A stretch of 50,052 nucleotides of DNA, from the IMG/VR virus record IMGVR_UViG_3300027521_000001, positions 1-50,052 of that record; one strand, 5' to 3'. The position numbers and the translations under genes are program-made. The stretch comes from a virus. The notes beneath the pieces were generated by a model, which was given only the letters and a program-made list of their open reading frames with translations, did no database searches and had not been told where the DNA came from. Positions 1 through 50,052 of the stretch are shown here, one piece after another (position 1 is the first letter of the stretch; every line of letters starts with the position of its first letter).

Positions 1-99
1 GGGGCGCCAGGACGGCGCAGTAAGGCATCCGGCGCTGGTGGTTCGAATCCGCCCGGTGGGCAGGCCAGCTCTCAGTAAGGGCATCGCGCCTCAGGGGCT
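1..99. repeat. Terminal direct repeat, copy 1 (identical to 49954..50052)
   Basis: Base-by-base comparison shows bases 1-99 equal the last 99 bases of the window. The repeat touches both window ends, giving a unit length of 49953 bp. Confidence 0.97.
37..53 (+). other. tRNA T-arm-like hairpin (GGTGG TTCGAAT CCGCC), not part of a foldable tRNA
   Basis: 5-bp stem including one G-T pair, with a consensus T-loop TTCGAAT. I could not build an acceptor stem or anticodon arm from the flanks on either side of the junction. Confidence 0.4.
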
Positions 100-111
100 A
101 GAGGGTCCGTC

Positions 112-126
112 GCAGTTCGACTCTGC
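112..126 (+). other. Second tRNA T-arm-like hairpin (GCAG TTCGACT CTGC)
   Basis: 4-bp stem plus a T-loop-like heptamer. As with the first hairpin, a CAGTAAGG(G)CATC motif lies upstream (18-29 for the first, 73-85 for this one). Confidence 0.35.
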
Positions 127-136
127 CGCCGCGAGC

Positions 137-165
137 TTGCATCTCCCCTCCCGCAGGCGTAGACT
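137..165 (+). promoter_or_regulatory. Sigma70-like promoter TTGCAT-17 nt-TAGACT
   Basis: -35 at 137-142 and -10 at 160-165. The first ATG (174) starts 8 nt after the -10, suggesting a leaderless or near-leaderless transcript. Confidence 0.55.
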
Positions 166-173
166 CAGCGCCG

Positions 174-461
174 ATGCCGCCCGCTGACCCGGCCCCGTTG
201 CCGCCAGTTCCGACCGCGACCGCGGTCCTGCCGCCGGCTGAGGCCGGCGAGACCACGAGCGAGTATCGCCTCGTCCGCGTCTTTGGCATCATCACCACTA
301 CCGGCTACTCACTGCTCGTCGGAGCTGTCGGCGCGCACCTGGTCACGATGACCGCGGACGCCCTGGCCTTCTTGGGCTCGGCGCTGGTTACGGTCAACGG
401 GGCGGTGATCGCGGTCTATGCGGCAGCGCGGTCGAGCCGCAAGAAGGGGACGCCGGGATGA
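174..461 (+). CDS. Small membrane protein, unknown function
   Basis: 95-aa ORF directly after the promoter. It has two hydrophobic stretches (GIITTTGYSLLVGAVGAHLV, ALAFLGSALVTVNGAVIAVYAA) and its stop overlaps the next start (ATGA). Confidence 0.6.
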   Translation: MPPADPAPLPPVPTATAVLPPAEAGETTSEYRLVRVFGIITTTGYSLLVGAVGAHLVTMTADALAFLGSALVTVNGAVIAVYAAARSSRKKGTPG

Positions 462-661
462 AGACCCTCTGCGCCAGGATCGGAGGAATAGGCGGTCCCG
501 TCGCCGAACTTTCGGAGGACGGCTCGCGCTCTCTCTACGGCCCTGGCTACAAGCACTCGGGCGACTTCACGGTTTTTACGATACCCGACGCTCCACCAGA
601 GTACGAAGCCGCCTTCATTCACTGGTGCCGCGAGAACACATTCGCCGCTTGGCCTTCGTGA
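458..661 (+). CDS. Hypothetical protein
   Basis: 67-aa ORF with balanced composition, coupled to both neighbours by overlapping stop and start codons. Confidence 0.6.
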   Translation: MKTLCARIGGIGGPVAELSEDGSRSLYGPGYKHSGDFTVFTIPDAPPEYEAAFIHWCRENTFAAWPS

Positions 662-831
662 TGAGATACGGGAAGACTATCGCGCTGAGGAAGGTAATGC
701 GCGAGGCGCTGGGGCGCGGTGAAACCTGCTTGGAGCTCAGCCGGCACGGTGGCCTGATCGTACACCGCCCCGGAAGGCCGCCAGAGATCCAACCCTCAAG
801 CTTTCCGCTTCTCGGAGCGCAGAGGCCATGA
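661..831 (+). CDS. Hypothetical protein (MRYGKTIALRKV...)
   Basis: Internal ATG of track ORF 418..831. It forms a TGATG overlap with the upstream stop and an ATGA overlap with the downstream start. Confidence 0.5.
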   Translation: MRYGKTIALRKVMREALGRGETCLELSRHGGLIVHRPGRPPEIQPSSFPLLGAQRP

Positions 832-1130
832 TCCCCGAGCCCATCACCAACGCGCAGGCCCTCCCGCAGTCCACCGCGCGGCGCCGCTCCGGCATCCTCG
901 AACAGGAGCCGGAGAACGTCATCCACGGCACCCGCAACCGGCCGGGACCGTTCGCCGGCAAGGACGAGAGCTACCCGGTCGGGGACAAGAAGCACGTCAA
1001 GCTCGCCCTATCCGGTCTGTCCCATGCCATCAACGCCCACACGATCCAGCCCGGCGCTGCTGCCAAGGTCCGGGCGAAGATCCACTCCCAGGCGGCAAAG
1101 CTTGGGGTGCAAGTCTCGGGAGGGAAGTGA
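828..1130 (+). CDS. Hypothetical protein with YPVGDKKHVKLALS motif
   Basis: 100-aa ORF. The motif resembles the YP(I/V)xDxxHVxxAL box seen in small phage head-module proteins; this is from memory only. Confidence 0.6.
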   Translation: MIPEPITNAQALPQSTARRRSGILEQEPENVIHGTRNRPGPFAGKDESYPVGDKKHVKLALSGLSHAINAHTIQPGAAAKVRAKIHSQAAKLGVQVSGGK

Positions 1131-1133
1131 ACC

Positions 1134-1838
1134 ATGCCACACCCGCGTCGCATCGGTGGCGGTCTCCTGGCTGCCGCTGTCGCCTTCGCTCTCCCTGTCG
1201 CCTTCGCTCTCTGCACGCTGGTCGCGAGCCTGGGACCGCGCGCCACAGCACAGGTGAACTACCCGCTACTCACCGGCGACCCGCACTGGCGCGGTCCTGT
1301 CTCGAACTCGGCCGCCCTGCCCGCGACCCGCAACAGCAACGGCGACATCATCGAGACCCTGGACACTCACTTCCTGTGGATCTGGGACTCGACCGCTTCC
1401 GCCTGGTCGACCAGCTCCGTCCGGCGCGGCAACCACGGCGAGAGCTCCGTGCCGTTCCTGCTCTGGGAGAACATCTCGCTTTCGACATCGGGCGTGACCT
1501 CGACCGGGACACACAACCTGCTGCCCGCCAGCTCCCTCATCGACCATGTCGACTGCGTCGTGACCACGACAGTCACCGGCTCGGGAGTCACCGGCCTGCA
1601 GGTTGGAGATGGCAGCACTGTCGATCGCTTCCTCTCGGCTGGCGCTCTGGCGCTCACGGCGGGGAGCAAGGCGATCGGCTGGAATGTCCGCCGTCCGGCC
1701 TACGCCACGACCGACGCCAAGGGGCCGACGCAGGCCGCCCTCGCGCAGGTGGTGGTGACTGCGGTCGGGGGAACGCCCACGGCGGGCGCGGTCAGCTGCT
1801 CTTCCTTCGGGTCTACGATCACGGCGCCGGCAAGCTGA
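1134..1838 (+). CDS. Sec-signal exported protein sharing an N-terminal motif with the 3545..5086 protein
   Basis: N-terminus MPHPRRIGGGLLAAAVAFALPVAFALCTLVASLGPRATA-Q looks like a cleavable signal peptide. The motif ALPATRNSNGDIIETLDTHFLWIWDSTASAW is paralogous to ALPPSGNALGDCRSTRDTGLLYCWNGSW in 3545..5086. Confidence 0.7.
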   Translation: MPHPRRIGGGLLAAAVAFALPVAFALCTLVASLGPRATAQVNYPLLTGDPHWRGPVSNSAALPATRNSNGDIIETLDTHFLWIWDSTASAWSTSSVRRGNHGESSVPFLLWENISLSTSGVTSTGTHNLLPASSLIDHVDCVVTTTVTGSGVTGLQVGDGSTVDRFLSAGALALTAGSKAIGWNVRRPAYATTDAKGPTQAALAQVVVTAVGGTPTAGAVSCSSFGSTITAPAS

Positions 1839-2128
1839 TGAAGCCCTCCATCGGCAGGATCGTGCACTACGTCACGATGGGAAGCGATCCACTGGCGGAT
1901 GAGCACTTTCGCGCCGGCCTCCATGCGCCAGCCATAGTCGCCGCTCTGATGCCGCTGGTGGAACAGGACGAGAGCTGCATGCTCGCCATGTTTCTTCCTG
2001 GCTTCGAGCGTGTCCTGCCGATCGTTGCCGCGCATTCGGAGGGCCGCGAGCCGGGCACCTGGCACTGGCCGGAGCGCGAGGAAGGCGATGCTCCAGCGGT
2101 CCCGGCGCGGCGACAGGACGGCCTATGA
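1838..2128 (+). CDS. Hypothetical protein (MKPSIGRIVHYV...)
   Basis: Internal ATG of track ORF 1127..2128 with a TGATG overlap to the upstream stop. The sequence upstream in that frame is Arg/Pro-rich and not protein-like. Confidence 0.55.
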   Translation: MKPSIGRIVHYVTMGSDPLADEHFRAGLHAPAIVAALMPLVEQDESCMLAMFLPGFERVLPIVAAHSEGREPGTWHWPEREEGDAPAVPARRQDGL

Positions 2129-2394
2129 AGCGGGCCGCTGTTCTCATTCTCGCCTGCACCCTCGCCGGTTGCTCCTGGTTCGAGAAGCCCTGCGCCAGCT
2201 GCGGTCCAGCCGGCCCCAACATCCCGCCGCGCTACGTCGGGCCGTCCGCAGCCGAGCAGCAGTGCATCAAGGCACGGAACGACGCCCTCTTGGCCTACAA
2301 CGGCATCTTGGACGGGGCGGCAAAGGAGCGAGTGGCCGCCGCCTGCTGGCCGCTGGTCCTATCGCTGCCGCCCACAGGGAAGTGGCCGCAATGA
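2125..2394 (+). CDS. Lipoprotein 1 (lipobox TLAGC)
   Basis: MKRAAVLILACTLAG-C is a signal peptide plus lipobox. The mature part is Cys-rich, and ATGA overlaps occur at both ends. Confidence 0.7.
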   Translation: MKRAAVLILACTLAGCSWFEKPCASCGPAGPNIPPRYVGPSAAEQQCIKARNDALLAYNGILDGAAKERVAAACWPLVLSLPPTGKWPQ

Positions 2395-2618
2395 CCCGCG
2401 CCCTCTGCCTGCTCGCCCTCGCCGCGCTGCTCGCCGGCTGCCAGCCGTACTACATAGTCGACTACAACACCGGCATTCCGACCGAGTGCCGGGTGACGGA
2501 GCGGACCACGACGGGGTTTATCTGCATCGACAAGTGGAAGCGGTTCTGGTCCTGCCGCTGGACGCCGGCCAGCAAGGAGCTGGACGGGCAATGCTCGCCG
2601 CTGGGAGGGAAGCCATGA
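2391..2618 (+). CDS. Lipoprotein 2 (lipobox LLAGC)
   Basis: MTRALCLLALAALLAG-C, using an internal ATG of track ORF 2010..2618. ATGA overlaps occur at both ends. Confidence 0.7.
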   Translation: MTRALCLLALAALLAGCQPYYIVDYNTGIPTECRVTERTTTGFICIDKWKRFWSCRWTPASKELDGQCSPLGGKP

Positions 2619-3337
2619 AGCGCGCCGCCCTGCTCGCCGCCCTGCTGCTCCTCGCCGGCTGCGCCAGCACCACGCGCACGCCGCTGGCTAGCTTCCCGTG
2701 GATCAACGCTATCCGTCACGCGCCGCCCGTCCTCGCCTGGAGGTGCGAGTCGGCGCGCGGCGACATCCGCGGCGATTTCGTGTTCTGCCATCCGGACCCA
2801 GATGCGCCGCCTCAGATGGACCAGGCCGCGCACCTGAGCTACGACCCGGACGGGACCGGAGGCTGGTCCAAGGTCGATAGCGACCCAGCCGCCACGCCGT
2901 GCCTGAAGCACTGCGGTGATCCAGCTCACCCGGGCTGCTGGGGCATCTGCGAGAGGGCAGGCATCGATCCCCGCAGCCCGCAGCAGAAGGCGCCTCCGGG
3001 CGACGCTTACGCGATTCGCGGTGCTGCCCATACGGCGCTACCGCAGTCCGGGGCGCCTTCTGGTACGAGCCCGGCGCCTTCTGCTGCGGAGCAATTCCGC
3101 TGCCTCTGGTTTGGGGAGCGGGATGAACGGCAGGCCCTCGCGTGCGGGGATAGCTCAACTGGTAGAGCGGCGGCTAGCCATGCCGGCGGTTTCGGGTTCG
3201 AGTCCCGCTCCCCGCTTTCCGCAGTCCCGGCGCCGAGCCCCACTCCCCGCTGGGAGTCGGCCCCGGCAGCGACTCGGCGCCGCGTTACACCCTGGCCGAG
3301 TTTCTCCTGCGCCTGCGCAGCAGGGTCGGCGACATGA
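2615..3337 (+). CDS. Lipoprotein 3 (lipobox LLAGC); 3' end uncertain
   Basis: MKRAALLAALLLLAG-C, using an internal ATG of track ORF 2486..3337. The frame has no stop until 3337, so it reads straight through the tRNA at 3144..3216. The translation after about 3100 is low-complexity. Confidence 0.55.
   Translation: MKRAALLAALLLLAGCASTTRTPLASFPWINAIRHAPPVLAWRCESARGDIRGDFVFCHPDPDAPPQMDQAAHLSYDPDGTGGWSKVDSDPAATPCLKHCGDPAHPGCWGICERAGIDPRSPQQKAPPGDAYAIRGAAHTALPQSGAPSGTSPAPSAAEQFRCLWFGERDERQALACGDSSTGRAAASHAGGFGFESRSPLSAVPAPSPTPRWESAPAATRRRVTPWPSFSCACAAGSAT
3144..3216 (+). tRNA. tRNA, probably Gly(GCC), with an unusual anticodon loop TAGCCAT (A at position 33)
   Basis: Hand-folded cloverleaf. The acceptor GCGGGGA/TCCCCGC pairs 7/7, the D arm is GCTC-AACTGGTA-GAGC, the anticodon stem is CGGC/GCCG plus one G-G mismatch, and the T arm is (T)CGGG-TTCGAGT-CCCG(C). 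Confidence 0.8.
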
Positions 3338-3447
3338 TCGCCAGGAACCCCAAGAATCACGCCGATCAGTGGCTCGTCGCGGAGCGGTACTTTGCTGACA
3401 ACTTCGAGCCGATCGACCCGCCGCCGACCGCGGTGCCCCCGCGATGA
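3334..3447 (+). CDS. Small ORF (MIARNPKNHADQWLVAERYFADNFEPIDPPP...)
   Basis: The protein-like frame is open from 3178 but has no ATG/GTG/TTG before 3334. Its stop overlaps the next ATG (ATGA). Confidence 0.3.
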   Translation: MIARNPKNHADQWLVAERYFADNFEPIDPPPTAVPPR

Positions 3448-3548
3448 CCGACCGGGAACTCCGCGCCCTCGAGCTGGCGCTGCGCCACGCGACGGCGCAG
3501 GAGATCGCAGAGACACTCGCAGCCATCCGGAGGGGAGGCTCGTGGTGA
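3444..3548 (+). CDS. Small ORF (MTDRELRALELALRHATAQEIAETLAAIRRGGSW)
   Basis: 34 codons, overlap-coupled on both sides (ATGA upstream, GTGA downstream). Confidence 0.35.
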   Translation: MTDRELRALELALRHATAQEIAETLAAIRRGGSW

Positions 3549-5086
3549 AGGTGAAGGCATTCCTCTTCGTCGTTCTCCTCTGCTGCGCCGCCGCTCTATC
3601 CGCCCAGCTCCCGACGCCCGTCACGCCGAGCACTACTCCCGGGCCGAGCGCGCCCTTCGCCGGTCGCAGCGTCGCCACCTTTACCGCTCTTCCTCCGTCC
3701 GGCAACGCTCTGGGTGACTGCAGAAGCACCCGCGACACCGGCCTGCTCTACTGCTGGAACGGCTCCTGGGTGACCGGCAGCGGTGGCGGTGGATCCGGCA
3801 CGCTTACCTCCTTCGGAGTGTCGTCGCTTCCCTGGCTCGCTGTCGCGAATCCGACGACAACGCCTGTCCTCTCGCCAGCTACAGGGCAGACCTCCGGCCT
3901 GGTCATCGGCACGTGCGGGAGTGCGACCACGGTCGGGCTGTGTGCGCTGACCGCCGCGATGATCCCGACGCTCAACCAGAACACCACCGGGAATGCAGCG
4001 ACCTCGAGCGACGGCCTGTCGAGCGCGAGCGGCACGGCACCACTGAACCTCTCGCTGTCGTCCAAGGCGCTGACCGGCTCCGTCACCATCACGCCGGCGA
4101 ACCCCGGCGGCGCCGTGGCCCTGCAGGCGACCACGCCCGGGACGGCTCAGACCGGCAATGCCAATTTGAGCGGCACCATGATCGCCGGCGCCTTCTCTGG
4201 CCCGCTCACCGGCAACGTGACCGGGAATGCCTCCGGCACCGCGACGAATGTCACTGGGACCGTTGCAGCCGCGCACGGCGGGACAGACAACACGGCAGCC
4301 GCCGATTCGAGTATCCTGATCGGCAACGGCACCGTCTTCCTGCTCAAGCTGGTAGCGGACTGTATTGATTCGGGCGGCAATCACCTCAACTACACGGCGG
4401 CCACCCATACCTTCAGCTGCGGCACCAGTAGCTCGGGAGGGGGCGCCCTCTCGAACCCCCTACCAGCGGGCTCCCTGTCGTCCGCCGCTCTTCAGGTCGT
4501 TGACGCCGGTACCGGCCTCTCGCAGCAGGCGGCGCACACGCTCTCGCTGGCCGCCAACGGCGCCGGATTCCTCCGCGGTATCGGCGTAGCATCCCCAACC
4601 GACTACCTGACCGCGACCGCTTCAGCGACGGGCGGCGGTGCGACGGGCCCCCAGCTCGGCGTGGGCGGTTCCGATGCCACGATCGACCTGCTGTTTAACA
4701 CCAAGGGCGCCTCCTCCCGCATTGTCTGGAGCATCAACGGTGTCTCCCTCATGGACTTCACAGATGTTGGCGGCGGCGCCTTCGCGCTGCGAAATCTGAG
4801 CGGTCAGTTCCGGGCCGGAGGCGGCATCCTCGACCCCAACTTCGTAGCCTGGAACAACGACACCTATCTCTTCCGTGCTGCCGCGGGCGTTGCCGCTGTG
4901 AGCAGCGCCGCAAACGGCAATGGCGGCGGAAGCCTCTTGCTCACCGAGATCCAACTCGTACCCGGCGCCGTTGGCACATGCGGCTCGGGCCAAAAGGGAC
5001 ATCTCAGAGTTGCGGCTGACGGAACCCTATGCAGTTGCAACGGAACGACCTGGACGGCAACCCCGCTGACTGGATCATGTATTTGA
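3545..5086 (+). CDS. Tail-fibre-like protein with an N-terminal signal-peptide-like segment
   Basis: GTG start 8 nt after GGAGG gives MKVKAFLFVVLLCCAAALSA-Q. It contains Gly/Thr/Asn-rich repeats (TGNVTGNASGTATNVTG) and a fibre-like HGGTDNT motif. The C-terminus GHLRVAADGTLCSCNGTTW repeats the N-terminal motif type. Confidence 0.8.
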   Translation: MKVKAFLFVVLLCCAAALSAQLPTPVTPSTTPGPSAPFAGRSVATFTALPPSGNALGDCRSTRDTGLLYCWNGSWVTGSGGGGSGTLTSFGVSSLPWLAVANPTTTPVLSPATGQTSGLVIGTCGSATTVGLCALTAAMIPTLNQNTTGNAATSSDGLSSASGTAPLNLSLSSKALTGSVTITPANPGGAVALQATTPGTAQTGNANLSGTMIAGAFSGPLTGNVTGNASGTATNVTGTVAAAHGGTDNTAAADSSILIGNGTVFLLKLVADCIDSGGNHLNYTAATHTFSCGTSSSGGGALSNPLPAGSLSSAALQVVDAGTGLSQQAAHTLSLAANGAGFLRGIGVASPTDYLTATASATGGGATGPQLGVGGSDATIDLLFNTKGASSRIVWSINGVSLMDFTDVGGGAFALRNLSGQFRAGGGILDPNFVAWNNDTYLFRAAAGVAAVSSAANGNGGGSLLLTEIQLVPGAVGTCGSGQKGHLRVAADGTLCSCNGTTWTATPLTGSCI

Positions 5087-5217
5087 TGCGCCGCCTTCGA
5101 TGCCTGCTCTTCGGGCACGACTTCCGCGAGCCGCTCCAGCCGGCGCAAGGCTACCGGCCTAGAACTCTCCGCTGCGCCTGTGGCGAAGCGATGATCTTCG
5201 ACCCGATGAACTACTGA
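5086..5217 (+). CDS. Small Cys/His protein (MRRLRCLLFGHDF...CACG)
   Basis: Internal ATG of track ORF 5029..5217 with a TGATG overlap to the fibre-like gene stop. An alternative start lies at 5077. Confidence 0.45.
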   Translation: MRRLRCLLFGHDFREPLQPAQGYRPRTLRCACGEAMIFDPMNY

Positions 5218-5231
5218 AGGAGAATCGCAAA

Positions 5232-5516
5232 ATGGGACTGACTCTAACGCAGAACGGTGACGGCAGCCTGACCTTCGTCGACCAGGACGGTAACGAGGGA
5301 ACCTTCAAGCTCGGCGTTGTCGACTCCGACCCGACGCGCGGGTTGCTCATCGCCGTCTCCAAGGATGGCGTCGAAGCCCCCGTCGGAACGCTCAGTATGG
5401 CGAGCGCCGGCCGGCTCGAGATGCAGCTCAGGAATGCGGGGGGCTCGGCATTCGTCCTCACCGAGGCCGCGACCATCCCCAATCCAGACGCAGGCCTGAT
5501 CACCTGGGCCGGCTGA
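5232..5516 (+). CDS. Hypothetical protein
   Basis: 94-aa ORF preceded by AAGGAG 8 nt upstream, with balanced composition. Confidence 0.75.
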   Translation: MGLTLTQNGDGSLTFVDQDGNEGTFKLGVVDSDPTRGLLIAVSKDGVEAPVGTLSMASAGRLEMQLRNAGGSAFVLTEAATIPNPDAGLITWAG

Positions 5517-5522
5517 GACGGC

Positions 5523-5864
5523 GTGGCCGCCCTCTCCGACGCCGACTTCCCGACCGGCTTCGCCTACTCCGACCGCGAGCGGTTGAAGCGGGTCGAGGCG
5601 AAGCTAGACCAGCTACTTTCCAAGGAGGAACGCATGTCAGCAACTCTCGACGCCCTCGTAGCACAGGTGGCCGCCACGACCACCGTCGAAGCCAGCGCCG
5701 TCGCCGCGTTCAACGGCATCGCCGCCCAGATCGCCACCCTTGCGGCCCAGAAGGAAGACGCCGACCTCGCCGGCCTGGCGGACAAGCTGAAGGCCAGTGC
5801 GGCGGCTCTCGGTGCCGCTGTCGTGGCGAACACGCCGGCCGCGCCCGCAGCGCCAGCAAGCTGA
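5523..5864 (+). CDS. Ala-rich coiled-coil protein, unknown function
   Basis: 113-aa ORF with a GTG start, followed by a terminator-like hairpin. Confidence 0.65.
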   Translation: MAALSDADFPTGFAYSDRERLKRVEAKLDQLLSKEERMSATLDALVAQVAATTTVEASAVAAFNGIAAQIATLAAQKEDADLAGLADKLKASAAALGAAVVANTPAAPAAPAS

Positions 5865-5898
5865 CCGTGCTACGATAGCGACCGCATGACCTCCCTCC

Positions 5899-5943
5899 TC
5901 CGGCTCCTGCGCGGGCGGAAGACTGCCGGGAGCCGGACCTTTT
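5899..5943 (+). terminator. Rho-independent terminator candidate
   Basis: A 9-bp stem (TCCGGCTCC at 5899-5907 pairing with GGAGCCGGA at 5929-5937) is followed by CCTTTT. It lies 35 nt after the stop at 5864. Confidence 0.5.
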
Positions 5944-5955
5944 GAGGAGACGGCA

Positions 5956-6279
5956 ATGCCGATGACCAGGCGAGGATTCTTCGGGGCGCTAGCGGGGCTG
6001 GCGGCAGCGGTAGGGCTGGCGTCGATCGCCAAGGCAGTACCGCCATCGCCCGCAGTCCCGGAAGTCGCACCGCGACCCCAAGGCGAATGGCGCAGCCAGA
6101 CGACTGCTCTGATGGCGGACCGCAGCATGATCTCCCTTGAAGCGGCCGAGCCGATCGAGGCAGGAGATCTGTTGACGCTGACGGAGGACGGAAGGGCACG
6201 CCGCTATCGGTACGGTCACGACAAAGGGCGAAAGCCCTTCGGTCGCGCCATTTCCTATAAGACTTGGCTGGATCGCTGA
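5956..6279 (+). CDS. Tat-signal protein (MPMTRRGFFGALAGLAAAVGLASIAKA)
   Basis: A twin-arginine motif TRRGFFG is followed by a hydrophobic region and an AKA cleavage-like site. GAGGAG lies upstream of the ATG. Confidence 0.7.
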   Translation: MPMTRRGFFGALAGLAAAVGLASIAKAVPPSPAVPEVAPRPQGEWRSQTTALMADRSMISLEAAEPIEAGDLLTLTEDGRARRYRYGHDKGRKPFGRAISYKTWLDR

Positions 6280-7097
6280 TGACCACTTCCGACCCGATCA
6301 GCCTGGGAGCGACCGGCCTCCACCTGCAAGACCTCGCCGTCTCGATCTACAAGCGCACCGGAACCAGCGGCAACGCCGTCCTGCTTGCCTCCTACGAGGG
6401 GCCGTGGGTTTCCGGCGGCCCCTACACGATCGGCGATATCGTCTACTCGTCCGCGGTCTGGTACTCGAACCTGACCGGCGTCAACACCTCGACGGCGCCG
6501 GCGGGAGACGCGACCAACTGGGCCGTCTTCGTGCCGCCGCTCGCCTTGGTGGAGCTCGGGGACAGCCTCTACCAGCTGACGGGCCTGACCGACGCGCTAC
6601 CCAATGACCGCTGGTCGGTCTCGATCGCCCTGGCAGGCTCCCCGTCCTCGATCATCACCACCTACACCTACGGCTTCGTCTTCCCAGGCCGCGGCCCCGA
6701 TGTCATCTCGAACACGCCCGCTGGCTATCAGACCAAGGCCGGCCAGATCGCCATCCGCACCGGGACGGTCTACCCATGGCCCACGGTGGATGTCTACGGC
6801 CTCCCGAGCGACCCGACAGGCGCCACGGGAACCTTTGCCCTGGCGCCGCTCGGCGGGGGCGCCGGGATCACGCTGGCCGGCTCCGTCGCCATCCACACCG
6901 ACGCCTACGGCTCGCCCTCGCAGTACCACGTCCGGGCAGAGTACAAGTGGGCCGCTGCCGACACTCTCATCGGGAACCTGCCGGCCGGCGTCTATGTCGG
7001 CGTCTTCACGCTGACGGTGCCGGTGATCGGGGCTGTTGTGGCGCCCGCGAACGACCAGCTGCGGGTGACGGTGAGCCCGCTGGTGCCGGTGAGCTGA
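6279..7097 (+). CDS. Putative receptor-binding / fibre protein with a CBM5/12-like motif
   Basis: ATG with a TGATG overlap; an alternative TTG lies at 6264. GPYTIGDIVYSSAVWYSNLTGVNTSTAPAGDATNW matches the Y-x-x-GD-x-V...W...P...W pattern of chitin-binding-type modules (from memory). Confidence 0.7.
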   Translation: MTTSDPISLGATGLHLQDLAVSIYKRTGTSGNAVLLASYEGPWVSGGPYTIGDIVYSSAVWYSNLTGVNTSTAPAGDATNWAVFVPPLALVELGDSLYQLTGLTDALPNDRWSVSIALAGSPSSIITTYTYGFVFPGRGPDVISNTPAGYQTKAGQIAIRTGTVYPWPTVDVYGLPSDPTGATGTFALAPLGGGAGITLAGSVAIHTDAYGSPSQYHVRAEYKWAAADTLIGNLPAGVYVGVFTLTVPVIGAVVAPANDQLRVTVSPLVPVS

Positions 7098-7270
7098 TGG
7101 AAGAGTTGCCGCCGACAGTCACCGGCCGCGGCGGTCGTCTTACCGTGCGGACTTACGGACACGCCGATAGCCTCGCTACCGAAGCGAAGGAGTTGCTAGA
7201 AGAGGCGCGGCGCCTCAACAGACAACTTCCGTTTTTCGGAATGGTTCGATGCTCACCTCCGGCGCCCTAG
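7097..7270 (+). CDS. Small hypothetical protein (MEELPPTVTGRGG...)
   Basis: Internal ATG of track ORF 6776..7270 with a TGATG overlap. It overlaps the portal start by 22 nt. Confidence 0.4.
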   Translation: MEELPPTVTGRGGRLTVRTYGHADSLATEAKELLEEARRLNRQLPFFGMVRCSPPAP

Positions 7271-8817
7271 CCAGCATCATGCCGGCCTACGGCGCCCTCC
7301 CGCCGTCGAGCCAGCAGGACCGCTCCAAGCGCATCGGCTTCGAGGTCGGCCGCTACGCCAACGTCATGGCGAGCAAGGGCTTCGGCTCGAAGCTCTCGAT
7401 CGGCCCCGACGAGCTGCCGGAGCTGCGCCTCCCCATCGTCACCTGGGACCAGCCGCCCATCCTCTACGCCGGCGGTGTCACCGTCTGGATGCGCGATGAC
7501 CCGATCATCCGCCACGTCGGGCCCGCCACCGGCCAGTACCAGGACGAGCGCACCTATCGGGCCATGCGCACCACCGTCGCCCCTGTGCAGAACTCGATCA
7601 ACGCCCTGAACGCGCAACTGCTCGGCGTCGGCTACTCCCTTCAGACCCCGCGGCAGCGGCGCAGCATGCCGGCCGCCAAGGCGCTGAAGGACGAGCTGAC
7701 CGCGATGTTCAAGCGGCTCGACAACCTGCATGCCTACCTCGAGATCGCCTCGACCGTCGTCTGGGACGGCTGGATGCCCACCCAGACCTGGTGGAGCAGC
7801 TACGCCTACAACGGCAAGTCGGTCTGGGGGCCGGACAAGATCTTCGAGATGCCGCAGGAGTTATTCGGCGTCACCCCGGATCGCAAGCTAGCCTGGCTCG
7901 GCTACACGATGACCCAGACGATGCCCGAGGTCTTGGACTCCGAAGAGGACGAGATGATGACGTGGCTATGGACCTCCTCCGGGTCCACGCGCAGCCCGTA
8001 TGGGACCGCCAGGCTGCGCCACCTCTACGTCATCGGCTGGGCCTGGAAGCAAGCCTTCCAATGGCACATGGAGGGCGCCCGCAACGCCCTGCAGGGCATT
8101 CCGGTCGTGACGGAAGAGGTCCCCGTCTTCGGCGGGATGCCTGGCTCCGCCGAGCGCGCGTCACAGGTAGGCGAGGCTGGCACCGCGGCGATGAAGGAGG
8201 CGATGAAGGAAGCGCAGGGCATGATGCAGATGCTGAAGGAATACGGCATCCTCATCCTGCGCGCCGGCTACAAGTACAACAACATGACCACCGCCGGTTT
8301 CGAGGCCGGTTGGGGCAAGCTGCTGGACGACCTGGCGCTGATGCTGACGGTTGGAGTGCAGGGCCAGCACCTCACCCAGAGCCTTGGGGAGCATGGCGGA
8401 TCGCGCGCCACAGCCGACGTCCAGGAGCGGACGAAGGTCGATCACGTACGCGGCATCGCCCGGCCCGAGGAGCTGGTGCCGAACGAGTTGATCCGCCGGT
8501 ACCTCGCGGTCAACTACTCGACGGAGCCGGACCCTGACGACGTGCCGGTCTGGGGCTTTCATCTTCTGGACCCGGTGGACATCGCGAAGTCCGCTTTCTT
8601 CTGCCAGTTCGGCGGCAAGCTCGACGCGCAGGAGATGGCCGCTCGGCTCGGCGATCTCCCGATCTCGATCGAGGAAGAGACGGCGGGCCCGGTCCTCGAG
8701 ATGCAGGGCCCTCCGCCGAGTCTCGCCGGTGAGGGCGGCAAGAACGCCGCGCCGCCGGAGGAGCGCGTGAAGAAGGTAGGCGACCCGACAGACCAGGGGA
8801 AGGAGAGCGTGGATTGA
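7249..8817 (+). CDS. Portal protein (Mu gp29 / DUF935-like)
   Basis: 522 aa, positioned upstream of the protease/scaffold and capsid genes. The segment LTQSLGEHGGSRATADVQERT resembles the conserved DUF935 core (from memory). Confidence 0.78.
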   Translation: MLTSGALASIMPAYGALPPSSQQDRSKRIGFEVGRYANVMASKGFGSKLSIGPDELPELRLPIVTWDQPPILYAGGVTVWMRDDPIIRHVGPATGQYQDERTYRAMRTTVAPVQNSINALNAQLLGVGYSLQTPRQRRSMPAAKALKDELTAMFKRLDNLHAYLEIASTVVWDGWMPTQTWWSSYAYNGKSVWGPDKIFEMPQELFGVTPDRKLAWLGYTMTQTMPEVLDSEEDEMMTWLWTSSGSTRSPYGTARLRHLYVIGWAWKQAFQWHMEGARNALQGIPVVTEEVPVFGGMPGSAERASQVGEAGTAAMKEAMKEAQGMMQMLKEYGILILRAGYKYNNMTTAGFEAGWGKLLDDLALMLTVGVQGQHLTQSLGEHGGSRATADVQERTKVDHVRGIARPEELVPNELIRRYLAVNYSTEPDPDDVPVWGFHLLDPVDIAKSAFFCQFGGKLDAQEMAARLGDLPISIEEETAGPVLEMQGPPPSLAGEGGKNAAPPEERVKKVGDPTDQGKESVD

Positions 8818-9002
8818 GCGAGGCTGGCCAACTTCCTGATGATCGCATCCTCACGCGACGAGTAACGGACTGGTCTGCGTCGGATGAAGAGGTCCGATCA
8901 AGGCCGCCAGAGTTAGTCGGCCAGCGCGACCCACGTTGCGACCGTTTCCATGTTCCTGACTGCGCTTGCCACGGCCTCATCAAGATCATGAGAGTGCGAT
9001 GA
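8814..9002 (+). CDS. Possible small ORF (TTG start)
   Basis: Lies in a lower-GC stretch. Its stop forms an ATGA overlap with the next ATG. The start codon and coding status are weak. Confidence 0.3.
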   Translation: MSEAGQLPDDRILTRRVTDWSASDEEVRSRPPELVGQRDPRCDRFHVPDCACHGLIKIMRVR

Positions 9003-9175
9003 CCACCTCCGCGCAGGACCGCGCCAACGCCACCGCGAAGTGTCCGGGAAGCTTCAAGGCTGGGCGGCGCTTGGCCGTTGGCATGTTCCGGTGCTGCGCC
9101 TGCCGCTTTGAGTTCGATGCGGTAGATGTGAGATCTGAAGTGCCCGTCGCGCCGTGGCACAGGGCGGTGCGATGA
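8999..9175 (+). CDS. Small Cys-containing protein (MTTSAQD...CPGS...CCACRF)
   Basis: Internal ATG of track ORF 8966..9175, with ATGA overlaps on both sides. Confidence 0.5.
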   Translation: MTTSAQDRANATAKCPGSFKAGRRLAVGMFRCCACRFEFDAVDVRSEVPVAPWHRAVR

Positions 9176-9414
9176 CGTTGCCAACCTTCAAGGATGCGCA
9201 GGGCCGCAAGCATGTGCTGCTGGGGCATGTCGCCACACCCGAGGAAGAGCGGCAGATAGAGCGCGATCTTGAGAGATGCATCTGGTGTGGCAAGGCGCTC
9301 GCCGAGCATCGCGACGCGCCACACCCAGACTGGACGCCACGGGTGCCGTGCGCCGGCCTCAAGCAGTACTTTATCGCGCGACCGACAGAGAGAGACGCGG
9401 AGCGCCACCTATGA
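9172..9414 (+). CDS. Small protein with a CIWCG...PCAG motif
   Basis: Internal ATG of track ORF 9154..9414, with ATGA overlaps on both sides. Confidence 0.55.
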   Translation: MTLPTFKDAQGRKHVLLGHVATPEEERQIERDLERCIWCGKALAEHRDAPHPDWTPRVPCAGLKQYFIARPTERDAERHL

Positions 9415-9629
9415 GCGACGGCTCCTCGATCTGCGGGAACTGCGGCCGCTCGGATCTCTCGCAGGTCGTCGAGACGCGCGCCACCCCTGACGGCAACATC
9501 CGCCGGCGCCGGCAGTGCGGCGGCTGCAATCACCGCTGGGCCACGATCGAGGTCCGCGTCACCGCAGACGGCTCCCGTGGCTACGATCCGGTCGCCCGCC
9601 GCATGCTGGCCGCCGCGCACCACCTATAG
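9411..9629 (+). CDS. NrdR-like zinc-ribbon protein (no ATP-cone)
   Basis: ICGNCGRSDLSQVVETRATPDGNIRRRRQCGGCNHRWATIE parallels the NrdR N-terminus (CPxC...V.D.R...G..iRRRRxCxxCxxRfTT.E). It is only 72 aa. Confidence 0.6.
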   Translation: MSDGSSICGNCGRSDLSQVVETRATPDGNIRRRRQCGGCNHRWATIEVRVTADGSRGYDPVARRMLAAAHHL

Positions 9630-9683
9630 CGCCGACACACAAGACGCTTTGAGCAGCGCGCCTCCGGTGCCACGCTTGCGCGC

Positions 9684-10982
9684 GTGGAAACCTCCCACTG
9701 GGCGCGGTACCGTGACCTGCTCTTCCGGTCTGCCATCCGCGCCGCGTTGCCGGCGACTCAGGAGCGTAAGCCGCTCGACTCGGCCGATTGGGTGCCTCTC
9801 GCGCACGCGGAAGGCGCCGATGCGCCTTACCCCGACGCCGAGAAGTTCACCCACGAGCGGCTAGCGCACGCCGCCAGCGCCTACGACCCGAGGAAGCAGC
9901 GCGCGCCCATCATCCGGACCGGCACCGGCCGCGTGATGGATGCGCACGATGCCGGCATGGGGAAGTCCCGCGCCAAGGCGGATGTCCTCGGGTGGGTGGA
10001 CGGCCTCCGGATGAACGGCGGCGTCATGGAAGGCAAGCTCACCGAGATTGCCGACCGCTGCCGCGCCTGCCGCGGGGATGACCCGTCCTGCACCGCCTGC
10101 CGCGGCACCGGCTACGCCGGCCGCCTCGGGGGCGCCATCGCGGACGGCCACCAGAAGCGCTCCGCCTGGATCTCGATGAACCACCCGCAGTTCGACAAGC
10201 AACCCTACTTGCGGCACCTGGCAGTCGGCTACGACGGCGAGGGCCAGAACTATCTCCCCAAGCTCGGGGACTTCATCCCCGCCGCGCGGGCGCTCGACGA
10301 CGCAGAAGGCGTCATCCACGCCTGCCGCGCGATCCCGGCCGAGCCGGAGGACCAAGCCATGCTATCGAAGGAAGAGATGGAAGCCCTGGTCAAGGAGGCC
10401 GTTCGCGGTGCACGCGAGGCGGCAGCGGCCGAGAGCAAGGAGCTGTTCGGGACCTCGCTGAAGGCGGCGCTCGAAGAGGCGCTGAAGCCGATCGGCCTTC
10501 AGATCGCGGCCGCCACGACCAAGGCGGAAGAGGCGGTCGAGAGCGCCCGGGCCATCCGCGAGCAGGCCGCGGACGCCACCCTGGTCAACCGCATCGACGG
10601 CGCCGTCAAGCAGGGCCGCATGCTCCCGAAGGACCGCGATCTGCAGCTCGAGCTGGTCCGCGGGCTGAAGACGCCGGAGCTGCAAGAGAAGGCCCTGGTG
10701 GCGATCGAGAGCCGGCGCTCGATGCTCACCGACCGCGGCGCCTACCAGCCGGCCGAAGCGGAGGACGCGAACCTGCCCGAGGTGGACTTCGGTCTCGCGG
10801 CCGGTCTCGCCGCCGACTTCCGGCCCGCTTCCGGCGAGGCCTGGATCGAGGCGGCGCGCGGCATCAAGAACCCGGACGGCAAGCCGGCGACGGCGGATCA
10901 GACGCTCGCGGCGGTCATGTCCGCCAACCCCAACCCCTTCGCGCTGTGGGGCACCCGCTGCCCCTTCAACGACGCGAACTAG
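9684..10982 (+). CDS. Prohead protease / scaffolding protein (Mu gpI/Z-like)
   Basis: 432 aa between the portal and the capsid gene. It has an Ala/Glu-rich coiled-coil C-terminal half with GRMLPKDRD, typical of Mu-type scaffolds. The GTG start is uncertain. Confidence 0.7.
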   Translation: METSHWARYRDLLFRSAIRAALPATQERKPLDSADWVPLAHAEGADAPYPDAEKFTHERLAHAASAYDPRKQRAPIIRTGTGRVMDAHDAGMGKSRAKADVLGWVDGLRMNGGVMEGKLTEIADRCRACRGDDPSCTACRGTGYAGRLGGAIADGHQKRSAWISMNHPQFDKQPYLRHLAVGYDGEGQNYLPKLGDFIPAARALDDAEGVIHACRAIPAEPEDQAMLSKEEMEALVKEAVRGAREAAAAESKELFGTSLKAALEEALKPIGLQIAAATTKAEEAVESARAIREQAADATLVNRIDGAVKQGRMLPKDRDLQLELVRGLKTPELQEKALVAIESRRSMLTDRGAYQPAEAEDANLPEVDFGLAAGLAADFRPASGEAWIEAARGIKNPDGKPATADQTLAAVMSANPNPFALWGTRCPFNDAN

Positions 10983-10991
10983 GAGACGCGC

Positions 10992-11399
10992 ATGTCCGCA
11001 GTCCTGGCAGGGTACAACTACAAGTCGGTCAAGACCGAGCGCTGCGATACGCCGGTCTTCGGCAAGCGCTTCGTCAAGCTGACGACCGGGAGCAGCGGCA
11101 CCGGCGTCTCGCTGTGCGGCGCCGGCCAGCGGCCGCTCGGCGTGGCGCTCTGGGATGCCGGCGACTCGACGACCACGCCGCCGCAACGCACGGCGGTCTC
11201 GGTTGGCCGCGGTGGCACCCCCGGCCTCTGCTACGCCGGCGCGGCCGTTGCGATCGGGGACCGGCTCATGTCCGACGCCAACGGCTATGCCATCACCTAC
11301 GTGCCGGGCTCCGGCGTCTACAGCTTCGGGGTCGCCCGTACGCCCGCCAGCGCGTTGGGCGACGAGATCAACTACTACGAAGAGGGCTTGAGCCAGTAG
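10992..11399 (+). CDS. Head decoration / DUF2190-like protein
   Basis: 135 aa immediately upstream of the major capsid gene, with GGAGA upstream. The Gly-rich beta-type sequence and position match DUF2190 (from memory). Confidence 0.65.
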   Translation: MSAVLAGYNYKSVKTERCDTPVFGKRFVKLTTGSSGTGVSLCGAGQRPLGVALWDAGDSTTTPPQRTAVSVGRGGTPGLCYAGAAVAIGDRLMSDANGYAITYVPGSGVYSFGVARTPASALGDEINYYEEGLSQ

Positions 11400-11415
11400 G
11401 GCTCCGGAGAACGCC

Positions 11416-12414
11416 ATGAGAAAGCCTTTCGGTCTCCGCGAAGCCTACCGGGCGGTCCCGGATTTCATCTCGAACGCCCAGATCCTCCCCGAGCTCACCC
11501 AGCTGGTCCTCTCGACTGCGGGCGAGCAGGAAGATCCCAATTTCGACTACGCCGATGACGTCTTCGGCGTCGTCCCGACCGGCCACTACAACATCCGCAT
11601 CCCGACCCGCTTCGGTGAGTACCTGGTGAAGCGCGACACCCTCCGCGAGGCTCGGTCGGACATGGGGTTTGTCGATCGGCAGTACTCGTTCACCGACCGT
11701 ACCATGAAGCGCAACACCTTGGCCGGCCTGGTGGACGACGACGAGATGAAGAACGCCGACCCCTGGACCGTCTCGGCCGACGCCGCCGCCGACGCCCGGG
11801 ACATCGTGCGCATCTCGCTCGCGCTCGATAAGGCCGCAATCATCCTGAACACGGCGAACTACAACACCCACTTCGCCATTCTCGCCGGTCAGGGCTTCAA
11901 CCTGTCGAACGGCCTGCACCTGAAGGATGTCGTCGACCAGGGCGTCCACTCGATCAAGCAGGCGACCGGCGTGCCCCGCAACCGTCTGAAGCTGGTGCTC
12001 CTCGGCCAGCTCGCCGAGGATGCGGCCATCCGCGACTTCGAGCTGATGAACCGGAGCATGTACACCTCCGCGCCGGTCTACGCCACCCTCGACCGGATCA
12101 AGGACTATCTCGGCATCGCCGAGGTCAAGAGCTACGCGCCGATCTACCGCACCAACGCCGTCACCGGGACGCCGACCGAGATGTTCCCGACCGGCGCCAT
12201 GTGGCTCGGCTACCCGGGCCAGCAGGCGACGCTCCCGCGCGGCGGCATCGTCTGGGGCCGCATCTTCCGCATGGGCGGCTCCGGCGGCGCACTGCCACCG
12301 TTCCGGGTGGACGAGAAGACGAGCATGGCCTATCCCTGGCAGGTGAGGGAGGACGTGGAAGTCTTCAACACCGGCGCCGCGGTCCTCATCACGTCGCCCT
12401 GGCAGGACTCGTAA
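11416..12414 (+). CDS. Major capsid protein (possibly lambda gpE-like family)
   Basis: 332 aa, positioned after the scaffold and decoration genes. The size and position are typical; the family assignment is only a guess. Confidence 0.82.
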   Translation: MRKPFGLREAYRAVPDFISNAQILPELTQLVLSTAGEQEDPNFDYADDVFGVVPTGHYNIRIPTRFGEYLVKRDTLREARSDMGFVDRQYSFTDRTMKRNTLAGLVDDDEMKNADPWTVSADAAADARDIVRISLALDKAAIILNTANYNTHFAILAGQGFNLSNGLHLKDVVDQGVHSIKQATGVPRNRLKLVLLGQLAEDAAIRDFELMNRSMYTSAPVYATLDRIKDYLGIAEVKSYAPIYRTNAVTGTPTEMFPTGAMWLGYPGQQATLPRGGIVWGRIFRMGGSGGALPPFRVDEKTSMAYPWQVREDVEVFNTGAAVLITSPWQDS

Positions 12415-12424
12415 GGAGGTTCCG

Positions 12425-12973
12425 ATGGCGAAGGCCAAGGACGAGCCGGCAGCGCCGGCCGCAGATGAGCCAAGAGCGCCAGCCGCCGCGGGCGTTCCCG
12501 CGCGCCCCGACTTTCCCTTTCATCCTCTCGCCGACGCCGGCACCACGCCGCCCGCTGGTGGGTGGGACCCGCGCGCGCCGATCGCCATGGACAAGTCGGG
12601 CATCGACCCGACCGCCATGGTCAAGGTCAAGCTCGAAGGCTCGACCCGCATCGTCGCCTACGATCCCGAGATGCCCAGCCGCGACGGCAAGGGCAAGGGC
12701 GACTGGCGGTGGATGAGCGACGGCGACATCGCCGAGATCCCGCTCCGGAGCTTCATGCAGGCGCCGTGCATGGGGAAGATCATGGACGAGACCGGCGCCT
12801 GGGTGGACATCAAGAGTCCGGCGGATCACCCCTGGAAGCTCTTCGAGGCCGAGAAGGAAGCCATCATCAAGGTGGAAACCCCGGCCTTGAAGACGGCCGC
12901 GCGCCCCGAGGGCAGCATCGGCACCGGCGACCCGAGCAACCCAGACGACAAGGTGAAGAGCGCCACGGTGTAG
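12425..12973 (+). CDS. Hypothetical head-module protein
   Basis: 182 aa with TAAGGAGG 5 nt upstream of the ATG. Confidence 0.75.
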   Translation: MAKAKDEPAAPAADEPRAPAAAGVPARPDFPFHPLADAGTTPPAGGWDPRAPIAMDKSGIDPTAMVKVKLEGSTRIVAYDPEMPSRDGKGKGDWRWMSDGDIAEIPLRSFMQAPCMGKIMDETGAWVDIKSPADHPWKLFEAEKEAIIKVETPALKTAARPEGSIGTGDPSNPDDKVKSATV

Positions 12974-12979
12974 CGGGCG

Positions 12980-13540
12980 ATGTCCTACTCGGTTCCACAG
13001 GACGTTTACAACCTCTTTGGGGTGGAGAACGTCCAGCGCATCTTTGGCGCCGGTCAGGCCGGAGCCGGCGCGCCGCTCTTGGCCCTGGTCAAGGAAGCGA
13101 TCCTCAAGAGCGACGCGACGATCAACGCCGCTCTCAAGCGGACCGGCTTCACCGTGCCGCTGCCGCTTCCCGAGGACCCGACGACGGACACCGAGCTCGA
13201 GGCGCAGGACCGCGCCACGGTGCGGCACCATTCGGCTGTCCTGGCGCTCAAGTACGGCTCCGGCGGCGTCGTGGATGTGCTGCCCCAGGCGAAGAGCGAG
13301 ATCGCCGACAGCGCCGCATGGCTCGACGCCATCATCTCCGACCGCGAGGGGCTGCTCGCCTTCGAGCGCAACGAGGCCAACCTCGAAGGGCTGACGGCCG
13401 GGCGCATCGGCTTCGTCGGCAGCGGCCAGCCAAGCAGCCCAGACCGCGCCGGCTTCCGGGCGCTCAACCAGGTATTCGCCGGGGGCGCCAGCGGCTTCGG
13501 CAACCCGATGCGCGATGAGGGGGACTTCGGACCGCCATGA
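12980..13540 (+). CDS. Head-tail connector protein (Mu gp36 / DUF1320-like)
   Basis: The N-terminus MSYSVPQDVYNLFG...LVKEAILKSDATINAALKRTGFTVPLP follows the DUF1320 pattern (from memory). Confidence 0.65.
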   Translation: MSYSVPQDVYNLFGVENVQRIFGAGQAGAGAPLLALVKEAILKSDATINAALKRTGFTVPLPLPEDPTTDTELEAQDRATVRHHSAVLALKYGSGGVVDVLPQAKSEIADSAAWLDAIISDREGLLAFERNEANLEGLTAGRIGFVGSGQPSSPDRAGFRALNQVFAGGASGFGNPMRDEGDFGPP

Positions 13541-13980
13541 CCACCGACGAAGAGGCAGCCTTGACCGCAGAGATGAAGAAGCTTGAGAAGCCGGCGCCAG
13601 CCGCTCCGGCGAAGCCAGCGGAGGCGCCTGCGCCTGCTGCGGTGCCGCCCGCGCCGGCAGTCCCGCCCGCACCCGCCTCCGATCTCGCCCCCGAAGGCGA
13701 GCATCCGCTCCAGCTCGACTGCACGGGCGGAACGGGCGGTCAGGTTCTGGTCAAGCTGGCCCCGCGTCAGTGGGTTCTCGGCTACAAGGTCGGAGAGGAC
13801 GGCAAGCCGGTCCTGACGGAGAAGGGCTGGCGCAACGGCCCCGCGGCTCCCGGCGATCAGCCGGCCTTCGCCTGGGTGGACAGGAGCAAGCTGGACGACA
13901 ACCCGCACATCGGAGTGGACGTCGAGGCGGAGGCCGCGAAGGCGGCCGCTGAGAAGGCAAAGGCGCAGCCCGCGAAGTGA
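13537..13980 (+). CDS. Pro/Ala-rich hypothetical protein
   Basis: 147 aa with an ATGA overlap upstream and a GTGA overlap downstream. Confidence 0.6.
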   Translation: MTTDEEAALTAEMKKLEKPAPAAPAKPAEAPAPAAVPPAPAVPPAPASDLAPEGEHPLQLDCTGGTGGQVLVKLAPRQWVLGYKVGEDGKPVLTEKGWRNGPAAPGDQPAFAWVDRSKLDDNPHIGVDVEAEAAKAAAEKAKAQPAK

Positions 13981-14624
13981 ACGCCGTCCTCCACTTCCGC
14001 GCCAAGGTCGACCCGGCCGCTCTCCTGCGGCGGGTGCAGCCTTACCTCGATCGTCTCGCGAGGCCGCAGCCGGCGCTCGAAGCCTCGGTCAAGGTCATGC
14101 ACGGCCGCGTGGCGGAGGAGTTTGACGGGCGCGTCTACTTCTCGCCGTCCGGTGCTTCGATACCGTGGGCCGCTCCTGTCCCCTTCGGGCGCAAGACGGG
14201 CCAGTCGCCGCCGCTGATCGGGAGCGGCCGCTACGCCGCCGCCTGGCAGGGAGTCGGCGCTGGCGCCATCACGCGCGTCACGACCAACTCGGCCACCATC
14301 GGCGTCTCCGGTTCCGTCTTTCCCTTTGCTGGCGTCATCCGCGGCGGGACGGGCGCCAACCCGACGACAGCTCCGACCATCATCCTGCCGAAGAAGCGCA
14401 CGGCTGGCCGCCGCAACTGGAAGGGGCCGCAGCGCTTCGCAATGTGGTGGGCGCTCTACTTCACCTACGGCGTCACGCTCAGCGAAACCACCATGCTCGT
14501 CGGCCTGCGCGTGCCTGGGCGCCCGCACGCCGCCTGGCACCCGGAGCTTCAGCGCCAGATCATCTCCACGTTCCGCAATTGGGTCGTGCGCGGCGAAGCT
14601 TCGCCGTTGCCGATGGCCGCCTGA
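13977..14624 (+). CDS. Virion morphogenesis / tail completion protein (Mu gpG-like)
   Basis: 215 aa with a GTG start. The position and the segment FSPSGASIPWAAPVPFGRKTGQSPPLIGSGRY resemble gpG-type proteins (from memory). Confidence 0.6.
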   Translation: MNAVLHFRAKVDPAALLRRVQPYLDRLARPQPALEASVKVMHGRVAEEFDGRVYFSPSGASIPWAAPVPFGRKTGQSPPLIGSGRYAAAWQGVGAGAITRVTTNSATIGVSGSVFPFAGVIRGGTGANPTTAPTIILPKKRTAGRRNWKGPQRFAMWWALYFTYGVTLSETTMLVGLRVPGRPHAAWHPELQRQIISTFRNWVVRGEASPLPMAA

Positions 14625-15160
14625 TGCCCGCTCTCGCCGGACCGTGGCCGATGTTTTCGATGGACTATGCGGCGATCGCGGTGATGGAGCTACTGCAGGC
14701 GAATCCGATCCTCGCCACGCACTGCCCCATCTTCCGCCGCCATCTCTTCACCGCAGAGGGCGAGTACCCGCTGCCCTGCATCCTGGTCGCCTGCACTCGC
14801 GTGATGGAGAACGCGCGACCCTCCGGCAAGATCAAGTCGGACGCCAGCATCGGCGTGCTGTACTGCTTCAGCCAGTTCACCAAGAACCTGGATACCGGCG
14901 TCGGAAAGGACGAGCCGAGCGTTGCCAGCTTGCAGGCCTTCCTTCTGTCGCTCCTGCCGGCGACGCTAGTGAATCAGAAGATCTTCGAACGCTTCCCGGA
15001 GCTCGGAGCGAGCGGCGCGCAGCAGCTCGCGGTGACCGGCGAGTTCCGCCGCTTCGATCCGGTACCGATCCAGGACAAGGCTTCCGGCGCCGCCTTCGCG
15101 GTAGGCGTCGAGATCGACTACGCGCAGTGGGTGAAGTATCCCTCGCGCCTCGCCGCTTGA
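14624..15160 (+). CDS. Neck / tail-terminator-like protein
   Basis: Internal ATG of track ORF 14165..15160 with a TGATG overlap. 178 aa immediately upstream of the major tail gene. Confidence 0.6.
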   Translation: MPALAGPWPMFSMDYAAIAVMELLQANPILATHCPIFRRHLFTAEGEYPLPCILVACTRVMENARPSGKIKSDASIGVLYCFSQFTKNLDTGVGKDEPSVASLQAFLLSLLPATLVNQKIFERFPELGASGAQQLAVTGEFRRFDPVPIQDKASGAAFAVGVEIDYAQWVKYPSRLAA

Positions 15161-15170
15161 GGAGAGACCA

Positions 15171-16556
15171 ATGTCCGAAGTGATCCGCTTCAACCCCGCA
15201 CTTGGCCTCTACCGCTGGCGCTTCGAGTCGGCGCCGGGCGTGGCGAACGAAGCCGGGAGATGGCACGATCTCAACAACTTCAAGGGGGAGAAGATCGGCG
15301 CCAACTCGCTCCTCGTCCCGCGCACCGCGCTCTCCCGCGGCGGCATGCGTCCTCAGTCGCTGATCGGCAAACTCGAACCCGGTGGTGACACCGAGTTCGA
15401 CGCCTTCCAGCCGCGGCAGGAATGGCCCTTCTGGGCGCTCCTCCTGCACGGCTACGACGTGCCGGGAGGGCCCCTCGCTGGCGAGACCGCTGCCTATCGG
15501 CACAAGATCCACCGTCTCGGCGCGTCGGCCTTCCCTGACACGGCGGAGATCAGGCTCGACCGAAACACGGGCCAGATCACCAGATACCGCGAAGTGCGCG
15601 GCGGCGGCGTACAACTGAAGCTCGCCGGCAAGCAGCTGGTGAGCACGATGTATACAACCGTCGTTGGCCGCTTCGACTACTGGGGGGACGCGATCCAGAC
15701 CGGCACGGGCACGGCGACGCCGGAACTGCGCGGCGTCAATGCGATCAACAACCCCGCGCCTGGGTCGACGCCGCTCGACTTCTACATGAAGGTCACGGCG
15801 CAGACCTCGACCACGGTCACGGTCACCACCAAGCGTGGCGTCTCCGCCACCTACGGCGCTCCCTACGTGATCCCTCGCAGCTCTCCCGCCGCGCCGGTCT
15901 GGTGGCTCGTCCTGGACGAGAACGGCGTTGCCATGGGCCAGTTCACGGGCATCGCCACCGAGGTCTACCTGCCCGCATCCGGAACCTTCGTCGTCAACGA
16001 CGAGTTCCACTGGCCCGCGGTCTGCCCCGACTGGACCACGGGAAGTCCGACCTGGCCCTACGCGCCGCCGCCCATGATCGCGGTGAACGAAGTCCTTTCG
16101 TCCTACGCTGTCGCCGGCGGCCAGATCCTCAACTTCGACACGGCGGACCTGACCATCAAGTCCGGGGCCGAGACGAAACACGAGTTCGGCGGCCGGATGC
16201 CCTCGCGCACGAGGGAATGGGGCTTCCAGACCGTCGATGGCAAGATCGCCAGGGAAGAGCAGCCCGGCTTCAGCTTCCAGCCGTACCTCGTCGAGGGCGT
16301 TCCCTTCGATATCGTCATCAATCTGAGCAGCGGCGTGCGCCTCGGAACCTCCGGGCTGTACGACTACAACGGCGTCCTCACCATGAAGAACGTCGTCCCG
16401 AAGGGAAAGACGAACTCCGTCGAGGGCGAGAAGAGCCTGCCGGGCGGCATCGACTTCGAGGCCAACTCCTCGGGCGACAGCACCTATCCGTCAGACATCA
16501 CGCTCGAAACCCAAAACGAGATCCCGAGCCTGCTGGCCGCCGACGCCTTCGCGTAG
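15171..16556 (+). CDS. Major tail protein (large tube-type)
   Basis: 461 aa directly upstream of the tape measure. No separate sheath/tube pair was seen. Confidence 0.7.
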   Translation: MSEVIRFNPALGLYRWRFESAPGVANEAGRWHDLNNFKGEKIGANSLLVPRTALSRGGMRPQSLIGKLEPGGDTEFDAFQPRQEWPFWALLLHGYDVPGGPLAGETAAYRHKIHRLGASAFPDTAEIRLDRNTGQITRYREVRGGGVQLKLAGKQLVSTMYTTVVGRFDYWGDAIQTGTGTATPELRGVNAINNPAPGSTPLDFYMKVTAQTSTTVTVTTKRGVSATYGAPYVIPRSSPAAPVWWLVLDENGVAMGQFTGIATEVYLPASGTFVVNDEFHWPAVCPDWTTGSPTWPYAPPPMIAVNEVLSSYAVAGGQILNFDTADLTIKSGAETKHEFGGRMPSRTREWGFQTVDGKIAREEQPGFSFQPYLVEGVPFDIVINLSSGVRLGTSGLYDYNGVLTMKNVVPKGKTNSVEGEKSLPGGIDFEANSSGDSTYPSDITLETQNEIPSLLAADAFA

Positions 16557-16577
16557 CGCCGGAGGGGGCGCCTACGC

Positions 16578-19500
16578 ATGGCGGATGACGTTCTCCTTGG
16601 TTTCGTAGCCGAGACCAAGACCGCGCTCGAGCAAGTGCTCGCCATGGTCCGCGGCATGTCCGCGGGCCTGATCTCGCTCGGCGATCAGCATCCCGAAGTC
16701 GTCATCAACATCGCCAACGCGGCCGAGTCGCTGCGGACGCTTCAGGCCGACATCGAAGCCGTCCGCCGCGGCGAGCTTGACCTCAGCGGCCAGCCCCTCA
16801 CCATCAACACCGAGCAGGTGGCCGAGCGGCTGGACGCCGTTCTCGGGATGCTGCGGGGACTCAACGAGGAGTTCCTGCGGCTGCCGGACGTGGCGGCGGA
16901 GGCGAGCGCTGGCGTTACCGGCGCGGCTGATCGGATGGCAGAGAGCGAGCGCCTTGCGACCGAGGGCGCCGCGACTCTCCGCTCTGAGCTTGCCGGTGTC
17001 GCCAGGGAAGCGCAACTCGCAGGCGAAAAGGAAGAAGCTGCCTCGCGTCCCTTGGTTGACGGCGCGCGCCAAGCGCAGGCCGCCCTATCGGAGCTCTACC
17101 GGACCCTGTCCCGCGGAGCCATGTCGGTCGGACCGGAATTCGAACAGGCGGATCGCGCCATCGGCCGCTTCGCCGAGCTGCTGGCAAAGGCAAAGTCGGA
17201 AGGCTCACCGATCCCGCCGCAGCTACCAGGCCAACTCGCAAAGCTTCAGGGTGATCTTCTCGCCGTTGCGAACGACGCCCAGAAAGCCGGCGTTTCGCTC
17301 AAGAAGGCTGGCGAGGATGCGCATGCGGTCGGTGCGGCGGGAGAGAAGGCGAGCTCCGGAGGCATGTCGCTGTTGTCCCGCGCCTTCAACCGCATCGCCT
17401 TCAGCATCGAGTTGATGCTGGTCTACCAGGCCGCTCGGAAGATCTACGAGATCGGAGAGGCCGCTGCGGCTGCGGCCGAGAAGGGGCAGGCGCTCAAGAT
17501 CGCTCTTGAGTCTGCGGCAGGGGGCGCGCGAGAGGGAGCGGAAGCGGAAGCCTATCTCCGCGGCGAGGCGAAGCTTCTCGGCTTCGATGTCAACGCCGTG
17601 GCCGAGAGCTATGAGAAGTATGCGGCCACGGCCCGCGGCGCCAACGTAGCGCTCGACGAGCAGCGGGCGATCTCCTCCCGCCTGATGGAGACGGTGGCCT
17701 CGCTCCGCCTCGGAACCGGAGAGACCAACAAGGTTCTACAACTCTTCTCCGAGATCATCGACCGCGGTGCCGTCTCAACCGCCCAACTTCGCCGACGCCT
17801 GAGCGACGAGCTTCCTGGCGCGATGGCTTCCTTGCGGGCCGCCACCGGCCTGACAGAGACCGAGCTCGACAAGATGACGAAGGGCGGCCAGGTGGCCGCC
17901 AGTGCGCTCCTGCCCCTGATCACCAGGCTGGCAGAAGAAGTGGGCGGCGGCTATCACGATGCCCTCGTATCGGCCGGCGCCGAACAGGGGCGCCTTCGGA
18001 GCGAATGGGAGTTGGCGACGGCACAGGTCGGCGAGCGTTACCTGCCAGCGCTAGCCAACGCCATTGCCGAGCTGCGAACCTTCGTCGAAGAAAACAAGAG
18101 CGCTCGGGAAGTCGTCGGCGGCGCCCTCGGTGACCTAGCGAAGGGTGTGGAGGGAATCACCCACTGGTATCGAGAGTGGAGCGCTGAATCGGAGGTCGTG
18201 ACCCTGCGGCATCGCATCCTCCGTGACGAAGCTCGTGGCACGACAAAGGCGCTTGCGGATGCAAAGGTCGCGGCGACAGAACTCGAGGAAGCTGATCGCC
18301 GCCTCGCCGCAGCCACCCTCAGCGCTTCCGACAGGGCGGCCCAGCACGAAGCGGAGTTGCACCTCGAAGCACTTGCCGCAAGCGCCCTGATCCCGCAACT
18401 CACCTTGCAGATCGAGGCCCTTGAGAAGTCGGGGCGCTTTACTCGCGAAGAGGCCACCGCCGCCGTGGCTGCTGCTGACCAAAAAATCCTCGCCGCTCGC
18501 AATTTCAGCGAGGCTGATCGCCTCATGCTGAAGGATTTCCTCGACGGGCTTCAGCGAGCGTCCGATGGGCTGCGCCGTTTCACGGTCGATTTCACGAAAC
18601 AGCTCGGGGAGCAGATCGATGCCACGCGGCGCTATGCCCGCGACTTCCAGGATGAGCTACAGCGGACCGGTACCGTCTCGAAGGACGCCGCCGATCGCAT
18701 CGTCAAAGAAGTAACCGCCGAAGCGAAGAGTTTCAACCAGCTACCCGAAGCTCAGCGCAAGGCGCACGCCGAGTGGGGGACCGAGCTCGCTGCCATGCTG
18801 CGCGAGTTCCAGAGCTTCACTACCGCCTACGAGAAGGAGAACGCAAAACAGGTTAAGAGCGCCCAGCACACTGCCGCCGAAGAAGCGAAGGTGATGCACG
18901 AGCGCGAAACGGAAATGGAGAAGAGCATCCGCAAGATTGCGGAGCTGGGCTCGAAGCCGATCGACCGCGGCGCCGGCGCGGATGTGAAGGGGGCGCAGGA
19001 CCAGCTCGCCAAGGACAAGGCGGAGCTGGCGCAACTCAGCTCGAAGGCTACCCAGAGCGGCGCCGAGCTGGCCCGCATGGACGAGCTTCAGCAGGCGATC
19101 AACAAGGGCGGCGAAGCGGTCAAGCGCCTTCAGCAGCAGCAGCGCGATCAGGTGACCAGCGGCGAGGCTGGGAACAAAGCGCTGGCGCTCAGCTACGAGT
19201 CGGTCTATGGAAAGGTCCGCGACCTCATCACCGAGGACGACAAATTCAAGGCCGAGCTCGCTGGCCTGGGGCCTGAAGCGCAGTCAGCGTTTCAGCACGT
19301 GACGCAGGGGCTCCTCGACGCCGCGCAGGCCGGGACCGTCACTGAGGCCGACTTCCGCAAGTGGGGCTCCGATGTCGCCGGCATCTTTGTGCAGGCTGGT
19401 GTCGCGACCCAGGATTTCAAGCAGCGGCTCGAAGCCAACCTCTCGCCGCTCCGCACCGTGGCGCAGATGATGGACTCCCTCCGCGGCACGGCTGGGCAGA

Positions 19501-20534
19501 TCGCGCCTGCGATGACCGGAGCAGCATCGGCGACGAGCCAGGTTGCGGCCGCAGCTTCCCCCGCCGCCGCCGCGAGCCGCACCCTCTCTCTCGCGATGAA
19601 GGAACAGGCGGACGAAGCCGCCGCCGTTGCCGCTGCTGAGCGCGGCGCTGGTTTGGCGAGCGCTGACCTCGCCGGCAAGAGTCCCGCAGTGGTGGCCGCC
19701 TTCCAGGCCGCCGCCGCTGCGGCGAGAGCGCAGGCCTCCGGAGCCGATGCTGCGGGCGCAGCAAGCATCAGCGTCAGCAACAAGGAAGGCGAACTGATCG
19801 AGAAGACCCACGAGGCCGGCGACGCTTGGCACACCACGACGGAGCGCGTCCACGAGGGGACGGACGGCCTGATCCAGATCGGCGATGCGATGGTGAAGGC
19901 CGAGGGCGAGCAAGCCGCTTACAGCGAGGGCCTGAAGGTCGTCGAGGGGCATCTCGCAGACGGAACGGCCAAGTCGGTCATCTTCGGGACCAAGCTGCGC
20001 GACACCACGACCGCGACCAAGGACGCGACTGACAAGAGCGCCCTTCTCGCCACCGGCCTGAAGAACGAAGGGACGGCAGTCGAGCAGTTGAACGAGAAGC
20101 TACCGCAGCTCGTCTCGGCCCACCAACAGGCCGGCGCCGCGGCCGAGAGGAGCGCTGGCTCAGAACAGCGCGGCGCAACCGCGATGGGTCAATTGGCTGG
20201 CGCCGCGACCGCTGCCGCGCCTCCGGTTGAGAGCCTTGCCGCTTCCATGCAGAGGATCGCGGACGCGAACCCTGGCAGTGCGCTGGCGGCTGCGGCAGCT
20301 GCGGCCCGAGATCTCCTCACTTCTTCTCAGCCGCTCTCCGCAGAGCTGGACAAGGAAACGTTCTATGTGGACCACCTCGACTCCATTCTGCGCCGAGTCG
20401 TCGGTGCCTATGCGGCGGTGACTGTTGCGCGCGATGCCGACCGCGCGAGCATGGAAGCGTGGCGGGCAGAGGCGCGACTGGATGAGGAAGAGTGCAGGCT
20501 GCTCGCTACTTGCCTTGCGTCGGTGGCGGCATGA
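16578..20534 (+). CDS. Tail tape measure protein
   Basis: 1318 aa and Ala/Glu-rich alpha-helical. It contains the conserved tape-measure segment GAVSTAQLRRRLSDELPGAMASLRAATGLTETELDKMTKGGQVAASALL. Confidence 0.92.
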   Translation: MADDVLLGFVAETKTALEQVLAMVRGMSAGLISLGDQHPEVVINIANAAESLRTLQADIEAVRRGELDLSGQPLTINTEQVAERLDAVLGMLRGLNEEFLRLPDVAAEASAGVTGAADRMAESERLATEGAATLRSELAGVAREAQLAGEKEEAASRPLVDGARQAQAALSELYRTLSRGAMSVGPEFEQADRAIGRFAELLAKAKSEGSPIPPQLPGQLAKLQGDLLAVANDAQKAGVSLKKAGEDAHAVGAAGEKASSGGMSLLSRAFNRIAFSIELMLVYQAARKIYEIGEAAAAAAEKGQALKIALESAAGGAREGAEAEAYLRGEAKLLGFDVNAVAESYEKYAATARGANVALDEQRAISSRLMETVASLRLGTGETNKVLQLFSEIIDRGAVSTAQLRRRLSDELPGAMASLRAATGLTETELDKMTKGGQVAASALLPLITRLAEEVGGGYHDALVSAGAEQGRLRSEWELATAQVGERYLPALANAIAELRTFVEENKSAREVVGGALGDLAKGVEGITHWYREWSAESEVVTLRHRILRDEARGTTKALADAKVAATELEEADRRLAAATLSASDRAAQHEAELHLEALAASALIPQLTLQIEALEKSGRFTREEATAAVAAADQKILAARNFSEADRLMLKDFLDGLQRASDGLRRFTVDFTKQLGEQIDATRRYARDFQDELQRTGTVSKDAADRIVKEVTAEAKSFNQLPEAQRKAHAEWGTELAAMLREFQSFTTAYEKENAKQVKSAQHTAAEEAKVMHERETEMEKSIRKIAELGSKPIDRGAGADVKGAQDQLAKDKAELAQLSSKATQSGAELARMDELQQAINKGGEAVKRLQQQQRDQVTSGEAGNKALALSYESVYGKVRDLITEDDKFKAELAGLGPEAQSAFQHVTQGLLDAAQAGTVTEADFRKWGSDVAGIFVQAGVATQDFKQRLEANLSPLRTVAQMMDSLRGTAGQIAPAMTGAASATSQVAAAASPAAAASRTLSLAMKEQADEAAAVAAAERGAGLASADLAGKSPAVVAAFQAAAAAARAQASGADAAGAASISVSNKEGELIEKTHEAGDAWHTTTERVHEGTDGLIQIGDAMVKAEGEQAAYSEGLKVVEGHLADGTAKSVIFGTKLRDTTTATKDATDKSALLATGLKNEGTAVEQLNEKLPQLVSAHQQAGAAAERSAGSEQRGATAMGQLAGAATAAAPPVESLAASMQRIADANPGSALAAAAAAARDLLTSSQPLSAELDKETFYVDHLDSILRRVVGAYAAVTVARDADRASMEAWRAEARLDEEECRLLATCLASVAA

Positions 20535-21337
20535 GCAGCTTGGTTGAGGCCTACGAGACGGATCGCGCCGCATGGATCGAGCGCACGGCAGCGCTGGCGG
20601 CCCTACTGGAATCCCTGAAGCGTAGCCTCGATGCCTGCGGTCGCGCGCGGGCGGCCAAGAAGCGCGCGCAGGAAGCGGAGCAGCGGGCTGGCGGTCCTTC
20701 CGGCGGCAGAATCTCGCCGATCTGGCCGAGCGTCGCATGGTGGCAGCAGGCCGGGAAGAAGCAGCAGCAGACGCCGGGGCTCTCGCCGGTGACGCAGTAC
20801 TTTCCCCTGGACATCAGCCTGCTCGCCAAGGACAGCATCCTCGAGCAGTTTGGAGCTCCGTTCGGGGAACCCTTCGCGGAGCCTGGACACGGCATCAACG
20901 AAGCTCGCCAGGCGGAGGGACTGCCGGCGGTCTCGGAGACCGGCGCCGGCAATCAGTCCTTCGCGCCGGACGGCGGGGGTGGTGCGGGTGGCGGAAATGC
21001 TTCCTCGCCGCCGTCTTCGCCGCAGGATCTGCGAGGAGCGTTCGGCTCCGGTGCTCCGGACTTTGGGTCTGGGCAACCGAGCTTTGGCAGTGGTGCGCCC
21101 AGCTTCGGGAGCGGCGCCCCCGACTTCGGCCCAGGCGCCCCATCCTTCAACAAGCCTCAGTCTCTAGGATCCGGAGCGCCAGATTTCGGTAGCGGCGCTC
21201 CGAGTTTCAACAAGCCGCCTTCCCTTGGATCTGGCGCCCCCGACTTTGGATCGGGTGCGCCATCCTTCGGTCCTGGGGCACCGGACTTCGGCAAGAACAG
21301 CGCGCCGATCGGCAGCGATCCGGGGAGCGGAGGGTAG
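20531..21337 (+). CDS. Protein with about ten GAP(S/D)FG repeats
   Basis: Internal ATG of track ORF 20492..21337 with an ATGA overlap to the tape-measure stop. The C-terminal third is a degenerate octapeptide array. Confidence 0.7.
   Translation: MSSLVEAYETDRAAWIERTAALAALLESLKRSLDACGRARAAKKRAQEAEQRAGGPSGGRISPIWPSVAWWQQAGKKQQQTPGLSPVTQYFPLDISLLAKDSILEQFGAPFGEPFAEPGHGINEARQAEGLPAVSETGAGNQSFAPDGGGGAGGGNASSPPSSPQDLRGAFGSGAPDFGSGQPSFGSGAPSFGSGAPDFGPGAPSFNKPQSLGSGAPDFGSGAPSFNKPPSLGSGAPDFGSGAPSFGPGAPDFGKNSAPIGSDPGSGG
21035..21292 (+). repeat. In-frame tandem octapeptide array (GSGAPDFG / GSGAPSFG / GPGAPSFN)
   Basis: Read from the translation (aa 169-254 of the 20531 gene). The 24-nt period is visible in the DNA as ggngcnccngacttcgg variants. 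Confidence 0.9.
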
Positions 21338-21340
21338 CCG

Positions 21341-22426
21341 GTGCGCTTCGCCGACAACATCCGGGACACCTCTGCGGCGCTCGACGAACTCACGCCGCGG
21401 TTGCAGACTCATGCGGATGCCCTGGACCGCGCCGCCGCTTCGCAACTCGCCCTCGGGCAGGCGACGGCAGACTCTCTCGACATGGTGACGCCCAAGGTGG
21501 CGGCGCTGGGGGATACGGCGGCCGCTGCGGCGGATCAGACTGCCGGTGGTGCGCCAGGCGGAGCGGCCGGCGTCGGTCCCACCGGTCAGCCGCCAGCGAA
21601 CGGAGGGCAAGCCGGCTACTGGTATCGCGACCCCGCCACGGGACAGGTCAGATGGGTGAGTACCTACGGCGTCGGCGCCCAGCCGATTGGCGGCGGCGGC
21701 GGCGCTGCTCCCGGAGGCGGTGCGCCCGCATCCGGCGGCGGAGTCAATCCGACCGGCCTGCCTCCGCCGAACCAGGGGCAAGCCGGTTACTGGTACCGCG
21801 ACCCACAGACCGGGCTTGAGCGCTGGATCAGCACTTACGGCGTCGGCGCGCAGTCAATCGGCGGTGGCGCGGCTGGCGGCGGGGGCGCAGGTCGCGGTGC
21901 CGGAGCGCCAGGGGGGGGTGGCGTCAACCCAACGGGCCTTCCCCCTCCGAACAAGGGCGAGGCTGGCTACTGGTGGCGAGACCCGCAAACGGGACAGGAA
22001 CGCTGGGTCAGTACCTACGGGGTGGGAGCCGCTGGAATCGGAGGGGGCGCTGGCGGCGGCGGCGCGGGGGGAAGCGTCAACCCGACAGGCCAACCCCCCG
22101 CGAACCAGGGGCAGGCCGGCTACTGGTACAGGGACCCGCAAACCGGGCAGACCCGATGGGTGAGCACCTACGGCGTCAACGCTCCCGAGATTGGCGGAGG
22201 AAGCGGAGGCGGCGGCAGGAGTGCGGGCCCTCCGGCGCCAGGCGGCGGCTCCGCGTCAGCAGCCCACAAGAAGGATGCATCCTCCGGTCCGACGCAGGGT
22301 GAGCGGCAGATAGTCGGGGCGGTCCAGGCGCTTCATGAGACGACGAAGAGCCTGCTTGCCACAGCCAAGAGCGGGCCGGCCGTCTCCTGGGATACGACCG
22401 CTCGAGCGATGGGGCTGGCGCGATGA
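21341..22426 (+). CDS. Protein with four ~40-aa conserved repeats at ~50-60-aa spacing (NPTGxPPxNxGxAGYWYRDPxTGxxRWVSTYGVGA)
   Basis: 361 aa with a GTG start. The four repeats are separated by poly-Gly linkers. The helical N- and C-terminal parts flank the array. Confidence 0.75.
   Translation: MRFADNIRDTSAALDELTPRLQTHADALDRAAASQLALGQATADSLDMVTPKVAALGDTAAAAADQTAGGAPGGAAGVGPTGQPPANGGQAGYWYRDPATGQVRWVSTYGVGAQPIGGGGGAAPGGGAPASGGGVNPTGLPPPNQGQAGYWYRDPQTGLERWISTYGVGAQSIGGGAAGGGGAGRGAGAPGGGGVNPTGLPPPNKGEAGYWWRDPQTGQERWVSTYGVGAAGIGGGAGGGGAGGSVNPTGQPPANQGQAGYWYRDPQTGQTRWVSTYGVNAPEIGGGSGGGGRSAGPPAPGGGSASAAHKKDASSGPTQGERQIVGAVQALHETTKSLLATAKSGPAVSWDTTARAMGLAR
21575..22201 (+). repeat. Four in-frame tandem repeats spaced about 150-180 nt apart
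   Basis: The core GYW(Y/W)RDPxTGxxRW(V/I)STYGV is conserved in all four copies (aa 79-287). Confidence 0.9.
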
Positions 22427-22464
22427 GAGGCGGGAAAATTCAGGGGGGTGAAAAATCCCGCCTC
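22427..22464 (+). other. Perfect 9-bp hairpin in the only sizeable intergenic gap of the tail module
   Basis: GAGGCGGGA (22427-35) pairs with TCCCGCCTC (22456-64) around a 20-nt A/G-rich loop. No T-tract follows. Confidence 0.5.
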
Positions 22465-22505
22465 TGGACCCCTATTTCCTCCCCCTCAAAGCTTGAGGTA
22501 TCGCC

Positions 22506-23144
22506 ATGAGCAACGGCGGCTATCTCAAGTGGGACATCCAATTCCTGCTGAACAAGTATTGGCTGGACGGGAGATGGTCCGACTTCGGCGCGGACTCGCT
22601 GACCTCGGAAGCGGCTGACGGGGTGATTGTCCTCGACACCCACGCGCAGACTCAGATTGTCCAGAAGCGCTACACCGGCTCGCTGGCGCCGCTCCTCGGG
22701 GACAAGTGGAAGTTTACCCTCACGCTGGCGGCCGACTCGCAGGACGACTACCGCTCGCTGCTCCTCTCGCGGGCTCGGGCGCGACCGGTTGCCTTCGTGC
22801 CCGGGAAGTGGGCCGTGGATGTCTTCCCCGCCGGCCAGAGCGCTGGCGTGCTCAGCCGGCCGCCGTGCAGCGGGCTCGCTGGCTTCCCGTCCACCGACCC
22901 AGGGGGCGTGCCGCTCGGCGCCGCAGACACCGTTCAGGTCTACCTCGACGGCAACCGGGATGACGCGGCAGCCACCGTGACCGGCCAGAGCGTTGCCTTC
23001 GCCGCTTCCGGGGAGATCGCCGTGTTCTACATGCCGGCGTTTTGGGTGGTGTTCGTGCCTGGACCGAAGGATGAGATCTCCGACCCGAACAACCTGAAGC
23101 TCAGCTTTGATTTAGAGGAAGTGAGACAAGGCAACTTCCAATGA
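22506..23144 (+). CDS. Distal tail protein-like (by position)
   Basis: 212 aa with GAGG upstream, positioned after the tape measure and repeat proteins. Confidence 0.6.
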   Translation: MSNGGYLKWDIQFLLNKYWLDGRWSDFGADSLTSEAADGVIVLDTHAQTQIVQKRYTGSLAPLLGDKWKFTLTLAADSQDDYRSLLLSRARARPVAFVPGKWAVDVFPAGQSAGVLSRPPCSGLAGFPSTDPGGVPLGAADTVQVYLDGNRDDAAATVTGQSVAFAASGEIAVFYMPAFWVVFVPGPKDEISDPNNLKLSFDLEEVRQGNFQ

Positions 23145-23278
23145 CGCCGACTGCGGCTATGGAGCTGCTCTCCCGCTGCCGCTTTGTCCCCGGTGATCCG
23201 GTCGCCGGCGGAAAGTCTCCGGCACAGAGCAAGGATTCCGCTGGTCGGCGATCAGCGGTGCGCGCGGCGGCATTCTAG
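23141..23278 (+). CDS. Small ORF (MTPTAAMELLSRCRFVPGDP...)
   Basis: 45 aa with an ATGA overlap to the upstream stop. Its TAG lies 1 nt before the next ATG. Confidence 0.35.
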   Translation: MTPTAAMELLSRCRFVPGDPVAGGKSPAQSKDSAGRRSAVRAAAF

Positions 23279-23279
23279 C

Positions 23280-25622
23280 ATGCCCTCCGTCTCCTTCTTC
23301 ATCTCCGGCGCCTGCGTCAACCCGGATCCCCCAGCCACGGCGACCGGCTTCATCGACGGCGGCAGCGCGGAGATCACGGATCAGACGGCGGCCGAGATCA
23401 CCGGGGGCTGTGATGCGAGCCTGACCCAGGGGGCGATACCGCTCGCCAGCTCCTTCCAGGAGTGCGCGATAGAGGCGTTCGTTGGCGGCCGGCCCGTGCC
23501 GCTGGATCAGCTCGTCGGCAAGATCGAGGTGGATACCCAGGTCGAGCGGCTGCTGAACACCTGGACCTTCACCACGGCGGTGACCGCGCCCGATGGCGTC
23601 TTCGGCAACCCCCTGGACAGGGTGGGGCCGCCTACGGGGCTGCTCGACGTCGACCTGTACGCCACCTACCGGGTGAACGGCCAGGTGGTGCGCTACCCGC
23701 TGATGCTGCACGGCGTGGCGACTCTGAGCAAGCGGATCGCGGAGCTCAGCGCCGGAACCAAGGTCGGCTGGACGGAACAGCTCGAAGGGCTGGACCGCGG
23801 CGGCCGGTTCGACGGGATGCCGGGGACGCTGGTCATCCCCGAGGGCAGCATGCTCCCGCGAGAGCAGGTGGCGGAGCGCCTGATCGGCTCGGCCAAGGAC
23901 GCCAGCAGCCCCCCCGACTTGGAGTTTCACTTCGAGGCTTCGCAGACGAAGGTCAAGAAGTATGTCCCGCTGGTGGACGGGGATCCCTGGCAGCTCTCGC
24001 AGGAAATGTTCGCCACCGAGGGGCGCCGGCTCCTCCGCGATGTCGAGGGCTTCAACTGGAATCCGCGCCTTGGCCTTCAGAAGAACGGCGCCGCCGTCCC
24101 CGTCTTCATGATCGACGAGCGGCTGATTCTCTGCTTGCAGACCTTCGAGATGGACGGGCCGCCCGGAAAGGTCCCGACCTCGGTGACGCTGACCGGGACC
24201 GAGCAACTGGTCAGCCCCCCGACCGTCGCGCCGGCCTACAAGGTGGTGACCTCGCAGCAGATCGAATATGCGGTCTACCAGCCCAAGGCGGCCGAGTACA
24301 TCCAGAACCTCAGCGGCTGCACGCTCTCCTTCCTTGGCATCTCGATCAACGATCCGCGCCTGATCCCGGTCAAGCTGGTGGTGACGACGCTGGAATACCT
24401 GGGTGGCACGCTGGTGACGCAGGCGGTCGAGACCTACGCTTACGTCTGGCCCGAGGCGGCGCGCTACAAGTGGGACGAGACGACGCACGCCCTGGTCTGT
24501 CAGCAGAACGTCTTTCTGCCGCCAGGCGCGGCGCCGGGACCGACCGACCAGACGGGAGCCTATGCGACCCGCGGCGAGGAGTGGCTACTGCAGAGCCGCG
24601 TGCGGACGCAGAAGTTTTACGATGCCATCGGCTACACCGGGCAGGATGGACTCCCGACCGATCCTTGGTTCCAGGCCTTCCACGGGACGGCAGGCGGCAG
24701 CTTCGCGGGGACCGGCTTCTACCTCGGGTCGATCGCCACAACCGAGGAGTGGTACACCCGGCGCCATGCCTGGAAGCAAGAAAGCGGGACGACACCCTGG
24801 CAGTCGATCGACCCGCTGGACGGCGTTCTCGTCCGTGGCAGCGGGGAGGCGGTCGAGGACGCACAGGCGCTCTTCACCGTCACCAAGCAAGTCGTGGAGG
24901 TCCAGCACGCGGACGCCTCGGGGACCTTGCAGTCGATCGCCACGTTCAACTACGGCTTCGGGCTCTACCAGGGCGGCGAGTTTCAGTTCCAGGCGAACAA
25001 CGGGCAGACGAGCTCGCAGGAGCTGGAGACCTTTGAGCTGGTCGGAGGGACCGATACCGTCTACATCCCGCTCAGCGAGACGAGCGGCTATCAGGAGATT
25101 CAGAGCGCGTACACCTTCGATGGATCCTCGAACACGGTGGGCGATCCAAAGGTCTCGATCGGCCCAGGTATCCCGCCGGCGATCGAGCAGCTGCCCAACC
25201 TTCAGCCCGACCTCAACGCCTTCCCGGGCGCACAGATGGCGGACCCCAACCAGACGCAGCCGATTAAGGTCGAGGTCAAGGTGCCGGCGCTCCTCGCGAC
25301 TCACCCGCCCTACAAGATCAAGACGAGCCTGCCATGGGCGGAGACGATGCAGGAGCTGGGGGACGCCGGGCTGTATCTCATCGAGCAGGCGGCGGCGGCC
25401 AAGTGCACCTTCACCACGCCGCTCCTCGGGATGCTTCAGGCGGGGTACTGGGTGATCCTGATCGAGCGGCCCTTCGGCATCAACGCCTTGGGGCAGATCA
25501 CGGCGGTCAAGCATTGGAGCAACGGGACACTCGCGGACCCCTACTTGAGCACGTTCACGGTCTCGATCTACCCGGTTATCGGGTCGGTCGAGGTGCCCGA
25601 GACGGGGACGACACCGCCATGA
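23280..25622 (+). CDS. Large tail protein (tail-tip / Tal-like by position)
   Basis: 780 aa from an internal ATG (MPSVSFFISG...) of track ORF 23184..25622. The upstream 32 codons are Arg-rich. Confidence 0.75.
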   Translation: MPSVSFFISGACVNPDPPATATGFIDGGSAEITDQTAAEITGGCDASLTQGAIPLASSFQECAIEAFVGGRPVPLDQLVGKIEVDTQVERLLNTWTFTTAVTAPDGVFGNPLDRVGPPTGLLDVDLYATYRVNGQVVRYPLMLHGVATLSKRIAELSAGTKVGWTEQLEGLDRGGRFDGMPGTLVIPEGSMLPREQVAERLIGSAKDASSPPDLEFHFEASQTKVKKYVPLVDGDPWQLSQEMFATEGRRLLRDVEGFNWNPRLGLQKNGAAVPVFMIDERLILCLQTFEMDGPPGKVPTSVTLTGTEQLVSPPTVAPAYKVVTSQQIEYAVYQPKAAEYIQNLSGCTLSFLGISINDPRLIPVKLVVTTLEYLGGTLVTQAVETYAYVWPEAARYKWDETTHALVCQQNVFLPPGAAPGPTDQTGAYATRGEEWLLQSRVRTQKFYDAIGYTGQDGLPTDPWFQAFHGTAGGSFAGTGFYLGSIATTEEWYTRRHAWKQESGTTPWQSIDPLDGVLVRGSGEAVEDAQALFTVTKQVVEVQHADASGTLQSIATFNYGFGLYQGGEFQFQANNGQTSSQELETFELVGGTDTVYIPLSETSGYQEIQSAYTFDGSSNTVGDPKVSIGPGIPPAIEQLPNLQPDLNAFPGAQMADPNQTQPIKVEVKVPALLATHPPYKIKTSLPWAETMQELGDAGLYLIEQAAAAKCTFTTPLLGMLQAGYWVILIERPFGINALGQITAVKHWSNGTLADPYLSTFTVSIYPVIGSVEVPETGTTPP

Positions 25623-25636
25623 GGGTGATTATCCGC

Positions 25637-25666
25637 TTGACGCGGCCCATGGCGAACGCATATGCT
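25637..25666 (+). promoter_or_regulatory. Sigma70-like promoter TTGACG-18 nt-TATGCT inside the tail module
   Basis: -35 at 25637-42 and -10 at 25661-66. The ATG at 25674 starts 7 nt after the -10. Confidence 0.45.
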
Positions 25667-25673
25667 TTGCCTT

Positions 25674-25943
25674 ATGGAAGAGGCAATGGCGGAGCATGGG
25701 TGTCTAAGCTGCGGCGATCCTATCGAGATCCTGGCGGGACACAAGCGGCGCATCTTCTGCCCAGGGTGCACTCGGATGCGGATGTACCTTACCGCCGCAG
25801 AGAAGGAGATCGGACTCCTCAGTTTCAGGCACGCGACCGGCCGGCAGCGGACGGAGCTTCGGCGCTGGCTGTTCGAGGTCACCAACCGCATCCCCCCCGA
25901 TTCCATCCGCGGAGATGGCGGCAGGTTCGCAAAGCGGCCATGA
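25674..25943 (+). CDS. Zinc-ribbon-like small protein (CLSCG...CPGC)
   Basis: Protein-like frame of track ORF 25662..25943. The start was chosen as the ATG 7 nt after the -10; 25662 and 25686 are alternatives. An ATGA overlap links it to the methyltransferase. Confidence 0.6.
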   Translation: MEEAMAEHGCLSCGDPIEILAGHKRRIFCPGCTRMRMYLTAAEKEIGLLSFRHATGRQRTELRRWLFEVTNRIPPDSIRGDGGRFAKRP

Positions 25944-26743
25944 GCGGACTCGTCCTTTCCCTCTTCCCTGGAATCGGCCTGCTTGACATGGCCTTCGAGG
26001 AGGCTGGCTTCTGCGTTGTGCGCGGTCCCGATGTCCTGTGGGGCGGCGATGTTCGCCGCTTCCATCCGCCGCCGGATCGCTTCGATGGCGTGATCGGCGG
26101 ACCACCCTGTCAGACCTTCTCCTCGCTCGCGAACCTAGTCAGGGCGCGCGGTTACGAACCGCGCTTCGGCAACCTGATCCCCGAGTTCGAGCGCTGCATC
26201 GCGGAGGCGCGGCCGCGATGGTTCCTGATGGAGAATGTGCGCCAGGCTCCGGAGGCCGCTATCGCCGGCTACGCGGTCAAGTCCTTCCTGCTCGCCAACG
26301 AGGAGCTGGGCGAAGAGCAGGAGCGGCAGCGCCGGTTCAGCTTCGGGGTGCGAGGCGCAGCGGAGGCGCCCAACCTGCGGCGCTGGATTCAGCCGGCGGC
26401 GCTGATGCTGCCCGCTCGATCAAGGACCATGACGCAGTTCCCGACCGACAATAGCGATAAGGCAAAGGGAGAGGCGGCGCGGTATCGCCAGCGCGCGGTG
26501 ACTTCCTCGGATGGCGGCCGCAACCATGGGCGCGTCCGCCTCCCCGAAGCTATCCGTCTTCAGGGCTTGCCGCCGGACTTTCTGGCCGACTCACCACTGA
26601 CCAATCAAGGCAAGATGAAGGCGGTGGCGAACGGGGTGCCGCTGCCCATGGGACGCGCGGTGGCGGCTGCGGTCCTCGCAGCGCTCGTGCGGCTTGACGC
26701 TCAGCGCTCAGCCACCGATCCTCTTCGGTGGGCCGTCCAATGA
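25940..26743 (+). CDS. DNA (cytosine-5)-methyltransferase, compact (267 aa)
   Basis: The motifs appear in order: LFPGIG (I), GGPPCQ (IV), ENV (VI), QRRFSF (VIII), ANGVPLP (X). It uses an internal ATG of track ORF 25334..26743. Confidence 0.9.
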   Translation: MSGLVLSLFPGIGLLDMAFEEAGFCVVRGPDVLWGGDVRRFHPPPDRFDGVIGGPPCQTFSSLANLVRARGYEPRFGNLIPEFERCIAEARPRWFLMENVRQAPEAAIAGYAVKSFLLANEELGEEQERQRRFSFGVRGAAEAPNLRRWIQPAALMLPARSRTMTQFPTDNSDKAKGEAARYRQRAVTSSDGGRNHGRVRLPEAIRLQGLPPDFLADSPLTNQGKMKAVANGVPLPMGRAVAAAVLAALVRLDAQRSATDPLRWAVQ

Positions 26744-27045
26744 CCGCCTTCCTCGAGCCCCGAGAGGGCGTGCTGATCGCGCGGGCCGGGGAGGAGATCG
26801 TGTGCCCGGAGTGTAGAGAGGTGCTTGCGACTCACAGGCAGGACTTCCTTGCCAACGAGGGGGCAATCTTTGGCGAGGCCCTCACCTTTTCGTCGACGGC
26901 CCGCCACACCCTCTTGCCCGGCGGCGATCTTGAGCTTTTCTGTGACTGCGGGGGCATTCCATTTCGGAGCAATCGCTCGCGCACCGCGGTTCAGCACTTC
27001 ATCCGTTCCGGCTCCTGGAGCGGCTGGCGAGGGCTTGGAGAGTAG
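26740..27045 (+). CDS. Cys-containing small protein (CPEC...CDCGG)
   Basis: ATGA overlap with the methyltransferase stop. 101 aa. Confidence 0.55.
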   Translation: MTAFLEPREGVLIARAGEEIVCPECREVLATHRQDFLANEGAIFGEALTFSSTARHTLLPGGDLELFCDCGGIPFRSNRSRTAVQHFIRSGSWSGWRGLGE

Positions 27046-28317
27046 ATGGCCTCTCGGGACTCTTCGCCAGGACAGGGCTTCTACCTCAATCTCCTGGGGA
27101 AGTCCTCGCTCCCCGCCGTCCTCGCCGGCTTCGCGCAGCAGACCGCGGACCTCCGCAACCAGGTCGTCATCATCGGGCCGGCAGAAGTCCCTGGTTGGTT
27201 CTTTGTCCGGAACCTTTGCTCAGACCAGGCCTATCGCGTCCAGTCCTTGAACGGAGTCAACTATGCTCCCGGCACTATGGTCATCCTCGGCAACCAGGGC
27301 AGCGGCAAGGGAGGCCCTGAGTTTATCATCGGCAGCGTCGGTCAGGCCGGTGGCTCCGAGGTCTCCGTCTCGACCAGCGTCACCTTCGGGACGTTCCCTG
27401 TCGTGACGCCCCCCCCCGCCACGCCTCCCTGTGCGATCCAGATCCCGAACCATCGCTATCTCGGGATCATCCGAGCCAACAGTGACAACACGCTGTATCC
27501 CTACGGCTACCTGGACGGCACCATCGGCGCCCTGCTCGGGCCGTCGTGGAACCCTGGAACGAGCGATTCCTTGGTCGCCGGCTTTCCCGCGATCCGCATC
27601 CATCCGCGAGATCTCGTCGTCCTCCAAGTCCAGGCGATCGGACTCGGCCCCCCCTACCACTTCCAGATCGCCACCTGGGATATCGCGGCTGGGACGCAGG
27701 CCGTCCTCGACACCGGCATTGTCTACGGCGGCTCGCTGACGGCGCCCGTTGCCTCGCAGCTTGCATGGCGCCCCGGCACGAACGAACTCCATTTCATCAT
27801 CTGGACCTTCGACCTTCCAAGTGACAGCTACTTCGGCCAGGTCTACAGAACTGCGGTTGGTGCATCAGGAAGCGGTGGCGCCACCGCTCTCGGAACGCCG
27901 TTTCAGCAGTCCTTCGGGCTGGTGACATGGCCTCCCACGATCTGCGGGAACGTCCTCGCGGTGGCCGGTGGCCGCTTCGATCTCGGTACGCATCTTTGGA
28001 CCGCAGCGCCGGCGGACAACATTGGGGGCGGCGGCGCTTCCTTCAACTCGGACGGAAGTCTAGCCTGCGCCTGGTGCAACCCGCAGGGGGGAAATTTGAG
28101 CGCGGGAGCAGCCTCCGCTGACGGCACGGCCGTCATCCAGTATTTCCCGGACTTTGGGGGCGGACCCTCTCATCCCTCCTACTTCCTGCGAGTGATCCCG
28201 CCGGCGCGATTCGGTACGGGGCTGATCCCTCCCTGCCCGCCGGTCTCAGTCTCGGGAACGCTGGTGCAGCAGGATGGCGCCGGAGATCCGCCAGTGGCGT
28301 TCCTGGCGAGAGATTGA
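27046..28317 (+). CDS. Tail-associated protein, unknown function
   Basis: 423-aa, Gly/Pro-rich beta-type sequence. The ATG directly follows the upstream stop. Confidence 0.7.
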   Translation: MASRDSSPGQGFYLNLLGKSSLPAVLAGFAQQTADLRNQVVIIGPAEVPGWFFVRNLCSDQAYRVQSLNGVNYAPGTMVILGNQGSGKGGPEFIIGSVGQAGGSEVSVSTSVTFGTFPVVTPPPATPPCAIQIPNHRYLGIIRANSDNTLYPYGYLDGTIGALLGPSWNPGTSDSLVAGFPAIRIHPRDLVVLQVQAIGLGPPYHFQIATWDIAAGTQAVLDTGIVYGGSLTAPVASQLAWRPGTNELHFIIWTFDLPSDSYFGQVYRTAVGASGSGGATALGTPFQQSFGLVTWPPTICGNVLAVAGGRFDLGTHLWTAAPADNIGGGGASFNSDGSLACAWCNPQGGNLSAGAASADGTAVIQYFPDFGGGPSHPSYFLRVIPPARFGTGLIPPCPPVSVSGTLVQQDGAGDPPVAFLARD

Positions 28318-28327
28318 GAGTAGACTG

Positions 28328-29638
28328 ATGCCAGTGCGACAGGCGACCATCATCCAGGGCGATGCGCTGGCGGTCCTGCGGGCGATGCCGGCGGGGAGCG
28401 TCCACTGCTGCGTTTCGAGCCCGCCATACTGGGGACTCCGCGACTACGGCGTGCCGGGACAGCTCGGGCTCGAACGCTCGCCGGCCGAGTACCTGGACCG
28501 CATGGTCGAGATCTTCGCCGAAATGCGCCGCGTCCTCCGCGACGACGGGACGCTATGGGTGAACATGGGCGACTGCTACGCGAGCGGCAACCGCGGCGGT
28601 TACCACGCGGATGAAGCGCGATGGGAAAGGAGCCCGATGCAGGCGCGCCGCGCCGATCGCGGAGGGTCTGGAATCCCTGGCTCTCCCAACAGGCTTCCGC
28701 AAGTCGGCCTAAAGTCGAAGGACCTGATCGGCATGCCCTGGCGCCTCGCCTTCGCCCTGCAAGACGCCGGCTGGTGGCTGCGCCGGGACATCATCTGGGC
28801 GAAGCCGAACCCGATGCCGGAGAGCGTCACGGACCGGCCGACGACGGCGCACGAGTACGTCTTCCTGCTGTCGAAGTCGGAGCGGTACTTTTACGACGCG
28901 GAGGCCGTGAGGGAACCTGCGATCTACGCCGAACCGAATGCTTCCGACTCCATCGCGTCACCTTACGGCCAAGGCTTCACGCGCCGCGCCAATCCAGGGA
29001 ACCGCAAGGCGTTCCGCGGTGGTGGCGCCTACACTGCAGGCAACAGCTTCGACAACAGCGCCACAAAGGAGAACGCGGTCGGAGGCAATGACGGGATCCC
29101 GAATCTCTCCCGCAATCTCCGCTCCGTCTGGACCATCCCGACCTCGCCGTTTCGTGAAGCTCACTTCGCAACTTTCCCTCCCGAGCTGGCACGCCGCTGC
29201 ATCGCTGCCGGGACCTCAGAGCGCGGCTGCTGCTCGGAGTGCGGGGCGCCGTGGAAGCGCGAGGTGTCGATCGACTACGAGAACCCCGGCAACCGCTCGA
29301 CCAACGGGCCGCGCTCGGAGGAGCGGAAGCACCAGGAGCACGGCAGCGCTGGCTACGCGCAGCGGCTTGAGCGGCGCGCGTCGACGTCGGGATGGCTGTC
29401 GACCTGCGGCCATGTCGCGGAGATCGCGCCCTGCACCGTCCTCGATCCCTTCTCCGGCGCCGGCACCACGGCCATGGTCGCGCTCCGCATGGGCCGGCGC
29501 GCAATCGGGATAGAACTGAAGCCGGAGTATTGCGAGATGGCGGCGCGGCGGATCGAGAGGGATGCGCCCCTGCTGAACCGGGTTGAACTCGCCAGCTTCA
29601 GCGAGCCGCGCTGCATCCGCGGAGGCGCAGCGGCATGA
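28328..29638 (+). CDS. DNA methyltransferase, N4-cytosine/N6-adenine family (beta class)
   Basis: SSPPYW (motif IV) precedes DPFSGAGTT (motif I). It also carries the segments RDIIWAKPNPMPES and FATFPPELARRCI, and an inserted CCSECG segment. Confidence 0.9.
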   Translation: MPVRQATIIQGDALAVLRAMPAGSVHCCVSSPPYWGLRDYGVPGQLGLERSPAEYLDRMVEIFAEMRRVLRDDGTLWVNMGDCYASGNRGGYHADEARWERSPMQARRADRGGSGIPGSPNRLPQVGLKSKDLIGMPWRLAFALQDAGWWLRRDIIWAKPNPMPESVTDRPTTAHEYVFLLSKSERYFYDAEAVREPAIYAEPNASDSIASPYGQGFTRRANPGNRKAFRGGGAYTAGNSFDNSATKENAVGGNDGIPNLSRNLRSVWTIPTSPFREAHFATFPPELARRCIAAGTSERGCCSECGAPWKREVSIDYENPGNRSTNGPRSEERKHQEHGSAGYAQRLERRASTSGWLSTCGHVAEIAPCTVLDPFSGAGTTAMVALRMGRRAIGIELKPEYCEMAARRIERDAPLLNRVELASFSEPRCIRGGAAA

Positions 29639-29856
29639 GCCAGACGGACTTGCCGGTCATCTCCGCCGCACGGCTTATCATCAAGGAGACCCTCACGCAG
29701 GCCGCTCCTTGTTTCTATTGCGGTTGCCAAAGCTTTGAGCGCACTCTCGGCGAGCCAATCCCAGACTGGCTCCGGCGCCAGCTTCATCCCGAAAACCCGC
29801 TGCTCCAACCGCTTACGTGGCGTTGCGTGTGCTGCGGCAGTGCGAGGGCAGCATAG
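29635..29856 (+). CDS. Cys-rich small protein (CFYCGC...CVCCG)
   Basis: 73 aa with an ATGA overlap to the methyltransferase stop. Confidence 0.6.
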   Translation: MSQTDLPVISAARLIIKETLTQAAPCFYCGCQSFERTLGEPIPDWLRRQLHPENPLLQPLTWRCVCCGSARAA

Positions 29857-31398
29857 ATGTCGGTCGCCAAGTGCAGCGTCCTCGCCCCCGGCGCGACCGG
29901 TCCGCTTGGCGGAGTCTCCTTCGGGACCACGACGACGGGTTTCACGAGCGCCACCGTCCAGGCCGAGATCTGGAACCAGAAGGGCGACCCGACCGCGGAC
30001 ACCGCGCGCGAGGTGCAGCTCATCGCTCTGGTGAAGACGAGCGCCGACGCTTCCTTCGAGCTGACTTCGCCGCCGATCGCGAACGGCTACTTGGAGTGCA
30101 GGGTAACCGGCATCGCTGCCGGCGGCACTGGCACTCCCACGCCTCAGGTCACTGGCTGGCAGAAGATCCGCCCCGGGCGTCCGTGCCTGCTCGACCCGAT
30201 CCCTGGTGATTCCGGAAGGACGGTCGAGTTCCGCCAGGTCGTTCCCGCCGGCCAGAACACGGATGCGTGGACCTGGAACTTTTCGCTGCGATGGGCCGAG
30301 CCGACCTCGCCCATCCCCGCCGGCCTCTGGGCGAGCGGCAACCGGGGCGTGTTCTCGCGGACTGGCGACGGTGCCGCTTCCTTCCTGATCTCGGGAGGCG
30401 CCGTCACCCCGAGCGGTACGCCGGACGCCGACGTCCATCTCGCGGATCTCGCCTGGCGCTTCCAGGGCGTGCCGCATGTCGCCCTTCAGCAGGTCATCGC
30501 CTTCGACCAGCACGACGGAGCTGCCGTGCTCCTCACCGCCGGCCAAGGCTACTGGGCGACCCTCAGCGCCGGCGCAGGCCCCGGCCTGACCGTTACCAAG
30601 GGGCTGGCGGCCACAGCGCCTGTGCCTATCACCGGGCGTGTGCCGCAGCCAGCCGGAGAGAGTTTCGTCGCCTTCGTCCAGGTGACCAGCGCCGCGGCGA
30701 TCGGCAGCGGGGACATCGACCAGACCCTGACCACCTGGGGCGGCTGGCTGCTCTACGGGCAGAACCTGCTCGCGGCCAAGCTCGGCTCCGGCTCCGGCAT
30801 CGCTGGCGACTCGATCGACCTGACCGAGAGTGCCGTCTCGCTGACCTTCCCGGACGCGACCGCAGACGTGCGGGTGTACAAGATCCAGGCGAACCCCGAC
30901 CTGGTGATCCAGCCGCCGCCGGCTCCGGATCCGCAGGCGCTCGAGCTGTGGCGCTGCACGACGGCAGGCGGGGCGATCACGGTCGCGAGGGACGTGCGCC
31001 GCTTCATCGGCCCTGACCGGCAGAAGCACGTCTTCCACTTCGGCGCCGCGCTGGTGGTGAACGCCGCGGTCTACCTCACGCTGCCTGGGCCTGGCGACCG
31101 CGCGGTCTGCCTGCCCTTCCCGGTGCTGGCGAGCTGCGATCCGGTGAGCGGCGGAAGCGGCTCCAACGTCTTCGAGCTCGAGTACTGGAACGGCTCGGCC
31201 TGGGTGACTCTCTTCACCAGCTCGGGCACCCAGGACCGGCGGCCGACGCTCGCGGGCGCTGGCCCCTTCGTCTCGGAGGCCGCGCTCCCCGAAGTCTTAG
31301 TGCTGCCCGGCTGGACCCAGCTCCGGGCGCGCGTGACCGCCATCAGCACTCCGGCGCCTACGGGCGCGGTGATCGAACTCGCCACCGAGGCGGCATGA
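29857..31398 (+). CDS. Tail-associated protein, unknown function
   Basis: 513-aa beta-rich sequence, the last large gene of the late operon. Confidence 0.7.
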   Translation: MSVAKCSVLAPGATGPLGGVSFGTTTTGFTSATVQAEIWNQKGDPTADTAREVQLIALVKTSADASFELTSPPIANGYLECRVTGIAAGGTGTPTPQVTGWQKIRPGRPCLLDPIPGDSGRTVEFRQVVPAGQNTDAWTWNFSLRWAEPTSPIPAGLWASGNRGVFSRTGDGAASFLISGGAVTPSGTPDADVHLADLAWRFQGVPHVALQQVIAFDQHDGAAVLLTAGQGYWATLSAGAGPGLTVTKGLAATAPVPITGRVPQPAGESFVAFVQVTSAAAIGSGDIDQTLTTWGGWLLYGQNLLAAKLGSGSGIAGDSIDLTESAVSLTFPDATADVRVYKIQANPDLVIQPPPAPDPQALELWRCTTAGGAITVARDVRRFIGPDRQKHVFHFGAALVVNAAVYLTLPGPGDRAVCLPFPVLASCDPVSGGSGSNVFELEYWNGSAWVTLFTSSGTQDRRPTLAGAGPFVSEAALPEVLVLPGWTQLRARVTAISTPAPTGAVIELATEAA

Positions 31399-31820
31399 CC
31401 GTCTATGCCCTCGCTCGCTCCTCCCCCACCACAGCCGCCCTTCGGTCCTGGCTTCGGAGGATTCGCTTAGTGCCGGAGAAGATGAGAGGCGCGGGCTTCA
31501 ATCTGAACACGGTCGCGATCATCGTCGGCTTCCTGGTGACTGCGGCGGGGGGCGTTGGCGGCGTCGTCAAGATCACCCATGCCGTCACTCACGCGCAGGA
31601 CGCAGTCAGCGCTCGGCTCGACAAGCAAGACGGCGCCCTGAAGGATCTGAAAGAGGCGGCGCGTGATGATCGCAATGCCGCCAAGGGCGTGACCGATGAT
31701 CTGAAGCGGCAGTTTGAATTGCTGCGGTATGAGATGGGAGAGGTGAAGCTCGCGCTGGCGCAGGCCGGCATCTATTTTTCAGACCAGGGAAACCACGTCA
31801 CTGTGAGGAGAAGGCGATGA
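31395..31820 (+). CDS. Membrane protein with one TM segment plus a coiled coil
   Basis: FNLNTVAIIVGFLVTAAGGVGGVV is followed by a charged helical region. An alternative start lies at 31482 (MRGAGFN). Confidence 0.6.
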   Translation: MTVYALARSSPTTAALRSWLRRIRLVPEKMRGAGFNLNTVAIIVGFLVTAAGGVGGVVKITHAVTHAQDAVSARLDKQDGALKDLKEAARDDRNAAKGVTDDLKRQFELLRYEMGEVKLALAQAGIYFSDQGNHVTVRRRR

Positions 31821-32107
31821 GCAATGGCCATGTGTGCTGCATCCTCGGGGTCTGCTGTCCGCCAGGTTCACCAGGGCAGGCGACTGCTCTGGCCACACAG
31901 ATGGAGAAGTGGAAATCTTCTCGGCCCGCCGCCACCCGCCTGGTATCCTGGTTCGCCGAGCGCTTTCTCGGCCAGTTCGATCTGGCCCCGAAGGGCCTGA
32001 CCGCTGCGGTACTGGCGCACGGCGGGTTGGACGGGAGCGCCGACGAGTTGGCGACTGCGATCTACAATCTCTACGCCCCGCTCTTCGCTGAGGCGGCGAA
32101 GGAGTGA
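31817..32107 (+). CDS. Small protein with an N-terminal Cys cluster (HVCCILGVCCPPG)
   Basis: 96 aa with ATGA overlaps on both sides. Confidence 0.55.
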   Translation: MSNGHVCCILGVCCPPGSPGQATALATQMEKWKSSRPAATRLVSWFAERFLGQFDLAPKGLTAAVLAHGGLDGSADELATAIYNLYAPLFAEAAKE

Positions 32108-32439
32108 TGGTCATGATGACCGCGCGCAAACCGCCAGCCGGCGAGCTTGCGACCTTCAGCCAGTTCAGGGACAAGCTGCTTCTCGGGCTCGTGGCGCTGG
32201 CGATCGCCGCGATGTGGTTCTTCGTCCGCGCCAACCAAAACCAGGTGGCGGCCTTTCACGCGGACCTCGCCGCCGTGCGGAGTGAGATCGCTGAGCTACG
32301 GGGGAGGCTGACCGCAGATCAGAACGCCAGCACCGGACAGTCCGCCCGCTTTGGTGCGCAGGGAGAGGAAGCGCTTCGCCGGCTCGACGGCATCGACAAG
32401 AAGATCGACCAGCTCATCGGTGTTCCGATCCGCCACTGA
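32104..32439 (+). CDS. Membrane protein with one TM segment plus a coiled coil
   Basis: LLLGLVALAIAAMWFFV is followed by a heptad-like region. This is the last gene of the plus-strand operon. Confidence 0.65.
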   Translation: MMVMMTARKPPAGELATFSQFRDKLLLGLVALAIAAMWFFVRANQNQVAAFHADLAAVRSEIAELRGRLTADQNASTGQSARFGAQGEEALRRLDGIDKKIDQLIGVPIRH

Positions 32440-32440
32440 A

Positions 32441-32476
32441 ATAGAAAACCGCCGGCGGGTACGCCCCACCGGCGGT
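32441..32476 (-). terminator. Rho-independent terminator between the convergent operons (best on the minus strand)
   Basis: An 8-bp GC stem (ACCGCCGG at 32448-55 pairing with CCGGCGGT at 32469-76) has a 13-nt loop. On the minus strand the stem is followed by TTTTCTATTT. Confidence 0.65.
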
Positions 32477-32588
32477 CTCAGTCACGTCTACGCTTAGAGT
32501 GCTTCTGTTGGCGGCTTCGCTTCTACGACGTGCGATCCTCCTTTCTAGTAGATGACCTGGGGCAACGCGCCCTCGGTACCTGAACTCT

Positions 32589-32939
32589 TCAGAGCGTTTC
32601 CGGATCGCCCTCCCTCGCCTCTTCCTCTTCGAGATCGTCTTTCGCGCACCAGACCGCAGCCTCGATAACCGCGAGGTGTTCGAGAAAGTAGCGACGTAGC
32701 GGAGCCGGAACTCCCTTCAGGTTGATGCCCATCAGCATCCCGTGCGCGGCGGCCAGCGCCCGCATCTGATCGAGGTGTCTGTCTTTTACAGGCTTTGCCT
32801 CCGCCAGCGCCTCCGGTTGGAAGAGGCGCGCCGAGGTGCCGTTGTGGGCGAATGAACCCATAGCGCCATGCGCGATCACAAACCAGATCTCGCCGCCAAG
32901 CTCGAAGGCCCCGACCTCTTGTTGCCGAGCGTTCAGCAT
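32589..32939 (-). CDS. Hypothetical protein (MLNARQQEVGAFELGG...)
   Basis: Internal ATG of track ORF 32589..33203. The upstream part of that ORF is Arg-rich junk and would overlap the neighbouring gene. Confidence 0.55.
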   Translation of the reverse strand: MLNARQQEVGAFELGGEIWFVIAHGAMGSFAHNGTSARLFQPEALAEAKPVKDRHLDQMRALAAAHGMLMGINLKGVPAPLRRYFLEHLAVIEAAVWCAKDDLEEEEAREGDPETL

Positions 32940-32941
32940 GG

Positions 32942-33358
32942 CTATTTCGATGACAGCGGCAGCGTGACGAACAGCACCGGACGTGCAGCTCGCAGTCCGG
33001 TGCGGCACGCGCTGCCCGCGCAAGGTTGACTGAATGGTAGCACTCCACCGAGCCCGACACAGGACCCCATGGTGACGCCGCCCATCGGCACCTTCACGTC
33101 TGGGAAGCAATGGCCGAGCGCGAGGCCCATCTCGACCGTGGCGCCCTTGCCGACGAGGGCGGCCAACTCGCCAGCGCTCCCCTTGCCGAAAAGGGAAGGC
33201 CACTTCGCGAGCGGGATGGCTGCGCCCTCCGCGAGAGTGCCGGAGAGGCCCATCCAGACGGTGACTCCGGCGAGAGAAGGTGAGGCGCCGGCCGTGGGTG
33301 GCACGGCCGGCGCTGGTGCAGCGGCGAGGACGGCGGCGAGTAGAGCGAGGTGGAACAT
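32942..33358 (-). CDS. Gly-rich exported or membrane protein
   Basis: The N-terminus is hydrophobic (MFHLALLAAVLAAAPAPA) and several Gly-zipper-like stretches follow. Its start overlaps the SLT gene stop. Confidence 0.55.
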   Translation of the reverse strand: MFHLALLAAVLAAAPAPAVPPTAGASPSLAGVTVWMGLSGTLAEGAAIPLAKWPSLFGKGSAGELAALVGKGATVEMGLALGHCFPDVKVPMGGVTMGSCVGLGGVLPFSQPCAGSACRTGLRAARPVLFVTLPLSSK

Positions 33359-33888
33359 CAGGACTCCGATGGCGGCCAGTGCGGGGCCACTAGATTGGCG
33401 TAGTTACTCACAAATTCCTGCTCGGTCGCTCTACCTTTCTCTGTGTTCCATGCAAGCTTGTACACGGGCCAGAGACGGTATGCGACTGTTTCGGCCGTAA
33501 GTAGGTTCGCGAGCGGCAGCGGCTGCGGATGGCGCCAGTACAGCAGTCGGGCCATGGCGCAGGCCCAATTCAGGTTTCCGACCAGGGATTCGTGAACGAG
33601 GTCGCTGCGCTGGTCATTGCGCCAGCACTCAGCCGCCTTGCGCAGGGCGGCGTTTTTCCCCTGCGCGAGCCAAAGGCGCAGATCAAGCAGCGTTCCCGGC
33701 TCCATCTGCCAGAGCCCCAGCGCCGGTCCTCCTTCCTGGTGCAGGAACCGGAACTGACTCTCCTGCGCGGCAGTCCCGAGCAGGAGGCATTCAGCGACAG
33801 GGCCGTCTATGCCCGGCGCCGCGGCCGCGAGAGCCGCAAGCGTCGGGCGCACTACAAAGAGTCCCAACTGCTTGACGTCGAGACCCAT
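33358..33888 (-). CDS. Lytic transglycosylase (SLT-domain) protein, candidate endolysin
   Basis: GTAAQESQF...GLWQM matches the SLT catalytic Glu-Ser and GLMQ motifs. Confidence 0.75.
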   Translation of the reverse strand: MGLDVKQLGLFVVRPTLAALAAAAPGIDGPVAECLLLGTAAQESQFRFLHQEGGPALGLWQMEPGTLLDLRLWLAQGKNAALRKAAECWRNDQRSDLVHESLVGNLNWACAMARLLYWRHPQPLPLANLLTAETVAYRLWPVYKLAWNTEKGRATEQEFVSNYANLVAPHWPPSES

Positions 33889-33891
33889 GGC

Positions 33892-34170
33892 CTACTTCTT
33901 GGCGGTGGCCGCGTGGATCTCGGAGTAGAGCGCCAGCGCGGTGCTCAAGCCGTTCAGGATGGAGTCGACCGTTGGGTTGCCGGACGACACGGCCGGTTGA
34001 GGAAGGATGGCGGGAGGCGGCGCGGACGCGAGCTTGCCGACCTGCGTTGCCAGACCCTCCGTGGCGCGAACCAACTGCCCGAGAAGCCCGTCAATGGCGT
34101 CGAGCTTGCTCTCGATGTCGGCTACCGGATTGGGCGGTGCTGCGGGTGCTGCGCCTACGGGTTCGCTCAT
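33892..34170 (-). CDS. Hypothetical protein
   Basis: 92 aa with AGGAGA upstream on the minus strand. Confidence 0.6.
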   Translation of the reverse strand: MSEPVGAAPAAPPNPVADIESKLDAIDGLLGQLVRATEGLATQVGKLASAPPPAILPQPAVSSGNPTVDSILNGLSTALALYSEIHAATAKK

Positions 34171-34209
34171 GCGGATCTCCTGGTCGGTGCTGGTTGGTGG
34201 ACGGACGCC

Positions 34210-34524
34210 CTACTTGACGGCGTCCTCGAGCGGGTTCCCGGCGCGCCGCTTCAGCTCCTCGAAGTAGAGTGCGCCGATCTTCCCGATGTGGCCGGCGGCA
34301 AAGTCACGTTGGGTCTTGGCGACCAGGCCGGTGATGTCCGCGTGCGCGAGCTTCGTGTGCGCCGCGTTGCCGTTGCCGAAGCGCGCGGCGGTCGCCTTGA
34401 TCTCACTGGCGAGCTCCGGCGCGAACTCGACGAAGACGCCGGCCTTGATGGGGCCGCGACCCTTCTTCGTGGTTCCGGTTGTTGCTCCTTCGTTGCCCTC
34501 TGCGGGCAGTCCTTTCCTTGCCAT
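34210..34524 (-). CDS. Hypothetical protein (basic N-terminus, possible DNA binding)
   Basis: 104 aa with balanced composition. Confidence 0.6.
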   Translation of the reverse strand: MARKGLPAEGNEGATTGTTKKGRGPIKAGVFVEFAPELASEIKATAARFGNGNAAHTKLAHADITGLVAKTQRDFAAGHIGKIGALYFEELKRRAGNPLEDAVK

Positions 34525-34551
34525 GCTTCCTCCCTTGCGGCTCAGCCGCGA

Positions 34552-34746
34552 TTAGTTACCCTGGTCCTCTCGCGCCGCACGCGCCAACTTGGTGAATTCG
34601 CGCACCAGCGCTGGTGAGATGTCGTTGATCTGATGGCGAGACCACGGCGCCCCCCCCTTAGAGACTTCGATCACGCCATCCGATGTGAGTTGATACCGAA
34701 ACTGCGCGCCGCGCCCCGAGGTCCAGCGGTGAAGGATGTCGCTCAT
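34552..34746 (-). CDS. Hypothetical protein
   Basis: 64 aa. Its start overlaps the upstream stop. Confidence 0.55.
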   Translation of the reverse strand: MSDILHRWTSGRGAQFRYQLTSDGVIEVSKGGAPWSRHQINDISPALVREFTKLARAAREDQGN

Positions 34747-35840
34747 GCCTCGACCGCCTCCGCCGCCATAGACCCCGACCCGAGATGGTAGACCTTGGCA
34801 TCGCTCGGGACCGCGATGTCCACGTCCTTGAAGACGCCGCTGGTGTCATGGTAGTGCGCCACGCCGTTGCTGACGGTCACTGCAGCATGGTCACCCGCCT
34901 CTCGCTGGCGGCCCCAGGGAGGCGCAGGCGCGAACTCTCTCTCGGCCATCTCGTCTTCCTCGCTGATGAGAACGGCGCGGGTGTTCGGATCGACCTCTTT
35001 CTCCTGGATCACCATCTTCTTCGTGGCGCCGATGTACAGCGTCGTCGGCGTGGCGACCACCGTCTTCGGATTGGCGAGTGGGCGCAGCATTCCGACCTGA
35101 ACTTGCGGCATGAGAGCGCCGATCAGCATCCGGTCCCAGGTGGGAGGAGTGAGCGTCAGCTTTGCGCTGCGTCTCGAGATGAGGTCCGACCACTCATCGA
35201 CAAAGCCGCGCTGCTCGCGACCACCAACGGCGGTCCTCTGCCCTCTGATCGGCGCTCCCGACACAGCCCAGAAGCGGTAAGAGTCCAGGCGGTCGAACGC
35301 CAGCCCTATCAAGCTCGGCGGCCCGAAGCGGACGAACACGTAATCGGCGCCCCGGCTCATCGCCCAATAGTCGTTCCCGCAGCCGATTTCGAGCCCGTCC
35401 AGGCCGAGCGTGTCCCGCTCCTCGGTCAGCCAGGCGATTGCAGCGGCATCGGCGCCGGGCTCGCCGGCGGCGACACCGCAGCCGAGGCGCAAGGCGATGT
35501 GATTGAAGGAGCCGCCCCGCCGAGCCGCGTCCTCGAGTTGCGCGATCTCGTAGGCGTCCCAAGGCTTGTCCCCGAACGGCACGACCTGGCCGCCCTGCCA
35601 CTGCGCGTGCGGGTTGAACGGGTGCGGCACGGTATGGGGCGGCGCGACCCGGAGGATGTTCAAGAGCGAGCAGATGAGATTCTGCTCTGGTTTCATGTTG
35701 AAGCCTGCCGGAGTTCCCGGCGGCGTCGGCTTTTTCTTGGGCGGCTGCGGATGCGTGGGCGGCCGCGTGGGCGCCTTCTTCGCGGGCCCGGCCTTCTTGC
35801 CTGCGGGCGGCTTGCTGTGCTGCGGGGGCTTCGAGGACAT
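34743..35840 (-). CDS. Protein with a Lys/Pro-rich N-terminal tail, unknown function
   Basis: The start was chosen 6 nt after GGAGG (MSSKPPQHSKPPAGKKAGPAKKAPTRPP...). The 300-aa globular part has no motif I recognise. Confidence 0.72.
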   Translation of the reverse strand: MSSKPPQHSKPPAGKKAGPAKKAPTRPPTHPQPPKKKPTPPGTPAGFNMKPEQNLICSLLNILRVAPPHTVPHPFNPHAQWQGGQVVPFGDKPWDAYEIAQLEDAARRGGSFNHIALRLGCGVAAGEPGADAAAIAWLTEERDTLGLDGLEIGCGNDYWAMSRGADYVFVRFGPPSLIGLAFDRLDSYRFWAVSGAPIRGQRTAVGGREQRGFVDEWSDLISRRSAKLTLTPPTWDRMLIGALMPQVQVGMLRPLANPKTVVATPTTLYIGATKKMVIQEKEVDPNTRAVLISEEDEMAEREFAPAPPWGRQREAGDHAAVTVSNGVAHYHDTSGVFKDVDIAVPSDAKVYHLGSGSMAAEAVEA

Positions 35841-35842
35841 GC

Positions 35843-36400
35843 TCATCCTCCTAGAAGTTCTGCGGTGATCTCCACGATGCGCGGAGTCCACTTCCCGTCG
35901 ACCTTGCGCCAGCCGAAGATGGAGAGGCGGTTGCCGTGCGCAAGCCAGCGCAGCGCGAGGCTTCTTTTAGCTTCCTCGTGAGCGCGTCTCTTGCCGGCCG
36001 CAGGAAACTTTACGCTCCCCGCCTTGATCTCCTTGACGTGCGCACTGACGCCGGAGTAGGCACAGCATTGCGCTCCAAGGCAACCGGGTTTCCCGTCCAG
36101 GCACAGAACGTCGATGAAGCCGAAGAGGTCTACGCGGCGGCCGGGAGAGCCTTGCGGCAATTGTGGTAGCGATCGCTCGATGACTCCGGCAAGGTGGCGA
36201 ATCGTTTCAGCCTCCACGGGCCGAGCGGTGGCCCTGAGATTCGCGCTCTCCCGCAAGTAGGTGATGGCAGACAGCATCCCGGCGCGCTCTCCCTCCGCAT
36301 GCGGATCGCGCGTCAGCACCCACCGCTCTACCACCTGCGCGAGAAAGCCCTGCTCGCGGAGGTAGCGAAGGGTGAGCTGCGTTGGGGAGGCGCCGGGCAT
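35843..36400 (-). CDS. PD-(D/E)XK-like nuclease / Holliday-junction-resolvase-like protein (tentative)
   Basis: Internal ATG (MPGASPTQLTLRYLREQGF...). The pattern E-x-W...DLFGFIDVL...GAQCC resembles small phage resolvase-like nucleases but lacks a clear Lys. Confidence 0.5.
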   Translation of the reverse strand: MPGASPTQLTLRYLREQGFLAQVVERWVLTRDPHAEGERAGMLSAITYLRESANLRATARPVEAETIRHLAGVIERSLPQLPQGSPGRRVDLFGFIDVLCLDGKPGCLGAQCCAYSGVSAHVKEIKAGSVKFPAAGKRRAHEEAKRSLALRWLAHGNRLSIFGWRKVDGKWTPRIVEITAELLGG

Positions 36401-36401
36401 C

Positions 36402-36686
36402 TCAGTCTCGCTGAGCGTTCTCGGCGATGATGCGAACCATCTCGCGGGCACCGTCCGTGGCGCAGGTGCAGGTCGCGAGGTGCCTTCCGATCGCACTCCA
36501 CTGCCAGAGATCGCCCCGTCCTGGCGAATTGGCGCTCTGCTCGAAGGTGCGACCAATCCTTGCGCACTCAACAAAGAACCGCGCTTGGCTATCGTCGTCA
36601 AGCTCGCAGAAGGCGGCGGCCAGATCGGCCACGGTCAATTGGATCGGCACTTCCTTCCTGATGATGACCGTGCGCGGCGGGTTCAT
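36402..36686 (-). CDS. Hypothetical protein
   Basis: 94 aa with balanced composition. Confidence 0.6.
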   Translation of the reverse strand: MNPPRTVIIRKEVPIQLTVADLAAAFCELDDDSQARFFVECARIGRTFEQSANSPGRGDLWQWSAIGRHLATCTCATDGAREMVRIIAENAQRD

Positions 36687-36910
36687 TCGTCGGTCTTCTT
36701 CGCCGCGTCCAGCACTTCCTTGGCGAACCCCGCAAGGGTCTCGAGCGCGGTCGCGATGCGCTCCAACAGCTTCTCCATCCGGTCCTGCGCGTCGTCTTCC
36801 ATGGGTATGGGCTTTTCGCTCCTCAAGGTTACGCGCGTTGCCCCGATCCGCTGAAGTGGGACGGCTCCTACGTGCAATCGCCGGTCACTAGCCGAGTGCG
36901 ACTCGGCCAT
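36683..36910 (-). CDS. First gene of the leftward operon, small acidic protein
   Basis: The ATG at 36910 starts 6 nt after the leftward -10. An alternative start lies at 36802 (MEDDAQDRMEKLL...). Confidence 0.5.
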   Translation of the reverse strand: MAESHSASDRRLHVGAVPLQRIGATRVTLRSEKPIPMEDDAQDRMEKLLERIATALETLAGFAKEVLDAAKKTDE

Positions 36911-36916
36911 GCCCTG

Positions 36917-36946
36917 AATCTACACCCGCCGCGTGCCGGCTGTCAA
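36917..36946 (-). promoter_or_regulatory. Leftward sigma70-like promoter TTGACA-18 nt-TAGATT
   Basis: Read on the minus strand: -35 at 36946..36941 and -10 at 36922..36917. The ATG at 36910 follows 6 nt later. Confidence 0.6.
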
Positions 36947-36955
36947 GCCCCCTGC

Positions 36956-36985
36956 TTGCAACTCGCCACCGACCTGCTGTAGACT
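36956..36985 (+). promoter_or_regulatory. Rightward sigma70-like promoter TTGCAA-18 nt-TAGACT
   Basis: -35 at 36956-61 and -10 at 36980-85. The two -35 boxes are back to back, 9 nt apart. The RHH gene starts 24 nt downstream, with AAAGGA ahead of it. Confidence 0.6.
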
Positions 36986-37009
36986 CTCCGCGAAAGGAAC
37001 TACGATTCC

Positions 37010-37186
37010 ATGGCGAAACCAAGCACCGGCAGGAAGACAATCGACCTGGGGCCGCTCGCTGCGGATGCGGAGAAGGCCCGCAAGGCCGGAGGCTTCACCA
37101 GTCTCGCGGAGATGATGCGGTCGCTCCTCCGCGACCATCTGGAACGAACGGCGCCGCGGCCGCGCATAAACAAGGAGGGCGCCTGA
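37010..37186 (+). CDS. Ribbon-helix-helix (CopG/Arc-like) regulator
   Basis: 58 aa, below the track cutoff; I translated it by hand. RKTIDL forms a beta strand and FTSLAEMMRSLLRDHLER the second helix. It is the first gene of the rightward operon. Confidence 0.6.
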   Translation: MAKPSTGRKTIDLGPLAADAEKARKAGGFTSLAEMMRSLLRDHLERTAPRPRINKEGA

Positions 37187-37872
37187 TGGACCCCGCAAGA
37201 AGAGAAGAGCTGCTGAAGAGATGGCCGGCGCCGTGGGCTGCTGCGGACCTCAACGGACCCTTCTACCTCGGTCCCTTAAAGGACCTCCCCGAGAGCCGGC
37301 CGGTGATCGTCTGCCTGTCCTCCCCGCCCTACGGCGACGGGAATGCCGACCTCGCAGCCCTCCTGGTCGAGGCGTGGAATGCGCACTTCGGCGCCAAGTC
37401 GCCGCAGTCCATCGAGGAAGCTTTCGCCGCTTCATTCCGCCAGATTTTTGAGCTGCTCGACGAAGCTCCTGCGGTCGCCACTCAGGATGAATTCGGGCGG
37501 CTGGTCTTGGAGCGCGTCCGCGCCTGGAAGCGCGATTCCGAAGAGCTGGTCGAGATCCGCAAGGAGGCCGATCAGGAAGTCGGCGATGTCCTCGCGCAGG
37601 CCTTCGCGGACCTCGCGCGCCAGGACTGCCGGCGGGCAGCGGACCGCCTTGCCGGGTGCTTCGACTGGTCCAAGGCCGAGACCGCGCTTGCCGCTGAGGT
37701 GATCTTCAGCGAGGTCCGCGGGCTGAGCAGGCCGCCCGCTTCTAGCGATCGGCAGGTCGCTACCGGTCGTTGCGTCGATTGCCACTACACAGCACCGCTC
37801 TGGTCGCTCACCAATGGCCTCCGGGTCTGTCCGTCCTGCCGATCCCACGCGATCGTGGAAGTGCCAGGATGA
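37186..37872 (+). CDS. Hypothetical early protein with a C-terminal CxxC...CxxC ribbon
   Basis: 228 aa with AAGGAGG upstream and a TGATG overlap with the RHH stop. Confidence 0.7.
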   Translation: MDPARREELLKRWPAPWAAADLNGPFYLGPLKDLPESRPVIVCLSSPPYGDGNADLAALLVEAWNAHFGAKSPQSIEEAFAASFRQIFELLDEAPAVATQDEFGRLVLERVRAWKRDSEELVEIRKEADQEVGDVLAQAFADLARQDCRRAADRLAGCFDWSKAETALAAEVIFSEVRGLSRPPASSDRQVATGRCVDCHYTAPLWSLTNGLRVCPSCRSHAIVEVPG

Positions 37873-37927
37873 CCACCACCGGCTTCTACGACGACATCCC
37901 GCACGCGAATCGAAAGGAGAGCGAACC

Positions 37928-38101
37928 ATGAAGCACGGCGGCTGTTTCGTCTGCAAGTCCACCTCTCAAACCATTCTCAGCAGCGGCATGCCGCGAGAGA
38001 GCGTCGTCGCCGGCCAGAAGGTCATGCAGGGAGCCGGCATCGCGGTCTGCGCTGACCCCGAGTGCCGGCGCCTCGTGGAGTTTGCGCGTGCCTCTCTCTG
38101 A
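37928..38101 (+). CDS. Small Cys protein (CFVC...C..PEC)
   Basis: Internal ATG of track ORF 37814..38101, with AAGGAGA 7 nt upstream. Confidence 0.5.
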   Translation: MKHGGCFVCKSTSQTILSSGMPRESVVAGQKVMQGAGIAVCADPECRRLVEFARASL

Positions 38102-39023
38102 GCAGCAAGCCGCCGCGCGCGCAAATGCCATCGGCGCCTCCGAGGTCGCGGCTCTCTTCAACTGCCATCCGCACCTCTCCCGCTTCGAGCTGTGGCACCG
38201 CAAGGCCGGGAATCTGCCGGAGGCGCAGGGCGGCAAGTGGGCGCCCTGGGGCGATCTCCTTGAGCCCGTCATCGCCAAAGCCATCGCCCGCGAGCAGGGA
38301 TGGGCCGTGCGAAAGGTGCGCCGCTACTGTCCGCATCCCTGGCTGATCGGTATGGGCTGCTCGCCCGACTTCGAGGTGAGCGAGAGCCAAGCCGTGCCGG
38401 CGTTCTCCGGCCTGCTGGAGATCAAGAACGTCGACCGCATGGTCTATCACCGCTGGCCGGATGGCGCGGCGCCGCTGCACTTCGAGCTTCAGGTGCAGCA
38501 TCAGCTCGCCTGCCTGCCGCGGCGCACCTGGGCGGCGCTCGGCGTTCTCGTCGGCGGCAACACGCCGCTCGTGCTGACCTACCATCGCCACGCCGGCGCC
38601 ATCAAGCGCATCGAGATCGAGGTCTCGCGCTTCTGGCAGAGCGTCCAGGCCGGCACCGCGCCAGAGCCCGACTTCGAGCGCGACTATCTCACGGTCGCGC
38701 AGCTCTACGGGACGGCGACGGAGGGGAGCATCCGCGACTTCCGCGGTGACAAGCAGCTCGCTGCGCTGTGCGCCGACTACGCGCAGGCGCAGCTCGACGA
38801 GAAGGCGACGAAAGCGAAGAAGGGCGCGGCCAAGGCGCGGATCTTGGAGCACATCCGCGACACCGAGACCGCGATCACCGATGGATTCAAAGTCTGCGCC
38901 TCCGAGGTGCCCGGCGGACCAGTCGCGGCCAGCGAGCGCGCAGGCTATCGCAGCTTCAGGGTGTTGACCCTTAGGGGAGTGGAGTATGGCAACGGAACCG
39001 ACGCAACCGAGAACGGCAGTTGA
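38082..39023 (+). CDS. YqaJ-like viral recombinase exonuclease
   Basis: IGASEVAAL...LW..K.G...LEP...LEIK...QVQHQL matches the YqaJ/lambda-Exo-type PD-(D/E)XK signature. It sits next to RecT. The TTG/GTG start is uncertain. Confidence 0.85.
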   Translation: MRVPLSEQQAAARANAIGASEVAALFNCHPHLSRFELWHRKAGNLPEAQGGKWAPWGDLLEPVIAKAIAREQGWAVRKVRRYCPHPWLIGMGCSPDFEVSESQAVPAFSGLLEIKNVDRMVYHRWPDGAAPLHFELQVQHQLACLPRRTWAALGVLVGGNTPLVLTYHRHAGAIKRIEIEVSRFWQSVQAGTAPEPDFERDYLTVAQLYGTATEGSIRDFRGDKQLAALCADYAQAQLDEKATKAKKGAAKARILEHIRDTETAITDGFKVCASEVPGGPVAASERAGYRSFRVLTLRGVEYGNGTDATENGS

Positions 39024-40158
39024 AGGGCGAGCTCTCGCCATCCGAGCGCAGGCCGATTCCGTGCGGGCGGTCCTGACGACGCCGGCGATGACGCAGCAGC
39101 TCCGCGCTGCTCTGCCGCGGCACCTCACACCCGAGCGCCTGGTGCGGCTGGTGATGACATCGGTGCAGCAGTCTCCGAAGCTCTTGGAGTGCGACCGGCA
39201 GAGCCTCTTCGCCGCGATCATGACCTGCGCGCAGCTTGGCCTAGAGCCGATTCTCGGCCGCGCCTACCTGGTGCCGTTCCGCGACAAGGTGCAGTTCATC
39301 GCGGGTTATAAGGGCCTGATCGACCTCGCCGTCAACAGCGGTGAAGTGACCAAGGTTTTTGCCAACATCGTCTATGCCGCGGATGAATTCGAGTACGAGT
39401 ACGGCGTCAACGAGAGGCTCTTTCACAAGCCGAGCGAGGCCGAGGACCGCGGCGAGATCACCCACGTCTACGCGCTCGCGTGGTTCAAGCGCGGCGGCCC
39501 TCCCTACTTCGAGGTGATGCTGCGGCGTGAGGTCGATGCGATCCGCGACAGGAGCCAGGGATGGCAGGCGTACAAGGCGGCGAAGATCAAAGAGAACCCA
39601 TGGCACACCGACTATCCGCAGATGGCCCGCAAGACCGGGATCCGGCGGATCTCTAACTATCTGCCGCTCGACGTCCAGAAGGCCATCGCCCTTTCGGATG
39701 CTCACGATCTCGGGCGCCATGGACACATCGACGCGCAGGGAGACCTGGTGATCGAGCAGCTTCCGGCGATCGACGGCAGCGCACCGCAGCCGGCGCCGCT
39801 GACCAGGCTCGACGCCTTCGCGGCGGAGGGCGATGCGCCGCCGGAAGAGCCTTTCGAGTTGTCCATGGACGACCTCCTAGAGAAGGCCGGCGCGTTACTG
39901 GCCGTACTCCCGAGCCAGAAGGCGAAGAAGGACGCGATGGCCGCGGCTTTCGAGGTTTCCACTTGGAAGGAAGCCCAGGCCCTCCCGCGCGAAAAGCTCG
40001 AGCACGGCCTCGCGCTCCTTCAGCGGGCGCGCCAAGAGAGCGATGACCAGGCGGAAGCGCACCGGCAGGCCATGGCCCAGAACGAGGAGAAGGCCGGCGT
40101 GCCGCGCGGGATCTCGCCGCAGGAACCGGCGCCGGGGAGTCAGGGGAGCTTGCTATGA
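38986..40158 (+). CDS. recT: RecT-family single-strand annealing protein with an acidic C-terminal extension
   Basis: SLFAAIMTCAQLGLEPILGRAYLVPF...IAGYKGLIDLA...W.TDYPQMARKT is typical of RecT. Confidence 0.88.
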   Translation: MATEPTQPRTAVEGRALAIRAQADSVRAVLTTPAMTQQLRAALPRHLTPERLVRLVMTSVQQSPKLLECDRQSLFAAIMTCAQLGLEPILGRAYLVPFRDKVQFIAGYKGLIDLAVNSGEVTKVFANIVYAADEFEYEYGVNERLFHKPSEAEDRGEITHVYALAWFKRGGPPYFEVMLRREVDAIRDRSQGWQAYKAAKIKENPWHTDYPQMARKTGIRRISNYLPLDVQKAIALSDAHDLGRHGHIDAQGDLVIEQLPAIDGSAPQPAPLTRLDAFAAEGDAPPEEPFELSMDDLLEKAGALLAVLPSQKAKKDAMAAAFEVSTWKEAQALPREKLEHGLALLQRARQESDDQAEAHRQAMAQNEEKAGVPRGISPQEPAPGSQGSLL

Positions 40159-40337
40159 AATGCCCCGGTCCATACCGGCGGATCTGGCGCCGAAAGGCGA
40201 CTGAGCTGCTGACGCTCGAGTGTGGACACGTTCTCCTCGCGAATCCCTACCGCCCGGCGCGCTTCGGTGCTTTCTGCCCGCACTGCCGAGAAGAGGCGGA
40301 GGTACAGGCGCGAGCCGCGCAAGGACTCCCGCCGTGA
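40155..40337 (+). CDS. Small Cys protein (C..P...CGH...CPHC)
   Basis: 60 aa with an ATGA overlap. Confidence 0.5.
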   Translation: MKCPGPYRRIWRRKATELLTLECGHVLLANPYRPARFGAFCPHCREEAEVQARAAQGLPP

Positions 40338-40546
40338 GGCTCCTGCTTGGCTTCGTCCTCCGCGCGAGCGATAAGACGCTCGGAAAGCAGCACGCCGTAC
40401 GCGACGACTGGCCGGCCAATTCTGTGCGGACCGAGAGGCGTTCGCTCTGCGGAATCGAGGTGACGCTCTCGGCGCGCTTGTTTACTGAAGCCTGTCAACC
40501 CTGCAAGCGCTGCGCAGTCGCAGCGAGGCGCCTGCCTCCATGGTGA
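40334..40546 (+). CDS. Small hypothetical protein (GTG start)
   Basis: GTGA overlap with the upstream stop. The C-terminus carries CQPCKRC. Confidence 0.4.
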   Translation: MRLLLGFVLRASDKTLGKQHAVRDDWPANSVRTERRSLCGIEVTLSARLFTEACQPCKRCAVAARRLPPW

Positions 40547-40725
40547 AAGATTTCTACACCGGCAGGCTCTACGCCGATCTTGGCCTAGCGCCGTTCCGGG
40601 TGGTGCATGGACAGAGGATTCACTTCCTCGAGATCTCCGGGCCGTACCTACCCTGGAAAGCTCTCTGCGGCGCGCATCACGATTGGGATCCGGGAGGCGC
40701 AAGGAGGACGCCTCCGCGACCGTGA
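40540..40725 (+). CDS. Small hypothetical protein
   Basis: 61 aa. Its stop overlaps the GTG of the HNH gene. Confidence 0.4.
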   Translation: MVKDFYTGRLYADLGLAPFRVVHGQRIHFLEISGPYLPWKALCGAHHDWDPGGARRTPPRP

Positions 40726-41177
40726 CCCCCGCCGCCTTCTTCGCTCGCTGCCGGCGCGATCCGAAGACGGGCTGTCTCATCTACTGCGGCGCGCGCTGTG
40801 GGGGGGGGTACGGCGAGGTCCGGCATCCAGGCGGTCGGCGAGAGGTCGCGCATCGCTTCGCCTGGAAGCTCGCCGGCCGCAGGATCACCAAGAAGCGGCC
40901 CGAACTCCGGCATACCTGCGACTGCCGCCCCTGCGTCGAGCTGGGCCATCTCCGCGCCGGGACCCACGCGCAGAACATGGCGGACATGGCCCGCAAGCGC
41001 CGCGGCAGGCGTTCCCGCCGGCGCCTCCCGCCTGGCGTCCAGCCCAACCGCGGCGACGGCTCCGGGAAGGGCTACCAGGCGCGGGTGAGCCTTGGCGGGC
41101 GACGGCTCCATCTCGGGACGTTCCCCTCGATCGCGGAGGCCCTGGCGGCGGTTGACGGGGCGCTCGGGAGGGCGTAG
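40722..41177 (+). CDS. HNH endonuclease with a C-terminal AP2-like domain
   Basis: GYGEV...AHRFAW...RHTCDCRPCVELGHLRAGTHAQN is HNH_3-type, and GYQARVSLGGRRLHLGTFPSIAEA is AP2-like. An alternative TTG start lies at 40683. Confidence 0.8.
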   Translation: MTPAAFFARCRRDPKTGCLIYCGARCGGGYGEVRHPGGRREVAHRFAWKLAGRRITKKRPELRHTCDCRPCVELGHLRAGTHAQNMADMARKRRGRRSRRRLPPGVQPNRGDGSGKGYQARVSLGGRRLHLGTFPSIAEALAAVDGALGRA

Positions 41178-41180
41178 AAT
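41152..41180 (+). promoter_or_regulatory. Sigma70-like promoter TTGACG-17 nt-TAGAAT
   Basis: It overlaps the HNH stop codon. About 135 nt separate it from the first usable start (GTG 41323) of the replication gene. Confidence 0.5.
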
Positions 41181-41322
41181 CAGGGTAAGTTTCGATGTAC
41201 CGGAGGAGGCCGCCAGCACCCCGGACAAGGCTTTCCTTCCGCTCCCTGGCGTCGGTCGCAGCCTGGCGGCCTCCCGGCCGGCACGGGGAGCGGGGTTTTC
41301 AGCGGTCCTGTCAGAAAGGCGG

Positions 41323-42201
41323 GTGCGCGTGTATCGGACTGTGGAGACCGGGGCCTGGGATGACCCCGAGGTCAGGCCGCTTTCACCGCAGGCGAAGCTC
41401 CTCTTCTTCTACCTCTTCACCAACCGGCACACCCACGTCTCGGGGATCTACTACCTCCTCCCGGTGACTGCCGCCGCCGAGACGGGGCTGCCGCTGCGCG
41501 TCGTGGATACCCTATGGGATACCCTATCCAAGGCAGAACTGGCTTGGTTCGACTCGAAATGCCTGGTCGTCTTCGTACGGAGCATGCTTCGACACCAAGG
41601 CCGCGGAGAGAAGAACGAGAGGGCCGCTGCGACCCAACTTGGAACGCTGCACAACTCCTTTCTTATCAGTAAGTTCCTTAGCGTCTACCCTTCGGTAGCG
41701 CGCTTCCTAGACGATAGGGTATCAGATAGGGTATCGAAGGGGGATCTTCCCCGCGCGCGCGAGGAGCAGGAGCAGGAACAGAAGAAGGAGCAGGAGCCCT
41801 CCACCCCCTTTCCCCCGCCCCCCACCGTCGCCGCTCGCGCGGCGAAGGGGGTGAGCGCACCGCCCAGCATTCCTCCCGAGCTGGACACCCCAGGCTTCGT
41901 GGATGCCTGGTCGAACTTTCTTGCTGAGCGTCGGCGCCGCAGGATCAAACCGTACACCGACGAAGGGATGCGTCAACAGTTCGAGCGATTAAAATTCTGG
42001 GGGCCTGCCGTCGCCGTCGAGCGAATCAAGCTCGCCATCGCCAACGGCTACCAGGGCATCCCGGAGCCGCAGGGGAACGGCCATGGCGGGAATGGCAAAC
42101 AGGGAACGTTGCGGCTCACTCCGGCCGAGCAGAGCCTTGAGCGGGAGTACCTGGCGCAGGGAATGCCGAGTCCGTTCCGCCGGCCTGAAGATGGGGCTTG
42201 A
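41323..42201 (+). CDS. Replication initiator / replisome-organizer-like protein carrying internal iterons
   Basis: GTG start in the frame of track ORF 41092..42201. The N-terminus AWDDPEVRPLSPQAKLLFFYLFTNRHTHVSGIYYL resembles phage replisome-organizer N-domains. It has an acidic EEQEQEQKKEQE linker and four iterons inside the gene. Confidence 0.65.
   Translation: MRVYRTVETGAWDDPEVRPLSPQAKLLFFYLFTNRHTHVSGIYYLLPVTAAAETGLPLRVVDTLWDTLSKAELAWFDSKCLVVFVRSMLRHQGRGEKNERAAATQLGTLHNSFLISKFLSVYPSVARFLDDRVSDRVSKGDLPRAREEQEQEQKKEQEPSTPFPPPPTVAARAAKGVSAPPSIPPELDTPGFVDAWSNFLAERRRRRIKPYTDEGMRQQFERLKFWGPAVAVERIKLAIANGYQGIPEPQGNGHGGNGKQGTLRLTPAEQSLEREYLAQGMPSPFRRPEDGA
41505..41528 (+). repeat. Iteron pair, forward orientation (GGATACCCTATG GGATACCCTATC)
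   Basis: Two adjacent 12-bp units read directly from the sequence. Confidence 0.9.
41713..41735 (-). repeat. Iteron pair, inverted orientation (GATAGGGTATC A GATAGGGTATC)
   Basis: These are the reverse complement of the GATACCCTATC core, 12-bp period. They lie about 185 bp from the forward pair, with a lower-GC stretch (CTTTCTTATCAGTAAGTTCCTTAG) in between. Confidence 0.9.
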
Positions 42202-42226
42202 CAAGCCGCTTGCACTCGCCTATCAT
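42198..42226 (+). promoter_or_regulatory. Sigma70-like promoter TTGACA-17 nt-TATCAT
   Basis: The -35 overlaps the replication gene stop. The ATG at 42233 starts 6 nt after the -10. Confidence 0.6.
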
Positions 42227-42232
42227 CCCTCC

Positions 42233-42418
42233 ATGGTCAGTCCAGAACAGCTCCGGGAAGTGATGGCCGAGCTTGGCCGCCGCGGTGGCAGCCGGCACAC
42301 TCCCGAGCAGATCAGGGCTCGCCGAGAGAACGGGCTGCGACGCCGCGGCCAGACCAAAAAGAAACTGGCCCCTGAAGCGTCGGGAACGCCGCAAGGGCCG
42401 CTGCCCACGAAGGAGTGA
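42233..42418 (+). CDS. Small basic protein (MVSPEQLREVMAELGRRGG...)
   Basis: Internal ATG of track ORF 42083..42418, placed as a leaderless start after the promoter. Confidence 0.5.
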   Translation: MVSPEQLREVMAELGRRGGSRHTPEQIRARRENGLRRRGQTKKKLAPEASGTPQGPLPTKE

Positions 42419-42422
42419 CTTC

Positions 42423-42716
42423 ATGAGCGAGAGCAAGAGTAGCACGGTCGCGGAGAAGCTGAAGCTCTGCCGCGGCTGTACCGATGACTTCTACAACCAC
42501 CGTGGCGCCGCCGCCGGTCCCTGCTGGTCGCTGAAGAGCGCGCGCAAGGTGCGCCGCTGGAAGCTCGGCTGGTGGACGAGCCCAACGCAACCCGCCGCCT
42601 TCGAGGAAGTGCGGACGCTCTCCTGCCATCACGAGCCCGGCAAGTACGCGTTCGCCGAGAAGCTGCCGCCCCACGCGATCGATCCGATTCGCCTCCCGAA
42701 GGCGGTGCGCCAATGA
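42423..42716 (+). CDS. Small Cys protein (CRGC...C...C)
   Basis: AAGGAG lies 8 nt upstream. It uses an internal ATG of track ORF 42273..42716. Confidence 0.6.
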   Translation: MSESKSSTVAEKLKLCRGCTDDFYNHRGAAAGPCWSLKSARKVRRWKLGWWTSPTQPAAFEEVRTLSCHHEPGKYAFAEKLPPHAIDPIRLPKAVRQ

Positions 42717-43099
42717 CCCCCGCCACCGCCGAGCTTCAGCGCCGGAGCTTCGAGATCGCGATGCAGGCCACGGAACGGGCGTTGGCGAAGCCACCAGAGG
42801 CTTGTCGCACCTGCGGCTCGCCGCGACCGCATCTCCACCCCGCCGTTCAGCACGAAGGCGAGGTACACATCTGCCGCGACCCGTTCCACGCGATGCCCTG
42901 GCCGCCCGATGAGGAGCAGCCCCGCGACCCCGAGTTGCCGCCCGAAGATCCCGACGACTTGCCCTTCTCCTGCCTCACCTGTGAGGACACCGGCGAGATC
43001 GAGGTCCAGCAGCGCAACTCGGCAGGGCAGGCGTACCGCGAGCCTTGGGCGACGCAGACCATCGCGTGTCCTGACTGCAACCAGGACGGTGCGCGATGA
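42713..43099 (+). CDS. Cys-rich protein (CRTC...CLTC...CPDC)
   Basis: ATGA overlap. 128 aa. Confidence 0.6.
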   Translation: MTPATAELQRRSFEIAMQATERALAKPPEACRTCGSPRPHLHPAVQHEGEVHICRDPFHAMPWPPDEEQPRDPELPPEDPDDLPFSCLTCEDTGEIEVQQRNSAGQAYREPWATQTIACPDCNQDGAR

Positions 43100-43848
43100 G
43101 CCGCCGGGAATTCGAGTTGACGGAGCAGCAGCACGCGAAGCTGCTGGACGCCTGCAAGCCGGTTCCGGCGATGTACCTCTCTGGTGGTCAGCCGATGTTT
43201 CGCAGCCAACAAGAGAACGCGAACGACGCATGGGCAGCACTCGGGAGCGAAATCGGTTTCGATGGCGCGAGCGTGCAGCCTGTCACCGGCAAGACGAGCC
43301 GATTCTTCACCGCGGAGATTGTCGAGCCGCCAGTCAAAAGCCCCGCCCTCGCAGCCATCGCCAAGTCCGAAGCCTGCGGCAAGCGAGGTCCGCGCACCGG
43401 CGCCCTCTGCCGCCGCTTCAAGGGCCACGAGCAGCCGCCGAGCCCGCAGCTTGGTGCCGACTTCCATGAGGCCGGGGACTCGCAGGGCGTGATCGAGCGA
43501 TGGGCGGTGAGCGCCGAGGAGATCACCGCGAAGGAGCAGCGCATCATCGGCGGCCTCGCGGAGCTGGATCAGGTCCGTGAGCTGCTGAAGGCGGCAGGCT
43601 TCGTGCCGATCGCCAACTTCGCGCAGCAAGGGGCGCCAGGGAGCGGCGTTCACTACATCGAGCTGCGACCCTGGGGCGAGAAAGTCACGGGATGCCCGCT
43701 GATCTTGCGGACGCAGTTTCTCTTCAACAAACCCCATTCATGGGCGCTGATGACAGTCGCCAACGCCGGCCCCTACGGCGCGGTGGACAACCCGGCGGAG
43801 CTGGTGCGCTGGCTCGCCCTGATCGCCAAGCTTGAGGCCAAACCGTGA
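43096..43848 (+). CDS. Hypothetical protein
   Basis: 250 aa with an ATGA overlap and balanced composition. Confidence 0.7.
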   Translation: MSRREFELTEQQHAKLLDACKPVPAMYLSGGQPMFRSQQENANDAWAALGSEIGFDGASVQPVTGKTSRFFTAEIVEPPVKSPALAAIAKSEACGKRGPRTGALCRRFKGHEQPPSPQLGADFHEAGDSQGVIERWAVSAEEITAKEQRIIGGLAELDQVRELLKAAGFVPIANFAQQGAPGSGVHYIELRPWGEKVTGCPLILRTQFLFNKPHSWALMTVANAGPYGAVDNPAELVRWLALIAKLEAKP

Positions 43849-44108
43849 GCGTCGCCTTCTTCCACGCTCGCCACCTTGACGACACCAGGCCGCCAGCCGC
43901 CGGCCTTCCTTCCTGCCCCGACTGTCCAGGCTCCGGCATCTTCGAGCCCACGCGCAAGGGCCAGACGCATTGCCTGCGCCACGGCGGTGGTGGCCCACTT
44001 CTCAGCGCGGCCGTGAGCGAGCCGGATGCCGATGCGGCGCCGGTTGCGGTCGAGCGGATCAGGCGCCGCCGCGGGCTTGGTAGCTCGCCGCTCGGGAGCG
44101 GGCGATGA
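43845..44108 (+). CDS. Small protein (CPDCPG...C)
   Basis: GTG start with a GTGA overlap. Confidence 0.45.
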   Translation: MSVAFFHARHLDDTRPPAAGLPSCPDCPGSGIFEPTRKGQTHCLRHGGGGPLLSAAVSEPDADAAPVAVERIRRRRGLGSSPLGSGR

Positions 44109-44356
44109 GCGAGCCACTGGCGCCTGAGCGCGCGTTGTCGGGAGGCTCGAAGGTGGCTGAAGTGCGGGACGCCTGCGAAGCACTGGAGGGCGCCTGCCCC
44201 AATGGTTACGTGCTGGTCTTCATTCAGTCCGATAATCAGCACGTAGCCGTCTCGACGAGCTTGCCGGCCGAGCATGCACGTGCGCTCATCGAACAGGTTG
44301 TCGTCGCAATGCGGAGAACTCCCATGGGAACGCTCACCACGAGAAGGCCAGCCTGA
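44105..44356 (+). CDS. Hypothetical protein
   Basis: 83 aa with an ATGA overlap. Confidence 0.55.
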   Translation: MSEPLAPERALSGGSKVAEVRDACEALEGACPNGYVLVFIQSDNQHVAVSTSLPAEHARALIEQVVVAMRRTPMGTLTTRRPA

Positions 44357-44484
44357 TGACTTGGTCCACGAAGCACCCCACCCCGAAGCCCAAGAAGCCG
44401 AAAAAGGCGCAGGGCCCCGGCCACCACCTTGTGCGCGGCGGGAAGCGGGCGGGGCATCACCTGAAGCGGGAGGGCGGGAGGTGA
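44356..44484 (+). CDS. Small basic ORF (MTWSTKHPTPKPKKPKK...)
   Basis: 42 aa, overlap-coupled on both sides. Confidence 0.3.
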   Translation: MTWSTKHPTPKPKKPKKAQGPGHHLVRGGKRAGHHLKREGGR

Positions 44485-44660
44485 AGCCTCTTGATCTAGC
44501 AGATTACGCCATGAGCCTTGATAGCCTCGCGAGAGCGCTACGCCTTCGGGTCTGCGAGGCTGACCGTTGGCGCATAGCTGACCGGTTGAACGAGATCGCC
44601 GCCTCTCTCCGCAGGCCGCTCGAACTCGCCGGCAACCAGCCGGCACGAAAGGAACCCTGA
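44481..44660 (+). CDS. Small hypothetical protein (GTG start)
   Basis: The 3' part of track ORF 44274..44660, with a GTGA overlap. Confidence 0.4.
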   Translation: MKPLDLADYAMSLDSLARALRLRVCEADRWRIADRLNEIAASLRRPLELAGNQPARKEP

Positions 44661-45797
44661 ATGCAGACCGCCAAGAGTGCCGCCGATGTCTACATCCAGC
44701 AGGGCGATGCCATCACCGAGTGGGCCGACTACCTCGAGCACGACGGCTCGCCGATCCCGGCGAACAGCGGTCCGGGCGGCCTCGCGCCCGGCTTCGTCTG
44801 GTGGCAGGGGACCCTCAACCCGAGCGCGATGCCGCCCGACCTCGCGAGCCTCGCCGGTCTGCCCGCGCTGACGGTCGCGAGCATCCTCGCGGAAGCCGAC
44901 GTCCAGAGGTACGGCATCGGCGCCGGGCGGCCGCCCGTGCCCAACCAGCCGAGCTTCCGCTACTCGTGCGCCGGCGGGACCGACGAAGACAAGATCTTCG
45001 TCCCCGGCATGGTGCACCACACCGGCGGCTTTGGCGGCTACTTCGACGCCCTCCCGGACGGCTACGTCTGGACCCTGCAGGACTTTCGGGACATGCTCAA
45101 GTGTCGCCAGGGCAACAGGCGGGCCGGGAACCCGACCGGCGCCCCGATCACGGTCAGCACGAGCGCTCAGGAGTGGATCGACTTCTGCGCCTCCGGCTGG
45201 GCGCAGTGGGGCAGCTTCGCGAGCTTCGTCACCGCGGCCACCAGCGCGGCCGGCGTCTACGTCTCGCCCTTCGTGCTCTCGGACGGTACCTGGCACCCGC
45301 GGCAGCTCTCGGCGCCGGTATCCGATCCAGGCAAGAGTTCGGCCGAGCTCGCCGCGCAGGACCTCGCCGACGCGAAGGCGGAGGCGCTGACCTACGCCGC
45401 CCTCAACACGGCTCCGCAGGCCGTGCACCCCGGCACGCCCAACGTCCTCGACCAGGCGCTGCCGCTCGGCCTGCACACGGCGCCTCCGTACATCCCGCAG
45501 CCCCAGAACCTCTCTGGTCGCTGGCGGGATGCAACCGGCGCCGGCATCATCGTCTGGCGGCGCGAGGACGACGCGAACGGCGTCATCGCCTCGGGCGCCG
45601 GCTTCTGGGGTCCCGGCGTCCACAAGCCGTTGGTGTCGGTCCTGGTCGACGACGCCGGCAAGCTGTGGATCGGGGGGCTGACGCCGGCGGCGATCACGTT
45701 GGTGCTGACGGACATCGCGAGCGGCGCGGTCAAGAGCTGGCAGGTGCAGGGCAAGACGGGGTTCTTGCTGGTGGACGGCGTGGTGGTGGTGGCGTGA
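44661..45797 (+). CDS. Hypothetical protein, 378 aa
   Basis: Its composition is protein-like, unlike the Arg-rich 458-aa antisense ORF covering it. No motif recognised. Confidence 0.72.
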   Translation: MQTAKSAADVYIQQGDAITEWADYLEHDGSPIPANSGPGGLAPGFVWWQGTLNPSAMPPDLASLAGLPALTVASILAEADVQRYGIGAGRPPVPNQPSFRYSCAGGTDEDKIFVPGMVHHTGGFGGYFDALPDGYVWTLQDFRDMLKCRQGNRRAGNPTGAPITVSTSAQEWIDFCASGWAQWGSFASFVTAATSAAGVYVSPFVLSDGTWHPRQLSAPVSDPGKSSAELAAQDLADAKAEALTYAALNTAPQAVHPGTPNVLDQALPLGLHTAPPYIPQPQNLSGRWRDATGAGIIVWRREDDANGVIASGAGFWGPGVHKPLVSVLVDDAGKLWIGGLTPAAITLVLTDIASGAVKSWQVQGKTGFLLVDGVVVVA

Positions 45798-46042
45798 GCC
45801 GCACTTACGGTCCCTTCCTCCCCTCGAAGATGCGGCGCCGCGCAGGCGGCAACGTCGAGACGCAGTGCCGTCGCGGACGCGGCATCCAGACCGGCAATCC
45901 GCCGGCCTTCTCATCCTTCCTGCCGACGCTTGAGGTGCAGCGGGTGCAGGTAGCGGCGTCGCCCAAGCGAGGCCTGATGGGCGGCGCTCTCGCCGTCCTG
46001 GCGGCGCTCGGATTCACCCGCTGGCAACGGAGGACGGCATGA
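45794..46042 (+). CDS. Small protein with a C-terminal TM segment
   Basis: GTG start with a GTGA overlap. The C-terminus carries LMGGALAVLAALGF. Confidence 0.45.
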   Translation: MSRTYGPFLPSKMRRRAGGNVETQCRRGRGIQTGNPPAFSSFLPTLEVQRVQVAASPKRGLMGGALAVLAALGFTRWQRRTA

Positions 46043-46323
46043 TCTTCTCGCCAGAGGTCGGCCTCGATCCTGGAAAGCTGCTCGATGCGATGGGCTGGGG
46101 CTATGGCTATCAGCGCGGTCGCACTCATTCCGCCATCCAGATCGGCGAGGCGCGCCTCTCGCTGACTCGGCGCGGCAGCATCCTCCCGATCGCCGGCTGG
46201 TCGCGCTTCAGCTTCCACGGTCCGACCGAGAGAGCGCGGACGGCGGCGCAGCTGCTCCTCCACGGTGGGCGCCCTCCCGCGAGCGTGGGCAATGCGGACT
46301 CTATTCCTGGGAGGGAGGGGTAG
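46039..46323 (+). CDS. Hypothetical protein
   Basis: 94 aa with an ATGA overlap. Confidence 0.5.
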   Translation: MIFSPEVGLDPGKLLDAMGWGYGYQRGRTHSAIQIGEARLSLTRRGSILPIAGWSRFSFHGPTERARTAAQLLLHGGRPPASVGNADSIPGREG

Positions 46324-46420
46324 AGTACTACCCCGCGCAGGCAGGCGCGCGCACGGCTATCATGGCGACCAACGGCGAGTCAACGACCACGAACAGCACC
46401 GACGCGTCTAGCGGGTCACC

Positions 46421-46870
46421 GTGAACCTCACCCACGAGCAGAAGGTCATGCTGATTCAAGAGCTTGCGCGCTTCGAGACGCCCTCGGAGGCGGCGAAGCG
46501 AGTCGGCGAGGTCTACGGCATCACGATCACGCCGCAGCAGGCATGGGAATACGTACCCGGCAACCGCGAGGCGTTGGCCCGGAAGTGGCGGGAGCTGTTC
46601 GCGGAGGAGCGGGCGAAGTTTCTCGCCGATGTCGACTCGATCGCCGTCAACCACAAGGCGTACCGCATGCGGCAGCTCACTATCGGCGTGCAGGCGGCGA
46701 TGGCCTCGAAGCGCTACGGCCTGGCCGCGCAGCTCCTCCGCCAGGCGGCCGAGGAGAGCGGCGGCGTCCTCACCAACCGGCGGGAGCTGACCGGAGCCGG
46801 CGGCGGCCCGCTGGTGACCACGTATCAGCCAGTCGTGGAGTTGCCGGCGAACGGGAGGGATGAGAAGTGA
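46421..46870 (+). CDS. Small terminase-like protein (DUF2280 family)
   Basis: LTHEQKVMLIQELARFETPSEAAKRV...ITPQQAWEY.P......KWRELF...R..F follows the DUF2280 pattern closely (from memory). Confidence 0.78.
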   Translation: MNLTHEQKVMLIQELARFETPSEAAKRVGEVYGITITPQQAWEYVPGNREALARKWRELFAEERAKFLADVDSIAVNHKAYRMRQLTIGVQAAMASKRYGLAAQLLRQAAEESGGVLTNRRELTGAGGGPLVTTYQPVVELPANGRDEK

Positions 46871-47067
46871 AATGGCCGGCGCCGCAGTGTGATACCTGCG
46901 GTCGGTTCTTCCCGGTTCTGCAGAAAGGCTCTTCCTGGATTGCCGTCCCCTGTTCCGATGTCAGCGATGAGGACATGCGCGACCGCTGCGCTAAGTGCAC
47001 CGCCGCAAGCGGACCGCTTGTTGATCGTCGGTACGTCGCGGGTATCGCCTACGGAATGGTCGCGTGA
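46867..47067 (+). CDS. Small Cys protein (CDTCG...C...CAKC)
   Basis: GTG start with a GTGA overlap. Confidence 0.5.
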   Translation: MKWPAPQCDTCGRFFPVLQKGSSWIAVPCSDVSDEDMRDRCAKCTAASGPLVDRRYVAGIAYGMVA

Positions 47068-47708
47068 TCCTCTCGCCCCGTCCTCTCCCATCGCCTCTGC
47101 TCGAGGACGAGAACACGCCGCCGACCTTTCTGCCGGCGCCCGAGCTGGTCGAGTGGCTGCGAGCAACCTTTGTGCTGCCGTCGTCGCTCTGCAATTTGGA
47201 CCACGAGCACCTTGCGGATGCGCGACTCGGCGCCCTCTGGACCAACGCCGAGAACGTCACCAAGGGGCGCCGCGTCTGGGGTACAGCCGAGAAGCCGATG
47301 CCGCCGCCAGGAGTCGGCAAGTGGCAGCGGGCGCGCTGGCGGCAGCAGATGCGCGAATGGTTCCCGGAGTTCGACGGCGAGCTGCCGGACTTCATCATCA
47401 CGATCGACGCCACCTTGGCGATGGTCACGGATGATCTGACCTGGTGCGCTGGCTGCGAGCACGAGCTGTATCACTGCGCGCAGGCGGTCGATGAGTACGG
47501 CGCGCCGCGCTTCACCCGCGACGAGCGGCCCGTCTTCCGCATCCTGGGGCACGATGCGGAGGAGTTCGCTGGGGTGGTGAGGCGGTACGGCATCGGCGCT
47601 GCGGCTGGCGGCGTGTCGGAGCTGGTGGCCGCCGCGGCGAAGGTGCCGCTGATCGGCAGGGCCACGGCTGAGCTGGTGTGTGGTACTTGCGGCAAGAGAG
47701 CAGCGTAG
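47064..47708 (+). CDS. Putative phage metallopeptidase (HExxH)
   Basis: CEHELYHC is followed by ILGHDAEEFAGVVRRYG, as in the phage metallopeptidase family often found near terminase genes (from memory). Confidence 0.7.
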   Translation: MILSPRPLPSPLLEDENTPPTFLPAPELVEWLRATFVLPSSLCNLDHEHLADARLGALWTNAENVTKGRRVWGTAEKPMPPPGVGKWQRARWRQQMREWFPEFDGELPDFIITIDATLAMVTDDLTWCAGCEHELYHCAQAVDEYGAPRFTRDERPVFRILGHDAEEFAGVVRRYGIGAAAGGVSELVAAAAKVPLIGRATAELVCGTCGKRAA

Positions 47709-47828
47709 CAACCCCTGCATTTGTAGGTGATTTCCTTTCACAAAGTCGAGCGCTTGTCCTACAGACTCGGGCTCTCCGGTTCGCTACGATAGCCACAGTC
47801 AACCGGCCGCGAGGCCAAGGAGAGAGCG

Positions 47829-48062
47829 ATGACCGAGCAGCCTACGACCCTCCTCACCCCGAGCGGCAATCCGCTCCCCGCGATCCTCACCCGGTCGGCA
47901 GATGGTCGCCTCCGGCTGCTCTACGCCGCGGCGCCGGATGCCGAGCCGATCGAGGACGGCGCCGACCTCGACCAGCTTGCCGCCAACCTGTCGGCGGCCT
48001 GCCCGGGCGTGGAGTGGCCGGATTACCTTGACGGAGACAACCCTGGTCTCTACCGGGTCTAG
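47829..48062 (+). CDS. Hypothetical protein
   Basis: 77 aa with AAGGAGAG upstream. It follows a 120-nt lower-GC intergenic region. Confidence 0.6.
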   Translation: MTEQPTTLLTPSGNPLPAILTRSADGRLRLLYAAAPDAEPIEDGADLDQLAANLSAACPGVEWPDYLDGDNPGLYRV

Positions 48063-48140
48063 CCGCCTGATCGCCTTCGCCAGCCCTGCGCCAGGCCAGC
48101 GGCGCAGGGTCAGCGTGGACGCTCAGACGAGCGAGAGGAG

Positions 48141-48269
48141 ATGACGATGCGCATGCCGAAGGGATGGAGCCAGCACACCCGCGGCGGCTGGTGGATGGTC
48201 ATCGACGACAAGGGATTACTGCGCGCGGTTGTCGCCGTGGAGGCGCAGCAGCGTAGAATCGGCGGGTGA
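48141..48269 (+). CDS. Small ORF (MTMRMPKGWSQHTRGGWWMVIDDKG...)
   Basis: 42 aa with GAGAGGAG upstream. Its stop overlaps the terL GTG. Confidence 0.35.
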   Translation: MTMRMPKGWSQHTRGGWWMVIDDKGLLRAVVAVEAQQRRIGG

Positions 48270-49921
48270 TCGCCGCCGTAGACCGCCCCCGCATCAGACC
48301 CCACCCAGGACCACAGGAGCGCTTTCTATCCACGCCGGCCGACATCTGCATCTACGGTGGTGCTGCCGGCGGCGGCAAGTCCTACGGGCTGCTCCTCGAG
48401 CCCCTGCGCCACGTCTTCACCATCCCTGGCTTCGGCGGCAAGATCTTCCGCCAGACCTCGACCCAGATCACCGAGGAAGGCGCCCTGTGGGACGAGGCCT
48501 GCGGGCTCTACATCCCGCTCGGCGGCCGTCCCCGAGAGGATGAGCTGAGCTTCACCTTCGCGCCCTACAGGAACACCATCAGCTTTGGCCACCTGAATCA
48601 CGCCAAGGAGCGCTACGAGCACCAGGGCGCGCAGATCTGCTATCTCGGCTACGACGAGCTCACCCTCGTTGGCCGCGGCGCCGGCAAGACTCGCGAGGCG
48701 GAAGAAGCCCGCGCGGAGGCTACCTGGTGGTATCTCCTCTCCCGCAACCGCTCCGTCTGCGGCATCAAGCCCTACTGCCGCGCCACCGTCAACCCGGATA
48801 GCCGCTCCTGGGTCAAGAAGCTCATCGCCTGGTGGATCGACCTCGAGACTGGCTTGCCGATCCCGGAGCGCAGCGGCGTCATTCGGTGGCTCTACCGGCG
48901 TAAAAAGGTGCTGTGCTGGTACGACACCGCCGATGAGGCGGCGGCAGCCAATCCAGACCTGGCGTGGAAGGGACCGCCCAAGAGCGTGACCTTCATCCCG
49001 GCGAAGCTCGAGGACAATCCCGCGCTGGTGCAGAGAGACCCTGGCTACGCCGGAAATCTGCTGCTGCAGGACCCCGTCGAGGGCGAACGGCTGCTCGAGG
49101 GGAACTGGAACAGCCAGGAGGTAGTGCCAGGCTTCCCGATCTGGACCGTTCCCGGCAGCCTCGAGGAGAACGCTCCGCGCGCAGCGTGGGCCAGCTGCCT
49201 CTACGACGAAGAAGACCCCCGTTGGAAGTCGATCGCCGCCGAGACCCGCCGCAAGCACATCGGCATCGGCGGCTGGGACTTCGGCACCGGTCCCTCGCTC
49301 CTGGTGCGCCTGCACGCCCTCCTCGAGCTGGCGCCCAAAGGCAGCAAGCGGCCCCCGAAGGTCTGGCTCGACGATGAGCTCTCCTGGCACAGCCGGGAGT
49401 GGACAGGCGCCGCGGCAGACGTCTGGAACCAGCACCAGCGGAACGGCTACGGGAACACGCGCCTGGACGGCGGCGACCCGACCGGCATCAGCCGGGAGTC
49501 GAACATGGAGAGCTGGCAGTCGAACCTCCGGGCGGCCGGGATCCCGCTCGTCTGTCTGCCGGTCTGGTTCAACAGCGAAGAGGGTCGGGAGTGGACGATT
49601 CGTGATGTCCAGCGCCTGCTCGACATGGGGCTGCTGATGGTGCACCGGCGCTGTCGAGGCTTCGTCAAGGCGCTGCGGGAGTGGAAGCGGGATGTGGACG
49701 ACGGGATCTCGCTCGAAGGGCTGAACCTTGAGCGGGTGAAGCCGCGGCACGACGACAACTCCCACTTCGGGATGGCCGGCTGCTACCTCATCGCGACGAT
49801 CCTGCGGTATGCGGTGATGGTCTCCCGGCAGCCGGAGGAGGTACCGCCTGGCGCGGCGAGGCTGCCGATCGAGCTGGCACAGACGAGCTTCGAGCGGTTG
49901 TGCAAGGCGGTGCGCATGTGA
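48266..49921 (+). CDS. terL: Terminase large subunit
   Basis: PHPGPQERFLSTPADICIYGGAAGGGKS gives Walker A and YLGYDELT gives Walker B. A nuclease-type C-terminal half follows. 551 aa. Confidence 0.93.
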   Translation: MIAAVDRPRIRPHPGPQERFLSTPADICIYGGAAGGGKSYGLLLEPLRHVFTIPGFGGKIFRQTSTQITEEGALWDEACGLYIPLGGRPREDELSFTFAPYRNTISFGHLNHAKERYEHQGAQICYLGYDELTLVGRGAGKTREAEEARAEATWWYLLSRNRSVCGIKPYCRATVNPDSRSWVKKLIAWWIDLETGLPIPERSGVIRWLYRRKKVLCWYDTADEAAAANPDLAWKGPPKSVTFIPAKLEDNPALVQRDPGYAGNLLLQDPVEGERLLEGNWNSQEVVPGFPIWTVPGSLEENAPRAAWASCLYDEEDPRWKSIAAETRRKHIGIGGWDFGTGPSLLVRLHALLELAPKGSKRPPKVWLDDELSWHSREWTGAAADVWNQHQRNGYGNTRLDGGDPTGISRESNMESWQSNLRAAGIPLVCLPVWFNSEEGREWTIRDVQRLLDMGLLMVHRRCRGFVKALREWKRDVDDGISLEGLNLERVKPRHDDNSHFGMAGCYLIATILRYAVMVSRQPEEVPPGAARLPIELAQTSFERLCKAVRM

Positions 49922-49953
49922 GGTAGAATACGGTCCTCGCGGCGCCATGGCTG

Positions 49954-50052
49954 GGGGCGCCAGGACGGCGCAGTAAGGCATCCGGCGCTGGTGGTTCGAA
50001 TCCGCCCGGTGGGCAGGCCAGCTCTCAGTAAGGGCATCGCGCCTCAGGGGCT
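49954..50052. repeat. Terminal direct repeat, copy 2 (identical to 1..99)
   Basis: Same comparison as copy 1. It lies in the noncoding stretch downstream of the large terminase stop at 49921. Confidence 0.97.

Follow-up and report, generated by a model that had tools for sequence, protein, structure and literature searches.

Results

The window analysed here is the whole 50,052-nt stretch of IMG/VR record IMGVR_UViG_3300027521_000001. Its two ends share an exact 99-nt overlap, which makes the genome a circular or permuted phage unit of 49,953 bp, and independent assemblies of the identical genome were found in other samples. Between terL and the portal gene lie 7,280 nt, which bears out the interval of ~7.3 kb given in the original prediction. 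This block holds 17 ORFs, all on the plus strand and backed by third-position GC and an independent public gene call, and most neighbouring ORFs overlap by 1-4 nt (Table 1). The terL product is 68-71% identical to that of the relatives L012, L014 and L020, and the order terL, block, Portal_Mu is kept in four related genomes (L012, L014, L020 and L021). The position of the block is thereby supported as a conserved feature of this uncultured phage lineage and not an accident of assembly.

Table 1 Features of the terL-portal block and its surroundings (positions in the window; a slash marks the predicted cleavage site)
Feature	Position	Strand	Evidence or remarks
Terminal overlap of assembly	1-99	.	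Exact repeat of 49954-50052
Claimed promoter, TTGCAT-N17-TAGACT	137-165	+	Weak match, not counted as established
95-aa protein, 1-2 hydrophobic segments; first gene after terL	174-461	+	76% identity in L014
Two small ORFs (458-661, 661-831)	458-831	+	No signals, no homologues
100-aa cytoplasmic protein, weakly DUF6582-like	828-1130	+	PF20223 23.6 bits (cut-off 27.3); phrog_16160
234-aa protein, predicted to be exported	1134-1838	+	Sec signal (ATA/Q), shared tail-fibre N-domain, conserved C-terminal domain
96-aa signal-less protein	1838-2128	+	phrog_2293; conserved in L014 and L020
Lipoprotein 1	2125-2394	+	Lipobox LAGC, four more cysteines; homologues in L020 and L021
Lipoprotein 2	2391-2618	+	Lipobox LAGC, four more cysteines; homologue in L014
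Lipoprotein 3	2615-3337	+	Lipobox LAGC, Cys-rich; L014 homologue of 137 aa
tRNA-Gly (GCC)	3144-3216	+	ARAGORN; Rfam RF00005 51.1 bits (threshold 29); inside insertion
Two very small coupled ORFs (3334-3447, 3444-3548)	3334-3548	+	Second conserved in L014
513-aa fibre-like protein	3545-5086	+	Sec signal (LSA/Q)
Three small signal-less proteins (5077-5217, 5232-5516, 5523-5864)	5077-5864	+	Gene calls, synteny
G+C-rich hairpin, 15 bp, then CCUUUU	5899-5943	+	Folding of 91-nt gap
107-aa twin-arginine protein (TRRGFF..AKA/V)	5956-6279	+	TIGR01409 15.2 bits (cut-off 16.7)
272-aa signal-less protein, directly upstream of portal	6279-7097	+	Weak phrog_28006 match
Portal, Mu type; downstream boundary of block	7249-8817	+	phrog_113; PF06074 (Portal_Mu) on homologues
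Lysis-like genes outside block	31395-33888	.	phrog_3108
terL, large terminase; upstream boundary of block	48266-49921	+	phrog_979, E 2.5e-75

The block is heterogeneous, with signal-less and cytoplasmic proteins beside the exported ones, and in the relatives it also includes genes for endonuclease VII, a NUDIX protein and lysis. Several of its genes keep fixed places. The 100-aa gene lies directly upstream of the gene for the 23x-aa exported protein, and the 272-aa gene adjoins the portal, each in 5/5 lineage genomes; the 272-aa protein carries a ~45-aa insertion absent from the relatives. The place of the 95-aa gene is taken by shorter transmembrane proteins in L020 and L021. In every relative, the distant L015 and L017 among them, the fibre gene is followed by a counterpart of the small gene at 5232-5516, and the product of 5523-5864, a coiled-coil and Ala-rich protein, is 92% identical to its L014 counterpart. 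The predicted tRNA was confirmed by both searches, and it lies in an insertion of ~440 bp that disrupts the 3′ end of the lipoprotein 3 gene, so the ORF now extends across the tRNA gene, and ORF 3334-3447 bears what was once the C-terminus (..VPPR) of the lipoprotein. Outside the block, the lysis-like genes encode transmembrane and coiled-coil proteins (31395-32439, plus strand) and an SLT-like protein (33358-33888, minus strand), and the spanin-like gene at 32104-32439 has no lipoprotein partner alongside; in L012, homologues of the lysis-like genes lie inside the terL-portal block. A search for defence and exclusion genes by PADLOC returned nothing, Pfam and NCBIfam gave nothing significant, and no sequence similarity of block proteins to Llp, Cor or other exclusion/defence proteins was found.

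The block had been described as having its own promoter and terminator, the promoter being near-consensus. However, the two hexamers agree with the consensus at 3/6 and 4/6 positions (7/12), and a sigma-70 promoter scan of positions 1-9000 gave 0 sites; the exact string occurs once in the window. As for the claimed terminator, the hairpin itself (5899-5937) is strong (-41.4 kcal/mol for the 91-nt gap, z = -2.5), but the following U-tract is short (UUUU) and the hairpin is absent from the list of the terminator scan; its role may be that of a weak terminator or of an element that stabilises RNA. No terminator was seen after terL or before the portal gene. No sign of independent transcription was found; with its weak promoter, the lack of these flanking terminators and its translational coupling, the block seems to belong to the late operon, with which it would be co-transcribed. 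No integrase or lysogeny module was found in this genome, and the classic picture of a prophage-expressed moron or superinfection-exclusion gene therefore has no support.

Export signals are concentrated in the block. Using a heuristic of hydrophobicity and -3/-1 residues, together with conservation and cysteine statistics, we found such signals in six block ORFs (two Sec, three lipoboxes and one twin-arginine), that is, in 6/17 ORFs of the block vs ~1/44 elsewhere in the genome (Fisher p = 0.0013). The prediction of at least six exported proteins is thus upheld for the two Sec N-termini and the three lipoproteins. The twin-arginine protein has the expected N-terminus, and both protein and motif are conserved in L014, but its TIGR01409 score falls under the cut-off. 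Among 172 related proteins, an even count of mature cysteines was found in 50/57 signal-bearing members (binomial p = 4e-9), compared with 35 even and 41 odd counts in the signal-less ones (Fisher p = 5e-7). The GDC..YCW cysteine pair occurs in 18/41 signal-bearing members vs 0/53 signal-less members (p = 2e-8). In addition, 41/58 predicted signal peptides would leave Gln at +1 after cleavage, a pattern described for Sec substrates (PMC5837995) and noted for phage-encoded secreted proteins (PMC10367356). Given the even cysteines, the signal-restricted pair and the mostly present Gln, it is very likely that export by these signals is real and functional.

The two Sec-signal proteins are related to each other and to tail fibres. 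The signal peptide and a ~45-aa domain are common to both (hhalign probability 97.4%, E 1.2e-11), so the motif that had been noticed in them reflects true homology. In the 234-aa protein, which has a weak phrog_3904 tail-fibre match, two invariant cysteines lie in the highly conserved C-terminal domain, and 8/8 homologues have a signal peptide followed by an invariant Gln. Its identity among relatives is 59-66%, vs 39-43% for the portal; conservation above that of the portal is unusual for an accessory function and counts against an action on the envelope. The 513-aa protein consists of the signal, a Pro/Thr linker, the N-domain with a Cys pair (predicted structure at pLDDT 86-89), a Gly-rich hinge, a repeat shaft and a Cys-rich tip, with 10 cysteines in the mature protein. 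Mosaic homologues, together with relatives that match tail-fibre PHROGs, uphold its fibre-like character. Every fibre homologue of the lineage retains the signal peptide; its sequence drifts, and the n/h/c organisation and AXA/Q site persist. The N-domain is a widespread tail-fibre module that occurs with and without a signal peptide, and it is also found in 5-9 internal repeats within giant proteins. The 513-aa protein is the only fibre-like gene product of this genome, and no second copy of its tip was found on another protein of the genome, so a decoy copy of the phage's own receptor-binding protein is unsupported.

Beyond the four related genomes with the block at the terL-portal position, the synteny comparison tells in part against the original interpretation, because signal-bearing fibre homologues lie within tail/structural modules of the distant relative L015 and of the unrelated L024 and L025. 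L025 has three large signal-bearing proteins, and in L015, which carries an integrase, the fibre gene adjoins lysis-like genes. A weakly related signal-bearing homologue with Peptidase_S74 (P0025) is encoded not in a phage but in a bacterial chromosome, beside type II secretion/type IV pilus genes, and some members of the fibre family bear pectate-lyase or Laminin_G-type domains.

Discussion

The observation of a block of exported-protein genes between terL and portal holds, with its details partly confirmed, and the interpretation given to it is partly supported. Compared with ordinary side tail fibres (PHROG 3904-type repeat, lambda Stf-like shafts), the proteins described here have a similar N-domain/repeat, Gly-rich hinge, 'TGNA.T' shaft repeats, mosaic tips and a small downstream gene. 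In contrast, classical fibres lack a signal peptide and are poor in cysteines, whereas cleavable Sec signals and paired cysteines are predicted here, and a position between terL and portal is unusual for them. Filamentous phages have a virion protein, pIII, that binds the receptor, carries a Sec signal peptide and acquires stabilising disulfides in the periplasm. However, filamentous phages assemble by membrane extrusion, whereas the present phage is tailed, with terminase, portal, capsid and tape-measure genes, and its particles would therefore be assembled in the cytoplasm. T5 Llp and Cor of phi80, N15 and HK022 are receptor-blocking siphophage lipoproteins, and T5 llp adjoins pb5. The lipoproteins of the block are likewise small, Cys-containing and putatively envelope-directed, and they lie near a receptor-binding-type gene; we count this likeness to T5 llp/pb5 for an action on the envelope. 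Unlike Llp and Cor, to which they have no detectable homology, they are three tandem lipoproteins of different families, and the exported fibre-like companions present here are absent from Llp/Cor systems.

A cellular precedent exists in the MAT fibres of Bdellovibrio bacteriovorus (PMC10769870), in which a signal peptide directly precedes a conserved beta-rich N-domain and a phage-fibre-like trimer stands on the cell surface. They also resemble our proteins in the phage-tail-fibre-like shaft, in the interchangeable tips and in being exported and not cytoplasmic, which for our proteins is predicted from sequence. However, MAT genes are chromosomal genes of a predatory bacterium with an N-domain of ~130 aa (PMC10769870), whereas here the genes lie in a putative phage late operon and the domain has ~45 aa, and a comparison with the solved MAT fragments gave no sequence match. 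In Porphyromonas gingivalis phages, 'Q-rule' proteins (PMC10367356; rule, PMC5837995) have a predicted signal-peptidase-I cleavage that exposes an N-terminal Gln, as in our case, and the authors of that study take it as an adaptation to host secretion with potential outer-membrane modification. In the passage on them, these secreted proteins are not described as fibre-like, and the phages are temperate phages of Bacteroidota with low G+C, in contrast to the 67% G+C of this genome.

As the best reading, we tentatively propose that the block is an envelope-directed module, expressed late, whose products mask receptors or alter the surface. Export, the concentration of the signals and lineage conservation favor this part of the original prediction, but the fibre ancestry, the relatives in tail modules and the mixed gene content do not, and no outer-membrane translocation route was found for the block products, Sec alone leading only to the periplasm. 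The lack of an integrase, of a convincing promoter and of similarity to Llp, Cor or other exclusion proteins likewise counts against it. The main and serious rival, which we rate as somewhat less likely and which takes up the periplasmic assembly route offered as an alternative in the original prediction, is that the two Sec-signal proteins are genuine virion fibres, maturing in the periplasm and joining the particles at lysis. After Sec export, they would gain disulfides and a blocked (pyroglutamate) N-terminus, and would dock by the N-domain on fibre-less particles once holin, endolysin and spanin merge the compartments. A virion component fits equally well the sole fibre-like gene, the mosaic module exchange known from receptor-binding proteins, the small gene always 3′ of the fibre gene as in fibre-chaperone pairs, and the homologues in the tail/structural modules of L015, L024 and L025. 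Moreover, the N-domain and shaft are common to signal-less tail fibres and to annotated tail-fibre/minor-tail proteins of cultured phages, the gene forms a coupled part of the apparent late operon and is flanked by neither promoter nor terminator, and the disulfide signatures hint at why the proteins would be exported. In T4, fibre attachment is the last step and also works in vitro. On the other hand, the literature searched gave no account of tail fibres exported by Sec in tailed phages, docking after lysis risks dilution, and three lipoproteins and a Tat substrate have no obvious role in a virion. The internal repeats of the N-domain in giant proteins argue that it is not a dedicated docking domain, and the small downstream protein could not chaperone periplasmic folding because it has no signal.

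The exported proteins could also be surface adhesins or enzymes that aid the host or phage release, so that displayed or secreted fibres change the adhesion, aggregation or capsule of the infected or lysogenic cell, a case of conversion rather than exclusion. The Bdellovibrio parallel, the chromosomal P0025, the pectate-lyase or Laminin_G-type domains of some family members and the integrase of L015 point in this direction, but we consider it improbable, since no enzymatic domain was detected in the proteins of the window, this genome has no integrase, the late-operon position argues against expression in a lysogen, and no way of crossing the outer membrane was found. Very improbable, in our judgment, is an ordinary displaced tail-fibre/lysis-accessory module, in which the hydrophobic N-termini are non-functional or only tether to the membrane, the lipoproteins serve as the outer-membrane part of spanins and fibre assembly follows the usual cytoplasmic course. 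Such a module would agree with the terL-portal block of L012, which has an SLT-like enzyme, an inner-membrane-spanin-like gene and a lipoprotein, with the lysis-like neighbors of the L015 fibre, with the partnerless spanin-like gene of this genome and with the signal-less fibre relatives. However, the even-cysteine bias, the signal-restricted Cys pair and the AXA/Q sites are hard to explain without export, the lipoproteins are three and not one, with none embedded in or beside a spanin partner here, and the arrangement of signal and N-domain recurs on a second protein that is highly conserved.

In conclusion, phage particles take shape within the cytoplasm, and export signals on fibre-like proteins are for this reason unexpected. 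According to the envelope-directed reading that we prefer, the core products of a lineage-conserved late-operon module, namely two proteins composed of tail-fibre modules (513-aa and 234-aa), three Cys-rich lipoproteins and one Tat substrate, would leave the cytoplasm of the infected cell. Export by Sec or Tat and cleavage by signal peptidase I or II would be followed by oxidative folding with disulfide bonds in the periplasm, and the fibre proteins would be left with an N-terminal Gln. The three lipoproteins, having no Asp at +2, would go to the outer membrane if the E. coli rule applies to the host. The products would then act on the envelope instead of being built into cytoplasmically assembled particles, the small lipoproteins in the manner of T5 Llp or Cor and the fibres as envelope-anchored binders with an architecture comparable to that of the Bdellovibrio surface fibres. 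By binding or occluding the surface structures used by the phage, they may block superinfection, and fewer progeny would be lost on infected cells and debris.

Export signals of the terL-portal block

Signal calls were made with a heuristic scan of hydropathy, charged n-region and the residues at -3 and -1, and the same rule was applied to the other ORFs of the genome. For a Sec/SPI signal, the rule asked for a positively charged n-region, 10-15 hydrophobic residues as the h-region and a small residue at both -3 and -1. The lipobox was defined as [LVI][ASTVI][GAS]C closing a short signal peptide, and the twin-arginine (Tat) pattern as S/T-R-R-x-F-L-K with an h-region and an AXA site after it. 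Using these rules, the Sec-type and lipoprotein signals of the original prediction were recovered. The 234-aa protein and the 513-aa fibre-like protein start with predicted signal peptides (best 10-residue hydropathy 2.7-3.2, K/R at the start, cleavage sites ATA/Q and LSA/Q), and this form is retained in every homologue of the lineage despite sequence drift. The three lipoproteins carry the lipobox after K/R-containing n-regions, and it is retained in the homologues of three related genomes (L014, L020 and L021). The 107-aa candidate twin-arginine protein has an N-terminus of the form TRRGFF..AKA/V (TRRGFFGALAGLAAAVGLASIAKA/V), with TRRGFLG in its L014 counterpart, and it reaches 15.2 bits with the Tat model TIGR01409, just below the cut-off of 16.7. 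Among the other ORFs of the genome, the rule flagged about 1 of 44, which is an internal membrane anchor (p = 0.0013 compared with the block).

A bias towards even cysteine numbers is a known mark of proteins that form disulfides after export. Mature-chain cysteines were even in 50 of 57 signal-bearing relatives of the fibre family (binomial p = 4e-9), compared with 35 of 76 signal-less relatives (Fisher p = 5e-7), and the median number of cysteines was 6 and 2, respectively. Within the N-terminal domain described below, the cysteine pair GDC..YCW was present in 18 of 41 signal-bearing members and in 0 of 53 signal-less members (Fisher p = 2e-8), with two apparent signal-less exceptions being ORFs with a truncated signal peptide. 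Because the signal form is conserved, the cysteine pair is restricted to signal-bearing members and the even-cysteine bias points the same way, export of the signal-bearing fibre family is very likely real; the three independent sequence tests, whose evidence is indirect, agree, and none of them rejects the signals as functional. In addition, Gln occupies +1 in 41 of 58 predicted cleavage sites of the family (1134, 3545 and the 172 related proteins P0001-P0172). In Bacteroidetes and some other lineages, Gln at +1 of Sec substrates has been described as the 'Q-rule' (PMC5837995), and the pattern is noted for secreted proteins of Porphyromonas phages (PMC10367356). It may hint at an FCB-type or similar host, despite the 67% G+C of the window.

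Features of the phage genome discussed in the text
Feature	Position (nt)	Remarks
T-arm-like sequence	36-60 (= 49989-50013)	intergenic, after terL
234-aa protein	from 1134	predicted Sec signal
Lipoproteins 1, 2, 3	from 2125, 2391, 2615	LAGC at residues 13-16, 14-17, 13-16
Insertion relative to L014	2975-3433	~440 bp
tRNA-Gly(GCC)	3144-3216	genuine
513-aa fibre-like protein	from 3545	predicted Sec signal
Hairpin	5899-5937	15 bp
107-aa twin-arginine protein	from 5956	predicted Tat signal
Upstream neighbour of portal	6279-7097	weak phrog_28006 match, its sole match
Mu-type portal	7249..8817
Tail gene	21341-22426	contains tandem repeats, 21545-22202
Tail-tip gene	23184-25622
DNA methyltransferase genes (two or three)	25334-29638	phrog_116/363; PF01555
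Conserved tail-associated gene	29857-31398
Candidate lysis genes	31395-33888	two transmembrane and coiled-coil proteins, Cys-rich 96-aa protein, SLT-like protein (phrog_3108) on opposite strand
Spanin-like gene	32104-32439
214-aa protein	47064-47708	phrog_513, annotated 'transposase', E 6.6e-53
terL	48266..49921	phrog_979, E 2.5e-75
Protease, major capsid protein, large tube-like protein, 1,318-aa tape-measure protein		
RecT and YqaJ recombination proteins, DnaD-like loader, HNH endonuclease		DNA genes

Fibre ancestry and the shared N-domain

The 513-aa protein has 39 homologues and is strongly mosaic, with the first ~240 residues 86% identical to one protein, the middle 75% to another and the tip 85% to a third, which is the evolution style of receptor-binding fibres. 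The 234-aa protein has 8 homologues, and all 8 have a signal peptide and an invariant Gln at the predicted mature N-terminus; their C-terminal domain is very conserved and includes two invariant cysteines. The two families have in common a signal peptide and a domain of ~45 aa, the N-domain, as profile-profile comparison confirmed (probability 97.4%, E 1.2e-11). A search of the N-terminal region against 1.84 billion representative proteins gave 125 matches, and a profile search with the short N-domain alone was unproductive. The pattern W[KR]xPV..aLP..GN..GD.R...DT..iY.W.G..W was found in three settings: at the extreme N-terminus of fibre-like proteins lacking a signal peptide, directly after a signal peptide, and as internal repeats. 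In the last setting, very large proteins of 1,400-2,300 aa (P0051, P0052, P0060, P0103, P0110 and similar) contain the motif (~35-45 aa) 5-9 times, either in tandem or dispersed.

No Pfam family covers the N-domain, which seems to be equivalent to the repeat unit of the tail-fibre family PHROG 3904. In relatives it matches phrog_3904, 13892, 31460 and 863, and the 234-aa protein itself matches phrog_3904 weakly (E 0.0019). Signal-less members match tail-fibre and minor-tail PHROGs as well as tail fibres of cultured phages. For the shaft, matches were obtained to proteins of phages Motura, phiRSL1 and Cr-LKS3 that are tail-fibre or minor-tail proteins; the 513-aa protein itself gave no direct PHROG or Pfam match. 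Because the N-domain corresponds to a tail-fibre repeat and its signal-less members match tail-fibre families, the fibre ancestry of both proteins is solid. The predicted structure of the 234-aa protein was unusable (pLDDT 47), and that of the fibre (pLDDT 60 overall) was confident only in small N- and C-terminal beta-units and gave nothing significant by Foldseek in BFVD or PDB; sequence searches of PDB gave no match. The idea that the fibre ends in a C-terminal signal for type IX secretion was discarded, as NCBIfam gave no match.

Organization of the block and its transcription signals

From the terL stop to the portal start there are 7,280 nt, in line with the ~7.3 kb originally reported, and the gene content is as described there. 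The gap holds 17 plus-strand ORFs, which are backed by third-position G+C, by RBS-like sequences and by a public gene call made independently. At 12 junctions, ORFs overlap by 1-4 nt or are separated by only 3 nt. Longer intergenic stretches are limited to three: 206 nt follow terL, 91 nt lie at 5865-5955 and 151 nt precede portal. The near-consensus promoter said to open the block matches the consensus at 7 of 12 positions, and a promoter scan of 1-9000 found none. The proposed terminator does contain a hairpin, but only four U follow it and the terminator scan did not list it. Downstream of terL and upstream of portal, significant RNA structure was absent, with folding no better than that of shuffled sequence. 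A promoter and terminator of its own are therefore not established for the block, and we infer that it is part of the late operon.

The tRNA reported in the block is carried by an insertion that, relative to L014, has entered the third lipoprotein gene at its 3' end. ORF 2615-3337 therefore reads on across the tRNA gene, and the ancestral C-terminus (..VPPR, then stop) persists in another frame at 3217-3447. After terL, the T-arm-like sequence GGTGGTTCGAATCCGCC is accompanied by a possible acceptor strand and could be a decayed tRNA or the remnant of an old attachment site; ARAGORN does not call it, and Rfam has no match at E <= 1. The tRNA-like TTCGAATCC stretch after terL was dropped as a tRNA (no support from ARAGORN or Rfam) and as attP (no integrase found). 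The protein upstream of portal has an insertion of ~45 aa (..GPWVSGGPYTIGDIVYSSAVWYSNLTGVNTSTAPAGDATNWAVF..) at residues ~45-90, absent from L012, L014, L020 and L021, which by eye resembles a carbohydrate-binding (CBM5/12-like) motif.

Relatives and genome context

The first and last 99 nt of the window are identical, and it is thus a circularly closed assembly with a unit of 49,953 bp; public assemblies from other samples also contain this genome, and their gene calls across the block region are identical. Judged by its genes, it is a tailed phage. No integrase was detected in Pfam and PHROG scans covering the larger ORFs. By tblastn, the fibre, 234-aa protein, portal and capsid protein had 0 matches in cultured phages; the match of terL to these was confined to the ATPase half, and the terL-portal regions of its nearest relatives there are unrelated. 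Scans of genome contigs for prophages gave no match that would indicate a host, and scans of viral and metagenome contigs gave one relative only.

The order terL, block, Portal_Mu is kept in four related genomes: L014 (terL 71% and portal 43% identical), L012 (68% and 40%), L020 (terL 70%; the same contig as the IMG/VR relative L003) and L021. All five genomes have a DUF6582-like gene, a 23x-aa exported protein, a signal-bearing fibre with a small gene directly 3' of it, and a 22x-272-aa protein directly 5' of portal. Lipoproteins are present in the block of 4 of 5 genomes, the putative Tat protein including its motif is kept in L014, and extra genes include endonuclease VII and NUDIX in L021 and an SLT-like enzyme and spanin-like genes in L012. 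Since the SLT-like and spanin-like genes lie at 31.4-33.9 kb in the window and their L012 homologues between terL and portal, the gap is a hotspot that trades modules with the post-tail region. The block as a lysis cassette was rejected for the same position of these genes in the window. As for spanins, the window gene is ~25 kb from the block and has no adjacent lipoprotein, whereas in L012 and the more distant relative L015 lipoproteins follow the spanin-like gene.

In the window and its four relatives, the fibre gene is outside the tail module, whereas in three other phages it is within tail or structural modules. In L015, whose tail proteins are 26-32% identical to those of the window, it comes immediately behind the tail genes and is followed by lysis-like genes and an integrase; in the unrelated contig L024, it ends a head/structural operon. 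L025, an unrelated phage-like contig of 58% G+C, has three large signal-bearing, Cys-rich fibre-like proteins (894-3269, 10001-12259 and 13097-15661) interleaved with signal-less proteins of structural size within a structural module, and several exported fibres per phage may be common. Two further unrelated contigs (L016 and L017) show the same pattern, and one weakly related homologue is chromosomal and adjoins type II secretion/type IV pilus genes. Signal-bearing fibres thus do occur beside tail genes in part of the relatives, which partly bears out the objection that the block is only a rearranged fibre module. It is no simple one, however, since the export signals move together with the fibres.

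Elsewhere in the window, the tandem repeats in the tail gene comprise four units of 153-180 nt that show 64-71% identity to the reference copy, and they probably encode repeated Ig-like or similar domains. The DNA methyltransferase genes stand between two tail genes whose L015 counterparts are separated only by one 424-aa gene. The L014 counterpart of the 214-aa protein upstream of terL has Pfam PhageMetallopep, and the PHROG label 'transposase' may be misleading.

Discussion

Exported proteins encoded by phages are already known, and so are exported fibre-like adhesins. Tail fibres are usually taken as products of cytoplasmic assembly, and export signals on phage proteins are usually tied to lysis proteins or small exclusion factors. 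The predicted signal peptide argues against assembly of this fibre in the cytoplasm. Of the two readings that remain, we tentatively favour, at less than even odds, an envelope-directed module, in which exported fibre-derived binders and small outer-membrane lipoproteins would act on the envelope of the infected cell; masking of the receptor would exclude superinfecting phages and shield progeny from re-adsorption. T5 Llp and Cor are small Cys-containing lipoproteins encoded beside a receptor-binding-type gene. Receptor masking was chosen because the lipoproteins of the block recall these two and because the MAT fibres of Bdellovibrio are a cellular precedent for exported fibre architecture. 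However, the lipoproteins here have no homology to Llp or Cor (Pfam, NCBIfam, PADLOC). MAT proteins have a signal peptide, a conserved N-domain and a trimeric fibre with variable tips (PMC10769870), and our alignments show signal peptide, conserved N-domain and fibre with variable tips as the shared architecture; homology to them was not indicated by PDB sequence search or Foldseek, with PDB holding C-terminal MAT fragments only and a model of pLDDT 60. Against an envelope-directed module, exclusion or defence homologues numbered 0 in Pfam, NCBIfam and PADLOC (best, an EexN lipoprotein model, E 0.23), the genome has no second copy of the fibre tip, neither a route across the outer membrane nor a lysogeny module was found, and the 234-aa protein is conserved more than portal. 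A moron or prophage-expressed superinfection-exclusion cassette is not supported, as neither a promoter and terminator flanking the block nor, in the larger ORFs scanned with Pfam and PHROG, an integrase as a mark of a temperate phage was found. The fibre as a decoy of the phage's own receptor-binding protein was set aside, its paralogue being absent from the genome.

The proteins could instead be virion fibres that mature in the periplasm and dock at lysis, which we consider somewhat unlikely. The 513-aa gene is the sole fibre gene of the genome and probably lies inside the late operon, its modules are exchanged with signal-less tail fibres, its counterparts in other phages occupy structural modules, a small partner gene always follows it directly, and the disulfide signatures would give a rationale for export. 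Yet no precedent was found in the literature, lipoproteins and a putative Tat substrate share the block, the N-domain can be an internal repeat as well, and the small partner protein has no signal. The broader form of this idea, in which this lineage and many other uncultured phages would export side fibres via Sec, fold them oxidatively in the periplasm and add them to otherwise complete particles only when lysis merges the compartments, is unlikely in our judgement. A conversion or adhesin variant seems quite improbable, and there is but a slim chance of an ordinary module with non-functional signals, given the agreement of the sequence tests for export.

In our search, ~45% of the representatives with an N-terminal N-domain had a predicted cleavable signal peptide, and these bear independent marks of disulfide-bonded, exported proteins. 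Several uncultured phages that are unrelated to each other have signal-bearing homologues in their structural or late operons, and such homologues appear to be common among uncultured phages. For tailed phages, we found no published description of tail-fibre homologues that bear a signal peptide and are encoded in a late or structural operon, and either reading would be new for this group. If the fibres are virion parts, a part of the tailed-phage virion would mature outside the cytoplasm, a two-compartment assembly not known for Caudoviricetes. If the block is envelope-directed, phages would routinely export fibre-derived binders to the host envelope as a new class of envelope-directed effector, with bearing on the prediction of host range, on exclusion and on the ecology of adsorption. 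In practice, 'tail fibre' is the label that annotation pipelines will give these genes, and tools that predict host range will count them, perhaps wrongly, among the virion receptor-binding proteins. The +1 Gln pattern may also hint at the host where a phage gives no other host signal.

Follow-up and report, generated by a model that had tools for sequence, protein, structure and literature searches.

We found that the two methyltransferase (MTase) genes of this ~50-kb soil phage belong to what is probably an accessory DNA-modification island with two fixed slots in the distal late (probable tail) operon. On balance, we favor the explanation that they encode orphan anti-restriction MTases in a recombination hot spot of that operon, beside its most variable structural gene, E423. 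The small zinc-binding genes bordering slot 1, B85 and D101, are framework genes of the island and not subunits of one particular MTase, because they are kept whatever slot 1 holds and are absent from 30 phages carrying the same C5-MTase family. MTases that differ or are missing among relatives at set positions make up a familiar type of anti-restriction cargo, and the small zinc-binding genes beside slot 1 are real.

Two MTase genes in the late operon

In the window (the whole stretch of 50,052 nucleotides that was analyzed), the eight ORFs, both MTases, the gene overlaps, and the TTGACG-18-TATGCT site were all found where the original prediction had placed them (Table 1), and its two modification chemistries were borne out by a PF00145 C5-MTase and a PF01555 beta-class MTase. 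Stop and start codons overlap as ATGA at the B/C5, C5/D, and F/G junctions, the D/E and G/H junctions abut, and a gap of 10 nt separates E from F. GC3 (third-codon-position G+C) favors coding for all of these frames, with B, C5, D, and E (0.76 to 0.78) lower than A (0.89) and H (0.88). For B, the supported start is preceded by the ribosome-binding site GGAAGAGG, and an alternative ATG at 25662 falls inside the -10 hexamer; for F, homologues favor the start given over 28274.

Table 1. Features of the island and its surroundings in the window
Feature	Position	Strand	Remarks
Tape-measure gene	16578-20534		Matches phrog_2335
A780	23280-25622	+	780-aa gene call; presumed distal-tail protein (position only)
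TTGACG-18-TATGCT promoter-like site	25637-25666	+	TTGACG 25637-25642, 18-nt spacer, TATGCT 25661-25666
B85, zinc-finger framework gene	25686-25943	+	85 aa; start by homologues and ribosome-binding site
C5-cytosine MTase, slot 1 cargo	25940-26743	+	267 aa; PF00145, E=1.5e-20
D101, zinc-binding framework gene	26740-27045	+	101 aa; CPEC and CDC
E423, fibre-like protein	27046-28317	+	423 aa; alignment with relatives
Beta-class N4C/N6A MTase (F), slot 2 cargo	28328-29638	+	436 aa; PF01555, E=1.1e-43
G73, Cys-rich ORF	29635-29856	+	73 aa; phage-specific
H513, right boundary of slot 2	29857-31398	+	513 aa; presumed tail component
YqaJ/RecT module	38082-40158		

The late-operon layout is established, and the A-H region lies downstream of the tape-measure gene. 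The claim that the MTases are embedded among tail genes holds insofar as both lie in the late operon 3' of that gene; the assignment of A, E, and H to the tail is presumed from this position, and family and structure searches returned no match for any of the three. We compared the region with nine related metagenomic loci, several of which are short contigs. A780, which bounds the variable region on the left, shares 45-93% identity with its counterparts in relatives, and H513 is 51-91% identical in seven of them. E423, placed between the two slots, keeps a conserved N-terminal part of ~120 aa followed by a divergent remainder, with 30-68% identity to its relatives.

Exchangeable cargo in the two slots

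The C5-MTase carries motifs I (FPGIG), IV (PPCQ), VI (ENV), VIII (QRRFSF), and X (ANGVP) by pattern; a motif IX-like RLPEAIRLQGLP was spotted by eye only, and a regular expression for motif IX gave no match. It shares motifs I, IV (PCQ), VI, VIII, and X with M.HaeIII-type C5-MTases (PF00145), and M.HaeIII is its closest solved relative (6.5e-15), but it is only 267 aa long, has a short target-recognition region, and belongs to a phage-borne subfamily. Thirty viral contigs carry homologues, with 40-55% identity (the weakest at 28%); an HMM search found neither B nor D in any of these contigs, and no consistent Cys-rich neighbor of the homologues was found there.

Slot 1, the position between B and D, varies in its contents across relatives (Table 2). 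The three C5-MTases found there are ~27-32% identical, in the catalytic core only, and represent three unrelated lineages (that of the window, that of L035/L037, and that of L036).

Table 2. Contents of the two slots in the window and related loci
Slot	Locus	Contents
1	Window	267-aa C5-MTase
1	L035, L046, L037	207-aa C5-like MTase (PF00145, 31.5 and 29.5 bits; phrog_363, 2.9e-32)
1	L036	Third C5 lineage (PF00145, 1.2e-26; C-terminal part phrog_1008)
1	L040/L041	86-aa MarR-like gene, not an MTase
1	L033	Empty; hybrid B C-terminus ...PPSA*
1	L039	Chimera of C5 N-terminus and D C-terminus, then an HNH gene
1	L038	Neither B nor D nor any MTase
2	Window, L034, L035, L036	F-type MTase
2	L033	Dam-like PF02086 MTase
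2	L037	MTase fragments and HNH/NUMOD4
2	L038	Nothing

In slot 2, the position between E423 and H513, the MTase F matches phrog_67 (1.3e-75) and has TTHA0409 and CcrM as PDB relatives. It resembles beta-class MTases (PF01555; TTHA0409, CcrM, and M.PvuII) in its strong family matches and in having motif IV before motif I, SPPY being at residue 31 and FSGAGTT at residue 375; it differs from them in the long Cys-rich insertion that separates the two motifs, and the F of L035 carries SFPY instead of SPPY. SPPY is the form usual among N4-cytosine enzymes, and the motif suggests that the product of F may be N4-methylcytosine. A beta-class MTase is kept at this position in five relatives, intact in L034, L035, L036, and L046 and decayed in L037. 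The identity of F in the first three (61-77%) exceeds that of A, E, and H, and this higher conservation than that of its structural neighbors could mean that F serves a stable core function and is not cargo.

G73 gave no tblastn match in any of the related loci and is missing beside F in L034, L035, and L036, where the H start directly overlaps the F stop. In the window it is in frame with H, with a single TAG between them, and has a GC3 of 0.72; it is apparently a lineage-specific ORF, and its proposed partnership with the beta-class MTase was not sustained.

Framework genes B85 and D101

B85 begins with a CxxC-x15-CxxC zinc finger at its N terminus, which is followed by two helices and a probably disordered C-terminal tail with the invariant sequence IPPDSIRGxGGRFAKRP. 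It is 40-73% identical in L033, L035, L036, L037, L039, L040, and L041, and its homologues form five clusters only, all in the phage's own lineage. The predicted model has a pLDDT of 65, with residues 73-85 below 50.

D101 is a predicted zinc-binding protein of all-beta fold (CPxC ... CxCG) whose C-terminus, FIRSGSWxGWRxLGE, is invariant. Its model (pLDDT 76.5, pTM 0.67) found no match at E<0.9 in a structure search. The family comprises 13 clusters at 50% identity among 1.84 billion representatives, and elsewhere its genes adjoin replication, terminase, Mom-family, and C5-MTase genes, all of them non-tail contexts. In two cases from unrelated phages, a D-family gene of L044/L045 lies directly 5' of a Mom-family gene (PF25680, 29.6 bits versus a cutoff of 27.1), whose start overlaps the D stop, and in L042 a 730-aa C5-MTase begins 2 nt downstream of one. 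Across the L047, L048, L049, and L043 loci, tblastn detected no MTase homologue, and the gene directly 3' of D is no recognized modification gene.

Conserved flanks and a promoter-like site

Flank DNA is 90-100% identical across relatives versus ~60-70% elsewhere, and where residues are identical, identity at the third position amounts to 0.77-0.81 within the flanks versus 0.60-0.66 elsewhere; synonymous sites are likewise conserved over the final 41 nt of B. From these patterns we infer that exchange occurs at the 3' end of B (~40 nt), at the 5' end of D (~50 nt), in the short linker that follows E, and where H begins. The high flank identity could instead come from translation signals that overlap or from constraint on the proteins. 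Whether cargo was gained or lost is read from deletion scars.

The promoter-like site, of sigma-70-like consensus, lies between A and B in a gap of 63 nt. Scanning 14 kb with that consensus, which may not be the host's promoter type, returned two sites, one per strand and both in the A/B gap, of which TTGACG-18-TATGCT is the one on the + strand; shuffled sequence yields 0.9 ± 1.1 sites, and on its own TTGACG-18-TATGCT is not significant. TTGAC(G/T)-18-TAT(G/C)CT is retained in L033, L035, and L036, and TTGACA is present in L037, so that the predicted promoter is kept as a site in four of five relatives, at a place where flanking protein identity is only ~57%. It is this conservation, not the significance of the scan, that supports it.

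Hendrix-type morons and orphan anti-restriction MTases are accessory genes of phages. The island shares with morons its presence/absence polymorphism among otherwise syntenic relatives, insertion between late structural genes, an upstream promoter-like site, and a slightly different codon composition. However, no terminator was found within the MTase cassette, which is not a textbook moron because none closes it; its genes would also be translationally coupled to their neighbors, and many unrelated cargoes have used the same two junctions, where framework genes are conserved. The original prediction had set itself against the view that the MTase genes are recent, independent morons without promoter activity; as to independent morons, that view largely holds, both genes showing presence/absence and replacement polymorphisms, although the promoter-like site is conserved.

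Proposed function and alternative explanations

Transcription of the island genes would be that of the late operon, perhaps with a contribution from the internal promoter, and their translation would be coupled through the ATGA overlaps. The MTases may methylate progeny DNA before packaging, allowing it to survive restriction in the next host. Cargo would be swapped or lost by recombination in the conserved flanks, perhaps with help from the phage YqaJ/RecT module, and anti-restriction specificity and E would be inherited as a single block.

The original prediction suggested a functional pairing of each small Cys protein with the adjoining MTase, perhaps as a specificity, regulatory, or DNA-targeting partner; we weighed it in the form of a dedicated structural, targeting, or specificity partner. 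A C5-MTase does lie between B and D, its stop and start overlapping theirs, in the window, L035/L046, L037, and L036, and D occurs with a nearby MTase in every informative locus of the lineage, L038 having neither; conservation of the small ORFs next to MTases stands for B and D, which bracket the C5 position in relatives, but not for G73. The pairing itself fails, since B and D persist with slot 1 empty, with a MarR-like gene in it, or with any of three C5 lineages alike in the catalytic core only, and since the 267-aa family does without them in thirty phages; G73 lacks homologues, and three relatives have an F without it. MTases of the C5 and beta-class families concerned, moreover, are known to work as single polypeptides. 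We regard dedicated partners as quite unlikely. A role of B and D in tail assembly or as minor components of the virion, with no link to DNA modification and with MTases having landed at permissive junctions of the tail operon, is hardly much better placed: B is limited to the lineage and always follows A, D always abuts E, and the variable middle of D diverges together with the variable body of E, but D-family genes occur in non-tail contexts, L038 has the A-E-H module without B, D, or an MTase, and three independent C5 lineages at exactly the same junction are hard to explain by chance. It is very improbable that E423 or H513 are cognate endonucleases of the MTases. A large uncharacterized protein does follow each MTase; nonetheless, L038 has E and H but no MTase, the H of L033 is 91% identical beside the Dam-like class, E varies while F is conserved, and restriction-enzyme models matched neither E nor H nor any other neighboring gene, which leaves both MTases without a restriction partner.

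As to what B and D do within the island, the most likely role, though still a tentative one, is to keep the expression of a possibly toxic modification gene under control, as Com does in Mu. On this account, B and/or D would activate, transcriptionally or posttranscriptionally, the coupled modification gene, which would be translated only late in infection; this could well be wrong, and it refines the island explanation and does not exclude it. B resembles Mu Com in its cysteine spacing (residues 6, 9, 25, and 28, CxxC-x15-CPxC, versus C6, C9, C26, and C29) and in gene position, lying where com lies relative to mom. By hhalign, the B family aligned with Mu Com over 41 columns from residue 1 with the four Cys in register (P=8.4e-4), against P=0.01-0.04 over 8-12 columns for three other Zn-ribbons used as controls; however, hhalign assigns a probability of only 24%, zinc knuckles are easily aligned, and no member of the B or D family matches the Pfam Com family. 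The low-confidence tail of B is probably disordered, as in Com, and one source annotates a B homologue as a "predicted RNA-binding Zn-ribbon protein." In every relative, and with any cargo, the stop of B overlaps the start of the cargo gene, and the synonymous conservation at the end of B would fit a cis-acting RNA site 5' of that start, but a conserved RNA hairpin was sought at both junctions and not found. The D-family genes directly 5' of the Mom-family gene and the 730-aa C5-MTase also favor such control, whereas those of L047, L048, L049, and L043 lack a comparable downstream gene, D precedes the fibre-like E and not an MTase in the phage's own lineage, and both framework genes remain when slot 1 is empty or MarR-like.

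Comparison with known systems

Mu com-mom and its variants (FluMu hin1523, Pnm1 nma1821, and hia5) likewise have a modification gene that comes last in the late region, beside tail-fibre genes, with a small four-cysteine zinc-finger gene preceding it and overlapping its start, and serve restriction protection. In Mu-like prophages, com is kept and mom is replaced in place by unrelated N6-adenine MTases (PMC3299994), as the small gene is conserved and the modification gene swapped at the same position here. Unlike those systems, the phage has two slots and two framework genes that are not detectable Com family members, an overlap of 4 nt instead of 80 nt, C5 and beta-class MTases instead of Mom or N6A enzymes as cargo, and an island placed within a probable tail run, between A, E, and H, instead of behind that run.

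Lambdoid phages undergo modular exchange at conserved linker sequences. Here, too, short, highly conserved DNA flanks exchangeable segments and a RecT-type recombinase is present, but the linkers at which recombination would have taken place are the ends of coding genes.

Layout of the island

The window makes up nearly all of the metagenomic contig ENA ERZ27314107 (50,094 bp), and the protein sequence of its 267-aa C5-MTase is present on eight contigs. The G+C content of the phage is 67%. The recombination module, which encodes a YqaJ-like exonuclease (PF09588, 4.5e-19) and a RecT recombinase (PF03837, 2.9e-44), and a replication gene are located elsewhere, and the plus-strand gene run downstream of the tape measure continues up to 32439. 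The two DNA methyltransferase (MTase) genes thus lie in an island toward the end of the late operon. We refer to the position between the small proteins B (B85) and D (D101) as slot 1 and to that between E (E423) and H (H513) as slot 2; A (A780) precedes B.

Features of the window
Feature	Position	Strand
Portal, protease, and major head genes	7249 to 12414	
Tape measure, 1318 aa	16578-20534	
Promoter-like site TTGACG-18-TATGCT	25637-25666	+
B	25686-25943	
C5-MTase	25940-26743	
D	26740-27045	
E	27046-28317	
F, beta-class MTase	28328-29638	
G	29635-29856	
H	29857-31398	
YqaJ/RecT recombination module	38082-40158	
DnaD-like helicase-loader (replication) gene	41092-42201	
Terminase gene	48266-49921	

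The original prediction described a promoter-like site, two MTases, small ORFs, and ATGA overlaps, and every one of these elements proved real when coordinates, motifs, and third-codon-position G+C (GC3) were checked. The overlaps occur at the B/C5, C5/D, and F/G junctions. GC3 supported coding in every assigned frame, with values of 0.76-0.78 for B, the C5-MTase, D, and E and higher values (0.88-0.89) for A and H. Homologues favored the start of B at 25686, the ATG at 25662 falling within the -10 hexamer, and the start of F at 28328.

A scan for promoter-like sites found two, one per strand and both in the A-B gap, which was not significant against 0.9 ± 1.1 in shuffled sequences; the minus-strand match reads TCGCCA-16-GATAAT (25628-25655). 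Among the relatives, L033, L035, and L036 keep TTGAC(G/T), the 18-nt spacer, and TAT(G/C)CT, and L037 has TTGACA. Such a gap is missing from L038, since its A and E genes overlap and it has neither B nor D. The plus-strand site, as a putative promoter, is part of the island. No terminator-like site was found on the plus strand from 25.6 to 31.4 kb, the first being at 31754.

Two other genes of the window drew attention. A 361-aa protein 3′ of the tape measure (21341-22426) has internal repeats, with offset tblastn self-matches of up to 68% identity over residues 78-173, and a 214-aa protein directly 5′ of the terminase gene (47064-47708) matches phrog_513, annotated as a transposase (6.6e-53).

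The two methyltransferases

The C5-MTase matched PF00145 with 74.4 bits (cut-off, 22; E=1.5e-20). Pattern searches located FPGIG at residue 9 (motif I), PPCQ at 56 (IV), ENV at 98 (VI), QERQRRF at 127 (VIII), and ANGVP at 230 (X), and a IX-like motif, RLPEAIRLQGLP, was recognized by eye only. By profile cut-off and catalytic motifs, it is a predicted member of the PF00145 family. The 436-aa F matched PF01555 with 150.2 bits (E=1.1e-43) and carries SPPY at 31, N-terminal to FSGAGTT at 375; profile and motif order assign it as a putative beta-class N6/N4 DNA methyltransferase, for which SPPY would, by analogy, favor N4C. The F-type MTase of L035 (3732-5060; identical to L046 7663-8991) has SFPY in motif IV where the others have SPPY, and may have an altered activity.

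F was more conserved (66-77%) than A, E, and H in the same phage pairs, and it is either an old resident of slot 2 or mobile between lineages. The conserved core of this beta-class MTase gave the sole blastn match against GenBank phages, at approximately 65-70% identity. The 267-aa C5-MTase family was found on 30 viral contigs with 40-55% identity (28% in the weakest).

Both MTases of the window are ordinary orphan phage enzymes. No restriction-enzyme model matched any of the genes beside them. A type II restriction-modification system was excluded because L038 carries E and H but no MTase, and because H is still 91% identical beside an MTase of a different class (Dam-like) in L033. In practical use, both enzymes would be candidate sources of new m5C and m4C specificities, coming from soil phages of high G+C content.

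Relatives hold different cargo in the same slots

Scans of the collections using E423 or an alignment of H513 found no related loci in viral, metagenome, or genome contigs, nor did a scan by A780 in viral contigs; the nine related loci were reached only via protein searches followed by contig look-ups.

Gene order in the window and related loci, sorted by how similar their A and H are
Locus	Identity to window	Genes in order
Window		A, B, 267-aa C5-MTase, D, E, F, G, H
L033	A 93%, H 91%	A, B, D, E, Dam-like PF02086 MTase, H (no C5-MTase, no G)
L040/L041	A ~86%	A, B, 86-aa MarR-like gene, D
L037	A 82%, H 78%	A, B, 207-aa C5-like MTase, D, 62-aa zinc-finger gene, E, two MTase fragments, HNH/NUMOD4 endonuclease, H
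L034		E, F (68%), H
L035/L046	A 58%, H 55%	A, B, 207-aa C5-like MTase, D, E, F (61%), H
L036		A, B, third C5-MTase lineage, D, E, F, H
L039		A, B, 79-aa chimera (C5-207 N-terminus and D C-terminus), HNH gene, E
L038	A 45%, H 51%	A, E, H only

Presence and absence among otherwise syntenic relatives, the pattern that marks morons, was found for the MTase genes, as L038 consists of A-E-H only and L033 lacks the C5-MTase. A terminator within the unit, likewise expected of a moron, was not found. As judged from these loci, at least three unrelated C5-MTases and one non-MTase have apparently occupied slot 1 over time, and this slot has also been emptied or degraded. Slot 2 has apparently carried a beta-class or Dam-like MTase and, in other cases, has become empty or been entered by a homing endonuclease. 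The B-slot-D frame and this series of replacements are new.

The C5-MTase in slot 1 of L036 (4350-5594) matches PF00145 (1.2e-26) in its N-terminal part and phrog_1008 in its C-terminal part. One frame contains both its start, which overlaps the B stop, and its end, which overlaps the D start. Its middle (WPTPxAxD repeats, phrog_1008) lies in another frame, which implies two compensating frame changes; the gene is either a pseudogene or the product of an assembly error. HNH homing-endonuclease genes lie in or beside the slots of L037 (4145-4741) and L039 (1037-1561), each adjoining decayed MTase remnants. The former has NUMOD4 and HNH_3 domains, and the latter has only a weak HNH_3 match below the cut-off.

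Probable cargo exchange beside a putative fiber gene

Where structural proteins share ~57% identity between two phages, the DNA is still 90-100% identical over the final ~40 nt of B and over the initial ~50 nt of D. Third-position identity at identical residues was 0.77-0.81 in these flanks and 0.60-0.66 in A, F, and H. The high identity of the flanks fits an exchange of cargo that would proceed by homologous recombination within them, and overlapping translation signals could contribute to it. YqaJ/RecT, as a short-homology recombination system, would be a possible driver of such cassette exchange. In L033, the B protein ends in ...PPSA*, and its codons TCC GCA TGA are those of the cargo end in L035, L037, and L040; because B ends with cargo-type codons, the empty slot 1 looks like a deletion scar.

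A, E, and H matched no family in Pfam, PHROGs, NCBIfam, or PADLOC and nothing among PDB sequences, and their role in the tail is suggested by position. The gene of E, located 3′ of the tape measure, varies more than any other large gene in the block: approximately 120 N-terminal residues of the protein are conserved and the remainder is divergent. L033 retains only 68% identity to the window in E, 54% in B, and 51% in D. A conserved N-terminus followed by a divergent remainder is the usual pattern of receptor-binding fibers. With its conserved N-terminal anchor, divergent distal part, and location, E423 is a putative fiber or receptor-binding protein, although homology to a known tail fiber was not found in Pfam, PHROG, NCBIfam, or PDB sequences.

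We consider an island with exchange of its cargo to be the probable explanation for these patterns. If this is true, fixed and re-usable anti-restriction slots adjoin the most variable structural gene of a phage lineage, and one recombination event could alter adsorption specificity and restriction evasion together.

Small protein B and its likeness to Mu Com

B is limited to this lineage, where it forms five clusters, and its stop overlaps the cargo start (ATGA or GTGA) in all relatives. The possibility that B and D are chance ORFs was rejected. Searches of Pfam, PHROGs, NCBIfam, and PADLOC returned nothing informative for B, with two zinc-motif matches far below the cut-off. A low-confidence model (pLDDT 65) has two zinc knuckles, two helices, and a disordered invariant tail (pLDDT <50), and this model had no structural match in Foldseek.

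In phage Mu, Com is a 62-aa CCCC zinc-finger protein that activates the translation of the modification gene mom; com overlaps mom, and the operon adjoins tail-fiber genes. FluMu, Pnm1, and a related island have kept com and replaced mom with unrelated N6-adenine MTases (PMC3299994). Like com, B is directly upstream of and overlaps a modification gene, beside a probable fiber gene. Its cysteines (C6, C9, C25, and C28) compare with C6, C9, C26, and C29 of Com, whose CxxC-x16-CxxC finger is followed by an unstructured C-terminus, to which the tail of the low-confidence B model may correspond. An hhalign comparison of the B family with Mu Com gave P=8.4e-4 (probability 24%) over 41 columns from residue 1, while three zinc-ribbon controls were weaker (P=0.01-0.04 over 8-12 columns). 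With E values of up to 10 allowed, the Pfam Com family had no match to B, to D, or to a homologue of either. The placement of the island is a Mu-like solution, in which the modification gene is located by fiber genes and preceded by a small zinc-finger gene; the present island extends this plan to two slots that are used repeatedly.

Com was reported to bind the RNA motif CC(N)2-3GAG (PMC6483171). The conserved 3′ end of B (25897-25943 and relatives) contains CCGCGGAG, which fits this motif; the fit may be a coincidence, since the stretch also encodes conserved IRG residues. At neither slot-1 junction did single-sequence folding of six to seven relatives find an RNA hairpin common to them.

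The D family and possible roles of the small proteins

Clustered at 50% identity, the D family forms 13 clusters within a set of 1.84 billion representatives, with GE..CP.C, C.CG, and a C-terminal RSGSWxGWRxLGE as invariants. Outside the lineage, L042 has a D-family gene immediately 5′ of a 730-aa C5-MTase. L044 and L045 have one immediately 5′ of a Mom-family gene (PF25680, 29.6 bits, above the curated cut-off) that starts at the D-family stop (1575-1829 and 1033-1416, respectively), and an N6_N4 MTase fragment lies two genes further upstream. The recurrence of D-family genes in front of Mom-family and C5-MTase genes is also new. No modification gene adjoins D in L048/L049 or L043. Three of six independent contexts thus link D to modification genes, which is suggestive rather than decisive. 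The Mom-family gene of L044/L045 clusters with the N6_N4 MTase fragment, DUF1937, and a UDG-like gene.

The original prediction paired each MTase with small Cys-rich ORFs of its own, as possible specificity or regulatory partners, and this pairing did not hold. That B, D, and G are dedicated MTase subunits is unlikely, given that an HMM search of the 30 loci with the 267-aa C5-MTase family found no B or D nearby and that those contigs have no regular Cys-rich neighbor, their flanking ORFs being heterogeneous. G73 has no relative, and the H start directly overlaps the F stop in L034, L035, and L036. G begins with the ATGA overlap that marks the H start in the relatives and is in frame with H, with a single TAG before the H ATG (29635-29859). 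G73 may be a small gene that is new, the scar of a recombination event, or an extension of H by read-through. That D is purely structural is likewise unlikely, as D-family genes are found in non-tail contexts.

The regulatory readings of B and D are proposals, the MTases themselves being ordinary. That B, D, or both act as Com-like regulators is a tentative reading that we regard as plausible, though less likely than not. It is unlikely, in our view, that B and the wider D family would be new zinc-binding regulators, non-homologous to Com, that gate exchangeable modification genes (C5-MTases and Mom-family), with B-slot-D as a dedicated docking site through which anti-restriction enzymes and the receptor-binding gene are swapped together, in one cassette that sets host range. 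As candidate controllers of toxic DNA-modification genes, B and D would widen the com-mom logic beyond Mu-like phages.

No informative family was found for D or G in Pfam, PHROGs, NCBIfam, or PADLOC. The D model is all-beta (pLDDT 76.5, pTM 0.67) and had no Foldseek match with E<0.9 in PDB or BFVD. Its non-significant, low-TM matches include the RIG-I RD, Mis18 Yippee, and MsrB, in which zinc is bound by two distant CxxC pairs; in the model, the zinc site of D appears to be built in the same manner. In L047, D is followed by a 322-aa protein (6331-7299) that has no match in Pfam and carries CPVNCWFC, a CxxxCxxC motif resembling that of radical-SAM enzymes.
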